Origin: Leucoraja ocellata
Taxonomy: Eukaryota
Assembly (NCBI GenBank): GCA_036785375.1
Contig: JAWMAR010000884.1
Span: 62,001-126,000, forward strand
DNA length: 64,000 bases
Direction of reading: 5' to 3'
Numbering within the stretch: the first letter of the stretch is position 1; each line of letters opens with the position of its first letter. This document shows, one piece after another, positions 1-64,000 of this stretch. The position numbers were made by a program, and so were the translations under genes. The notes beneath the pieces were generated by a model. The model did no database searches and was not told where the DNA came from. It worked only from the letters and a program-made list of their open reading frames with translations.

Positions 1-17
1 GAAGGAGAAAGCAGGGA

Positions 18-762
18 CTACCTAAAATTGGAGAAGTCAATGTTCATACCGCTGAGGTATAAACTACCCAAGTGAAATATGAGGTGCTGGTCCTCCGATT
101 TACAGTGGGCCTCGCTCTGGCCATGGAGGAGGCCCAAGATAGAAAGGTTGGATTCGGAATGGGAGGGGGTGCTGAGCCACCAGCAGATCAGGTTGGTTAT
201 TGCGAACCGAGTGGAGGTGTTGGGCGAAGCAATTGCCAAGCCTACGCTTGGTGTCACCGATGTAGAGCAGCTGACACCTAGAACAGCGGATGCAATAGAT
301 GAGGTTGGAGGAGGTGCAGGTGAACCTCTGCCTCACCTGGAAAGACTGTTTGGGTCCTTGTATGGAGTCAAGGGGGGAGGAAAAGCAACAAGTGTAGCAT
401 TTCCTGCGGTTACAAGGGAAAGTGCCAGGAGAGGGGGTGGTTTGGGTGGGAAGGGACGAATTGACCAGGGAGTTATGGAGGGAGCAGTCTCTGCGGAAAG
501 CCGAGAGGGGAGGGGATGGGAAGATGTGGCCAGTGGTGGGATTCCGTTGGAGGTGGCGAAAATGTCGGAGTATTATTTGTTGTATGTGACGGCTGGTAGG
601 GTGGAAGGTGAGGACAAGGGGGACTCTGCCCTTGTTACAAGTGGGAGGATGGGGAGTGAGAGCAGAGTTACGGGGTACAGAAGAGACCCTGGTGAGAGCC
701 TCATCTATAGTGGAAGAGGGGAACCCCTGTTCTCCAAAGAATGAGGACATCTCCGATGCCAA
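18..762 (-). mobile_element. Penelope-like retroelement, 3' part of ORF (RT thumb/linker + GIY-YIG endonuclease), frameshifted
   Basis: ORF 100..762 has NLIYCIRCSRCQLLYIGDTKRRL (GIY-YIG variant) and PCNRRKCYTC linker cysteines. The C-terminus SGMNIDFSNFR is in the shifted ORF 18..257. Highly similar to 18800-19338. Confidence 0.9.
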
Positions 763-764
763 AT

Positions 765-1410
765 GTTCCTTGGGTTATTTTATGTGGTGGGGGTGGGGGG
801 GGGGGGTGGAGTTGGGGGAAACCTTTTTCAATATCACACCTTGACGGAGACGCAATTTTTTTCATATCGTATCTCCGTCCCCACTGCGGCCTAACATCGT
901 GGAGTTGGCGGCCTTTCCTGGAGACCGACCCAGCGCTCCATGCCACGGGAGTCTGTGGAACTTTAACATTGCAGAGCTTGCGATCCCTTTGCCGAGGATC
1001 GAAGCTCCAACTGTGGGGCCTGTAGACTTTAACATCATGAAGCCCGTGGTCTCTAGTAAGAAGAGGCTGACTCGGGAGCTCCATGCTGCGGAGAGAGTTT
1101 CAACTGCCCCGACATGGGAGTTTCGATCACCCCTACGGGGGCTTCGATCGTCAGCTGCGGGGGCTTTGATTGCCCCGACTGTGGATGGTTCGACTGCCCC
1201 GACCGTGGGAGAACAAGAGGAAGCAGATTGAACTTTATAGCCTTCCATCACAGTGAGGAATGTGGAATCCACTTTGGATGGATGTATATGTTAACCTTCA
1301 TGTGGTTGTGTGTCTTGTTACTTTGCACTTAGTACGGCTGTATGATAACTCAAATTTCACTGTACCTTAATTGGTACATGTGACAATAAACTGACCTTGA
1401 ATCCTTGAAA
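765..1410 (+). mobile_element. GC-rich non-autonomous retroelement with Rex1/Babar-like 3' tail
   Basis: Body is similar to 15873-16795(-) and 20855-21080. Ends TTTCACTGTACCTTAATTGGTACATGTGACAATAAA, a tail also seen at 25255-25290. Confidence 0.6.
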
Positions 1411-3250
1411 CCCCAAGCATGTTGTTTTTAGCAGAAGCAGAGCTACACACCTAATGCTGGTGAGATTAGGTTTGCCCCCTCTATGGTCGGTATGGACAGA
1501 GCGGGAAAAATGGCTGTGTTGTAAATATTCTATGATTTTCTTTTTCTGCAGACATACGTTTGCTAAAAAATGTTAATTATGCCTTTGAGGAAAGATGCTG
1601 TGGATTTGTAATTTGGATTTGTGTAGTTTGTTAAATTGATATAGCCCATGTCTGTTTGTAACCCGACCCAGCTCCATAGATACAAATACATATGCCTATA
1701 CCAATCACACCATTATTGTACTGGAAATGCAAGGAACAGCAGATACTGGAATCTTGAGTAAAACAAAAAGTGCTGTAGTAACTCAGTGGGTCAGATTTAG
1801 AAGGGTCCCAACTCGAATCATTGCCTTTCCATAATCTCCAGAGATGTTCCTGCTTTGTATTTCACTATTGTACTGGAGTTGCATGTAGCCAGAATGATTA
1901 AACTGACACTTCTCGACATAATCAAAATAGCTGTGTAAGATTGTAAATGCTCTATATAATCTGAGAACTATTGCCTTGCTTTGTGCCTGTAAACTATCAA
2001 CAGAATAAGCCTACATCAGCTAATGTACCTTAGTCTCTTAAGCCCTTTCTATTACGACTTAAGCCCCTGCCATGAATATTTCAGTTCCCCACTTGAACTC
2101 TGTTTTTCCTTAACACACATATGTAAACATTTGACGATAACATACACAATAAAGGAGTTGAACCCATCTCCAGTTTCTCATAGATAATGACATGAGTTGT
2201 TGCTCTTCCCAAATGTTCAAGTTGGATGCAGTCAACCCATGAAACACAAATCATAATTCCAATTTAAATTTGCAATGGAAAATAAAATCTGCTGGGTTGT
2301 AACATATATTGTTACAATATAATGTTATTTAACAACTGTACTTAATTTAAGTAACATAAATCTGATCTATGTGATGTCTATTGCTTTATTTTGAATAAAA
2401 TATGAATAGGTTTCCAGATAAATCTCATGGATTTAATAAATGTGCATGAGGACTGCATCTAAAACAGTATTTTCTGTCATTATAATATAATATACTGTCT
2501 ACCAGGCATGCAAAGACAAGAAGAGGTCACATCCAGTGATGAAAATGGCTGGATTATACAGTAACTGTCTTATATCAAGTATGAACATTTGATCATATCA
2601 CACTACAGAAGGCAGCAAAGTTGAACAAAAGGATTTACAGTATTTCAAAAATTGTCACAGCTTCTAACAGTGTGATGGAATATCCAGTCATACGGAGAAA
2701 TAAATGATACCAGTAGATATTGAAGGAAAAGATCAGTTTTTTAATGCTTCTGTGTGAAACTGAGAAATGTCACTCAATAAAAAGTGAAATATGCATCATT
2801 ATTAATCTTTAATAGAGATAAAATATCTGACACAAAACATAGTGCTTATTATCTTAGTACTGCCTATAACTGAATCTATGTGAAATCTTCTCCTTACAGT
2901 ATTTGATAGGTCATCCTGGTCATTGAACACCCTAGTTATCATTTGGTACACTTCATATAATTGTGGGAAACATTGGGAAGTGCATCAGCCAAGAAATATT
3001 ATCAGAATTTTCAACTGTTAAGTATCATGGAAGATATTCATTTTACATTAACAGAAAACATAACTGTATGACAATCAAACATGCAATAACGTAATCTTGT
3101 TATAGAGTAACACAGCACAGAAACAGACCCTTCAGCCCAACCCATCCATGCTGACCAATGTAACACGTCTAAGCTTGTCCTTTTTTACCCCATTTGACCC
3201 ACATCCCTCTTCCTATCCATGTACCTGTCGAAGTATCTTTCAAATGCTGT

Positions 3251-3559
3251 TTAGTTGAGAGATACAGCGCAGAAACAGGCCTTTCTGCCCACCGGGTCCA
3301 AGCCGACAAGCGATCCCCGCATATTATCACTATCCTACACACACAAGGGACAATTTTTACATTTACCAAGCCAATTTACTGACATACCTGTATGTCTTTG
3401 GACTGTGGGAGGAAACCAAAGAGCTCAGAGAAAACTCATGCAGGTCACGGGGAGAATGTACAAACACTGTACAGACAGCACCTGTAGTCGGGATCGAACC
3501 TGGGTCTCTAGCGCTGCAAGTGCTGTAATGCAGCAACTCTACCGCTGTGCCACCGTGGC
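3251..3559 (-). mobile_element. tRNA-derived V-SINE (HE1-like)
   Basis: Box A TGGCACAGCGG and box B GGTTCGATCCC, V-domain GTTTGTACATTCTCCCCGTGACC...GGTTTCCTCCCACAGTCCAAAGAC, CR1-like tail. GCTGTT occurs on both sides. Confidence 0.85.
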
Positions 3560-4570
3560 TGTTATAGTATCTGCCCCAACTACCTCCTCTGGCTGTTCGT
3601 TCCATATGCCCATCATCCTCTGAGTGAAAAAGATGCCCCTCAGGTTCTTATTAAATATCTCCCCTCTCACCTTAAACCTTTTCCCTCTAGATCTTGGTTC
3701 TCCTACCCTAGGTAAAATGCTGAGCATTTGCCTTATTTACTTCCCTCGTGAAGTTACATACCATCATTAGATCACCCCCACAATCTCCTGCGCTCCAAGG
3801 AATAAAGTCCTATCCTGTTCAAACTCTCCGTATAGCACAGACCCTAGAGTCCTGGCAACATCCTTGTAAACCTTCTAAGTACTCTTTCCAGCTTAATGGT
3901 GTCCTTCCTATAGAAGAGTGAGCAAAACTGAACACAATACTCCAAATGCAGCCTCACAAATGTCTTGTGCAGTACAACTGTAACATTCTGTTCTATCTCC
4001 TATACTTAGTACAAGGGGCTGGAGTAACTCAGCAGGACAGCAAGCAGGTTAGTGTGAAGAAGGGTCTCATCTATCCATGTTCTCCAGAGATGCTGATGGA
4101 CCTGCTGAATTATTCCAACCCTTTGTGTCCTTTTGTATCTTAGTCAGCATCTGCAGTTCCTTTTTTCTTTACTCAGTACCCTGATTAATGAAAACTAACA
4201 TACCAAAAGCCTTCTTTACCACCCTATCTACCTGTGATACCACTCTCTGAGAACCATGTACTTGTACTCATGGATCCCTCTGCTCTACAACACTCCGCAG
4301 GCCCCTACCATTCACTGTGAAGGTCCTGCCCTGGTTTGATCCCTAAATGCAACACCTCACACTTATCTGTATTGAATTCCATTAGTCATTCCTCAGCCTA
4401 CCTGCTCAGCTGATCAAGATCCTGCTGTGAATTTTGATAATTATTTTCACAGTCTACGATATCACCTGCTTGAGTATCATCTGCAAATTTACTAATCTTG
4501 CCTTGTGTATTCTCACCCAAATCATTGATATAAACCACGAACAGCAATGGGCCAGCACTGATCCCTGAGG

Positions 4571-5324
4571 CACACCACTAGTCACACCACTAGTCACACC
4601 ACTAGTCACACCACTAGTCACAAGCTAGTCACAAGCTAGTCACACCACTAGTCACAAGCTAGTCACACCACTAGTCACACCACTAGTCACAAGCTAGTCA
4701 CACCACTAGTCACACCACTAGTCACACCACTAGTCACAAGCTAGTCACACCACTAGTCACAAGCTAGTCACGCCACTAACCACAAGCTAGTCACACCACT
4801 AGTCACAAGCTAGTCACGCCACTAGTCACAAGCTAGTCACACCACTAACCACAAGCTAGTCACGCCACTAGTCACAAGCTAGTCACGCCACTAGTCACAC
4901 CACTAGTCACAAGCTAGTCACACCACTAGCCACAAGCTAGTCACACCACTAGTCACAAACTAGTCACGCCACTAACCGCAAGCTAGTCACGCCACTAGTC
5001 GCAAGCTAGTCACGCCACTAGTCACACCACTAGTCACACCACTAGCCACACCACTAGCCACACCACTAGCCACACCACTAGCCACACCACTAGCCACACC
5101 ACTAGCCACACCACTAACCACACCACTAACCACACCACTAACCACAAGCTAGTCACACCACTAGTCACACCACTAGTCACAAGCTAGTCACACCACTAGC
5201 CACAAGCTAGTCACACCACTAGTCACAAGCTAGTCACACCACTAGTCACAAGCTAGTCACACCACTAGTCACAAGCTAGTCACACCACTAGTCACAAGCT
5301 AGTCACACCACTAGCCACAAGCTA
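4571..5324. repeat. Minisatellite of 12-bp (GTCACACCACTA) and 11-bp (GTCACAAGCTA) units, ~750 bp
   Basis: Directly visible tandem array with variants GCCACACCACTA, ACCACACCACTA and GTCACGCCACTA. No unique spacers. Confidence 0.97.
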
Positions 5325-6009
5325 CTGCCAAAAATAACTTTCTACCAACATCCCCTGCATTCTTCCCGGAAGCCAATTTTACCTGCAATTTTACCTCAGC
5401 TATCCCTCCCTGAATCCTACACAATCTTACCTTCCAGAGCAGCATACCATGCCAAACCTTATCTAAGGCCTTGCTGGTCCATATAGACTGTATCTACATC
5501 CTTGCCCTCATCAACCTTCAGGCCATTTAAACATATTTAAGCACAGTACAAGAACATATGAAACTACACTGGCAATTTCTAGTCCTCAAATAATATTGCA
5601 CAACAGAATCATCTTAAACACTATTAATTTTTTCACTAAATAACTCAACTTCAATTTGCTGAGGTCTCCCTGTCCCCTTGATTAATCTCCTCCACATAAT
5701 CACATATTCTCTGCGCATTGATTATATTAAAACTATTCCATCCCCGTTCTGTGTTCTTGCCCCAGTTACATTGCTTGAGGGATTTATAATGATATATGGA
5801 AATACAAAGAGGGATTAAAAATGTTTGGATCACATTAATATCAGGCACCTATCGGTCCTGAAGGCAGAGATTAATTGATTTTTTTTTTGCTAAGTATGCC
5901 ATAAAGGTAATAGCAAATCAGTAATTTGTGAACTTCAATTTTATTTCCATTGCCAGTCAATGCAATAGAAATTCAGGCAGCTCGAAAGCCCCCCCCCCCC
6001 CCATGGAAA

Positions 6010-6578
6010 GCTAAATGTAAAGGATAAAATATACAATGGCAAGACCCTCAACAGCACTTCAGTGCACAAAGATCTTAGGGACCAAGTTCATAACTCCCAT
6101 CATAGGCCACAAGAGTAAGCACGTGGAAAATAAGGCAGAGATACATTGAATTGTTGCCTTTATTTCATCAGGGCATTGAGTATGTCAGGAAGTCATGCTG
6201 CAGTTTTATAGGACTTTGGACTGTATTTGGCATATCACATGTAGTTCGGGTCACCCTAATACAGGAACAATGTGGGGACTTTGGACAGGATGTAGAAGAG
6301 GTTTACCAGAATGATGCCTGGATTAGAAGGTACCAGCTACAAGGAGAGGTTGAACAGACAGGATTGTTTTCTCTGGAACGTTAGAGATTGGGGGAGCCAT
6401 GACAGAAGTATATACAATTATGAGAGGCATAGAGAGGTAGACAGAAACGTTTGCCCAGGATGGAAATATTAAATACCAGATGGATTATGTCCAGGCAGAT
6501 AAGAGTTTGTCCTAGCATCAGGCAATGTCAGCTGAAGGGCCTGTTCCTGTATTGAACGGTTCTATATTCCATGTTCTA
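6010..6578 (+). mobile_element. CR1 LINE 3' fragment
   Basis: GTTTACCAGAATGATGCCTGGATTAGA...GGATTGTTTTCTCTGGAACG, ending GCTGAAGGGCCTGTTCCTGT...TTCTATATTC as in other CR1 ends in the window. Confidence 0.75.
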
Positions 6579-6932
6579 AAATGAAAGACTCTAAAATCCC
6601 ACTATTGTGGTTGGTGTAAATGAATGTGAAAAAGGCGCACAGCTCTTAAATGTGAATGTTGGTCCCAAATGTTTAAACCTTCGATACTCTAAAATAAACT
6701 GATACATAACCCACCAGGTGAATTACTTAAAACCAAGAAGCAGACTGAAAAGATAGCAAGAATCATGTGGTGATTAGCAGGTGGTAATTAGCAGGAATTA
6801 TGTCAGCAGCTTAACTTCTCTGTTCTCATTCTGAAGGTCCAGACATGGAAATTATGTTGTACTTACAGTCTCTTTTACTAATGCTTCTCTGTTGCTTCTG
6901 CAAATGCTTTAAAAGGCTTTCTTTCACTTTCT

Positions 6933-7203
6933 TAGTTTAGTTCAGTTTAGATGTACTGTGTGGAACAGGTCCGACCAATGCTATCCTGCACACACTAGAG
7001 AATATTTACAATTTTACCAAGCCAATTACCCTACAAACCTGTACATCTTTGAAGTGTTTTAGACAACCGGAGCAGACAGATAAAACCCACGCAGGTCACG
7101 GGGTGAACGTACAAACTTTGTACAGACAGCACCCGTAGTCAGGATCTAATCCGGGTCTCTGCCGCTGTATGGCAGCAACTCTACCGCAGCGGCACTGTGC
7201 CGT
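6933..7203 (-). mobile_element. V-SINE (HE1-like)
   Basis: Same head and V-domain as 3251-3559; (CTAAA)n-type tail at 6933-6950. Confidence 0.8.
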
Positions 7204-8819
7204 CCCCTTTCTGCAGAAATAATGTGGACAAACCAGAGGTAACAGGTGTGATTGCCAAATGGCACAGGCAAGAAGACCACAAGAGGCATCGTAGAAGCAA
7301 TGGGCCAATCCAGACTGCAAAACAGTTGGACAGTTGACTCCTGAATACCTTTGGCCAATGACAATTCAAGAATATGCTTGATAATAGCTGTACTGATGAA
7401 CACAATCTCAAGACTTGCACAGGCAGTGAAGGTCTTGTGTTTCCTATTAAGTAGCCACAAAAAGGGACTGAGTGATTATCATTGATTGCAATATGGGCAG
7501 CTCACTAAATTAGTGCTGTTTGTGTATTATAGTGATTGCTGTACATAGCCAATGCTAACAGCCATCCTAATCAACAGCATATGTTAACATCCCAGCCAAT
7601 CTCTTAACTTGCCAGCAGCAGTTATGACTGGCTCAGATTCCTAAAGATAATCTCCCTCCTCTGAAAGTGATGTTTTCTGCCTGGAGCAGAAGCTGGCAGG
7701 CACTCAGTAAAAATCAGATCCAAAAGGAATTGTATTACCTCAAAGAGTATGGCCTCCAAAGAGTCTGTATGCTGCATCGGAGCCCTTGATCAAGATGGGT
7801 GTCAGTAAGGGTGGGGAGAGGATAGGCGAGTGCCAGGAGTGTAGGCCAAGAACCTTGTGCAGCCTTTGGGGGAACAATTCACAGGACTACCAGTAAGCAA
7901 AGGCACATAGAGGAATAGACAAGTAACTAGCTAACAGCTTGATTTCATTTATTAATCTGCTGTGGAAAATTGTGGAGTTTTTTTACATTTTTGTTTTGAG
8001 AAGAAGCCCATATGCTGGTGGTTAGTGGTATGAGAAAGAAGCACATATTGCACTTAAATTAGTATTTTGGCAACAATGAGGAAACGTTCAGGCAATATTG
8101 CTACTGTTGTCTTCGCTGTTGTTCAATTCTTCATCCCCTTCCTAACAATATGTGACAAGCAGCAGGATCGATGGTTTAGTTATGCATCACACAGCAGGCT
8201 ACATGAAGCCTGATTCCCGAGTGGGACAAGCTGTGTGGGGTTTGTCCAGAGCAGAATAGGTGTCGAAAAGATAGCTTTAATCTGGCAATGTTCTGTTCTG
8301 TCACATTTTGTGTGGTTTTCATTAAAGATTTCATATATGGTTGTACATAAGTTGTGAATGGGAGTGAACGATGCTATCAGAGGATAGACCTTGATGCCAA
8401 GCAGCCATCATGCGGTTTCCGCAGTGTGTTAATTCTGCTGATGTATGAGACCAAGACATCACAGCCACTGTCAATATACATAGTGTTAAAGTACACAATC
8501 ATTGCCACACACCAGCTGCAAACTGGGGGACCTGAAGCCCACATGGTTCTGGTGTAAGACACAACTAACACATGGGATCCCCATAGTCAATGCCACCTGT
8601 ACCATAGAGACACTGACATCCAAGCAAAGCCACGTGGCCACATTGGTCTTGAGTGAGAGAGTGGGCGACATTAAGCAAAAATTAAGGTTAAACTCCAAGA
8701 TGTTTCAAATGTCTTCAGCCGAAGTCTTGAAAGAAGAAGATTATGCAAATATTCACAAAGGCAATCACCTTGACAACAACTGACAGCACTGTGATTTAAA
8801 AGAATAAAAAAAGCTGAAA

Positions 8820-10060
8820 ATAGTTAGCAGGAGAATTAGAACAGGAGTCGGTCAATTGGCCCCTTAAGCATCCTCCATCATTTAATACAAAATGTTACCT
8901 AAACACATTCCCATCCATCCATAGAAACCTTTCATCCCTTACTAGGACATACTGTATATCCCATTTTTTAAAAAAGATTAAAAAACTCTGTTTTCACCAC
9001 CTTTTTAGGAAGAGTTAAAAATATTCACCTTATCCTTGCCTTAAATGGACAACCCTTTATTTTAGACAGCAACCCCTCAATATATATTATCTCAAGGAAT
9101 GTATACGTTTCAATCTATCAACTTTCTCAACATCAGCCCATATAAATTTCAACCTTTTCAACCTTTTCTCAAAAGGCAACCTATCTACTTCATGTATTGG
9201 TTTAGTAAACCTCCTGTCTGCCGCTTCTAATACAGTTCGAATAGAAAACTTTAATACTGTAAATAGTATTTCAAATCTGGTATCACGAATGCCTTATATA
9301 ACTGAAGCATAGTTCAGTTCCCCTGGAAATAAATGAAAGAAATGAAAGAATTCTGAAATAAATGAAATAATTATGTTAGTTTCCCTAATTACGTGTAGTT
9401 ACTGCAGTCTAATGTTGTTTGAATCAAATGCAGCAACTCAGATTCCTGTGAATCCCAGAGTTCTACAATGTCTCGCCATTTTGATAAATCCTTCTTCTTA
9501 ATTCTTCCTGCTTAGACAATTTAACATCTTACCACATTACGGTCCATTTGTAGATCTTTGCCCACTCACATAGCCTATGTATATCCTTTTGTATCCTCAT
9601 TTTTTTTCTTCACAACTTACTTTCTACCTACCTTTGTACTATAAGCAAATTTAAACCATACCTTAGATACTTTCATCCAAATCATTTATACATATCGTGA
9701 AAAGTTGTCACCCCAGCACTGATTCATATGACAAGCCACACATCACATCTTACCAACCAAGAAGATAAATCATTTATGCTGCTCTCTGTTTCTGTCAGCC
9801 AACCAACCACCTATTGATGCCAACATTTCACTTCCCATGCAATGAATTTTATGCAATAAACGTTCTTCTGATCTTCATCAAATGCATTCTGGAAATTTGA
9901 GAATGGTAAATTCGCCATTGCTCCCTTATCCATAGCACTTGTTACTTCTGCGAAGAAGTCCCTTACACAGAACTACGTTGACTTTGCCCGATTCATTTGA
10001 TTGCTTCCAACTGACCCGCAAAATTGTTTTTAATGATAATTTCTGCGTTTTCCTTCATGC
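8820..10060 (-). mobile_element. Old, highly decayed CR1-like LINE fragment
   Basis: Scattered CR1-like remnants (GTGCTGGGG near 9715, AAATTTGCT near 9650, CR1-type 3' end near 8840-8880). Boundaries are approximate. Confidence 0.5.
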
Positions 10061-10289
10061 AGGGTAATTGCTCATGGAACACCTTCAGGAAATATCATCT
10101 CGGGCTGACCTCCTTCCTCCATTCCTCCTCCTTCTATCAGCAGCTTGTGCCAGTATCCATTGCCAAAGCTCAATATCTCAGTCATACCATGCTTCAGTAG
10201 ATCTATTGTATCTCAGTGGATGATGGTGGTAGCAAAATTAGCTCAAGACACTTCCAGTTTCCAGCTTCTGCTATGTTGCTCCTCAAGCA

Positions 10290-10657
10290 ACTAGACTAGC
10301 CTTGTGGGAAAGGAAACAGTGAAAACCACCACCAGGTAAAGATGCCAATCCCAACCAAGGAACAGATACCACCTGGTCACAGGTGTGACTGGAAGACCTG
10401 GAAGTTCCTCAATAGGCTTCGTACAGGAATGGGCCAATGCAAGACCAATATGAGCAAATGGGGCTTTGCAGATGCGGCAGACACAGAATGTGAATGTGGA
10501 ACATCTGTACAATCCATGCCGCACCTACTAAGATGTCCACCTCTTGGGAAACAATGCTGCTTGGAAGATCTAGCGATGGCAAACGAGAAGGCTGTCCACT
10601 GTGCATGAGCCTGGCCGAACATTTGAAACATAGATAATGGACACGAAAGAAGAAGAC
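10290..10657 (+). mobile_element. Vingi/Ingi-like LINE 3' end (C-terminal CCHC zinc knuckle) with (GAA)n tail
   Basis: ORF 10342..10608: WKFLNRLRTGMG..NMSKWG..CECG...QSMPHLLRCP; ends GGACACGAAAGAAGAAGA. Confidence 0.7.
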
Positions 10658-10845
10658 CATGCCTCAAATAAACCGCTAACTCTGCACTTGCAGTGCAACA
10701 GCATTCTTTGCACAGAAGATTTGAATTCAGCAAATGTTGTTTAGCATATGCCATACCACTCCCTCCAGATTTTTGTAACTTTAGCAATTATACAAAATTA
10801 TATAATAGATAAATTAACCTAAGAGGTTAAGAAGTTAACAAAGAC

Positions 10846-11345
10846 TTATCCCACCCCGGTCATTCCTTCTTCTCTCTGCTCCCATCTGGCAGAAGGTACA
10901 GAAGCTTGAAAGTGTGCATCGCCAGTCTCAGGGACAGCTTCTTCCCCAATGGAATAAGACATCTGAATGGTCATAGAGTCAGTCATGCAGTGCAGAAACA
11001 GACCTTTCGGCCCAACCTGTAACATCACTTTCAAGGAAGTATGTACCTGCACTCCTACCATGTTACTCTGCGATGCTCCCCAGACCCCCACCATTCACCC
11101 ATGTTAGATGTTCTAAAATGCATCACCTCACATTTCTCTGTATTGTACCGTCTGATTCACCTCTACCCCATTGCAGACATTGGACCGTCTATGGAACTGA
11201 TGCACTATAATGCTGAGATCTATATTCTGCAAACTTGTATCTTACACTTTTCTCCATTTATTGTACTTGAGTTTGACATGAGTGTATTTATGTACAGTAT
11301 TATCAGATCTGAATGGATAACATGCAAAACAAAGTGACAATGATT
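10846..11345 (+). mobile_element. Rex1/Babar-like LINE 3' fragment
   Basis: Encodes HPGHSFFSLLPSGRRYRSLK...LRDSFFP; 3' UTR similar to 25050-25290. Confidence 0.7.
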
Positions 11346-11400
11346 ACTCTAAACCGGGAAATGGTTGCAGGAAAATTGATTGAATAATCACATCTTTCCC

Positions 11401-12266
11401 AGTTCCTACGACGATGGCTCGCTGTTACCGGTCTCGTATGCTTCGCGGACCATGACACGGAGCAACGGTATGCTCAGATCAAGAAGGAGCTCCTGGCGGT
11501 GGTGTTCGCTTGCTCCAAGTTTAAAGATTTCCTCTTTGGCAGCAAGTTCATAGTCAAAACCGACCACCAGCCATTAGTGACTATTCTTAACAAACCCATA
11601 CATGTTGCCCCTGCCAGGCTGCAGCGCATGATGCTGCAGCTCCAGCGTTTTGATTTCCAAATCGTATACAAGAGGGGCACCGAGATGCATGTGGCCAACA
11701 CTCTGCCTCGTGCCCCACGAGCTTCCTGTGACCATCACCCTTACGAGCAGGAAGACCTGCTGGTACTGAACGTCAACTTTGTCCCGACTAAGCAGCTGCA
11801 GTGCCTGGCCGAGCACACCGCCGCTGACCCTGCTTTGCAGCAGCTCGCAGCCGTTATCAAGAGCAGGTGGCCCGACAGATGCACCACTTTACCGTCAGGT
11901 GCCCAACCGTTCTTCCTGGTCTGCGATGAGCTGGTGATCCAAGATGGTGTTATCGTCAAGGGCCACAAGGTTGTGGTCCCAGCTTCTCTGTATGATCTAT
12001 ACTACAACGCAGCCCACAGCGGTCATCCTGGGGTCGATGCCACTATTTCTCATGCCCAAGGGCAATTCTACTGGCCTGGTATGGCCAAATACATCAGGGA
12101 CCGAGTGTCCTCCTGTTCCTCCTGCAACAACCTCGCCCCACACCAGCAGCGTCAGCCCCTTTTGCAGCAGCCGGCGCCTACCATGCCCTGGACATCGCTG
12201 GCTGCCGACATATTCGAATGGCGGGGCAAGCAGTTTCTCGTCCTGGTTGACTCGTACTCCAACTGG
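11401..12266 (+). mobile_element. Gypsy/Ty3 pol fragment (RNase H + integrase HHCC zinc finger to start of core)
   Basis: PVSYASR..RYAQIKKELLAVVF, KTDHQPL, RLQRMMLQLQRF, H-SGH..FYWPGM..C..C, LAADIF..FLVLVDSYSNW (ORF 11499..12293). Confidence 0.92.
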
Positions 12267-12298
12267 AGGCGTGGGTTCGGATCCCACTTCTGACACCA
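12264..12298 (+). other. 3' 35 nt of tRNA-Leu including CCA (extended primer-binding site of the adjacent LTR; not a tRNA gene)
   Basis: TGGAGGCGTGGGTTCGGATCCCACTTCTGACACCA matches the vertebrate tRNA-Leu(CAA/CAG) 3' half TGGAGGCGTGGGTTCGAATCCCACTTCTGACA-CCA (recalled) except A>G at 12280. Confidence 0.85.
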
Positions 12299-12510
12299 TG
12301 TAAAGAAGTCAAGTCTGACACACTTGTAGCTTTACTTAATCTTTAATGATCACCCAGGTTAGACATGTTCCAGCACTGACTGCTTACAGTCTATCACCGT
12401 GCTGGAACCAGGGGAGAGAGAGAGAGTTATTATACTTGATAACTAAGGCGTGGTCAGTGGTACTGAGGTAGCTATATTATTGGTTGCATGCATGAACCAT
12501 CTACACTACA
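12299..12510 (-). repeat. Gypsy LTR (212 bp), TGTA...TACA
   Basis: Minus strand starts TGTAGTG and ends TTTACA, immediately followed by PBS TGGTGTCAGAAGTGGGAT. Contains CCAAT, TATAAT and ATTAAA. Confidence 0.8.
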
Positions 12511-12610
12511 TTCCCCCATGAACCTGCACATTCATGCCTTCATTGGTGCTTCTGATAATATTAACATTCACCAGTGTAAATAGGTTTTGCATTTTACTGA
12601 ACTGAAGAAA

Positions 12611-12704
12611 CTGAAGAAGGGTCTCGCCCGAAACGTCACCCATTCCTTCTCTCCAGAGATGCCGCCTGTCCCGCTGAGTTACTCCAGCATTTAGTGTCTA
12701 CCTT
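12611..12704 (+). mobile_element. Penelope pLTR-derived mini-element with minimal hammerhead-like core
   Basis: CTGAAGA-AGGGTCTCGCCC-GAAA-CGTC, followed by the same 3' sequence that follows the Penelope ORF at 19435-19555. Confidence 0.7.
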
Positions 12705-14334
12705 TGCATTTTACACTCTGCTTGAATCTCTTTACTATGACAAAAACGCTGGTCAAATGTTAAATTTACTTAAATAAAAAGCGAAAATGCTGAAAATACA
12801 CATGTCAGGCAGTATCGGCAAATAGAACGAGTTAACTTTTCAGATTGAAAACTTCTTGTCAGATCTTTGGCTGATCAGATTGAAAACTTCTTGTCAGATC
12901 TTTGGCTGAAAACATAAATCCTGTTATTCATTCCATAGATACTTGTCTACCTGAAAACTTCCAGCAGTTTCTGTTTTTATTTCATATTACTAGTCAAAAT
13001 AGCGGGATCTAGTGTTGATGGGGCATCTTGATTGGCATGGACAAGTAGGGCTGAAGAGCCTGTTTCAATGCTGTATGACTATGACTTACTGCATTGGCAC
13101 TTTTTTAAATTATTTTCATAACTGTTAAATTATTTTGGTCTTGATGCTTTATGCAAATATTTGCAAAAATATTTTGTGGTTGGAGGCAAGCATCATCTCC
13201 ACTGGAAAATAGAATATCGGTATAATATTTCAGTGATTTACGAAAGCAGCGCTAAAAATGTGTAGCCACATGTTTAAATAATTTCCCCAAAATCAGCCAA
13301 ATTATCAGTTGATAATGTTAAGCTAGAGTGAAAATGTTTTCCCAAGTAACTCGGTCCATGAAATTCTCTTGAGCATCTAAGCTATGTCTGTTGTAGGGGC
13401 TGAATTTCAATAGACCCTGGAATAAGTAATCTGACACTTTCTCAGGCAGGGAATGGCTTAAGCCAAATGGAAGTCAAAAACGCGAAAGGAAGTAAAATAT
13501 TGAGAGTTAATATAATCAACTTAACTTTAAGCAAAATTAGGATGGTAATGAATGATTAATTTTGTTCTGATAGAAGACGTGCAAAGATAAACCGTTTTCT
13601 AATACATTAATTTTCAAGAGATGGTGTGAATGGCAAGGCCAACATACATTGCCCCTCACTAATTGCTCCAAGAAGATAGGTATGAGCCACCTATAGTCAC
13701 TTCCACAAACCACTCCAGTCCACCTGGTAAAGGTACCCCGGTTGTACAATTGGATTGAGAATTCCACGACATATACTGAAGAAAAAATGGTGTATGTTTA
13801 AGTCACAATATCGAGTAACCTGGAGGGGAATTTGCAGTTTATGGTGTTTCTACAAGCCAGCTACTCTTGTTTGACTGAGGTCATGGGTGCTGACGAGGGA
13901 GCTGTAGCAATGAGCTGAAGTTTGTTCAACACTGTACTCATTGCAGCCACCAATGAAGATGGAAAGATTCAACTATTAGGCTGGTAGGTGGGGTACCAGG
14001 CAAATAAGATTTGTCCTGAGAGGCCGGGCAATTGAGATTTGCACACATGCAGCTAAATGGAGGGTATCCCTACTTTCCAGGCATGTTTCTTTAAATGGAA
14101 AAGGTTTTCGAGAGACATGTTGTAACCAGTAACAGAACTGTTCTTGCAGAAAGTATCCAGCTAAGTTTCCAATCAATGTTGGTTAAATCAAAATGATTGA
14201 TTGGAAGCATTGATGATAACAGCAGCCACTGAGGATGCCTGAGCAATGCGTACCCATTGTCTGCCATATTCAGCACCTCTCTTGGGTCAACAGAAAACAG
14301 CAAACATGCTTGGGAAAGTGTGTATCTATGACTC

Positions 14335-14570
14335 TCGTAAGGTCATAAGTGATAGGAGTCGAATTAAGCCATTCAGCCCATCAAGTCTACTCCACCATTC
14401 AATCATGGCTGATCTATCTCTCCCTCCTAACCCCATTCTCCTGCCTTCTCTCCATTACCTCTGTCACCCGTACTAATCAAGAATCTATCTATCTCTGCCT
14501 TAGAAATATCCATTGACTTGGCCTCCACGGCTTTCTGTGGCAAAGAATTCCACAGATTCACCACCCTCTC
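14335..14570 (-). mobile_element. CR1 3' end
   Basis: RVVNLWNSLPQKAVEAKSMDISKAEIDRFL in ORF 14427..14615, plus CR1 3' UTR. Confidence 0.85.
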
Positions 14571-15179
14571 ATGCCTGATCAAAGACTCACAAGGTACTAT
14601 GGATAATTGAAACAAAGTTCCTTAATAATATATTATGTCAGCTATTTTTCATGGCAATAGATTTATACGTAATTGGGTGATCTAATCCTCTTTTCGGCAC
14701 CAAAGAAAGGGTTCCGTGCAGTATATGAACCTCTAAGCAGATTGAAAGTAAAAGGTTCCACTACTTAATCATCGTGCCATTATACAGTGCATTGAGAAAT
14801 AAAACAAGCACAAATTAGACTTAAATGGATCTAGAAAATATGCAAAAGAGAATACTGAATCTTGCGGCTTTTGGTTCAAAAACTTAGTAAGCATAAAGGT
14901 CAATTACTTTAGAGACAGAGGTTTCAGAGAGATGTAATTAAGGTTTTATAACTGAAGTAACAGTATAAATTGTTTGAAATGAATTTGGATGGCATGAGCA
15001 CAAAACCCACATGTAAAATTTGGGCTGGGAATACCTTAAACTGCTCCTAAGGAGTAGTTGGCTGAATAATAATTTGGCTTTTATTCTATCTTACTCCATT
15101 TCAATCATGTGTGGTAAATGCAGGGAGTTAGGAGAGAGGCTAAAAAGCAGGAAGGGTGGAAATGTCAAATTCAAGGTGG

Positions 15180-15482
15180 CCATAGCTTTAAGCTGAAAAG
15201 GGGAAAGAGGATGTACAGAGTAGATTTTTACAGAGAATAGACCTATTCCTACACTGCCCTGTTCTATGTTCTATGGAACAAGCTGCCAGAGAAGGTGGTT
15301 GAAGCAGGTACAATAATAACATTGAAAATACATTTATTTGGACGGGTACATGGGAAGGAATGGTTTAGAGGGATATTGGCCAAATGAAGACAAACTAGAA
15401 TAACTTAGATGGGCAACTTGGTCGGTATTGACAAGTTGGGCCGAAGGGCCTGTTTCCATTTAGTAATACTCTATGACTATGA
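15180..15482 (+). mobile_element. CR1 3' end
   Basis: GGAACAAGCTGCCAGAGAAGGTGGTTGAAGCAGG...GGGCCGAAGGGCCTGTTTCC...CTATGACTATGA tail. Confidence 0.75.
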
Positions 15483-15872
15483 TTCATTCACAGCAGCCAT
15501 TAAAATTTAAACCAAATATTTTATTAGAAGTAAATTCTTAGTTAATTAGACTTTTGAGTACCTTTGACTCCGAGAACTTAAATTGATTGGCAGTCGTTAG
15601 AGAGATACTTCCCAGAGATTTTATGGAATCGATGGCAGAGATATCAGTTCCACATTTCCTACCTCCCCCATGACATTGGATGGGCGCATGAATGGGTTAA
15701 AAGAGGATATGGTCACAGTTTCTAGATGTGATAGACTTGATTAGCCTGAAGATTTTTCCTAACTTCCTTCCACACTTCCCCCTCCTGCTCACTCTGCTGT
15801 GTCTGAAAAAATCCAACACCCTCCAATGACTGCAAGATTCCCCACAGCTAACCATACTTGAGAAAAATACAT

Positions 15873-16795
15873 TAATAATAATAATAATAATAAATTTATT
15901 TATATAGCACATTTATAGTCAATTTTCATTGACCCCAAAGTGCTTTACATAATTTAAAAATCAGTTCCATACAAAGCATAAAGATGGGTTAACAAAATAA
16001 TAAAATGCATAAACAGGACACAACATGTAACATAAACATCCACCACAGCATTCATCACTGTGGTGGAAGGCACAAAAAATTTTGGCCGTCCTCCTCCATT
16101 TCCCCCCCCCCCCCCCCGTGGACAAGACCAGAGTCCAGAGTCCAGTCCAGGATCGGTCTTTCCTCACCGGAGACCGCGGCTTCAAGCTTGTGTAGGCCGC
16201 AGGCCGGCGGTTGAGATTTAAAGTCCCCGCCGCAGCCAGAAGCACCGTAGACTGCAGGGCTGGCGGTCGAAGCTCCCCTCCAGGGGTGATGGTAAGTCCA
16301 TGCCGGCCCCGCAGTAGAAGTTATCCGCGGGCCGGCAATGGCGGCTTCTTCTTCCCCCGGGTCCCCCACGAGGGATCCCGGGCTGTAGACGCCGCAGCAG
16401 CTGGAACTCTGCAGACCGCGGCTTCAGGCTGCGACTTCAGGCTGCCGGCTGCCCCGGGCCAATGAAACGGAGCACTCCCCTCCGGCGAGCCCCAGCGAGG
16501 GCTCACCCGCTCCATGCCGAGTCCACGCTGCGCCTGCCGCTGAAGCCCCGGACACGTCTCCGGGAAAGGCCGCGCCGATCCTTGATGGTAGGCCACGGGG
16601 GAGGCGACCTGGAAAAAGTCACCTCTCCATGGAGGAGGCGACCAAAGCGGTTTCCCCCTTACACCACCCACACCACCCCCCACACAAAACACAAAAAACC
16701 CCACTAAATACACACTTTAAAACATACTAAAAATAAAAAATAAAATTGAAAGGCTGACGCGCTGCTGCCATGGCTGCCGCCAGAACAGCGCCCCC
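15873..16795 (-). mobile_element. GC-rich non-autonomous retroelement with L2-like 3' tail and (TTA)n end
   Basis: Minus-strand tail TGTAAAGCACTTTGGGGTCAAT...GTGCTATATAAATAAA(TTA)n. CpG-rich body is similar to 800-1300. Confidence 0.65.
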
Positions 16796-16930
16796 TTCAC
16801 TTCACATTGATAAATTCCGATCAGATACTCTTTATTTGAAAAGTACAGACTCCTCCCAAGTGCAGACTGACCCCTCCCATTTCTTCCAAATCCAAGGCGT
16901 AGCTATGGGCACGTGCATGGTCCCCAGCTA

Positions 16931-18545
16931 CAGTGGCTTGCAAAAGTTTTCATACCCCTTGAACTTTTCCACATTTTGTCACGTTACAACCACAAACATA
17001 AATGTATTTTATTGGGATTTTATGTGATAGACCAACACAAAGTGGTGCATAATTGTGAAGTGGAAGGAAAATGATACATGGTTTTCAATTTTTTTTACAA
17101 ATAAAAAACTGAAAAGTATGGCGTGCAAAAGTATTTAGCCCCCCCGAGTCAATACTTTGTAGAACCACATTTCGCTGCAATTACAGCTGCAAGTCTTTTG
17201 GGGTATGTCTCTACCAGCTTTGCACATCTAGAGACTGAAATTTTTTCCCATTCTTCTTTGCAAAATAACTCGAGCTCAGTCAGATTGGATGGAGAGCGTC
17301 TGTGAACAGCAATTTTCAAGTCTTGCCAGAGATTCTCAATTGGATTTAGGTCTGGACTTTGACTGGGCCATTCTAACACATGAATATGCTTTGATCTAAA
17401 CCATTCCATTATAGCTCTGGCTGTATGTTTAGGGTCGTTGTCCTGCTGGAAGGTGAACCTCCGCCCCAGTCTCAAGTCTTTTGCAGACTCTAACAGGTTT
17501 TCTTCCAAGATTGCCCTGTATTTGGCTCCATCCATCTTCCCATCAACTCTGACCAGCTTCCCTGTCCCTGCTGAAGAAAAGCATCCCCACAGCATGATGC
17601 TGCCACCACCATGTTTCACAGTGGGGATGGTGTGTTCAGGGTGATGTGCAGTGTTAGTTTTCTGCCACACATAGTGTTTTGCATTTAGGCCAAAAACTTC
17701 AATTTTGGTCTCATCTGACCAGAGCACCTTCCTCCACATGTTTGCTGTGTCCCCCACATGACTTGTGGCAAACTGCAAACAGGACTTCTTATGGCTTTTT
17801 TTCAACAATGGCTTTCTTCTTGCCACTCTTCCATAAAGGCCCGATTTGTGGAGTGCACAACTAATAGTTGTCCTGTGGACAGATTCTCCCACCTGAGTTG
17901 TGGATCTCTGCAGCTCCTCCAGAGTTACCATGGGCCTCTTGGCTGCTTCTCTGATCAATGCTCTCCTTGCCCGGCCCGTCAGTTTAGGTGGACGGCCATG
18001 TCTTGGTAGGTTTGCAGTTGTGCCATACTCTTTCCATTTTCGGATGATGGACTGAACAGTGCTCCGTGAGATGTTCAAAGCTTGGGATTTTTTTTATAAC
18101 CTAACCCTGCTTTAAACTTCTCCACAACTTTATCCCTGACCTGTCTGGTGTGTTCCTTGGGCTTCATGATGCTATTTGTTCACTAATGTTCTCTAACAAA
18201 CCTCTGAGGCCTTCACCGAACAGCTGTATTTATACTGAGATTAGATTACACAAGTGGACTCTATTTACTAATTAGGTGACTTCTGAAGGAAATTGGTTGC
18301 ACTGGATTTTATTTAGGGGTATCAGAGTAAAGGGGGCTGAATACTTTTGCAGACCACACTTTTCAGTTTTTTATTTGTAAAAAAAAATTGAAAACCATGT
18401 ATCATTTTCCTTCCACTTCACAATTATGCACCACTTAGTGTTGGTCTATCACATAAAATCCCGATGAAATACATTTATGTTTGTGGTTGTAACATGACAA
18501 AATGTGGAAAAGTTCAAGGGTTATGAATACTTTTGCAAGCCACTG
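16931..18545 (-). mobile_element. Tc1/mariner DD34E DNA transposon, full length, long (~200 bp) IR/DR-type TIRs, TA target duplication
   Basis: TA|CAGTGGCTTGCAAAAG...CTTTTGCAAGCCACTG|TA. TIRs match over ~200 bp with an internal GCAAAAGTATT repeat. Confidence 0.96.
17149..18167 (-). pseudogene. Tc1 transposase (about 339 aa if restored), one 1-bp frameshift in an A-run near 18090
   Basis: ATG at 18167 (MKPKEHTRQVRDKVVEKFKAGLGYKK), then ORF 17149..18078 with GRPPK, WSDE, QQDND-34aa-E (SPDLNPIE). Span is 1019 bp, one short of 340 codons. Confidence 0.9.
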
Positions 18546-20854
18546 TATGCCTGCCTCTTTGTAGGAGACGTTGAACAATCCTTGTTTGAGGCATACCATA
18601 GCCCTATCCCCGAACTCTACCGCCACTACATTGATGACTGCATTGGTGCTACCTCCTGCATCCATGCAGAACTCACTGACTTCATCTATTTCACCGCTAA
18701 TTTCCATCCAGCACTCAAATTTACCTGGACCATTTCCGACATCTACCACAAACCCACTGACTCCCATGGCTATCTTGACTACACTTCTTCCCACCCTGCT
18801 CCAACTTCAACGGGATCCCACCACTGGCCACATCTTCCCATCTCCTCGCCTTTCGGCTTTCCGCAGAGACCGCTCCCTCCGTAATTCCCTGGTCAATTTG
18901 TCCCTTCCCACCAAAACCATCCCCTCCCCTGGTACTTTCCCTTGTAACCGCAGGAAATGCTACACTTGTCGCTTTACCTCCCCCCTCGACTCCATCCAAG
19001 GACCCAAGCAGTCTTTCCAGGTGAGGCAGAGGTTCACCTGCACCTCCTCCAACCTCATCTATTGCATCCGCTGTTCCAGGTGTCAACTGCTCTACATCGG
19101 TGAGACCAAGCGCAGGCTTGGCGATCGCTTTGCCCAACACCTCCGCTCAGTTCGCAATAACCAACCAGTAGCTCAGCACTTCAACTACCCCTCCCATTCC
19201 GAATCCAACCTTCCTAGCCTGTGCCTCCTCCATGGCCAGAGTGAGTCCCACCACAAATTGGAGGAGCAGAACCTCATATTTCACATGGGTAATGTACACC
19301 CCAGTGGTATGAACATTGATTTCTCCAATTTCAGGTAGCCCTTGCTTTTTCCTTCTTTCCCCTCCCCTTCCGAGCTCTCCCACAGCTTAGTGTCTCCGGC
19401 ACTTCCTTTCTCCCCCCCCCCCCCCCACATCAGCCTGAAGAAGGGTCTCGACCCGAAACATCGCCTATTCCTTTGCTCCATAGATGCTGCCTCTCCCGCT
19501 GAATTTCTCCAGCATTTTTGTCTACCTTTGATTTTTCCAGCATCTGCAGTTCTTTCCAAGACATACTTGGTCTGGTCTGCAACTCTGTGAAATTAATTCA
19601 AATGAAATGGAAGTGGCAGCCAAACAAAGTTAATGAACGGTAAGGGAACCATTTAGAATATTTATTGTTACAGTGTGACTGCTTTATTTATGCCGTTGTT
19701 AGAAGATAATGGAAATAGTTCTCTATCCTGAGAACACTCAAAGTGTTCTTTCTCTCCCATAATTCATTGATATGTTATTCCATCTCAAGGGCTTCCAATT
19801 GCATTTCAGGCTCAGCAGCAAGCGAGGCCAATTTTAGGGACAGGACAACAGCATCACGAGAGCACAGGTCAGCACCATCGACACTCGCTTACTAATTTTT
19901 CAGCCCTCCATTTAGCAAGCCATCAGTTTCGTACTCCAGCAGCTCTGCTGATTACCGTGATGTCTTGATAACTGATCCTAGCCTTTCATTGGTGTTTCAG
20001 AAACACTAGGGCAACCTTCACTGAACATGTGTGCTGGCTGTTCAGTGTCTCTTGGGGTAACATCATCAAAATTTTGCAGTACAGAAATATCATACTGATT
20101 GACAGCCAGATGCATTTTACCATATGGTGCCGTGACCTTAAATAACTTGTCCCAAGGTCGATCCTTGCAGATTTTGGCAATTTTCATGGAAGGGACAGAG
20201 TGGGGAGATGCAAGGAGTCGATATTATAGCAGCAGGAAACAGTGCTGGATTTGTAGACTACATGCACTTCTCAAAAGCAGGAATTAAAAACACATGCAAG
20301 AATGGTATTAAAAGCTGTAATATGGAAGAGTGGAAAAAAAGGAGGTGAAGAGGAGAATGTTAATTCTTCAAATAAAAGTTGTAAAACAGATTAACATACA
20401 GGGAATTTAAAGACATCAAAGGTCCCAGCATAATTTTTTATAAATTAGGCAAATCAGGTTAATTTGTTGGAGCACTGGTTTGCAAATAAGAACCAGTGGG
20501 GCTAGTTCCACAATCTTTCTATCCAACCTCAAATAAGATATAGGCGATTTGGAAATATTACAGAGAAAAGTGTTGGATTGATTCCCGTCTTTGGCGGGTC
20601 CAGTTATGAAGAAAGGCTTAAGCAGCTTAAGTTATTTTTATTTAATCAAAAAATAAGCTGAGCAGTGCCATAATAATGATCCTCGAAATAATGGAAATAT
20701 GCATTATGTTGAAATGTGAAATAAGCAAAATATTTAAACTGGACTCCAACCATCAGAATAAAAAAAAACAAGTAAAAAATCCAGCAAGTAACCGTTGGGA
20801 AAGGAAATTCTCCACTGGTATGAACTTTCCTGGGTTTTCCAGTCCCTTCACTGC

Positions 20855-21080
20855 AAACCTCTGGGGCTTTAACATCGGGAGAAAAATGGAACACAGGGGA
20901 GAGAAAAGACTTTGCCTTCCATCACAGTGAGGAGGAGATTCACTGTGATGGATGTTTTGTGTGAATTTAATTGTTTGTGTGTCTTGTGGAAATTGTTACT
21001 TTTTGTATGGCTGTAGAAACAGAGTTTCGTTTGAGCCTCATTTGAGGTTCAAATGACAATGAATAAATATAGTATTGTAT
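20855..21080 (+). mobile_element. 5'-truncated copy of the GC-rich non-autonomous retroelement with a third tail type
   Basis: GCCTTCCATCACAGTGAGGAGGAGATTCACTGTGATGGATG core, then TTTCGTTTGAGCCTCATTTGAGGTTCAAATGACAATGAATAAA. Confidence 0.55.
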
Positions 21081-24000
21081 TGATAAATGTCACAGGATTA
21101 CCAATTATTTCTGTTGTCTTGGATGTATTTGCAACCAGCATGTGCTTCATAATGTAAGGAAATATTTCTTCTGTAAAGTAAAGGTCACAATCGTATCACA
21201 TGAATTATTCATGTTATCTTTCTTAACAATCACCGACAACTTAGATACACAAACCTTTCACATGAGGCATATTTATCTGGCTCAGAGCAAACATCACATC
21301 ATAATATTTTCCCACCTATCAAATATGATAGTGTTGATTATGAGGTGTTGAGGCAGACACATGAACAGGCAGTGGGTAGAGGTAGACCCAAAACCACGTA
21401 GACACAACATTCTGGAGTAACTCAGCGAGTTAGGCAGCATCTCTGGAGAGAAGGAATGGATGACATTTCAGGTCGAGACCCCACTCCATGTTCCGGCAGA
21501 TGAGCAGTTTAAAATTATTAGCATAGACTTTGTGGGCTGAATGGCCTGTTTCTGCATCGTACTGTACTGTTCTATATCCATGTTATAAATGCACAATCTA
21601 TTTCTTCCAAACAAATATTTTTCTTCCTTTGGAATTGCACGTCAAAATACTTATTCAATACTTATTTGGAAAGTCATATACTCTCCCGTTTCCCATCAAA
21701 TTACTTAAAGGAAACTATAACCTTTAATTTTCCCATTAGGTCTGGAATCAATGCTTGACTCTTGCTTGACATTGACAGGTCCCCAATGCCACGTCCAAGT
21801 GGTCATCCTGTATGTGTGAACCTAAGTATCGTCTTCCAGTGTGCTGTTGGCACTGGGCTTGTCTCTGAGGAGCCCATTGTTAGAACAATGGGGCTGCACA
21901 GCTCACAAGGATTTGTGCAGTAGCAGTACATGGTTCTAAATATATGCTTCCAACCAGCGAGGCGCTTGCCTGAAGTGCAAAAGCAGAAACTTGAACATCT
22001 CATGTGGATTAGCAGCCATCTCCACAATAGTAGGCAACTATCCCAAGCTGTTCCCAGATGATTCCCCCCCAAAATATATCCTTGCCAGCAGTGGTCACTG
22101 GAGTAGGAGCTTCATTCCTTTCATTCTAATCCAGGAGCTACTTATGCCAAATGGTTTGTTGCCATAAATACAACCATGACTGAAGTTAACATCCTTGACA
22201 GAGACTAAGGTTTAATCTTAAATTTGAACCCTAATTGCTCAGTTCAGTGCAACTTAGGGTTTGTTTACATCTACTGGCCCAAGAGCTTTTCAGCTTTAAA
22301 TTTCTATTGTAAATCAAGAAGGCATCTTAAGTTAATGCACATTAAAGAGCAGAGATTTTTTGTTAAGTGCATCAAATATTTATCTGCATCATGTTAAAAG
22401 GCTGTTACTGCCACATGAATAAACATAGATAAATCAAACCTGTTACCACAGAGTAATTTTCTTTACGAGGATCTGAGTGTATTCATTTTGTTGGCTTTGG
22501 TTCAAGGACAGGGTTGTATGCTTCATTTATATTTACCCGCAGGAACAGATTTGAAACATTCTATGGCTGGCGGTGAGATGACATTGGGCTATAAGACCTG
22601 CTGAATGCACTGCACGGGGAACAAAGCTGTCACATTTCAAAAAGATGAATGTTGAACTTTAGTATCCTGACAAGGGGGGGGGGGGGGTGAAGGGGATTAG
22701 GGGAAAGAATGGTGGTTGGGAGGGGTTGTGGGGAGAGGGGCATCAGTACAATCAGACCCAATATTTCCTGTAACATATTTGTGTCATGACTGCTTTATCA
22801 ATGTAACAATCATATTGTTCTGATCTTCTTGATCAATTAGGCTGAATGGATCAATTAGGCTGATTGTAATTACAACTCAATTTCACTGAGACTATTTGAG
22901 GACACGATACAGAAAAATAAAATCATAGATTCTGGAGTTGGCTGCAAGGCGGTTGAAAATAGATTCCAGATATATCAAACTGCGTAAGGTTCAGTGACTC
23001 TTTGCTGAATATCATGTTGGCAGCTGCAATGTCCCACTGGGACATTACTTTCCCCACTGAACTTCTTCACAGGTGGAAAATATACCTCAGACAAACTTTC
23101 TTCAGCGGGTCTGAGGTTGTCTTAGGAGATATAGTAGGAAAACAATCAAAGACTCTCTTGCAAGAGTATTGTTGGCAGAGTTATATTTGGTTTATGATAC
23201 CAAGAAAATTAATAAAAGGTAGCATCTGGTTTGCAATCTCCAATGTTCAAAGGATAGTGCTTAAGTAAATTAGTCCTCTGTACGATCTAATGCTACAATT
23301 AAATCTGACATACTGTTTCTTTCCAGGTTTCCCCATATGTAATACTGATGTACATAAGTCACATTTTAGTTTTTGAAGAGTTAACATTAATAACTATAAA
23401 ACTATAATTGTATATTTTATACATGCAGAAAATGAAGCAATTTTTCAATTTTATGCTCCAGTAAAGAAGCATCGCCAAGTCCGCTGAGAATGCATATTAA
23501 AATACAGAGAAAATAGGGTTTTCCAATAATCTAAATTTGTGCACTATTTAAATGGCATGCAAAATACTATAATTTTCTGTCTCAATTTCTGTCAAAATAT
23601 ATTTTGTTTAACGATACGCTAAAAAATTAGGGCAACATTCCATCATCTGGTTTGCAGTGAAATCACTTCAATGTTGGAACAGACACCATTTGGAAAAGGG
23701 AAATGCATCCAATCCTTTCATACAAGTAATTGCCAGTCAAATATCTCTAATATTTCCTTATAGCACAGAGGAAGGCCATTCCCTTCACACCCATGGAAAT
23801 GCATCCAATCCATTGCCTCACTTATCTATGTGAAGCCCATTCTATCTAATCAGCATCAACAACCTCCCCACCCAGTCCCCCCGCCCTCCACCCTTCCTCC
23901 TCTCCTCCCCCATGTTCAATTCCATCTATGGAATGATGATCTAGTAATGTAAACAATGTGCTAATGGGGGTAAATGTTGGTCTTATCAGCCCACATCCCA

Positions 24001-24110
24001 TGACTAAAATGTAAGTTCTTCAGGACCTACACAGTACATGTAGAAAGGTAACTTTGTTTAACTACCTTTACAATCCTTTGATTTCTGTACATCCTGGCAG
24101 GAGATCTGAT

Positions 24111-24164
24111 GGGGTGGGAGATTGCAACCTTCACGTGGTCCACCCTGTTTCGACTGATGCAATC
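24111..24164 (+). ncRNA. Predicted minimal HDV/CPEB3-like self-cleaving ribozyme
   Basis: P1 GGGGTGG/CCACCCT, P2 GATTGCA/TGCAATC, P3 ACC/GGT, L3 TTCACGT, J4/2 CTGA with candidate catalytic C24154. All pairings can be read from the sequence. Confidence 0.8.
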
Positions 24165-24245
24165 AACCCGACGTGCACAAACAAATAGATCAAATAGAAC
24201 AAGTTGACCTACAACTTTAGGCTGTGTACACCATTCGCGAGATGA
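24111..24245 (+). mobile_element. Short retroposon (probable non-autonomous Vingi derivative) with 12-bp TSD
   Basis: Flanked by AGGAGATCTGAT (24099-24110) and AGGAAATCTGAT (24246-24257). A second 5'-truncated copy at 62698-62771(-) ends in (GAA)n. Confidence 0.75.
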
Positions 24246-24679
24246 AGGAAATCTGATTACAGCTGAAAGTATCTTTGACCGGTATTTAACTCCAGCATCC
24301 TCTCCACCAAGGTTAGCTCTTTACTGCCCTTGATTGACAATTGATTGGTTCAATTATGAGGTTCAATGAGAAGGCCCAACATTTCCAGGCAACTGGGGTT
24401 GGAAAACAGTTTATCTACTAATAGCTACATACTGAGATTTAAATTTTAGTTTTGTTTTGTGTTAGTTTGTGAAGATTGGTGGACACTTAAAATAAATAGA
24501 AAAAGTTTACTCACTAATATTAAATGCATATCATAAGATTTATATTTTAATATGGACATGAATTTGAATGTTTTTAAATGATCAAATTAAAAATCAGCTC
24601 ATAAGTAAAATGAACAAGGTTTAAAACAAGTTTTTGCCACGGAGGTTACCAATAGTTTCACGTAATGCATGCTCATTTC

Positions 24680-25295
24680 CTCTACATCCTCAGGGAAATA
24701 TGGCATGTTTCCCATGACTCTTCCAAACATCTATAGATGCATCACAGAAAGTTTACTGTTGGGTTCCATCACAGCTTGGTTTGGGAAAAACTCTGCAGCT
24801 CTGCCCATGACTGCAAGAAATTACAGAGAGGTGTGGATGTAGCCCAATCTATCACACAGGCTCTACCATTGACTCCATCTACACTTCTGGCTGATTCAGA
24901 AAGCAGGCAATATAATCAAAGACGTTCCACCCCCGCCATTCCTTCCTCTTTCTGCTCCCATTTGTAAAAGGTACAGAAGCTTGAAAACGGCACCACCATA
25001 CTCAGGAACAGCATCGCATTCATCATCAAGATTCTAAATGGCCCTTTCATCAACTAGGATACTGGCCAATTCACCTCTACCCTATTGCAGACATTGAACT
25101 TTGTCTCTGGAACTGGTGCGCTACAATGCTTAGAACTATGATCTGCACTCTTTCACTTCTTTCCCTTTGCCCTACCTAGTATACTTGAATTTGGCTTGAT
25201 CGTATTTATGCTTGGTATTATCTGATTTGAATGGATAGCATGCAAAACAAATCCTTTCACTGTACCTCAGTACACGTGACAATAATAAACCTAAA
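24680..25295 (+). mobile_element. Rex1/Babar-like LINE 3' fragment
   Basis: SAHDCKKLQRGVDVAQSIT in ORF 24737..24967. Tail TTTCACTGTACCTCAGTACACGTGACAATAATAAA. Confidence 0.75.
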
Positions 25296-26489
25296 TCTGA
25301 ACATTCACGGACCTACACATACATGCACCACCACACTTATTGTGAAGATCATTCTTTTCGAGACCACAAGCCTTATTTGTACATCACAATTTTGAATCCT
25401 GCATTTTACATCAACATTTAACTGCAACATTTAACGTGGAACACCCGCAAAGAATTATGTCAACAGTTTGCCTTCGGAGCCTGGGGGATTAAATGGGAGA
25501 TGTTTTGAAGGGAGCTGTAATCAGCTCTGCAGGATACTGCCAAATTTTTCCTGTTCAGGTGCCAACAAGTTTGGGACTTCCACACAGGCAAATGCAAACT
25601 TGACAGTTGCCTCAGGGGATCCACAGAAGCCGACTGCAGTCACTTCTCATTTGGTCATCAAGAGCAAGGGCAGTTCACACTGACCATGCAACTGGAGCCC
25701 ATGAGTCTTTCAAAACAATTCACTTCTTCCATTTACCTGCTAGTAATCCAGGCACCAAATATTTAAAAAGATAAGATTTTGAACAAAATGTTATCAATTT
25801 TATTATTTCGCATTAACATTGCGATATTTATCCAGTGAAGATCGTATGTTGACTTCATATTAAAGGTTGTACTTCAGACTCCAAACCTGGGCTGGTGGGT
25901 GAGGTTATTGGCAAAGGTTAGCTCCTCAAATTTGGAATAGACAGTTGGAAGTGATAGCCACTGCAGCAGGTACTGTAAATATTATAAAATCTTTGCTTCA
26001 AGGGGAATGGCAAAAGTGTGTTTCTCATTCACCTTCCAAGAGATGAATATTTCTGTGCTATTAACAAAAAACAATGGAATAAATTTAAAACACGCTAAAA
26101 TTTATTTTTCCTCCTGTGAGTGAAATCTATAGGTCCCGAAGTGCGCATTTTATATTTGTCTTGTTCCCTTCCACCCAAACCTCAACAGGATTAATAACTA
26201 CCAATGCATTTTACAATGCTACGCACTAGAATAATAAAGTTGTAGTTAGTTAGTAGAGGCTCAACTAGTAGAAATAATTGTCCCCTGTATTTTCTGGCAG
26301 TTTTCCATCTCTAGATTTTCTTGCTGCACAAGATTGAATGGCGCGTATATTGATGTTATTAAATAACGGAAATATCAATGCCAATTCCAATCATGCTCTC
26401 ACTGTGTATACACATGCACTTTTGCAGCAGAGCTAACATAGGTGACGAGCAAACAGTTATCCTGCTCAACACAGGAATGCACAGACCAA

Positions 26490-27226
26490 TTCTACTGCCT
26501 TATAGGAAAGATGTCGTCAAGCTGGAAAGGGTACAGAGAAGATTTACGAGGATGTTGCCAGGACTGGTAGGTCCTGGCAACATCCAGGACACTGTGAGAG
26601 CAGTCATCGTGGCGCAGCGGTAGAGTTGCTGCCTTACAGCGAATGCAGCGCCAGAGACCCAGGTTCGAACCTGACAACAGGTGCTGTCTGTACAGAGTTT
26701 GTCTCCCCATGATCTGCGTGGGTTTTCTCTGATATCTTCGGTTTCCTCCTATACTCCAAAGTCGTACAGGTTTGTAGGTTCATTGGCTTAGTAAATTTAA
26801 AAATTATCCCTTGTGGGTGTAGGATAGTGTTAATGTGCATGGATCGCTAGATGTGCATAGACCCGGTGGGCCGAAGGGCCTGTTTCCGCGATGTATCTCT
26901 AAATTAAACTAAACTAGACTAGGAGGTCTGAGCTACAGGGAGAAATTGGGTAGGCTGGGACTCTATTCATTGGAGCGCAGAAGGATGAGGGGTGATCTTA
27001 TAAATGTGTATAAAATCATGAGAGTAATAGATCGGGTGGATGCACAGTGTCTCTTGCCCAGAGTAGGTGAATCGAGGAGAAGAGGACATAGGTTTAAGGT
27101 GAAGTGGAAAATATTTAATAGGAATCTGAGGGGTACCTTTGTCACACAAAGGGTGCTGGGGGTATGAAACAAGCTGCCAAAGGAGATAGTTGAGACAGAG
27201 ACTATTCCAATGTTTAAGAACCAGTT
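26490..27226 (+). mobile_element. CR1 3' fragment, left part (continues at 36114-36495), containing a V-SINE
   Basis: YRKDVVKLERVQRRFTRMLPGL and LGLYSLERRRMRGDLI...NLRGTFVTQRV. The sequence resumes as TTAGACAGGTA..GGATAGG after 36114. Confidence 0.88.
26600..26920 (+). mobile_element. V-SINE (HE1-like), full length
   Basis: Box A TGGCGCAGCGG, box B GGTTCGAACC, V-domain, CR1-like tail GGGCCGAAGGGCCTGTTTCC and (CTAAA)n. Confidence 0.88.
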
Positions 27227-27327
27227 TGTTTTGATATCTGTCCGTTTAAAAATTAAGTAAACTAGTACATAATGTCCAGAGAAAGATGGCTACACACATA
27301 CTCATGTTGGAGTCTAAAATAGGAATG

Positions 27328-28767
27328 CAGGGCTGGAAATTAACGGTTGCCCGGGTGCCACTGACCACTCAAAGTGCCGCTGGGCAACCTAAATGGCGAA
27401 TCATTTTGCCCGGCTTGGCAACTTGGTTTATACCGTAGACCGAAGTGTGTTGTGACGGAGGGTCGGAGCGAAGGACGGGTCCCGCGCAGCCGTGGCTCCA
27501 TCTCCTCCCCCTCCTCCTGCTCCTGCTCCTGCACCCCGCCCGGCCCGATAACGGCTGCTGCTGCCACTCTGCTTTGAAAGCAAACCCTTGTAGGGGGGAG
27601 GTGTCGGTCAGAGGCAGAAGGGGAGGGGGGAGGGGGGGGGGGCGCACTGAGGATAGAGCGCGATGATTGGAAGAGGGAGACGTGCCAAAACACTCTCGGC
27701 AGCCCTGCACCGCAGCCAGGATCGATCCGGCGCTGCAATCGCCGCCGAACCGCCACTGGACCACTGGACCATCCCCATCCCCGCGAGAAGTGTCGTGAGT
27801 CAGACGGGAGCCGTGCCGCTAGGCCCACAGCCAGCACAGAGAAGCAGCGCAAAACCCAGCTCACTCTGCCTGTCCCTGTCTGGATTGAGACAGGGCTGTA
27901 GGCGAGACAGGCAGAGTTCAGCTGCATTTAGCGCTGGATTGAGCTGAAATTACCGTTCACGGGACCTCCGAATCCTCGCGCACGTGTGTGAATGTGCGCA
28001 TGCGCGCGCGGCCGCCAAGATATTCTGTCCCCCGGTCCCCTCTATATTTTTATAGCAATTTCCGTGCCTGATAGGGATGCCGAAGGCAGCGATGATGCCG
28101 GTGATGTCCGAGGAGCGCTGGCCCTCCCTCCCACCTCCTCTGCCCCTTCCTCTCTCTCTCTCTCTTGTACGCCCCCCTCCACTCCCCCTTATCCTGAGAC
28201 CCCTCCTCTCCATCCCGCACTGATCCCCATTCCTGCCTCTATTCAGTCCTCACTGACATCCCCCGTGCTCCCCTCCTCATCTACTCTCCCCCCTCCCCCA
28301 TCTATTCATCCTGCACTGATCTCCCTATCAATCTCGCATTGATTCTCCTGCCACTCCCCATCAATCTTACACTAGTCCCCCCAATTGATCCTGTACTGAC
28401 CCCCCTTCCCATCCATCCTGCACTGCTCCTCCCCTTCATCCAGCACTGCTCCCCCATCCATCGTGCACAGATCCCCCCCCATTCAACCCACTGTCATTCC
28501 CGCGCTCTCCCCTCATAATTTTATCTACTCCAACCAACACGCACTAATTCCCCTGCCTCAATCCATCCAATCCGCACCGATTGCCTTCTCAAGCCCCCCC
28601 CCACCACCATCTATCCATCCTGCACTGATTCACACACCCCCCCCCCGACCCTATTGTGCTGGAAACGTCTTCAGAGCGAACATCGACAATGTTTGATAAC
28701 GGAATGCGATCAAATATGTTTTAATTCCCGATGTTATTATTTGTTTTAATCCATAAAGATGGATTAA
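27328..28767. mobile_element. Probable hAT-like non-autonomous DNA element (left end only), GC/C-rich interior
   Basis: Begins abruptly within the LTR with CAGGGCTGGAAATTAAC and subterminal GGTTGCCC/GGGCAACC motifs. The matching right TIR was not found. Confidence 0.45.
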
Positions 28768-28943
28768 TTTTACTTCGGAGTCACGTGAGTGACTACGTGA
28801 AGAACCCACCCAGCGCGCAGGCGCGGCATTACGTCAGCAGTGCAACAGCGGCAGCAGCTGGAGCCAGGCTCTCCAGCTGCAGCATAAAGACAAGACCTCA
28901 GGTAAGTGCCCTTTTTTGTTACAGAGTCGCTCCAGAGAGAATC

Positions 28944-30155
28944 ATGGCCTCTCGCAAGCGACCAGCCAGGAGGACTGCCTGCCCAACTCCACCCGAGGAC
29001 GGGTCCATAGCGGGACGGCAGCCTCTCGCAGCGGAGGAGCCTTTTCAACGCTCCCGCTCACCCGACACCGAGCCGCCCCCAGTGCTGCAGATTTCAACGC
29101 CCCGCACAGGGAGGAAGGCGACACATAAAACCGACCGGACGGTGTCCTCCGATGAATCGGAGGAACGGGAACACTCTCCCCCACCGAAAAGGGGAGATGC
29201 TCGGATCAGCTGCATGAGGCAGCTCCTAGAGCGAATGATAAACGAGGAGATGCGGCATCTCCCAGGAGGACGGGCTTTGGCCTCCTCCTCTCCACACCCT
29301 TCTGTACCCTCTATGTTCGAGGGCAGTAAGGGAGGCCAGGACTGGGCTGGCCTATCCCAAGGGCAGGCGGAGGATACCATCAGCATGCCGGGCGTGCCGG
29401 AAGAAGAGCTACTGGGTGTAGTGGGCCGATATGCAGCGCCCCCAAAAACTGGGATGGTGTTGCCACCCAGAATGGCGGCCACCATAAACAGGCTGTCCAA
29501 CAACCCGCTGCAGGACAAGGCTGTCCAGCAGGCCCTTGACAATTACATAGCGCCAGAAAATTGCGAGGCGCTGAGGGTCAAGACGGTCAATGGGCAGATC
29601 TGGAACCAGCTGGGGCAGCAAATCAGGGCTCAGGAAGTCAAAATGCAGCGAGTCCTGAAGCTCCACTCAGCAGCCGTCACCGCCTTTGCTCGGTCCGTTG
29701 GGGATGAAGACCTGACCATACCCCAGCAGGATGCCCTCGCACTGATGTGCAGCACCACCTATGAGCTAAATAACCTACGGCGGGACAACATCAGGCCTGC
29801 CCTCAACCCAACATATGCCGGCCTCTGTAAAGCTCCAGCGCCCGAACGACAGGCGCTGCTATTTGGTGCGGATCTGGCCAAAAGGCTGAAGGAGTTGGAA
29901 GAGGCGGCAAAACCAGTAGGCCTCATGAGGGCAGGGCCAGGACCGAGCAGGGTGAAGACACCCAGTTGGCCGCACGCCTCGGCAGCCACCAGCAGATACC
30001 GAGCTGGTGAAAGCCTGGTGACCGCCTCCCACTACCCCCAGAGCTCTTTTTTAGAGCGGGGCCCAGGGCGGAGCCGTGGGAAGATGCGCCGCCCCACCGC
30101 AGCACCAACACGGACAACCTTGGGCCAGACCCACCGAAAACGACCCCACAAGTGA
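28944..30155 (+). CDS. DIRS ORF1 (gag-like), 403 aa from the ATG inside the element
   Basis: Uninterrupted ORF; PENCE.L.V..VN..IW and ELN.LRRD.IRP.L..LFG.DL motifs typical of DIRS ORF1. Confidence 0.85.
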   Translation: MASRKRPARRTACPTPPEDGSIAGRQPLAAEEPFQRSRSPDTEPPPVLQISTPRTGRKATHKTDRTVSSDESEEREHSPPPKRGDARISCMRQLLERMINEEMRHLPGGRALASSSPHPSVPSMFEGSKGGQDWAGLSQGQAEDTISMPGVPEEELLGVVGRYAAPPKTGMVLPPRMAATINRLSNNPLQDKAVQQALDNYIAPENCEALRVKTVNGQIWNQLGQQIRAQEVKMQRVLKLHSAAVTAFARSVGDEDLTIPQQDALALMCSTTYELNNLRRDNIRPALNPTYAGLCKAPAPERQALLFGADLAKRLKELEEAAKPVGLMRAGPGPSRVKTPSWPHASAATSRYRAGESLVTASHYPQSSFLERGPGRSRGKMRRPTAAPTRTTLGQTHRKRPHK

Positions 30156-30157
30156 AC

Positions 30158-32092
30158 ATGGAGGTAGGTGGGTCTGGTTCCTGTCAACATACACAGACAA
30201 AGGGTGTAGTATTAACAGGGGGACGTTTGAGGTTCTTCAAGCATGTTTGGTGCTCCCTTACTAACAATAAGTTTATACTCAACAGTATTAGTGGATACAA
30301 AATTGAGTTCAAACCAGGCGTAGAACCGCCAGTTCAGCACATGCCCCAAAGGGTGTTCCTTCCCTCGGCAGTTGAGAAGGTAGAAGGACAAGCTGAACTT
30401 GATCGGCTCGTGGCTAAAGGCATCATAGAAATGACCACACACGAGCCGCAAGAATTTGTATCAAATATTTTTCTCAAAACCAAAAAAGATGGTGGATGTC
30501 GCATTATTATTGATCTGACGTCACTTAATCAGTCTGTTGAGTATCAACATTTCAAAATGGAGACATTTGTCACTGCCAGACAACTGATCTCCAAGGGATA
30601 CTACATGGCAAGCATAGATATCAAAGATGCTTACTATTTGGTACCCATTCATAAAGATTACTTTAAATATCTGAAATTTATCTGGAGGGGCCAGCTATGG
30701 CAGTACCGAGCTTTGCCCAATGGTTTAACGACAGCTCCCAGACTATTTACGAAAATTCTTAAAGTGGCCATGAAGAAATTGAGAGAACTAAAATATTTAG
30801 TTGTGGCCTATCTGGACGATGTTCTCATATTAGGAAGAACACGGGAACAAGCTGTCGCAGGAGTGTTAGCCACTAAACAACTCCTTGAAACTTTGGGTTT
30901 TATCCTTCACCCAGATAAATCAATATTGGAGCCTACTACTAACATGGATTACCTAGGCTTCACTATTGACACGATTCACATGACTGTCACTCTGCCCAGA
31001 GACAAAACAGTTTCACTCATTGAAGCTTGTAGCCATTTAATTGCTACACCGCAACCTAGAATACGGCATGTAGCCAGAGTTATTGGCTCTATAGTAGCAG
31101 CATTTCCGGCTGCCCAACATGGGCCCTTGCATTATCAAAATCTACAAAGAGCAAGGACTCATGCATTACGCCTTCATAGGGGGCATTATGATCGCAAAAT
31201 GGATTTACCCGCTGAAGCCAAATCAGAACTTCAGTGGTGGGTTGACAATATTTGGCACAGTCACAGTCCTATCGCCGTAACCAATCCTAACATAACCATT
31301 GCAACGGATGCCAGTGCTTTAGGCTGGGGAGCTACTAACTCCATAGACAGCACAGGTGGCAGATGGACTAACTCAGAGGCATCGCTACTACAATCACTGG
31401 GCATTAACTTTTTGGAAATGCTCGCCGCCTTTTATGGGCTAAAAGCATATGCATCTGATATGCGGCACGTGCATGTTAGAATCATGATCGACAACACTAC
31501 GGCAGTATCTTATATCCAGCACATGGGTGGCATTAAATCAGTATCATGCGACAAATTAACTGCTATAATCTGGCAATGGTGTGTCGAGAGACATATTTGG
31601 CTATCAGCTGCCTATTTACCAGGCAAGCTAAATTTAGTGGCGGACACCAGGTCACGAAAATTCAACGACAACATCGAATGGATGTTGGACCCAAAATTAT
31701 TTGCTAAAATTGTCAAGCAATATGGTACGCCAGATATAGATTTGTTTGCGTCTAGGTTAAATCACCAACTACCCATGTATGTGGCTTGGGAACCAGACCC
31801 AGAGGCAGCAGCGGTAGATGCCTTCACGCTGGATTGGGGAAATTTCTTTTTCTATGCTTTCCCTCCCTTCTGCCTCATCAGTCGGGTACTCCAGAAAATT
31901 CAGGCAGACTCAGCCTCTGGCATTCTGGTCGTGCCCGACTGGCCTACCCAACCATGGTTCCCAATGTTCCACGACATGGTGGTAGAGACACCTATGGTCC
32001 TTCAACACCACCCCCAATTATTGACTCACCCGGTAACTGGCATTAGCCATCCATGCCACCAAAAATTGAAACTCCTGGTTTCCAGATTTTGA
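30158..32092 (+). CDS. DIRS ORF2: reverse transcriptase + RNase H + DNA adenine methyltransferase-like domain
   Basis: GGRL, IDIKDAY, LPNGL, YLDD (RT); TDAS, INFLE, DNTTAV, ADTRSR (RNase H); DLFAS...YAFPPF...VPDWPTQPWF (MT-like). Confidence 0.95.
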   Translation: MEVGGSGSCQHTQTKGVVLTGGRLRFFKHVWCSLTNNKFILNSISGYKIEFKPGVEPPVQHMPQRVFLPSAVEKVEGQAELDRLVAKGIIEMTTHEPQEFVSNIFLKTKKDGGCRIIIDLTSLNQSVEYQHFKMETFVTARQLISKGYYMASIDIKDAYYLVPIHKDYFKYLKFIWRGQLWQYRALPNGLTTAPRLFTKILKVAMKKLRELKYLVVAYLDDVLILGRTREQAVAGVLATKQLLETLGFILHPDKSILEPTTNMDYLGFTIDTIHMTVTLPRDKTVSLIEACSHLIATPQPRIRHVARVIGSIVAAFPAAQHGPLHYQNLQRARTHALRLHRGHYDRKMDLPAEAKSELQWWVDNIWHSHSPIAVTNPNITIATDASALGWGATNSIDSTGGRWTNSEASLLQSLGINFLEMLAAFYGLKAYASDMRHVHVRIMIDNTTAVSYIQHMGGIKSVSCDKLTAIIWQWCVERHIWLSAAYLPGKLNLVADTRSRKFNDNIEWMLDPKLFAKIVKQYGTPDIDLFASRLNHQLPMYVAWEPDPEAAAVDAFTLDWGNFFFYAFPPFCLISRVLQKIQADSASGILVVPDWPTQPWFPMFHDMVVETPMVLQHHPQLLTHPVTGISHPCHQKLKLLVSRF

Positions 32093-33063
32093 ACAGGCCT
32101 TACCGGGGATTGGGGTTATCAGACAGAACAATCACCACCATGTCGGCATCCCTGCGAGTTTCCACCAAGAAACAGTACCTGACCTTCATCAGGAAATGGG
32201 AACAGTACTGTCTGGACGCAGGGACATCCTACAAGACGGCTTCGATCACGGATGTGCTGGAGTTCCTGGCCCACCTGCACCATGATCTCAAGATGAGCTA
32301 CAGTGCCATCAATACGGCTCGGAGCGCACTGTCCGCATACCTCATGCCGATAGGACAGCATAGTGTGGGATCCCACCCTCTGGTCATCAGACTCCTTAAG
32401 GGGATCTTTAATACCAAACCCCCTACACCTAGATACACCCACATGTGGGATGTGAGTGTAGTTCTGACACACCTTCGAGGTTGGCCTCCGGTGGGATCCC
32501 TGAGCCTGGAACAGTCCACTTATAAGACCCTCATGCTCATGGCGCTTGTCTCAGCTCAAAGGGTTCAGTCGCTCCATCAGCTAAATCTGAACTACATGGT
32601 GACCACCCCAGATACCATTACTTTCACCATGCCGGGGTTGGTAAAACAAAGTAGACCAGGTACATCAAACTCCCCGTTGATCTTCCGGGCTTACCCTCCA
32701 GAACCTAGGCTGTGTGTGGTGACCCACCTTCGTCATTATCTAGACACAACCCAAACGCTTAGAGGGAGAGAGAAAGCCTTATGGGTTAGCCACAGAAAGC
32801 CTTTTGGACGGGTTACCAGCCAGACATTATCCAGATGGTTGAAACAGGTCCTCAGCATGGCAGGGATTAACACAAATGTTTTTAAATCCCATTCAACCAG
32901 GGCAGCGTCCACCTCAGCGGCGGATAGGATGCAGGTTCCCCTAGACCACATCCTCAGAGCAGCGGGATGGTCAAGGGAATCGACATTCCAACGATTTTAC
33001 AGAAAACCGCTGATGGAACAGGACGTCTTTGCGGATACCATTTTAGAAACCGCAAAGTTATGA
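32053..33063 (+). CDS. DIRS ORF3: tyrosine recombinase (true start may be ATG 32140)
   Basis: SAM-like N-terminal domain (FLAHL..SYSAINTARSALS); catalytic SAQR, K, HSTR, AGW, FQRFY. Confidence 0.95.
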   Translation: MPPKIETPGFQILNRPYRGLGLSDRTITTMSASLRVSTKKQYLTFIRKWEQYCLDAGTSYKTASITDVLEFLAHLHHDLKMSYSAINTARSALSAYLMPIGQHSVGSHPLVIRLLKGIFNTKPPTPRYTHMWDVSVVLTHLRGWPPVGSLSLEQSTYKTLMLMALVSAQRVQSLHQLNLNYMVTTPDTITFTMPGLVKQSRPGTSNSPLIFRAYPPEPRLCVVTHLRHYLDTTQTLRGREKALWVSHRKPFGRVTSQTLSRWLKQVLSMAGINTNVFKSHSTRAASTSAADRMQVPLDHILRAAGWSRESTFQRFYRKPLMEQDVFADTILETAKL

Positions 33064-34171
33064 TTTAAAGCCCATGGGAGCTACTTTTTGTTATAGTTAA
33101 TAAACATTTCTTTTATAACTAAACAAACTTGTTGTTCTTTAGCTACCACTACCTTCCTCGATGATCTTTCGGCAGTGAGTGATATAACTGTTACACGGTT
33201 TGAAATCACAGACCTTTGAAGTCTTCACGTAGTCACTCACGTGACTCCGAAGTAAAATAGTAAGATTAAACGAGTACTTGCCAGTACGAAGTTTGATCTG
33301 TATTTTATGAGGAGTTACGATGAGGGATTACGTGCCCTCCGCTCCCACCCTCATTATATAGATCAAATTCGGACTAATGTCTCGTTGGTCTTTACTATCT
33401 TTACTTCAACTAGTGTCTATCTGTGATTCCACACCGCTGCTTGGAAGTATGCCGCGCCTGCGCGCTGGGTGGGTTCTTCACGTAATCCCTCATCGTAACT
33501 CCTCATAAAATACAGATCAAACTTCGTACTGGCAAGTACTCGTTTAATCTTACTATTAAATTGTGAACACGTGAAACATTAAAACCGCAGTGTTCAATTG
33601 TCACTGCTACCGTTGACACATTATTACATAATTCATTTTAATGGCGAATCAATGTTCTTGATATGGAGTATCAGTACTGTAGTTATTTACTGAGCAACAT
33701 TCACAACTATATGTTGGATTTATCCAGATTTTACTTCTACAGTCAGTCATATACATCACAAATTTGGTCAGGAGATATTTCAGTTGAAATTTTAAAGTTA
33801 ATTCTGAAGTGGGAATGATGGAAAAAGCATTTATCAACAATTTTTTTTTAAATTGTTGCTTACAAACTGGGTATCTTCATTGCTGTTCACAACACATACA
33901 TCTAATCTGAATGTCCGGTAATGTGGCGTCTTGACACCTTTAAATATATTACCAAAAGAACATTTGCTGCATTTATGTCCTTTGGCCATCTCTTGTTAGT
34001 TGGTGTAATGTTTAATGGGTATAGTCAGTTTTAACAGCTATTATCATAAAATGCCTTTAGAAAATTCCTTGCAACCTGTATATTTTGTTGTGGATAAATT
34101 ATGTGGGAAGCGAGAGTGTTTCTGTCCCAATAGCAATAACGACCCATGCTATGGCCATGTCATGATAATTT

Positions 34172-35644
34172 TCAGTCCTTCACGGAAAACCTAACGATCA
34201 GCCTGCGACACCATTCAGTGGGTTCTTCGACTTTAGTCGTGATGTCCTGCTCGACCAGCTTCATGAGACCATTCATGACCTTCTCTTTCATGGCTACACG
34301 TACAGGCTTTGGAGAACACTGTGATGGGATCACATCCTCCATCCTAGTTACCAACTTGACCTTGCCAGGCAGTCTCCCAGGTCTTTCGTCGTCAAAGACA
34401 TCTATGTAGCTCTTGAGTAATGAGCCAGCCTCGCTAACAGCATTCAGGCTCTTGAAGTTCTCGTCATGAACCATGATGAGTTTCATCTGTTGTGCAGCTT
34501 TGCCACTCAGTAGCGGTGTGAGCCAGCCTTCCTCTACCACTATGAAGTGAACCCGGTACTTCTTGTTGTTCGTCTCGTTCCGGAGTACGAATTTCGTCCT
34601 ACCTTCCGCCAGCAGGTTGGATCTGTTGCACATCTTTAAGGTGATTTTCTCTTGTCTAATGTCCTCTTTGATGGGTACAAGATGCTTGGCAATCACATTA
34701 ACACTGGCACCAGTCAATCCGAAACTTGATGGCTGCTGTGCCGACCTGCATCTCAGCAAATAGAGCTGGAGGAATTGTTCCAGCTGCATTGATCTCAATG
34801 TACTCAGACTGTGTCGGAAATGGACGTTGTGTCAGATGTATCTACGACTTTGTGCAGACCCCGTTTCTGCATGCTCTCGTTCCTCTGCTTGCAGCAGCAG
34901 GCGGTGGTTTTGACGTGCGCATCTGTAGCATTCCTTCCCATACGCTGGGCATTCCTCCTTCCAACGCTTATCTGTCTTTACACAGAACTTGCACTTTACT
35001 AATCCCTGATTCTTCCTCTGTGAAAGAAAATCAACCATCTTTTCCCTTGGTTTGAATCGTTCCACCTTGTGTATTTTTGGCTCTTCGCTGATGACCTGCA
35101 TTCTTGCCGCTGTTAACTCCGTCGATCTACATATGTCCACAGGCCCCTGCAGTGTCAGATTCCTCTTTTGAAGCAATGTCTTCCTAGTTGACCGGTCTGC
35201 AATACCAATGACGATGCAATCTCGAATGAAGCTTTCTCTCAGGCACTCACAGAAGTTGTATGTTTTAGCAAACTCCTTCAGCTCTGCAACACAAGATTCA
35301 ATGCTTTCCCCTGATTTCTGGTCTCGTTTATTGAATATGAATCTTTCATAGGTTTCATTCGTCTCTCCTATGATGATGGTAGACATCTTGTCGATGATGA
35401 CTTTCACATCCGTCTCATCTGCTACCGTCTCGAACGTCAGGGTATTGTAGATTTGCACGCACTGCGGTCCAACAGTATGCAGGGATACTGCTTTTTGATA
35501 CTGTTTCTCCTTCTTCTCCAGTTCTGTTATCACTGCATAATTTTCATACATTTGTTTAAACATTTTCCACTCTTCCATCTTGTTCTCTTTGAGCTTTAGA
35601 TTGGGTGGTGGAGCCACGTGGAGAGATGGACTGGTCTGCGCCAT
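34172..35644 (-). pseudogene. Gypsy gag (34832-35644) and protease/RT-start remnants (34172-34798)
   Basis: ETYERF.FNKRDQ..GES, IRD.IV.GI, CPAYGKEC..C knuckle. TGASVN protease-site remnant and KVEEPTEWC. Confidence 0.85.
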
Positions 35645-36139
35645 TTTGAAATATCAGCACATTCCCTCGCTCTTACTAGCTTATTTTATCTTTAAGCAGA
35701 CTCTCACAGCACGCCGTTTTAAACATCAACTCCCACAGTGCTAATTTACACGCAGCATCTCAGCTTTGTGTGTTCACTGACCTGTATTCACTCAAGCATG
35801 CAGCCAGTCCGGTCACTGAGCATTGAAACATTGATTTCTGAAAGCTTTACAAAGCATTTTTTCTAATCATCATAGTGTCCATTTGATTCACGAATGTCCA
35901 CTTTCACCACTGCCACCATGTTTTGATATCTGTCTGCTTATAAAATAAATAATCTGGTACATAATATACAGAGAAAGATGGCTACACACACACTCATTTT
36001 GGAGTCTAAAACAGGAATTATTTATTTCCAAGTCAAAGGTCACTGACTAATTTACTAAGCATGTGCGAGAATGAGCACAGCTCACATGCATAATTTACAG
36101 GGATATTGTCACACAATTAGACAGGTATATGGACAGAAA

Positions 36140-36348
36140 GTAGACACAAAATACTGGAGTATCTCAGCGGGACAGGTAAAATCTCTGGAGAGAAGGAATG
36201 GGTGATGTTTTGGGTCGAGATTGAAGAAGGATCTCGACCGGAAACGTCACCCATTTCTTCTCTCCAGAGATGCTGCCTGTCCCACTGAGATACTCCAGCA
36301 TTTTATGTCTACCTTCGATTTAAACTAGCATCTGCAGTTGTTTCCTAC
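36140..36348. mobile_element. Fold-back (inverted dimer) of the Penelope-derived mini-element
   Basis: Arms 36140-36220 and 36231-36312 are reverse complements. Flanked by ACAGGTATATGGACAG/ACAGGTACATGGATAG duplication within the CR1 tail. Confidence 0.75.
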
Positions 36349-36639
36349 ACAGGTACATGGATAGGACAGATTTGGAGAAATATGGGCCAAGCATGGGCAG
36401 GTGGGTCTAGTGTATCTGGGACATGTTGGCTGGTGTGGGCAAGTTGGGCTGAAGGGCCTGTTTCCACACTGCGTCACTCTATGACTCTATGACTCTGCCA
36501 CTGTCTCAACCGAAATAGGCAAACTTATTTGAACAGAGACCAAACACTGAAACTTGCCAGACTTGACATTTTCACCAAGTGAGCCAAGAACAGAGAAGAT
36601 ACAAAGATATTATGTATTATGTTCCTGGCAAATAAAATA

Positions 36640-37635
36640 TTTGAATTAATGACCATGTGTTCAAATGGAATCGTGGACACTGAAAAAGGCAGACAAAGAA
36701 TAGAGCAGGATGAAGAACAATTACCGAATGGGGTGGAGAAATGGCAAGTGGAGATTAATCCAGGCAAGTGTGAGGTGTTGCACTTTGGGAGATCAAATGT
36801 AAGGGGAAAGTATACAGTTAAAAGCAGGATCCTTAACAGCATTAATGTACACAGTGATCTCAGGTTCCAAGTCCATAGCTCCCTGAAAGTAGCAACACAA
36901 GTGGATGGAATGGGAAAGGAAACATATGGTAGGCGTTTCTTCATCGATCAGGACATTGAGTAGAAGAGTCAGGAAGTCATATTGCACCTTTGTAGAACTT
37001 TTGTCAGGCCACATTTAGAGTATTGTGGTCAATTCTAGTCACCATCATTTCAAGAAAGATGTGGAGACATTGGAGAGAATGAAAGAGGTTTACGAGCTTG
37101 CTGCCTTCACTAGAGGGTATTAGCAATAAGGAGAAGTTGGACAAACTTGAATTGTTTTCTCTGGAGCATCAGAGGCTGAAGGGAGACCTAATATAGACAA
37201 TAGGTGCAGGAGTAGGCTATTCAGCCCTTCGAGCCAGCACCGCCATTCGCTGTGATCATGGCTGATCATCCACAATCAGTACCCCGTTCCTGCCTTCTCC
37301 CCATATCCCTTCACTCCTCTATCTTTAAGAGATCTATCTAACTCTCTCTGGAAAGCCTCCAGAGAATTGGCTCCTCTGCCTTCTGAGGCAGAGAATTCCA
37401 CAGATTCACTACTCTCTGCGTGAAAATGTTTTTCCTTAGAAGTTTACAAATTTATGAGAGGCAGATATAGGATAGATAATAAGAACATTTTATTCAGAGT
37501 GAAAATATCCAATACCTGAGGGTATAATCATTAGGTCAGAGAGAGAGAACGTTTAAAGGAGATGTGTGGTGAAACCCTTTTACATAGAATGGTAGGTGCC
37601 TCAAACTCCCACAGGTGGTGGTGGTAGCAGATAAT
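36640..37635 (+). mobile_element. CR1 ORF2 fragment with a nested opposite-strand CR1 3' end (37196-37436)
   Basis: WQVEINPGKCEVLHFGRSN..DLRFQVHSSLKVATQVD (ORF 36619..36963). Confidence 0.85.
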
Positions 37636-38414
37636 TGGTTCCCTGGTTCAAAGGTTGCTCCATTTCAATAACCGCTGTGCAATAGACCTAGCCAATATGA
37701 ACATTTGTTTTATTTGCCATATGAAGGAATTATTAAATCTTAAACTGATCCAAGGTAAAACCTGTCAATGCACTGAGTGTTTCCCATTTGCAGTGCGTGC
37801 AACAATATACAGTAAGTAAGCATTTTACTTACAAATAGAATCTTCCAGTGTATACTGTTGTATCAAAGATTAATTAATTGGATAGATAGTAATCCCATGA
37901 GCAATGAGAATTTGAATGATGACAACCACAGGGAACTTGGTGAGTAAAACAGTGCCCGTTTCAAATATCACATAGCCCTGCAATGTTATGCTCATATCAT
38001 CGATACAAGTAGGCTGTAACTAGACAATGTATAATTAAAGTAAATATTGAAGCATTTAACAATTAATTATTTTAAGATTATTCTTATTATTATATTGGTC
38101 AATTTTTAGTGAGCCCTAAAAACAGTTGTGGCCTTTGCAAATTCTCAGGTAAATATATAACAATTTTGTTTTACTAGAAGCTACAAAAAATGTGGCCGAG
38201 CATACACAGCAAACTAGTTGGCAGTCTTTGGCATTGTGTATTTGGCATTTTTATGATTATACAAAGTTAAACAATGCTGTGATACTTACAGGAGGCCATG
38301 TGGAGGCAGTCAATCAACCTGTATTTCCAGCTCCACTCTGGCCAAGTACACATGCAATCAGGAAATTCTACACATGGTCATCTACATATGAGGTCAATTC
38401 AGTGAACGGCTGAT

Positions 38415-38797
38415 GAAATAATTGGTTCCTTGGTCCAAGATGAAGCAACTGGAAGATGCTGTGGGCCTAGGTGGACTGAGCAAAACAGTCGCCGAGTCTA
38501 CATTTGGTCTCGCCGATGTACAGGAGCCCTCACCATGACACCAGATGCAGTAAATGAGGTTAGAGGAGGTACACATGAATACATAGTGGCCAGCCTGATT
38601 AGACCTGGTCTTTTCTTGCCTCTGGCTCTTCACCCCTCCCACCCCACCTTACATCCATGGAAGGGTCTCGACCCGAAACATCACCATTCTTTTACTCCAG
38701 AGATGCTGCCTGACCCGCTGGTTGTCATCATTTAAATTCTCCAGCACTTTGTCTATCTTTGGTATAAGCCACCATCTGCAGTTCTTTGTTTCTACAG
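38415..38797. mobile_element. Penelope fragments (GIY-YIG piece on minus strand, pLTR piece on plus strand)
   Basis: FMCTSSNLIYCIWC on minus strand; GAAGGGTCTCGACCCGAAACATCACC at ~38660. Confidence 0.7.
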
Positions 38798-39139
38798 ATG
38801 CTAAAGGCCATCTTGTCAAATTTCACCTGTGAATCTACTGCATAGTTTTCATTAATTTGGACCTAACCTGGTCACATTGATGCAGATCATGCTGTACAAT
38901 TGACATATCAATGGAGCATGGCAAAATAATTGAGAATCTTCCAACCTAAAGTGGACATTTGTGATTTAGGCGCAAGTTCCTCTGAGATCTGCCTGAATCT
39001 GTGAGCAGGTAAGATTGTGTGACTAGTCGATTCCTGACCATATGCCATTATGTAAGGAGCTCAGCTGCTGCATTGCCAACACACAAAATTTCCTATCACA
39101 GTGGTTGGCAAATCTGCCCTTTGTACCTGAACTAGGTTA

Positions 39140-40830
39140 TTATAGAACATAGAACAGTACATCACAGAAAAAGGCTCTACAATATCCATTCCAAAAATCA
39201 TGCCAAGTAAAAATAATCTCCTCTGCCTGCATGTGGTCCAGATCCCTGCATATCCGTGTGATTATCTAAACGCCTCTTAAATACCACTAGTGTATCTGCC
39301 TCCACCAACGCCCCTGACAGTATGTTCCAGGCCTCACCACCCTCTGTGTAAAAAACTTGCCCCACATGTCCCTTTTAAACTTTGCCCCTCTCACCTGAAA
39401 GTTATGCTCGCTAGTCTTTGACAATCCCACCCTGGAAAAAAATGGTCTCAATGCCAAGTCTATCTATACTTCTCATAATTTTATACGTATACTATTATCA
39501 AGTTTCCCCTCACCCTCTGACGTTCCAGAGAAAATAATCCAATCTGCCCGACCTCTCCTTACAGCGAATATCCACTAATCAAAACAGCATTCAGCTAAAC
39601 CTCTTCTGCACCTTCTCCAAATATTCCACATACTTCTAGTAATTTTTCACACAATAAACCAAATGTGGCCCAACCAACATGACTGCAACATGACTTCCTA
39701 ACTCTTGTACTCAATGGCCTGACCAATTATACTATATGCCTTACTCACTCTGCAAACCACATCCCTTTTCCTATTTATGTAGTTTGTGCTAACCTATACA
39801 ACTACTTCTCCATCCCCCTTGAAAATGTTCTGCAGCCACTGTGAGGCATCCTAATCCTGGCACCAACACACCGTCCCGAAGTACCATTTGTGCCACAAAT
39901 TCTCCCCTAACTATTGAGTATGTTATAAGAAGGGTCTCGACCTGAAATGTCACACATTCCTTCTCTCCAGAGATGTTGCCTGGCCCACTGAGTTACTCCA
40001 GTTTTTTGTATCTATCTTTGGGTTAAACCAGCATCTGCAGTTCCTTCTTACACATATCGCTATACCACTGTCTGACTTCATCTTACCCTGCCATACAGTG
40101 CCATGGACTTGACTATTGCTGTTGCTCACCTCTGGATGGTCATCCCTTCCAACAGTATCCAAAGGGTTATACTTGTTTTTGCAGGGAATGGTCAGAGGAG
40201 ATTCATGCACCATCTGCCTACTCAGGGGATCTTATAGAAACATATACAATTGTTAAGGGATTAGACAGGCTGGATGCAGGAAAAATGTTCCCCATGTTGG
40301 GGGAGTCCAGAACCAGAAGTCACAGTTTAAGAATAAGGGGTTGATCATTCAGGACTGAGATGAGGAAAAACATTTTCACTCAGTGAATTGTGAATCTGTG
40401 GAATTTTCTGCCAATTTACTGCATGTTTTCAAGAGGGATAATCAAGGGATATGGGGAAAAAGTAGGAACGGTTACTGATTTGGGATGATCAGCCATGATC
40501 ATATTGAGTAGAGGAGCTGGCTCGAAGGGCCGAATGGCCTACTCCTGCACCTAGTTTCTAAGTTTCTATGTTTCTACTCCCTTTCCTGGTGGTCCAATCA
40601 ACTTGCTGCCTATGCCTGAGGTGTAACCACCTTGCTGTATGTAACTCCTGTCTACGATGCTCTCCATCTCCCAGATGATCCTGAAATCATCCAGACACAG
40701 CTCTGGTTCCCTCACGTGGGCAGTCAGGAGCTGGGACTGGATACACTTCCCACAGGTGTAGCCCTCAGGGACACTGGAAGTCTCCCTGACTTCCCACATC
40801 CTGCAGCTTTGCACAAGTAAGGTGTTCTCG
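39140..40830 (-). mobile_element. CR1 LINE remnants including ORF1 zinc-finger/leucine-zipper N-terminus, with nested mini-element and plus-strand CR1 3' end (40224-40570)
   Basis: ORF 40566..40814 SCRMWE...YTCGKC.Q.QLL..HV.E.E..LD; (TTCTA)n-type tail at ~39145. Confidence 0.75.
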
Positions 40831-41656
40831 TAAATCTCAATGTGAGGAACGAGTTGCTGAAAAGTAATATATTTTTTATTTGTTTAAATGAAGTTAATTT
40901 AAATGTTCATATTTTTATATTTCTATATATTTTTTTCTTTCAATGCTGTTATATTTTGTAATATTTTAACATTTTTTTAATTGTTTTTATAAATCCAAAA
41001 TGAGTTTGTATGTTATGAACATCCAAATCATTCATTATGGTTTGACAATGACAGTTTTGGCAGCTGTTGAGCCTGTGGGTTTGGCCTTACCGGCTGTCAA
41101 AACCATTATGTCAGTGCAGTCAGTCACTTGTACTGGGAGAAGCCTGTGCTTCAATGGGCCATGCATCCAGAAAAGAACTAACTGCACGTCAGAGCACCTT
41201 GGAATTAAGAGCATGGTCAAGGTGAAGGCATTCAGTGATGGCAGGCAGTATAAGTCCTGCCCCACCAATTCTATTTTGGAGCATAAACATGTTTGGAACC
41301 ACATTGACAACGCTTAAAACGTTTCATAACTCAATGATAAAAGTCAAATGAATAACGTCAGTGAGTTCATTTCACAGAAAATACACCCATAAACTGTTAA
41401 AGGTACAGTATCTGCATTCCACCCTGCCCAAGCAGCCAATGCTCAGTTTGCAGTGTTTCCACTGGCAATAATCTATTATTTATTCATTTTAAATTCCTCA
41501 ATACATTTCCACTATACATTGCAGAAATGCTCGCTTGAACAGAGACTGGACAAACTAATATATATTCAAAAATGCGGCTTCTGGATGTGGATAGAAACTA
41601 ACTGTCTGTAAAGTAAGTCAGCTGAAAAAGCGTAATATTCAAGGCTTTGTACTCAC

Positions 41657-41758
41657 TCTCAATCTTTTTTTCAGGCACCTTATAGTTTTCTTGACTGCTA
41701 TTTGGTGTTTTTCCATTGGACTTTTTCGCTTTCTCAGTATTATGATTTCTTTTCTTGA
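41657..41758 (-). CDS. CPXM2: CPXM2-like gene, coding exon 2 (102 bp, phase 1/1)
   Basis: Acceptor TTTATTTTACAG, donor GAGA|GTGAGT. Open reading (V)KKRNHNTEKAKKSNGKTPNSSQENYKVPEKKIE is in frame with exon 1 and resembles the basic exon preceding the discoidin domain. Confidence 0.72.
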
Positions 41759-42440
41759 CTGTAAAATAAAGACAGTGCTTGAATAACTACAGATGATAAA
41801 ACATTTTATGGCCATTTTCTAAGTTATCAGAACTTTTGGAGATGGTTTAACTGTCCTTTTAATATCTTACATTGAAATCGAGTTCAGACTGCAATGGTAA
41901 AGCAGTTTCCTACCTCAAGGATTCAAATGATCACGAAAGCCTTTATGTATGAACAATTGTGGTTAATTCATATGTAACCTAACTTGCTCCGATAACTACC
42001 TGCTTGTTTTGAGTGCAGTAAATAACAAGATGTGTTTATATACCCTGTTTTTTTTTGTTTTGCAATGTGCACTAAAAGTGACTGTTTCAGCACGGAAATC
42101 CTTGAAAACCTAAATACTCTAAATCATGTATCTATTGTCCGTGTTATTTACAAATTCTTTACACACATATAACTCGTTCTGCACGTGGTATTAAACCCTA
42201 ACTAAATTACCAAAGCTTACCTTTTTAAGTGCACACGGAATATTTCCAAGAACAGCGATATAATTCGAAAATATGGAATGCTAAAAATGCATATTACACC
42301 AATGCAGGTATTTATAAAATAATGCCAAGAAACTAACAGAAAATGAACGTAGAGCAATTGTTTGTAGACACAAGGAACTGCAAATGCTGGTTTACAGGAA
42401 AAAAAAGACACAAAGTGCCGGAGTGTCAGCCAATCCATAC

Positions 42441-42681
42441 CTGGCGCCCCTGCGGACTTCTCTTTGACGTTCTTTACCCTTGCACTGGGCTCACTTTCCA
42501 CGGGAGCCTCTGGGTTCCCGCGTCCCTCGGGGTGGTACAGACCCTCTCTGGAAAGGATCTCTTGCAGATAATAATCATAGTCCTCCACAGGGTTCCCACG
42601 GGCACCATCGGAGAAGACGACCAACTCCCAGAGGCACATCCCCAGAACTGCAACGCAACAGCCGCGGCTGAGAGGGAACAT
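42441..42681 (-). CDS. CPXM2: CPXM2-like (carboxypeptidase X, M14 family) coding exon 1: signal peptide + EDYDYYLQEILSRE
   Basis: ATG at 42681 and hydrophobic signal peptide. EDYDYYLQEILSRE resembles human CPXM2 EDPDYYGQEIWSRE (recalled). Donor CCAG|GTATGG at 42441/42440. Confidence 0.8.
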
Positions 42682-43500
42682 TGTAGCAGGGACAACTCAA
42701 CTCACCACCGGCTCCACCAACACAAACCCAATCGCCAAGCTGCTGTTTATTTTCACAGACTTCCCATGTCCCGGTGATCCGCTGACCCTGGGCTCAGAGG
42801 CTCAATGTGTCTCGGCGCAGCAGACAGAGACTTCTAGGCTGGGTATTGGCAGGTGACTTCGGCAGTGGGATCTGAAGCCCGGAGCTTTCCAAAGAACTGC
42901 GCGATTTCCATGAAAACAGTGTAATCAGAACCATATCTCCTTACACAGCACCAGAACTCATGATGCCTTACACGAGGTTTGGCAGCCGGCGCTACCCCTT
43001 AATCTTCTCAGACTTCTAATAAAACAATTTGCTTATTTTGGTCCATGTAATATGCGTTGCTTAAAGCTGATAAAGCGTATTTTGTTTAAAGTTGAGTTCA
43101 GTCAGATCCCCGCCAACGTGGCTCTTAAAAAGTATCAAATGCAGAAACAAGAACGAAGAATAAAGTGTGGATGCAACTTTTTTTGTTTCCAGCGGCAGTT
43201 TTGCGCGGATTTTTTTTCCAGCAGAGGTAGCGATAGTTTCCAATTGCGATTCCAAGGGCAGTCACGCATGGACGGCGTCGAAAACGATGGCCTTAAAAGA
43301 AAACGCCAACTGTTCAGTCTGACAGAACTCGCACGAGTGTGGAGACACGTTAGCTAAAGGGTGAGTGTTCCCTGGTTTGAAGGATTCCTATCACTTAGCA
43401 CCCCACCCTTGCAGTTTCTTTCGGCTACAAACAAACTTCAGATCTTGAGGACACGTTTAAACAGACCCCAGCTCGGCGCTGCACCGTGAAACACACATTG
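42682..43500 (-). promoter_or_regulatory. Probable 5' UTR/promoter region of the CPXM2-like gene
   Basis: Repeat-free, locally CpG-enriched sequence directly upstream of the ATG. TSS not determinable. Confidence 0.45.
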
Positions 43501-46500
43501 GCACACAACAAACATCATTTGAAATAGGAAGGATGGTCTCACCATCTCATAACTGACCTACTTTTGAATTAGTATTGGTTTATTGTTGTCGGCGAAAAGT
43601 GTTTTTGTTTGCATGCTACTCATCAGGTAATCAGGTGGGAGGGGAAAGATTTAATAGAAATCTGAGGAGCAACATTCTTTACCCAGAGGGTGGCGGGTAT
43701 AAGGAATGAACTGCCAGAAGAGGTGTCAGAACGAACTGGTTTACACTGACGATAGGCACAAAATGCTGGAGTAACTCAGCAGGACAGGCAGCATCTCTGG
43801 AGAGAAGGGATGGGTGACGTCACCTATTTCCTTCGCTCCATAGATGCTGCTGCACCCGCTGAGTTTCTCCAGCATTGTTGTGTACCTAGGAATGGGTGAC
43901 GTTTCGGGTCGAGACCCTTCTACACGTACAAAACAAAATAGTATAGAGCAGAACATAGCATTGTAGCACCAAACGTAGTGTTACAGTTCTCGGCAAAAAG
44001 TTTAATGTTCACGTTGAGGTAGGTGGGAAGATTGGGACTGCACCCTAGCATATTGGAGAAGAATTCAGAAATCTGAGAAAAGAGGGGAATAAAATTATTC
44101 CTGAATCCGATGCTATGTGCTTTCAAGCTTTTGTATCTTCTGTCCTATTTTCTGTTAACTTTTGTGCATTACAAAGTGCCAAGAAATCTCAAATTTAACA
44201 AAAGCGATGTTATTTATAAATCAGCAGTGTCGGCAAAGTTATGATTTTATCTGTTTGCTGTTTTCATTTGAAGTGCAACACGCTGAAGGAATTAACCTTT
44301 GCCTCAAACAGTTTTAAGACATGGAATAGTACCTGCTTTAAATATCCTTGTCACATTTAACTTTGAAACAGTAATTATGGTCACATTATGGGCTACTGTA
44401 TGCTCAGATAATGGTTCTGTTTCCAGGGACCTATATTCATTACCCTGAGGCATCAGTTCAAATTCCTCCCCGATAGCTGGGAATTCAAATCCAGTTAATT
44501 AACTAAATCTTTACAATGTATCCAAAATTAATTAGTATGAACATGTATCTCTAGATTATGACAAATCCCCAAATCTTCTACGTGACATGTTAACTCTTTT
44601 TCTCAACTTCTCATAGATGCTGCCTGACTCTAGGACTCTATGACTTGTTAAGTGTTTCCAGTTTTTTCCAGTATTTTTATTTCAACTTTCCAGAATCTGC
44701 AGAATTTTTTTTATTACACTAAGACCTCATCCAGTTCACTTAAACAATTTATTTTTCTGTATCATTTTTTGACCATTCTTTCTTTTGGGGCTTAATATGT
44801 TTCACTCTCTGAAATACTCCTGCAAGCCACTTAGTTCAGGATCAGTTAGGAATTGGCAACAAATGAAAGCGAACTAAACAATATTTCTATATTTCTGAGG
44901 TAGCCTTTATTAAGCATCCAATAATGCGATGACTATAACGTAACATGCAGCAGGAGACCTGGAGATAGGAAGAAAAGTTTTTTTTTTTAAATCATTGTAC
45001 TCTATAACAGTAAACAGAATTTTGCAGGCTAGAATTATTATCTGGGAGAATAAATGAAAGTTCATCATTTCATTTAGAAAAGATTTATAACTTCAACACT
45101 CGGTCATTTGGGAGGCTGATGTTTCACTAGATAAATAGGGCTATGGTAACCTTTGCAACCAAATAAATACACATCATTCCTGGATGAATCTACTTCAGAG
45201 AGCGCTTGTTGCTTCAAAACTGAGCCGATGTGTGTGATATACAAACATGACCCTGGACCCCACTCACATTTCTCCCACCTGTTGTGTCATTTATTTGACG
45301 ACTAACAGAGTAATTTTGGGAAAAACAATATTTTATTCCTACTGCTTTTGTCATGTGATTGGAGAGATAGATGCGCAGGATCAATTTAGGATAGAAATGA
45401 GTCCCATCCTAAACCCATCAGTGTCTACTACCAGAGAATATTTGACAAGATGCACCAGACAATTTATTTCCATTTTTATCAGTTTAATGCACAATAAATG
45501 TCTGGAAATTGAATATCTTCATCTGCTTAAAATTTTACGGCAGATTTAGTCTGGTACTCTGCCACGGCCACAGCTGGCTACCAGGCTGGATGACAACAGA
45601 TCACTATGTTCAGATTCCCAACATGAACATTCGCTGACCTTCGTTGGCTCTCAGTTGAGCAATGACTCATTCTTAACAGATATTCTAATGTTCCCATCTC
45701 TCCATATCCTTGTTGACCCCATAGTTAATATCTTGCAGCCCACTAAGATAGTTACGTTCCTCCAACTTTGGCCTCTTGAACGTTTGACTTGAATAGCCCT
45801 TCCATTCATGGCTGTGCCATCTAGGACCTGAGGTCTGGCATTGCATTCTTAAACCTCTTTCTCTCAATCTTTTAAGATATGCCTCAAAGCCTATGTCTTT
45901 GTCAAAGCTGGTAGCTACCTGCCCTCATGGCCTTTCATGTGGGTTGGCATAAATGTTTTCCAGTGAAGGACCTGGTAATGTGTTACATGGTTATGGGCAC
46001 CATGAACAGCATAGTGGAACAGCTGATAGAGAAACTATCAAATGTCAAGGCATTGAATGAAGTCACATGCACAAGTATGGTGAGGTACAGGTACAATGAA
46101 AATCTTGCTTGCTCAGCTTCACATTTCCTCCCACATTACAAAGACGTACAGGTTTATAGACAAATTGGCTTCTGTAAAATGTTGCTAGTGTGTAGGATAG
46201 AACTGGCATATGGGTGGCACGGACTCGGTGGGCCAAAGAGCCTGTTCCATGCTTTACCTCTAAACTAATGGTAGGATTACAGTTTGGCGGGTCAGTTCAA
46301 CAACCTGATGGGAGGTTCTTACAACTGTCTGACAACAGGGATCAAACATCAGTCCTGCCCTCCGGTACTGTGTGCGGGAGTTTACATGTTCTCTCTGTGC
46401 CTGCTTGTGACTGTTCTGGGTGCTATTGTCGTCGCCGATCAACTGGACTCTGCCAACTTGCATTCAGTTTCCAGACACACTTTATTTACTCGTGCACCAT

Positions 46501-46699
46501 GTGAATAGCACAGTCCCAGTTACTGCTCTACTCTGAAATTCCAATCAGAACGGTCAACATTTTATACAGATTTTGACCCTTGAAATTGTGCACGCTTTGT
46601 AATTTCTTATCATCAATAACAATACATTCTCAAAACATTAATATACAAATGCAATAACATTTATACAAGTAAACCTACATGCTATTTAATCCTTTATTT

Positions 46700-49340
46700 A
46701 ATTTTCAATATCAAGAACCTTGTGGTGTGTGTCAAGGAATACCCATCCCAAAACATTGGGGTACGTCAATGAATACCTGTCAGGAACATTGATGTGCGTC
46801 AATGAAGGCCTAAAGGTTGTTGTGCTGCCCTAACCTTTGTCATACTTGTCAGCTAAGATAGATGCAGTACAGCTATCTTAACCTCGTGCGAATCACTACC
46901 ATCTCAGCCGTAATGCCTTCAATGGCCCGGCTTGTATCCTGCAACTCCTGGGCTGTCTCATTGATCAACTTATCCGTTGCCTGTGGCCATATTGATCCTC
47001 TCACAAGCAAGTCTCACAGGCCCCCAGAATGGGGCCACTTTATCCACAATGGTTCAGCCTCAGTGACCGCTCTTCGATGGCACCCTCACACAGCTGGATG
47101 TAGAGAGAGCGATTGTAGGTGGTTCAAATATGGTATCACATTGGCCAAGGAACAGCAGCCCTTTCAAGTACTTGGTTCAGGCCACATGGTCCATATGGAA
47201 AGGGGCATCCCTGACAGCCAGGGGTGAGTCTTGCGGCTACAGAACCGGCACATGTCGTTAACATGGCTAGGCGTCGGCAGTGGTGTAGGAGTTGAAAGTA
47301 CTGTTGCCTAGGTCTGGCCATAGGGTATGAGCAAACCTCTGCCTGACTTACATGGAGAAATCCCAGCACCGAAGGGGTACGCAATCCATTATAGGAAGGC
47401 TGACACCATCCCTCAAAGCAGTTGAAAGAACAGGGCTCATCCTTATAGGTAGTGCAGATTCCTGTTACTGCTCTAGTGACGTTATCGATGTAGAGAATAG
47501 ATTCAAGTTCACTCTGATTAAGAGCTAATGGCTGCACTGACACCCCCCCCGTTGAATGTGAGGGTGCTCTGGAACATATCCAACAACTCGACTGATTGGA
47601 ACGCAGAGCATATTCATTACTAAGGCATAAAAAGGTATTGTATCGTACAAAAAACAACATCCAGAATATCCCAAGCCGAGCATGCATAGTGATTACTTAA
47701 AAGTTCCAAATAATCAGGGAACTCAATTGGTCCTTATCTCCGGAGTTTTCCGTGCTACTGGTTCCCTGGTCCAGTGGTGCAGCGGGTTTAACAAGCAATG
47801 CGTGGACACGTCCAGTGGTGCAGCGGGTTTAACAAGCAATGCGTGGACACGTCAGTTCCCTTGAACCTTCACAAAGGCATGCTTTGTCAGCAGCACTTGC
47901 AGTGAACCTTCCCACCGGGGCTCGAGGCAATTTTTCTGTCGGTAGGATGTCACGAATACCCAGTCTCCTGGCTGGTAGGTATGGCACTCCGCAGTCTTCA
48001 CGGCCTTCTGGGCTTCAATTACCTGCTGATGGAAACTTTGAAGAATTCATGTTGGCACCACACAATAATGCAACATGCCTTCACTCATGGTATGGATGTC
48101 CATCTGTTTGACAGAGAGGGGAGGAGCAACTGTTATCTTTGTAGAGATAGGCCCATTACTTGGTTTTGTGTGCAACACATTGTCATGAGGGCCAGCGGAA
48201 ATACCTCAGGCCACTTTAATTCAGTCTCCTCGCACAAATTGGCCAATTTATTTTTCAGGAGTCTACTTTTCCGCTCCATTTGATTTTGGGTGGTACGGAC
48301 TAGTGAAGTGATGCTTGTACTGTATCAAAGCTTTTGATAGTTCCAGTACCACCTTGCCTGTAAAGTGTGGGCCATTGTCACTTGATATCGTCTCAGGGTT
48401 TCCAAACTTAGGGAGTTCTAGTAATAAAAGGTTAGCAACAGTTACAGCATCATTTCTAAGCGTTGGATAGGCTTCTATCCATCGAGAAAGCAAATACATA
48501 ATAATTATAACCCTAAACATTTAGGTATTTGTATAAAGTCCATTTAGAGATTGAAAAGATTTGGCATCAGTCCACAAATGATGCTCAGAAACATCAGTAG
48601 CAGCTTTCTTATGTCTTACTTCATCATGAACAGCCCTGGGGAATAGAATTCTGCAAACACTGGCGGATTACTGTCCTGATGTTTTGACTGGCAGCTGCAC
48701 GAACGAATCTGCTCGGGCATCTGAATGGCTTTTAAATGATTACAGATAATCAACTCTTGACTGGGTCCGAAGGGGTTATTCATGGTGTTGGGGCGATCTG
48801 GCTTACGTCATTATTGTGAACGTTCGATAGTGTCATTGGCAAGTGTTTGAAATCTATGATTGCAGGCAGCTTCTAACCCTGTGTCCACATTGACTACAAT
48901 TAAAAAACACATTGATTTTGCTTGCCCCTGCCTAGTGACCTAGCTCTTCCACTTCCCCTTACAAACATCCTTCCCCTTTGGGTCCAAGGACCTTCAGAGT
49001 AAGATGTTTCTACCAGGTTTCTCGCTGGGTCTCTACTGCCATTGTCGGCCTGGCGCTCTCAATGTTATAAAACAAGCAAAACATCCTGTGCATTTCTTGT
49101 TTCCCATCTTATGCAAGGTACACAGAACATTTGTTCTAAACGAGTTGCACCCCGTGTACAATAGCATAGACTAAATCAGACTTGCCTGTTCATAGTTCTA
49201 TTCCCCAATATTTTACAAAGGCGTTCAAACATGATTGACGTAATCCCTTGCTGTACATCTGAACAAAAGAATAAATCTCAATGAATGCCTAAAGATTGTT
49301 GTGCAGTACAGTTATCCTAACTTTTGTCATACTTCAGCTT
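46700..49340 (-). mobile_element. Decayed class I (gamma/epsilon-like) endogenous retrovirus: integrase and env remnants between two LTR-like direct repeats
   Basis: IN: SRWIEAYP..ISSDNGPHF..SPYHPKSNG (48263-48520) and EPRWEGSLQVLLT..VKVQG (~47870). Env: NQSSCWIC (47136-47687), RRAVTEAE, and ITAEMVVIRT heptad. Direct repeat 46800-46855 / 49278-49338. Confidence 0.85.
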
Positions 49341-50644
49341 TCACACGATGATTTCTTCCCACATCACAAAAAAATAGGGTAGGTTAAATGTCCACTGTAA
49401 GTTGCCAATAGAGCAAATGTGAGGAGTAGAATCTGGAGGAAGTTATTGGTAATGAGAGTTTCATTAAATGGGATTAATGTGGGATTAATGCAAATGGGTC
49501 AGCAGAACCTCAATGGGCAGAGGGACCTGTTACCTTGTTCTCTCTATTGGTCATTATCACACAAGTTACTGATATTGTGAAATCCAACATCTTGGCTCTG
49601 ACGTCCCAAAGATCTTGTGTTGGAAAGAACTGCAGATGCAGGTTTAAACCAAAGATAGACACAAAATGCTGTGGTAACGGGACTCGACCCAAAACATCAC
49701 CCATTCCTTCTCCCTAGAGGTGCTGCCTGTCCAGCTGAGATACTCCAGCATTTTGTGTCTATTTTTGTCCCAAAGATCTTGTTGGTTTTCCCCAGCTGTG
49801 GGAGTTAAGGCCAGTTCCTATAGCATGGAGTTGATACAAAGGCTAAGGCAGGGAGAGGCAAATATGTTTTTTGATATATTTTTATAAAAGTTGGCTGAAC
49901 TTCCACAAGATAAAGCATTCTGCCCTGCAGCAGAAATGGGGGGATTGGAGATTTGTGTAAAAAACCCAGTTATGCTTCAAGTGTCGAGTCACAAACAAAG
50001 TTTGTTATCATTGGCAAGCTGCACTTCCTGTGAACTGCTGAAGTTTGTGCTGGAAATAATTAAAGATTCAGGCCCTTCCCACACAATACACCCCTATGTT
50101 ATTTTTGCATTGCATATTGGAAATAAACCGCATGCCATTAGTGCCTCTTTTAATGCCAATGACTAAATATAGAGTAGGAAAACTGCCACTATTAGAAAAC
50201 GTATATAGGTAAGATTTTTCATGACCTTGAGATTTCCTTTTTCTTCATATCAAGCAATGTCTTAACCAGACATGACAGAGGTGTGTGTACGTGGGAATCT
50301 AGACATTCAAAATATGAGTGTGAGTGAAAGTGTGCGACAGAGGTACTTTAACTCCCAATTCTCATTTCCACGGGTCTCCATCAACCTATTGCCACAAACC
50401 AAAGGGCTGTGGCATCGAATCAATGAGTAGCAGGGGAACATAGGTCAAAAGAAACCAGTTGCTGCCACTCAAGGGAGAGGAGGTGATGGCGGGTGAGGGA
50501 GGGGGAGGGGAGGGGGGGGGGGGGGTGTGATGGTCATTAATTAGAGATTAAATCAGGGCAAGAGTGAGTAAAATCTTACAATCAGACTGGATGAGCACTA
50601 TTCTCAGAAAGAATGTCTTGAAATGGAAGAGGAACTATTTGGGC

Positions 50645-50920
50645 TTAGTTTAGTTTAGAGATGCAGAGTGGAAACAGGCCCTTTGGCCCACCGAGTCCAT
50701 GCGACATGCAATCACCTGTACACTGTCCTACACATTAGGAACAATTTACAGAAGCCAATTAGCCTACAAACTGCTCATTTTGGAGTGTGGGTGGAAACCC
50801 AAGCACCCGGAGAAAATCCACACAGTCACAGGGAGAACGTGCAAACTCCCTTAGTCAGGTTCGAACCAGGGTATTTGGCACTGTAAGGTAGCAACTCTAG
50901 TACTGTGCCATCGTGCCACT
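50645..50920 (-). mobile_element. V-SINE (HE1-like)
   Basis: Head TGGCACAGTACTAGAGTTGC, GGTTCGAACC, V-domain, (CTAAA)n tail. Confidence 0.8.
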
Positions 50921-52149
50921 CAACGGCTCTATTGACCTTGGTACTTGCTATACTTCATCGCGCAAATGTTCCAAATAACAGACAGAGCCTAAATACATTA
51001 TCAAACCTGATCCCTGATCTGCATAATTAGAGAGGGACCAACCTTCTTGCAAGTGATCCTATTGGGTGCAGAAAGAGAGGATTGAAATGGATAACATAAG
51101 GTATCAAATGGACTCCGGACAATATGTCCTGTGAGTATTCTTACACTCCATCCAGACATCAGTTTCGCTTTGCTCCTCTTAAAAATAAATCGGTGGAATA
51201 ATTAACATTGGAAATTTGAAAAACTAAAACTAAACTAACTTAGGCTACTTCAATGGCACCTCCCAAACTGAAGTATTTAATGAAATGAAAAACAAAGGCA
51301 TGTGACACCTTGGAACACCTCCACTTGTATTTCTCCACAGCACGCACCATCCTGGCTTGGAATTAAATTCCCATGCTTTCATTGCATGCTATGTCCGAGT
51401 CCTGTGGTTCTCCAGCTAACAATTTTATGGGTAGACACAAAATTCTGGAGTAATTCAGCAGGACAAGTAGCATCTGCGGACAGAAGGAATGGATGACGTT
51501 TATGAATGGGCAATGGATTTGGCTTGGCCACTGGCATCAGCATCTCAAAAAAATAACAAACATTGCTGGTTTGTTATCCAAACGGTCATCCACTGAATAC
51601 CAAGACTATTCCGAAATTAATTTAATGATAAAGTTAATGTGTTTCTATGTGTTTGGTAATATCCATTGTGGTGCTGATGGAAATTGGAGAGAGAATGTTT
51701 TACTCCGATTACTAAAGATTGCTCGCTATTGGAATAAACACAGAACCAATATTTAACAAGGAGTAAATATGAAATGGATAGCCACTAGCCCATTAGCCTT
51801 ATATCAGTACTACAAAAAATGCATACAATTTTAAGTAGATTGCAGTAGTAACTTTATGATGATGTTTAAAGGTCACATTGTGTCTTTTACCTAACATTGG
51901 AAAGGTAACAATTGGGGTTTCATGCTTCCCAAGTATTTTCATGTTTCTGGGGCCATAGTTGAAAACAAACAACCTGTTATGTATTCTTCTGTGTATATGT
52001 ATCCTGAACAAAGTATTAATGCAAGTAAAATGGCTCCATTCATTTATTTATCTGCTTGCTGGAAGTTGTGTTTAGGGCATACCATTTTACCATACCATTA
52101 ATAATTAAATTACTTCTGCGTCTCATTTTCTTTAGCTAAGGGGCGATTC

Positions 52150-55100
52150 ATTTTACTTCGGAGTCACGTGAGTGACTATGGGAAGAACCCGTCCAGCACA
52201 CATGCGTGACATGAGCGTTCACACAGTGCAACAGCGACGAATGGGAGTACGGGCGCTCCCGCTACAAGCTGAAAGAACGGGCCATAAGGTAAGTACTTAT
52301 CCACAGGTTCCGATTCACAACTTTGTGCCTCTTTGTGCAACAGGGGAAAACTGGAGCAAAGCAGCACAGAGGAAAACCGCCCCCATTCGACTCTAGGGAA
52401 GGAGCGTTCCATCAGTGAATGGGGCGAGAGGCGGCACCTGGACCGCACACGCTGCGGTCCACAGTCACGGGTACCGAGCCCAGCTCAGCCCGCTAGTGCT
52501 GCCTGACCAACAGCAGCGGGCTGGAGGCAAATCAAGATACAGACCAGCCGGTAATCCCTGCATACTCCGACAAGAAGACTCGCCACGACAACAACAGAGG
52601 CAGCCGCCAGAGCAAAGTTGGAGACCAGTCGCAATGGGCTGGAGACAGACACACGGAATACTGACAGGCCGGCTCATTCAGAGAGTGGGCACTTCAAACT
52701 ACCGCCCGAGAGCGAGAAAGTGTCTGTTTACAAGCCTTAGAGAAAGGTCATGGAGTAAAAACTCCAGTGAAACTTGCCTCGGGAGCTGGGGCAAGCTCAC
52801 CAAGGGAGCACAACACTCACGCTCCCGTGCACTAACAGCACTGGCCATCGCATCTCCCGATGATCAGAGGGGATCGTTGGCAACCAGGGCTGGGCTGGTC
52901 AAGAAGAGGGGTCACTGGCTGAACAACATCGGGAGTTTGCTTGAGGTACAGGACCAGGAAGAGCTGCTGGGTGTGAGATACCGCTATGTGGCTACACCAC
53001 GAGCGAGATGGCCATTACAGCCTAATCTGGCGGCCAGCTTACTACCTGTTTTTAAAAAAAACCTCTCCAAGACAGGTAGTCATGAGGCGTTGGACTTTAT
53101 CACGCCTCCCCAAAATTGCATTTGCTCAAAGTGCCTACTGGGTACATTGGGGGTACATTGAGCAGGGCATTTAAAACCCAAAATCTTAATTTGCAATATT
53201 GATACCCCTGACGTTGGCTATCATTTTGCATGCTCATTCCAGAGGGGCAGGGTAGTATGGCAAAACACCTGACCCTACTGTTCAACACAGTATGTGATCC
53301 GCAACCTCTGGAAGGAAGTCATAAAACCTGCCCTCAACCTAATAAAATTCACAGGACTGTGAGAACGCCGACCTCAGAACCACAGATCCTGCTATCTGGC
53401 AAAGTTACCAAATCAAGCCTAAAAACTGGACGAAGTGTCCAAGATATTCGTCCTCATGAGGGCAGGTCCTGGAATGAGCAAACCACACAAAAGCAGACAG
53501 CAGTACCTCCATGCTTCCACCAGTAGGCGTCTTCCTCATGGTACTGGTGAAAGCTCGGGGCCCGCATGCCATTCTCCGCAAGTTTTTCAGGACTAGGGCC
53601 CATACCGGGCCCCATGGAAAATGCGCCCCCCCCCCCCCTCCCTCTGGACTCTGCTTCAGGTATTTTGATACCCGACTGGCCTACACAGCCATGGTTCCCA
53701 TTGGTCCTTGACATGGTAATCGAAACCCCAATTACTTTCCCAGTAGACCAGACTTATTAACTCACCCGGTATCAGGCATAAGCCACCCATGCCACGATAA
53801 AATCAAACTACTGGACTTGCAGATTTTGAAAAGGCCACTGCTGGGCCTGGGATTGTCAGACAGCACTATCAACACGATGACAGCATCCCACCGCATGTCC
53901 ACAAGGAAACAATACTTGTCGAACATCAAGAAGTAGGAAAGATACTGTTCGAATACAGGAACTACATATTCAACCACTACAATAACAATGTACTGGAGTT
54001 CCTGGCAGGCCTTCACCACAATGAAGGACTCAGCTACAGCACCATTAACACAGCCAGAAGTGCTCTGTCAGCCTACTTAATTCAGGCACCAGGACAACAG
54101 GCCATAGGGTCCCAACCACTGGTGATCAAACTCATGAGAGGCATATTCAACTCTAATCCCCCAGACCTAGGTATACCCAAATCTGGGATATCAGTGTGGT
54201 TCTGACATACATTAGGGGATGGTCACCAGGCAGGTCCCTCACCCTGGAACAGCTAACCCTGAAGACGGTCATGCTGATGGCATTTGTCTCAGCACAAAGA
54301 GTCCAGTCCTTCCATCTTCTACGATTGGCCAAGATGTAACACCAGACCGTGTCTCATTTACCATCCAGGGGCTGGTCAAACAGAGCAGACCAGGAACATC
54401 AGGTCCAGTCATGGAATTCCGGGCATACCCACCTGAACCATGGTTATGTGTCATGACCCACTTATTGAATTAGATCGACACAACAAGAAATCCCCGAGGG
54501 AGTGGAAAAGCCTTATGGGTCAGCCACAAGAAACCTCATGGTCGGGTGATGAGCCAAACTATCTCAAGATGGCTCAAGCAGGTACTGGGAGCTGCTGGAG
54601 TAAATACTAACATGTATACATCTCACTCCACCAGGGCAGCATCCACATCGGCGGCTAAGAGGATGGACGTGCCTATGGACCACATCCTGGCTACAGCGGG
54701 GGGTCTAGGGAGAAAAACATTCCAAAATTTTTATAACAAGCCGCTGGCAGAACCTTATCATTTTCAGAAAAAGTATTAGAATCTGCAAATATATAAATTA
54801 AGCCCGGGGGAGCATTTTGCTTTGTTATTGTTTAAATAACACCATTATTGTTTATACAAACAGATCATGGTTGATTACGATAATATACTTCCTCCCTCGA
54901 ATGACTTCGGCAGCGAGTGAAGTATGAACTGTTACACGGTTTGAAATCACAGAGCTTTAAAATCTTCACGTAGCCGCTCACGTGACTCCGAAGTAAAATA
55001 GTTCTCATTTAATCTTACTATTACTTTTAATAGTAAGATTAAACGAGAACCTACCAGTTCGAAGTTTGATCTGTATTTTATGAGGAGTTACGATGAGGGA

Positions 55101-55331
55101 TTACGTGCCCTCCGCTCCCACCCTCAATTATAGAGATCAACTGGTATTTAAGTTCTCTTTTTCTTTACTATGTTTATTTCAATTATTGTGTCTTCTGTGA
55201 TTCCACACCGCTGCTTTGAAGTATGTTGCGCATGCGTGCTGGACGGGTTCTTCACGTAATGCCTCATCGTAACTCCTCATAAAATACAGATCAAACTTCG
55301 AACTGGTAAGTTCTCGTTTAATCTTACTATT
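52150..55331 (+). mobile_element. Decayed DIRS1-type element (related family), RT/RNase H deleted, YR pseudogene, termini and ICR retained
   Basis: Same terminal/ICR sequences as 28768-33557. gag remnants, junction at ~53625-53645 joining the gag end to the MT end (DSASGILIPDWPTQPWF), YR fragments (GLVKQSRPG, SHSTRAASTS) with stops and frameshifts. Confidence 0.93.
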
Positions 55332-56067
55332 AAAAGTAATTAGGAAAAGGGATAGAGGGGACATGAGAAGCAAAAATATCACTCGGAGAGCCGAAGAGGT
55401 CTGGGGTTCTGGGACATAAAGGGTAGTCAAGGCAGCAACTCTCTTCACATTTGAATACACAATGCATATGTGCCTAAAGAGCTATGACCCTTCAGGATTA
55501 CTGACCAATTGTAGAGGCTAGAATTAGGCTAGATAGTATTTAGTTTTCATCAGTATAGACATTATTGGTTGAATGGCTACTTTCTGTGTCATACATTTTT
55601 TATATTTCAATGATATTTTCCTCTTTCTATATTTTTTCACATCATTGGTTCTTTAAATAATTTCCTTATTAATAATTGTCTAGACCTTTCATCTTTTATT
55701 GCTTCCCTATCTTTGCTTCTTTTTCTATTTTCATGCAAATGTTGCTTTTATTTTTTTGATTTGCTGTGCTCCAGGTTACCAAGACTCGAGTATCTTGATA
55801 AGGATGACAAAGTTGGGGGCAGGGGAGGCCGTTGCTCTTCTTGCGGGCCTTGGATAAGCTGTGAAATAATTAGCATTTATTGTTATGCACAGAAATGAAT
55901 CTTAACAGCTTTGCTTTGCCTGTTCTGTGACCACAACTCAACATCACTCTGCTCAGTCACCCAGCCTTTGACCTCAGCCTTCCCACAAATACAAATCAAA
56001 GTTTACCTTGAGCAGGAGGGAAAGGCAGAGGACAGAGATGGGGATGGAGGTTATATAGGAAGGAATT

Positions 56068-56755
56068 TCAGATGCTGATTTACACTGAAGATAGACACAA
56101 ATTATTGGAGTAACTCAGCGGGTCAGGCAGCATCTCTGGAGAAATGGAATAGGTGATGTTGCGGATTAAGTCTCTTCTCCAGACTGAGAGTCAGGGGAGA
56201 GAAAGAGGTATGAAAAGCAACCGAACAGAGCAGATCCAGCACCAATGAGCAAAAAAGCACACAATGGTCCAATGAAGGTATATGAAAAGTAAACTAGCAG
56301 GATGACTAGGGTTAGAAGGGGATGGAGAGAGAGGGAATGCAAGGGTTACTTGAAATTGGAGAAATCAATACTTATATGACTGGATTGTGAACTGCCCAAG
56401 CAATATATGAGTTACAGTTCCTCCACTTTGCATGTGGCCTCACTGTGATAGTGGAGGAGGCCCAGGACAGAAATGTTAATATGGGAAAGGGAAGGGGAGT
56501 TAAAGTGTTTGCAACTGGGAGATCACGTTGGCCAAGGCGGACTGAGCATAGGTGTATGGCGAAATGATCGACCAGTCTATGCATGGTATCACCGATATAT
56601 AGTGTATTCCACACTGAGTCCACACTGAGTCCACACTGAGAACAACAGCTACAGTAGGTCAGGCTGGAGAAAGTGCAAGTGAACCTCTGCCTCACCTGGA
56701 AGAACTGTTGGGGTCCCTGGATGGAGTCGAGGGAGGAGGTATATAGGGACAAGTG
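56068..56755 (-). mobile_element. Penelope-like element 3' fragment (GIY-YIG + pLTR), decayed
   Basis: IQGPQQFFQVRQRFTCT..LYIGDT in ORF 56372..56752; pLTR mini-element sequence at 56070-56190. Confidence 0.8.
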
Positions 56756-58599
56756 TCTTTTCCGCCTTCCTCGACTGGAACAATCCCATGTATGCTTATC
56801 CTGAAAGGTACACCCATTGATAATTAATGTTGGCCTCCTTGATTAAGGAAATGATTACAGATGATTCAATAAAGGTTAAAGAGTTTGATTCCTGGAGTGA
56901 AGGAGTTCTCTTCTGAGACATTCTTGATCAGGTTGGATTATAGTGCTTGGAATTTAGGATGATGAGAGATAATGTTTTTCCAATGGTCTAAGTAAATTCT
57001 AAAAAGTCTTGACAAGGTAATCAATGTTACCCTTGCAGATCAGAGCAGGGTAACAATTCCACAGTTCCATCAATTGTTCCAGAGTATGGAATGGCCCATT
57101 TAAATTAACAGTGAGGAATAATTTCTTGCCTTAGAGGGTAGTGAATCTTTGGAATTCTTCCCCCTGGAGACCTGTGGAGCCTAAATCATGAACTATCTTA
57201 AGACTGACAGTTGTATTTTGGGGCAATGGGACTCAAAGGTAATGGGGAACAAGCAGGAGGCTAGGATCAAATCAGTCATAGTCTACTTGAACGGTTGAAG
57301 AAGGCTGAGGTATTGTACAATCTATTTTGCTCCAAGTTGTCATATTCGTACAGGTACCAAAAACTCCCACTTCAGTCAGCAAACTGCAATGAAGAGTTAA
57401 AATTGCGGTCAACTGTAGTCCCTGGATGATAAATCTCAGCAAATTGCTTTAACTGATTTTTAAATAACAGCCTCAATACCAATAGTAGATTGCAAATTCC
57501 GCTATGCAGCATTGTTTATAATAAAGCCTAAAGAATCTAATCTCCAGCTTTTTTGAATTGGACACTGAGCAGAAAGCAAATCAATCTCTGAAATATTCAC
57601 ATTCAGGCAAACGTACCTGGAGGCATGTTTTGCATGCTTGGAGAAACTGCAACTGCACATGTTAAGATTATTCAGGTGTGGCTCAAAACAATTCAGAATA
57701 GTAAAAGAAATCTGGCAACTTCTCGGCTTTTGGAATACACCAGACGCAATTGAGATTTTAAAACAGAAATAAAATGTATCAGATTACTGGTAATTTTAAA
57801 ATCATTGTTCCATCATTTGCTCACGGCACTCTGACCACACTCTCATTCACCCCTACCATCAGAAAGAAGGTACAGGAGCCTGAAAACTCTGACCTCCAGG
57901 TTCAAGAATAGCTTCCCAGCAAATATCAGATCCTTGAACACTACACAACACTAACCTCAACTATGAACTACTATAGATAGTTGTTGTTTGCATTTCGCAA
58001 TTTGTTTTTTTATTGCAGTCCTATTACGATTATTAATTTGTTGAATTTTTGATTATGATATTTATCTCTGTCTACTGCATTTACCGGTCAATAAGCTACT
58101 ACAATTAAGAATTTAATAGTTCTGCTGTCGGTACATATTAAGTAGTCGTTACACTTGAGTATATTGACAGTGTTAGTGGTTTGGTAATAGTAATCGTTGC
58201 GGTTGTATTTAGGTAAAAGGGGAAAGCATATTCTCCTGAGTCAGAGATCTTTATATGTCACATACACAAACCTCAATATCTCTCCTCAATATTTACTTGG
58301 GTGAGAGAACATGAAGCCAGTCGATATCCTTGCTGCATATTTCTCCAATCACCAGTTTCACACGTGTTTCTCCACAAGTTTTAGGCAGAGTTCCCTTGCA
58401 AGGCAGATTCCTGAATTGGGGAACATCAAAGCCATGTAATAACCAGGACAGGCACATAGAAATGAACTTAGATTGCTTCAGGCAGTGAATGTTAGGAATG
58501 TCAGGAAAAACAAGGGTCTTTATTAAGGAATCCATTTTATAACAATACAGATTTTTCAGACTTTATTGGTTACAACCAATATTTGGACCATAACTATTT

Positions 58600-59765
58600 A
58601 CTGAAAAATCCATTTCCAAGTTTACAGCTGATAGCACCATAGTGAACAACATCACAAATAGGGACAATACAGAGTGCAGAAAGACAGTAGAGATCTTAGT
58701 AGCATGGTTTCAAGCCAACTACCTTTCCCGCAATGTCAGCAAAATGAAGGAACTGGTCATCGACCTCTAGAAGGGAGGTGGAGTATCTACAGTATATCAA
58801 TAGAGCTGGTGAAGATGGTCGGGATCTCTAGGTGTAAATATCATCAACAAATTGTCCTGGTTCATTCACATTGATGCTATGGGCAAGAAAGCACACCAAT
58901 GCCTCTAAGATGAAGGAAATGTGGCATGTATCCAATGACTCTTGCCAATTTCTACAGACGCACCAAATAAGCATTGTTTCTCGAAGCCTCAAGGATGACT
59001 ATGCCAGCTACTCTGCACAATACCACAGGATATTACAGACAATAGACAATATATGCAGAGGCCATTCGGCCCTTCGAGCCAGCACCGCCATTCAATGTGA
59101 TCATGGCTGATCATCTCCAATCCTCAGTCTGAAGAAGGGTTTCGGCCCAAAACGTTGCCTATTTCCTTCGCTCCGTAGATGCTGCTGCACCCACTGAGTT
59201 TCTCCAGCAATTTTGTGTACCATCCCCAATCAGTACCCCGTTCCTGCCTTCTCCCCATATCCCCTGACTCCGCTATCGTTAAGAGCCCTATCTAGCTCTC
59301 TCTTGAAAGTATCCAGAGAACCTGCCTCCACCACCCTCTGAGGCAGAGAATTCAGACAAAGATTTGTGGATGCAGCCCAGTCCATCACAAAACTATTCTC
59401 CCCCCCTATCGACTCCATCTATGCCTCAGGAAAGCAGCCAACATAATCAAGGACCACTCACACCCTGGTTATTCTCTCAGGAAAGCACATATCACAAGAT
59501 TCAAAACAGCTTCATCCCCACCGATATCAGGCTCTTGAATGGACTTCTCGTATGCCTGGGATAAATTCCTGATGTTCCAATTTACCACATTGCACATTTT
59601 TTAAATTAAAACTTACTATGAAGCCGTAAAACTATATTCTGCATTCTGTTTATTTTCTCTATTGCAATAGCTGATGTATTCATGGATGGTATGATTTTCT
59701 TGGATAGCATACGTCATCTTTTTCACTGTGTCTGCTACATGTGATAATAATACTATACCAAAACT
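58600..59765 (+). mobile_element. Rex1/Babar-like LINE fragment with nested CR1 3' end (minus) and hammerhead mini-element (59127-59222)
   Basis: RT-like remnant near 58615-58640, AATGTCAGCAAAATGAAGGAACTGGTCATCGAC, IQNSFIPTDIRLLNG, and tail TTTTCACTGTG..ACATGTGATAATAA. Confidence 0.7.
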
Positions 59766-61137
59766 TACCAAACCATGCATGCACTCAATACCCTTTATGT
59801 TGAGTGTTTTCGAAGTTTTAAGAGGATTTGTCTGCTCTATATACAGCACAGGCATCATTGTCGACCATAAGCACAGATCAGAAAGGTCATGAAACTCACA
59901 TTTAGATCACTGAATTGATGTAAGTTATTGCAAAATGAGAATAAAGCCATGGAAGGTATGGAGACACAAGAAAATGCTGATGCTAGAATCTGGAGCAAAA
60001 ATCAAATTCCTGGAGATCTCAGTGGGTCTGTGGGGGAAAGGAATGTCAATGTTTTGTGACCCCGCATCAGGATGGATGGAAGGATGCTGTTTGCAGGATC
60101 TCTACACAAAAAGTCGACAATTCCTTTCTTGCCACAGATGCTCCTCAACCCACTGAGTTGCTCCAGTTGTTTGTTTTTTGCATGGAGAATGTGGCATGTT
60201 CTGACCTGGGCACTGCAAGGGCGGCAGTAGGATCCTATGGTAGACTAACTGTAACAAAGTTCAGCTATAAAATAGGGTCCTTTGGAGTTCAGCGTGAGCG
60301 TGTCACCAGGCAGTATCATTTTGTCTGATAAGTGTGCAAACAAAAGACTCAGCATCATGAACTCTTATTCATAAGGAAGAAACAACAGCTCCAAGTTTGC
60401 CACTTTAGTATTTATCTAAAAGTTTACTGAAGGCAAGCAATGTCCATTTTGAACACAGGTAAAGGAGACAAGGGTGTGATTCCGTTCCGTGAATGATTTT
60501 CTTTTATCATGATATTCCCCCGCCTTTTCACAATATTGATTCATTTCTGATTTTGTCCTTCTCCATCGGACTCCTGGACCCTGAAATGAATTATTAACTT
60601 TTCTCTAAATTTTTTACATCTTTCAGGTAAAATATTAAAATTAGGGTCCTGACTGCTTTTATTAGGTGAGCACAAAGGATCCAAAGGCATTTGCATGACT
60701 GCAAACAGGGATGCAGTCCTATCTTTCTAGCTATCAAACACACATCAATTCTAATGTTTTCTTGCTCAAGAGAATTGTTCATGGTTTGGTAAACCACCAT
60801 TAGTGTTCAACAAGCTCTCTGGCCAAAAGAACTATCTAATATATGTATGTTATGATTATCTCAGGTGTTGAGCACAAAATATGCGTTTTTTTAATGTAAT
60901 AAACAATTGGTCTAATTGTGCAAAATTTCCAGTGCTCCTGCTTTATGCTTCCTGCTATGCTGCTGTGGTAATTCGTCATCCTCAGCCAACGTGATGATGC
61001 CACAGAATGTGCCATCACGTTGCCAGCGACAGGCAACACGAAGAGGAGAGAGAGCGCTTGCGGCATGGACTCCTCAACATTTATGACGAATGCTCCTAAA
61101 AGTAGGAATGTTTCCATTTTGCTTTTCAACTATTTCT

Positions 61138-61430
61138 AATTTTAGTTTAGTTTAGTTTTGAGCTGCAGCGTGGAAACAGGCCCTTCGGCCCATCGAGTCC
61201 GTGCCGACCAGTGATCCCAGCACACTAACACTATCCTACGCACACTTGGGAAAATTTACAATTATACCAAGCCAATCAACCTACAAACTTGGAGTATGAG
61301 AGGAAACCGGAGAAAACACATGCAGGTCACGGGTATAACGTACAAACCCGTATAGACAGCATCCGTAGCCAGGATCAAACCTGGGTCTCTAACACTGTTA
61401 GGCAGCAACTGTACCACTGTGCCACCATGT
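61138..61430 (-). mobile_element. V-SINE (HE1-like)
   Basis: Same head, V-domain and (CTAAA)n tail as the other copies. Confidence 0.82.
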
Positions 61431-62697
61431 CGCCCGTGATTCTGGACCAACAATTGATCAGTCGTTTTTTCCCCATAAAGAAAAGAGAATGTAAGACACT
61501 TTGTCCTGCATATTTGTAATAGTTGTATTTGACCATTGTGATTGAAGTATGAATATCTGAAAGTCTAAGCTTTCAAATTAGGTGGTATAATAGTTAGAAA
61601 GGGAGGGCAATTTTAAAGAAATTAAAAATTAATTATTTAATTATATAAAACAATGCTGTGAGTCCTGCGAAATTCCTCCAGCACTCTGTGTTTTGCTCAA
61701 AATTCCAGCACCTGCAGTTCCTGCATTTCCAGCCTGTCACCAAATCCAGCTTGGTGCTCTTTGAATAGCATGGCTGCAAAGGAAACTGACTGTGAAATGT
61801 GGGTATTCATGAACAAAATGGTTTATTGTTTTTCAAACCAACATATTTTAAAATTGCCTTGGAGATGATTTTTTTTTGCATTGCATTTTGAGGTAGTTTT
61901 ACACCAGAAGAATATCTAAGGATTTAATTAGAAATTGGAATTTCCAGTGGGATGCATAGAGGCCTGAAAATGGGCACAGTATTGCTTTGTTTCAGGTTAA
62001 ACCTCACTTCTACAGCATTGCTTTGTTATCTCAGTCATGAGAAGAATTCTCCAGACCAAATTGCTTTTTTAAAATGTAATATTTATAATAAAAAATGAGA
62101 ATTGTGATGGAAGCAGATTTCAGCAAAAAAATCTCTGCAGCCTTGTTAACCTTTGTATTTAAGGCAGATATAGTAATTGCTAAGTGTTGCTCAGGGCTGG
62201 CATTAATTAATTAATTGAATAATTGTTTATTTAACTGGCACAGTCTCATTAGTGGTGCTATACTCCCAATCAATTAACCAGACTGAATGTTTGTTCTGTT
62301 ACTTTATTCACTGATGGAATGCATCTCAGTCGAAAGTGTAAATGTATTGATTTTGCCCTGGTTGGGGTTAACTAAGAGATTTGCAGAGTGGAACACTAAT
62401 ACTCAGGTGCAATAAATTGCTGGAAGGATTTTCGTTAAAATACTTCCCAAAGGCAATGACTTTTTATAGTTATCTCCATGGTACATTATTGGAATTAAGA
62501 ACGTCTCTTGAACATCATGCATTCAATGTGTATTAAGGAGGCCAGGGAAAAAAAGGCTAGAGCTACTTATCATTAATATGTAATAAAATAGTATGAGATG
62601 GAGAAGTTTTCAATTTACCTTAAGTGTAGCTGTCACTGTGTTTTCATTGTCAATGATTTCATGATAAAAATTGAGTGGGGTGCCGACAATTTGCTCC

Positions 62698-62771
62698 TCT
62701 TCTTCTTCTTGTGTATGGCATGCACAGCCTAAAGTTGTAGGACAACTTGTTCTATTTGATCTTATTTGATT
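62698..62771 (-). mobile_element. 5'-truncated copy of the 24111-24245 short retroposon with (GAA)n tail
   Basis: Reverse complement AGATCAAATAGAACAAGTTGTCCTACAACTTTAGGCTGTGCATGCCATACACAAGAAGAAGAAGA matches 24187-24245. Confidence 0.8.
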
Positions 62772-64000
62772 ACAATTTGCTGATAACGTACATCATCTGT
62801 GAACATTTGGCAACACAATGCAGATATAATTGTGGCAGATTTTGGATTTAGGAAATTGTAGTGGGAAACACCAATCATTCTTTGATGTAGATACTTCTCA
62901 AAGCAGTTATTTGAACAGTGGTTTGTAGGCAGTAAACCTATAACCACAACACTGCTGGAGTAGCTCAGCATGTCAGGCAGTATCTCTGGAGAACATGGAT
63001 AGGTGATGTGTCTTCACCTTTGTCACCTATGCATGATGCTGGCTGACCTGCTGAATTACTCCTGCATTTTGTGCCCTCTTGTGTACTAACCAGCATCTGA
63101 AGTCCCACGTTTCTATGCTTTAACCACTACTAGTAGCTTGAGGCATTCTATTCATTGTAAGCCTATGCAACCCATGTTATTCATGTACGGTCCCTCCTTC
63201 GAAGTACCATCCTTATAGGGAGGAAGTCGATGGTAGCATCTCAAATGAATGAGTTCAATGGATAATCTGCCAGACGATAGGCAGCAGGGTTAATACTGCC
63301 TGAGGGATTAAATCACAAAAATGAGAAGGCAACATAAATATTACGTGGTCAAAAAGCTGGGGATTAATCAAGCTTCTCAATCCTCGTGCTCACAGAACTC
63401 TATTCTCCAGTTTCTTCACGCTTCTTCAAAATAGCGTCTACAAGTAGAATTAAAATTGCCAGAAGGAGCTGGAGCATCAGCCCAAGGATAATTTGCACCT
63501 CATCACTAAGTATTGTGCAGTCATTCAGGTTGCCAGTTCTCATAATAAGCATGTTAATGTCCAGCTAATTTGCACAATTTGTTCTGGGGCCTGAAATTGA
63601 CACCAATTTAATGGTTACAGATTGCTGGACAGGCCGACCCCTCTAGGTGGTTGCAGTAATAAAGCTAAAAGCAGAGAGGCTGCATTTACAAATGACAGCT
63701 TAGACTTCCTCATTTAAAGAGGTTTAATGAATCTCCCTGCTCACTGTTTGGTCTCCTGGAAACATTAGCAGAAATGTATCCAAGACGCTGTGGGCTACTA
63801 CCTTGCAAAGATATGGAGGAAAGAGAGGAATGGAACCATGATTCAGCACAAACATTTAATTTTTACCCAAGATTAGTGTCTTGCAGCAAGTGCACAAAAC
63901 GTGGAAACCCCAGAATTGAATGTAAATGGTATTGGTATTACATCTCTATAGTCATGCGTACAGGTCCACCACCATTTTCTCCGGCAACTGGTGGTCCGGC

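Follow-up and report, generated by a model that had tools for sequence, protein, structure and literature searches.

Structure of the insertion

Between positions 11396 and 12515 of the 64,000-nucleotide stretch of Leucoraja ocellata DNA analysed here (the window; 62001–126000 of contig JAWMAR010000884.1, from a 3.44-Gb genome assembly that was scanned as a whole), the minus strand reads from a Gypsy LTR into the complement of tRNA-Leu and then into antisense pol, the very order given in a preliminary description of this DNA. The Ty3/Gypsy LTR (12299–12505, minus strand) is complete, with TG...CA ends, and is at most 95% identical to other copies of its family, which set its boundaries. Family copies start TGTAGATGG directly after the PPT or host DNA; therefore TGTAG (12506–12510) lies outside the LTR, whose length is 207 bp rather than the 212 bp proposed before.

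Directly after the intact LTR, 42 nt (to 12257) match tRNA-Leu with one mismatch; the last 10 of these are also identical to pol. The tRNA copy is 36–42 nt long, which exceeds 18 nt. The earlier estimate of a 35-nt match was right in that the sequence extends past 18 nt, and was too short. On the minus strand, bases 1–11 from the tRNA 3′ end (12288–12298) are equivalent to the normal short PBS of the family, and bases 12–18 (12281–12287) are copied primer that is missing from intact members. The mismatch at 12280, the 19th base from the CCA end, lies opposite tRNA position 58, where A has been read as G, putatively through misincorporation at m1A58; that this is the sole departure from tRNA-Leu had been claimed, and we found it to be so. 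Beyond it, 12267–12279 is a read-through copy of the T-arm and the 3′ variable arm, found in the tRNA only. The best-fitting primer is a tRNA-Leu-CAA isodecoder whose gene contains an intron and whose variable loop reads AACT. The fragment is too short for automatic recognition: neither ARAGORN, run over the whole window, nor Rfam, run over 11000–13000, called a tRNA.

The tRNA copy and pol overlap in CTCCAACTGG (12257–12266, not assigned to a strand), a perfect 10-nt microhomology between the tRNA-Leu-CAA variable arm and pol that presumably marks the zone of template switching. Microhomology had been recognized at this join, as CTCC..CTGG, and only its extent needed correction. The variable-loop C at 12263 lies inside the overlap and was either read faithfully or supplied by pol. 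The pol fragment itself (861 nt, 11406–12266, plus strand, antisense to the LTR) runs from the end of RNase H to the start of the integrase core and comprises the RNase H C-terminus and the integrase zinc-binding domain (P0001; PF17917, PF17921), its frame being broken just upstream of 11460. Compared with the pol of an element that has this LTR at both ends, it differs by 5.7% (94% identity), and LTR and pol belong to one family.

At its far end the window copy has no LTR piece and no attachment site, and a single LTR end is all that it possesses. CTACG (11406–11410, plus strand), which is also pol-homologous and may be microhomology, and CTACA (12506–12510, plus strand) are identical at 4 of 5 positions and flush with the two ends, which makes CTAC(A/G) the candidate TSD; because CTACA repeats the LTR's own terminal 5 bp, a small templated duplication is possible there. 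TTCCC (11396–11400, plus strand; partner at 12511–12515), previously named as the TSD, lies 5 nt outside each defined end and is probably not one, since TSDs of this family measure 5 bp and directly abut the LTRs (exact in 6 of 8 two-LTR copies and near in 2, two of the eight sharing flanks). With TTCCC doubtful, normal two-ended integration is doubtful too. We lean slightly towards a model in which integrase joined the LTR end and the far end was repaired through microhomology at CTAC; the alternative is capture at a break. When each flank was used to search this assembly for an empty site, only the window, a second copy and one unrelated repeat were found.

The second copy (L002, contig C82) has the same junctions and the same G at position 58; its insert differs at 28 of 1100 bases (2.5%) and its flanks diverge by ~2% over some 10 kb. 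The junction is known from assembled contigs, and the preliminary description had named an assembly chimera as a possible flaw. The recurrence of both junctions in this diverged, separately assembled copy argues against a chimera, as do hundreds of analogous junctions genome-wide, and we consider the chance of one negligible.

Other elements also populate the window. A DIRS-like element (28725–33063, plus strand) has three uninterrupted overlapping frames, one unknown or gag-like, one RT (PF00078) and one tyrosine recombinase (PF00589), with repeats at 33256–33560 and a copy at 55020–55340. A Tc1/mariner element (16929–18547) encodes a transposase frame of 314 aa between inverted ends of 180 nt (94%). 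Related GIY-YIG-type fragments, which we take to be Penelope-like, lie at 1–774, 18565–19360 and 56324–56842; two frames at 34172–35653 (minus strand) resemble Gypsy gag/protease remnants by eye and have no Pfam match, and 4571–5324 is a tandem array of about 32 copies of 23-nt units.

Two-LTR copies of the parent family have two direct TG...CA LTRs, a PBS, a PPT and a short TSD, and in the natural copy L178 pol is ordered protease–RT–RNase H–integrase (Pfam matches). The family may belong to the Mag-like clade. Intact members carry pol in the sense orientation, and in none of the 13 normal leaders does the tRNA match exceed 7–11 nt, so that whatever follows base 11 of the tRNA match in the window was copied from the primer. 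The expectation that LTR and pol would prove to be of one family with a short PBS and sense pol was thus borne out, whereas the 18-nt PBS described for the window is a perfect stretch of copied tRNA. A tRNA extension fixed in the family was rejected, intact relatives having only the short PBS. Within the family, extension with a faithful A58 occurs in two deleted two-LTR copies (L182, L183) and in one PBS duplication (L032).

Ten of the 13 normal leaders carry a second, 7–9-nt box complementary to tRNA-Leu bases 26–34 from the 3′ end, located ~13 nt after the short PBS (L036, L039, L045-L047, L053, L054, L056, L060, L007). This bipartite PBS bypasses most of the T-arm, and similar boxes are visible in other families. 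One short, internally deleted two-LTR copy of the family is present with identical flanks on several contigs (L039, L044, L049, L052, L055, L057-L059), and therefore sits inside a multicopy duplicated block.

Searching with the exact 28-nt 5′ motif of tRNA-Leu-CAA/CAG genes retrieved 35 genes, 34 of them with the 3′ half. Position 58 is A in all 34, which answers the earlier question of whether a G58 gene exists: there is none among them. Likewise, all 34 have C in the variable loop at the 36th nucleotide counted from the 3′ end (hereafter loop C). In many tRNA-Leu-CAA genes of two clusters (L189-L192, L209-L214, L216, L218) A57 replaces G57; the junction patterns used below required G57, and fossils of the A57 isodecoder consequently lie outside the counts.

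The junction class across the genome

The survey pattern of 28 nt, from CCA to position 49 with any base allowed at 58, gave 368 exact matches in the genome against 0 for the reversed pattern used as a control. Hence the junction in the window, which had been regarded as a one-off accident, belongs to a class found at 368 sites. The detailed set, the first 100 of the 368 matches (those on the largest contigs), collapsed to 88 events that span about 45 LTR groups; the largest group has 15 members and contains all four bases at 58. In 82 of the 88 events the CA end of the LTR directly precedes the tRNA copy.

On the LTR strand, the base at 58 was T in 51, A in 31, G in 10 and C in 8 of the first 100 matches, and T in 45, A in 27, G in 10 and C in 6 of the 88 events, which corresponds to 45 faithful copies, 27 A>T, 10 A>C and 6 A>G. 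Position 58 is thus misread in 43 of 88 events (49%), so that further LTR junctions with extended tRNA and a mismatch at base 58, a search for which had been recommended, are indeed present. The expectation per site is ~3%: a pattern that keeps the faithful base at 58 but tolerates one mismatch has 533 matches genome-wide, which, compared with 368, leaves at most 165 mismatches on the other 27 positions. Indels at 58 were absent from 116 matches of a tight pattern; L237 lacks two bases in the region of position 58.

The change seen in the window, A>G, is the rarest class of misreading (6 of 43) and also the one best mimicked by a later transition. The read-through might be genuine and the G at 12280 nothing but an ordinary later A>G mutation, which would accord with the rarity of the class (6 of the 88 events), with the background of ~3% per site, and with a duplicated pair, L110/L111, that differs at 58 (T vs C). 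However, the G is common to the window copy and the diverged L002, and must predate their split; moreover, the A>G class is several-fold commoner than later mutation of faithful copies would give (an estimated 1% or so). A later transition is thus unlikely, and, because A>G is a minority class and yet predates the split of the two copies, we put the probability of misincorporation in the window copy at ~0.88.

Among the first 100 of 1171 junctions defined by a common LTR end plus a 9-nt PBS, 67 had a short PBS, 17 stopped near 18 nt and 16 were read-throughs, as judged by eye. To look for other primers, a general pattern was placed directly against LTRs ending in ACA, a design that misses elements with a spacer before the PBS. 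It gave 6 matches against 13 in the control, and three of the 6 are mutated copies of the same tRNA-Leu primer. Two more, L241 and L243, are read-through junctions of a different primer, presumably another Leu isoacceptor, both with G at 58.

Downstream of the tRNA copy, a comparison library of three natural copies of the window's family identified sense element sequence in 43 of the 88 events, antisense element sequence in 12, and sense element sequence reached later on in 3; the other 30 were unrecognized by this one-family library. A second LTR match lies within the examined DNA in 23 events, 15 of which have an exact 5-bp TSD and two of which have LTRs that are 100% identical; some of the 8 without an exact TSD are failures of boundary calling. 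In a few events the strand jumped directly back to an LTR end, giving mini-elements with TSDs (L116, L117, L133). Such mini-elements, composed of an LTR, a tRNA copy and 10–25 nt of LTR end, were noted at L116, L117, L121, L133, L145 and L162, several with 5-bp TSDs.

These continuations bear on another explanation of the window copy, in which a deleted element of the sense type came first and its pol piece was turned round when the genome was later rearranged. The window copy does lack a second LTR end, and its TSD is ambiguous at the far end, as an inversion would allow. Yet the break lies within 10 nt over which tRNA and pol agree perfectly, a match that requires pol to be antisense, and the 12 antisense switches in other events, some with intact TSDs (L075, L110), also speak against inversion, which we judge quite improbable.

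Further misread sites and the RNA template

Of the events that read at least 4 nt past loop C, 57 in number, 44 misread this base (35 C>T, 7 C>A and 2 C>G), whereas the 11 positions neighbouring it are each misread in at most 4 of 57 (Fisher p 1e-44). Leu-CAA fits 55 of these 57 events; the 2 that fit Leu-CAG are both misread. At least half of the read-throughs contain a misread base, an indication that the base bypassed was modified. The ends of the tRNA copies are also uneven: 9 of the 88 events end at n=35 nt, 23 at 41–43 nt and 16 at 48–50 nt, the first cluster falling just before loop C and the last near G37. Thus, at position 58 and at loop C misreading and stops are in position-specific excess over the neighbours while the base in the genes is unchanged, and at G37 this excess is weak. 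From these patterns we infer that the modified bases are m1A58, m3C at loop C and m1G37.

A pattern that selects for the spliced tRNA exon junction found it crossed at 7 loci, representing 5 events, all of which have the complement of the CCA end. Crossing of the spliced junction shows that the template was mature RNA; L134, where 3 nt of intron are matched in place of the spliced form, counts against this. A mismatch at G37 is present in 2 of the 5 events, a weak signature, and one event continues into the D-arm.

Could tRNA have come to lie beside LTRs through LINE-made tRNA retrocopies, or through DNA recombination with tRNA genes? Chimeras of tRNA halves and LINE-1 do occur in mammals (PMC13174262). 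We rejected a LINE origin as largely refuted, since in 82 of 88 events the LTR end passes directly into the CCA of the tRNA copy and many events end in a second LTR with a 5-bp TSD; copies that are spliced and bear the CCA exclude gene DNA as the source. Together these routes are extremely improbable.

The spectra might also reflect variants of tRNA genes (extinct or unassembled alleles) that were copied faithfully from unmodified primers. The gene set bearing on this comprises only the 35 genes with the exact 28-nt 5′ motif, and position 57 does vary among genes; furthermore, the report on HIV-1 discussed below regards the changes in 5 of its 44 cases as mutations of the sequence and, in its accessible part, favours hypomodification (PMC12657518). 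Against gene variants stand the uniformity of A58 and loop C in 34 of 34 genes, the presence of all four bases at both sites in 13 of 16 combinations across isodecoders, and the clustering of ends, 9 of 88 of which stop at n=35, just short of loop C, and 16 at n=48–50, around G37. We consider such variants very unlikely.

Loop C is, we assume, the position of m3C47d/e2, as counted from C48 in these genes and in the human sequence. The misreads at loop C are likely a signature of the m3C type, mostly on Leu-CAA. In the accessible parts of the respective reports, m3C47d/e2 was mapped on Leu-CAG and not on Leu-CAA, both in human cells (PMC5066629) and in zebrafish (bioRxiv 10.1101/2024.01.30.575011).

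Proposed mechanism and relation to known systems

Our reading of the window locus, at the probability of ~0.88 given above, is that plus-strand strong-stop DNA was extended beyond m1A58, where a wrong base was inserted, then changed template at the 10-nt microhomology and became fixed in the germline. Elements of this type have only a short native PBS of 9–11 nt. By analogy with Ty1/Ty3, the first strong-stop DNA would copy the primer, pair incompletely with the end of the minus strand and normally be a dead end. The statistics above strongly suggest that m1A58 is often no barrier to the RT, which misreads it in about half of the cases; the RT would then stall or misread again at loop C (likely m3C) and mostly end by G37 (likely m1G37). 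The strand resumes, as is visible in the sequence, on the element or on other sequence; in the window it may have paired with a template of sense polarity and copied 861 nt of it backwards. A second LTR end was regained by many of these products, which carry exact 5-bp TSDs. Accordingly, of the earlier proposal for the window, strong-stop read-through of m1A58 is considerably strengthened by the genome-wide spectrum, the singularity of the event is abandoned, its TTCCC TSD is doubtful, and the jump onto genomic RNA that it specified is indistinguishable from one onto plus DNA.

Products of this class are known from HIV-1, where 44 defective proviruses have LTR, PBS and a 7–54-nt tRNA insert at a deletion junction, ascribed to deferred second-strand transfer, and where 5 of 44 inserts are changed at position 58, interpreted as hypomodification (Hardy et al. 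2025, PMC12657518). The skate junctions share with them the LTR, PBS and tRNA insert and the changes at 58. Two hallmarks of deferred second-strand transfer are seen in the window, namely more than 18 nt of primer complement after an intact LTR and the mature-tRNA origin of this extension, which the intact parents lack; a third, sense continuation toward a second LTR, is replaced by antisense continuation with no second LTR, although 43 of the 88 events elsewhere do continue in sense. As far as the accessible text of the HIV-1 report goes, its products are somatic, rare and transferred to the minus strand, whereas those of the skate are germline-fixed, occur in ~45 LTR groups, are misread at 58 in 49% and, unlike the HIV-1 case, show a second and a third modified site, antisense switches and a short native PBS.

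In Ty1/Ty3 the first plus-strand strong-stop DNA is a dead end and the PBS is bipartite (review PMC5371799). The skate elements are similar in their short PBS, in the copying of the primer into strong-stop DNA that is normally not inherited, and in the second tRNA box of the leader (10 of 13 here); however, Ty strong stop ends after about 12 nt in the account available from that review, whereas the skate copy extends from 18 to more than 50 nt and is rescued into the genome. That m1A58 acts as the plus-strand strong stop has been demonstrated in vitro (Fukuda et al. 2021, PMC8599865), and the 18-nt stop class seen by eye (17 of the first 100 junctions) is its counterpart here. Over-copying blocks completion and integration according to the accessible part of that study, in contrast to the over-copied skate products, which were integrated, often with exact TSDs.

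Misincorporation by RT at m1A is established (PMC4787781), and maps of modifications made with RT show the combination of stop and mismatch at m1A58, m3C47d/e2 and m1G37 (PMC4787781, PMC5066629, 10.1101/2024.01.30.575011). The skate signatures are alike in this, but, judged against the accessible portions of those maps, they differ in having been made in vivo by the elements' own RTs, in being stored in the genome and in a loop-C signal that is mainly from Leu-CAA. For PBS variants of mouse ERVs, misincorporation was considered and rejected, in what is accessible of that report (PMC7472051). The literature covered by our search contained no survey of LTR-tRNA junctions in the germline across several families, no use of such junctions as records of modification, and no m3C on Leu-CAA. 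Within that literature the product class is known, from HIV-1 proviruses, and what is new is an archive that is fixed in the germline, spans many families and bears modification signatures that are clear by statistical test.

We think it on balance probable that Gypsy elements whose PBS is short and bipartite serve as natural, heritable sequencers of tRNA modifications. In that case m1A58, m3C on Leu-CAA and m1G37 of past germ cells would be recorded in hundreds of insertions that can be dated, m1A58 would be routinely bypassed rather than an absolute stop, and overrun of the primer, at roughly one in six of the 5′ LTR junctions sampled, would be a leading origin of two-LTR elements with deletions. 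A single odd junction has in this way become a countable dataset, which bears on whether m1A58 stops RT of LTR elements in vivo and whether overrun needs an unmodified primer. It also offers a route to internally deleted elements that retain both LTRs, and a warning for annotation, since perfect PBS calls of at least 18 nt in short-PBS families can be copied primer. The same reading predicts that tRNA-Leu-CAA bears m3C in its variable loop, a specific modification that is cheap to test for, and, if it is true, the history of tRNA modification could be mined from assembled genomes without RNA.
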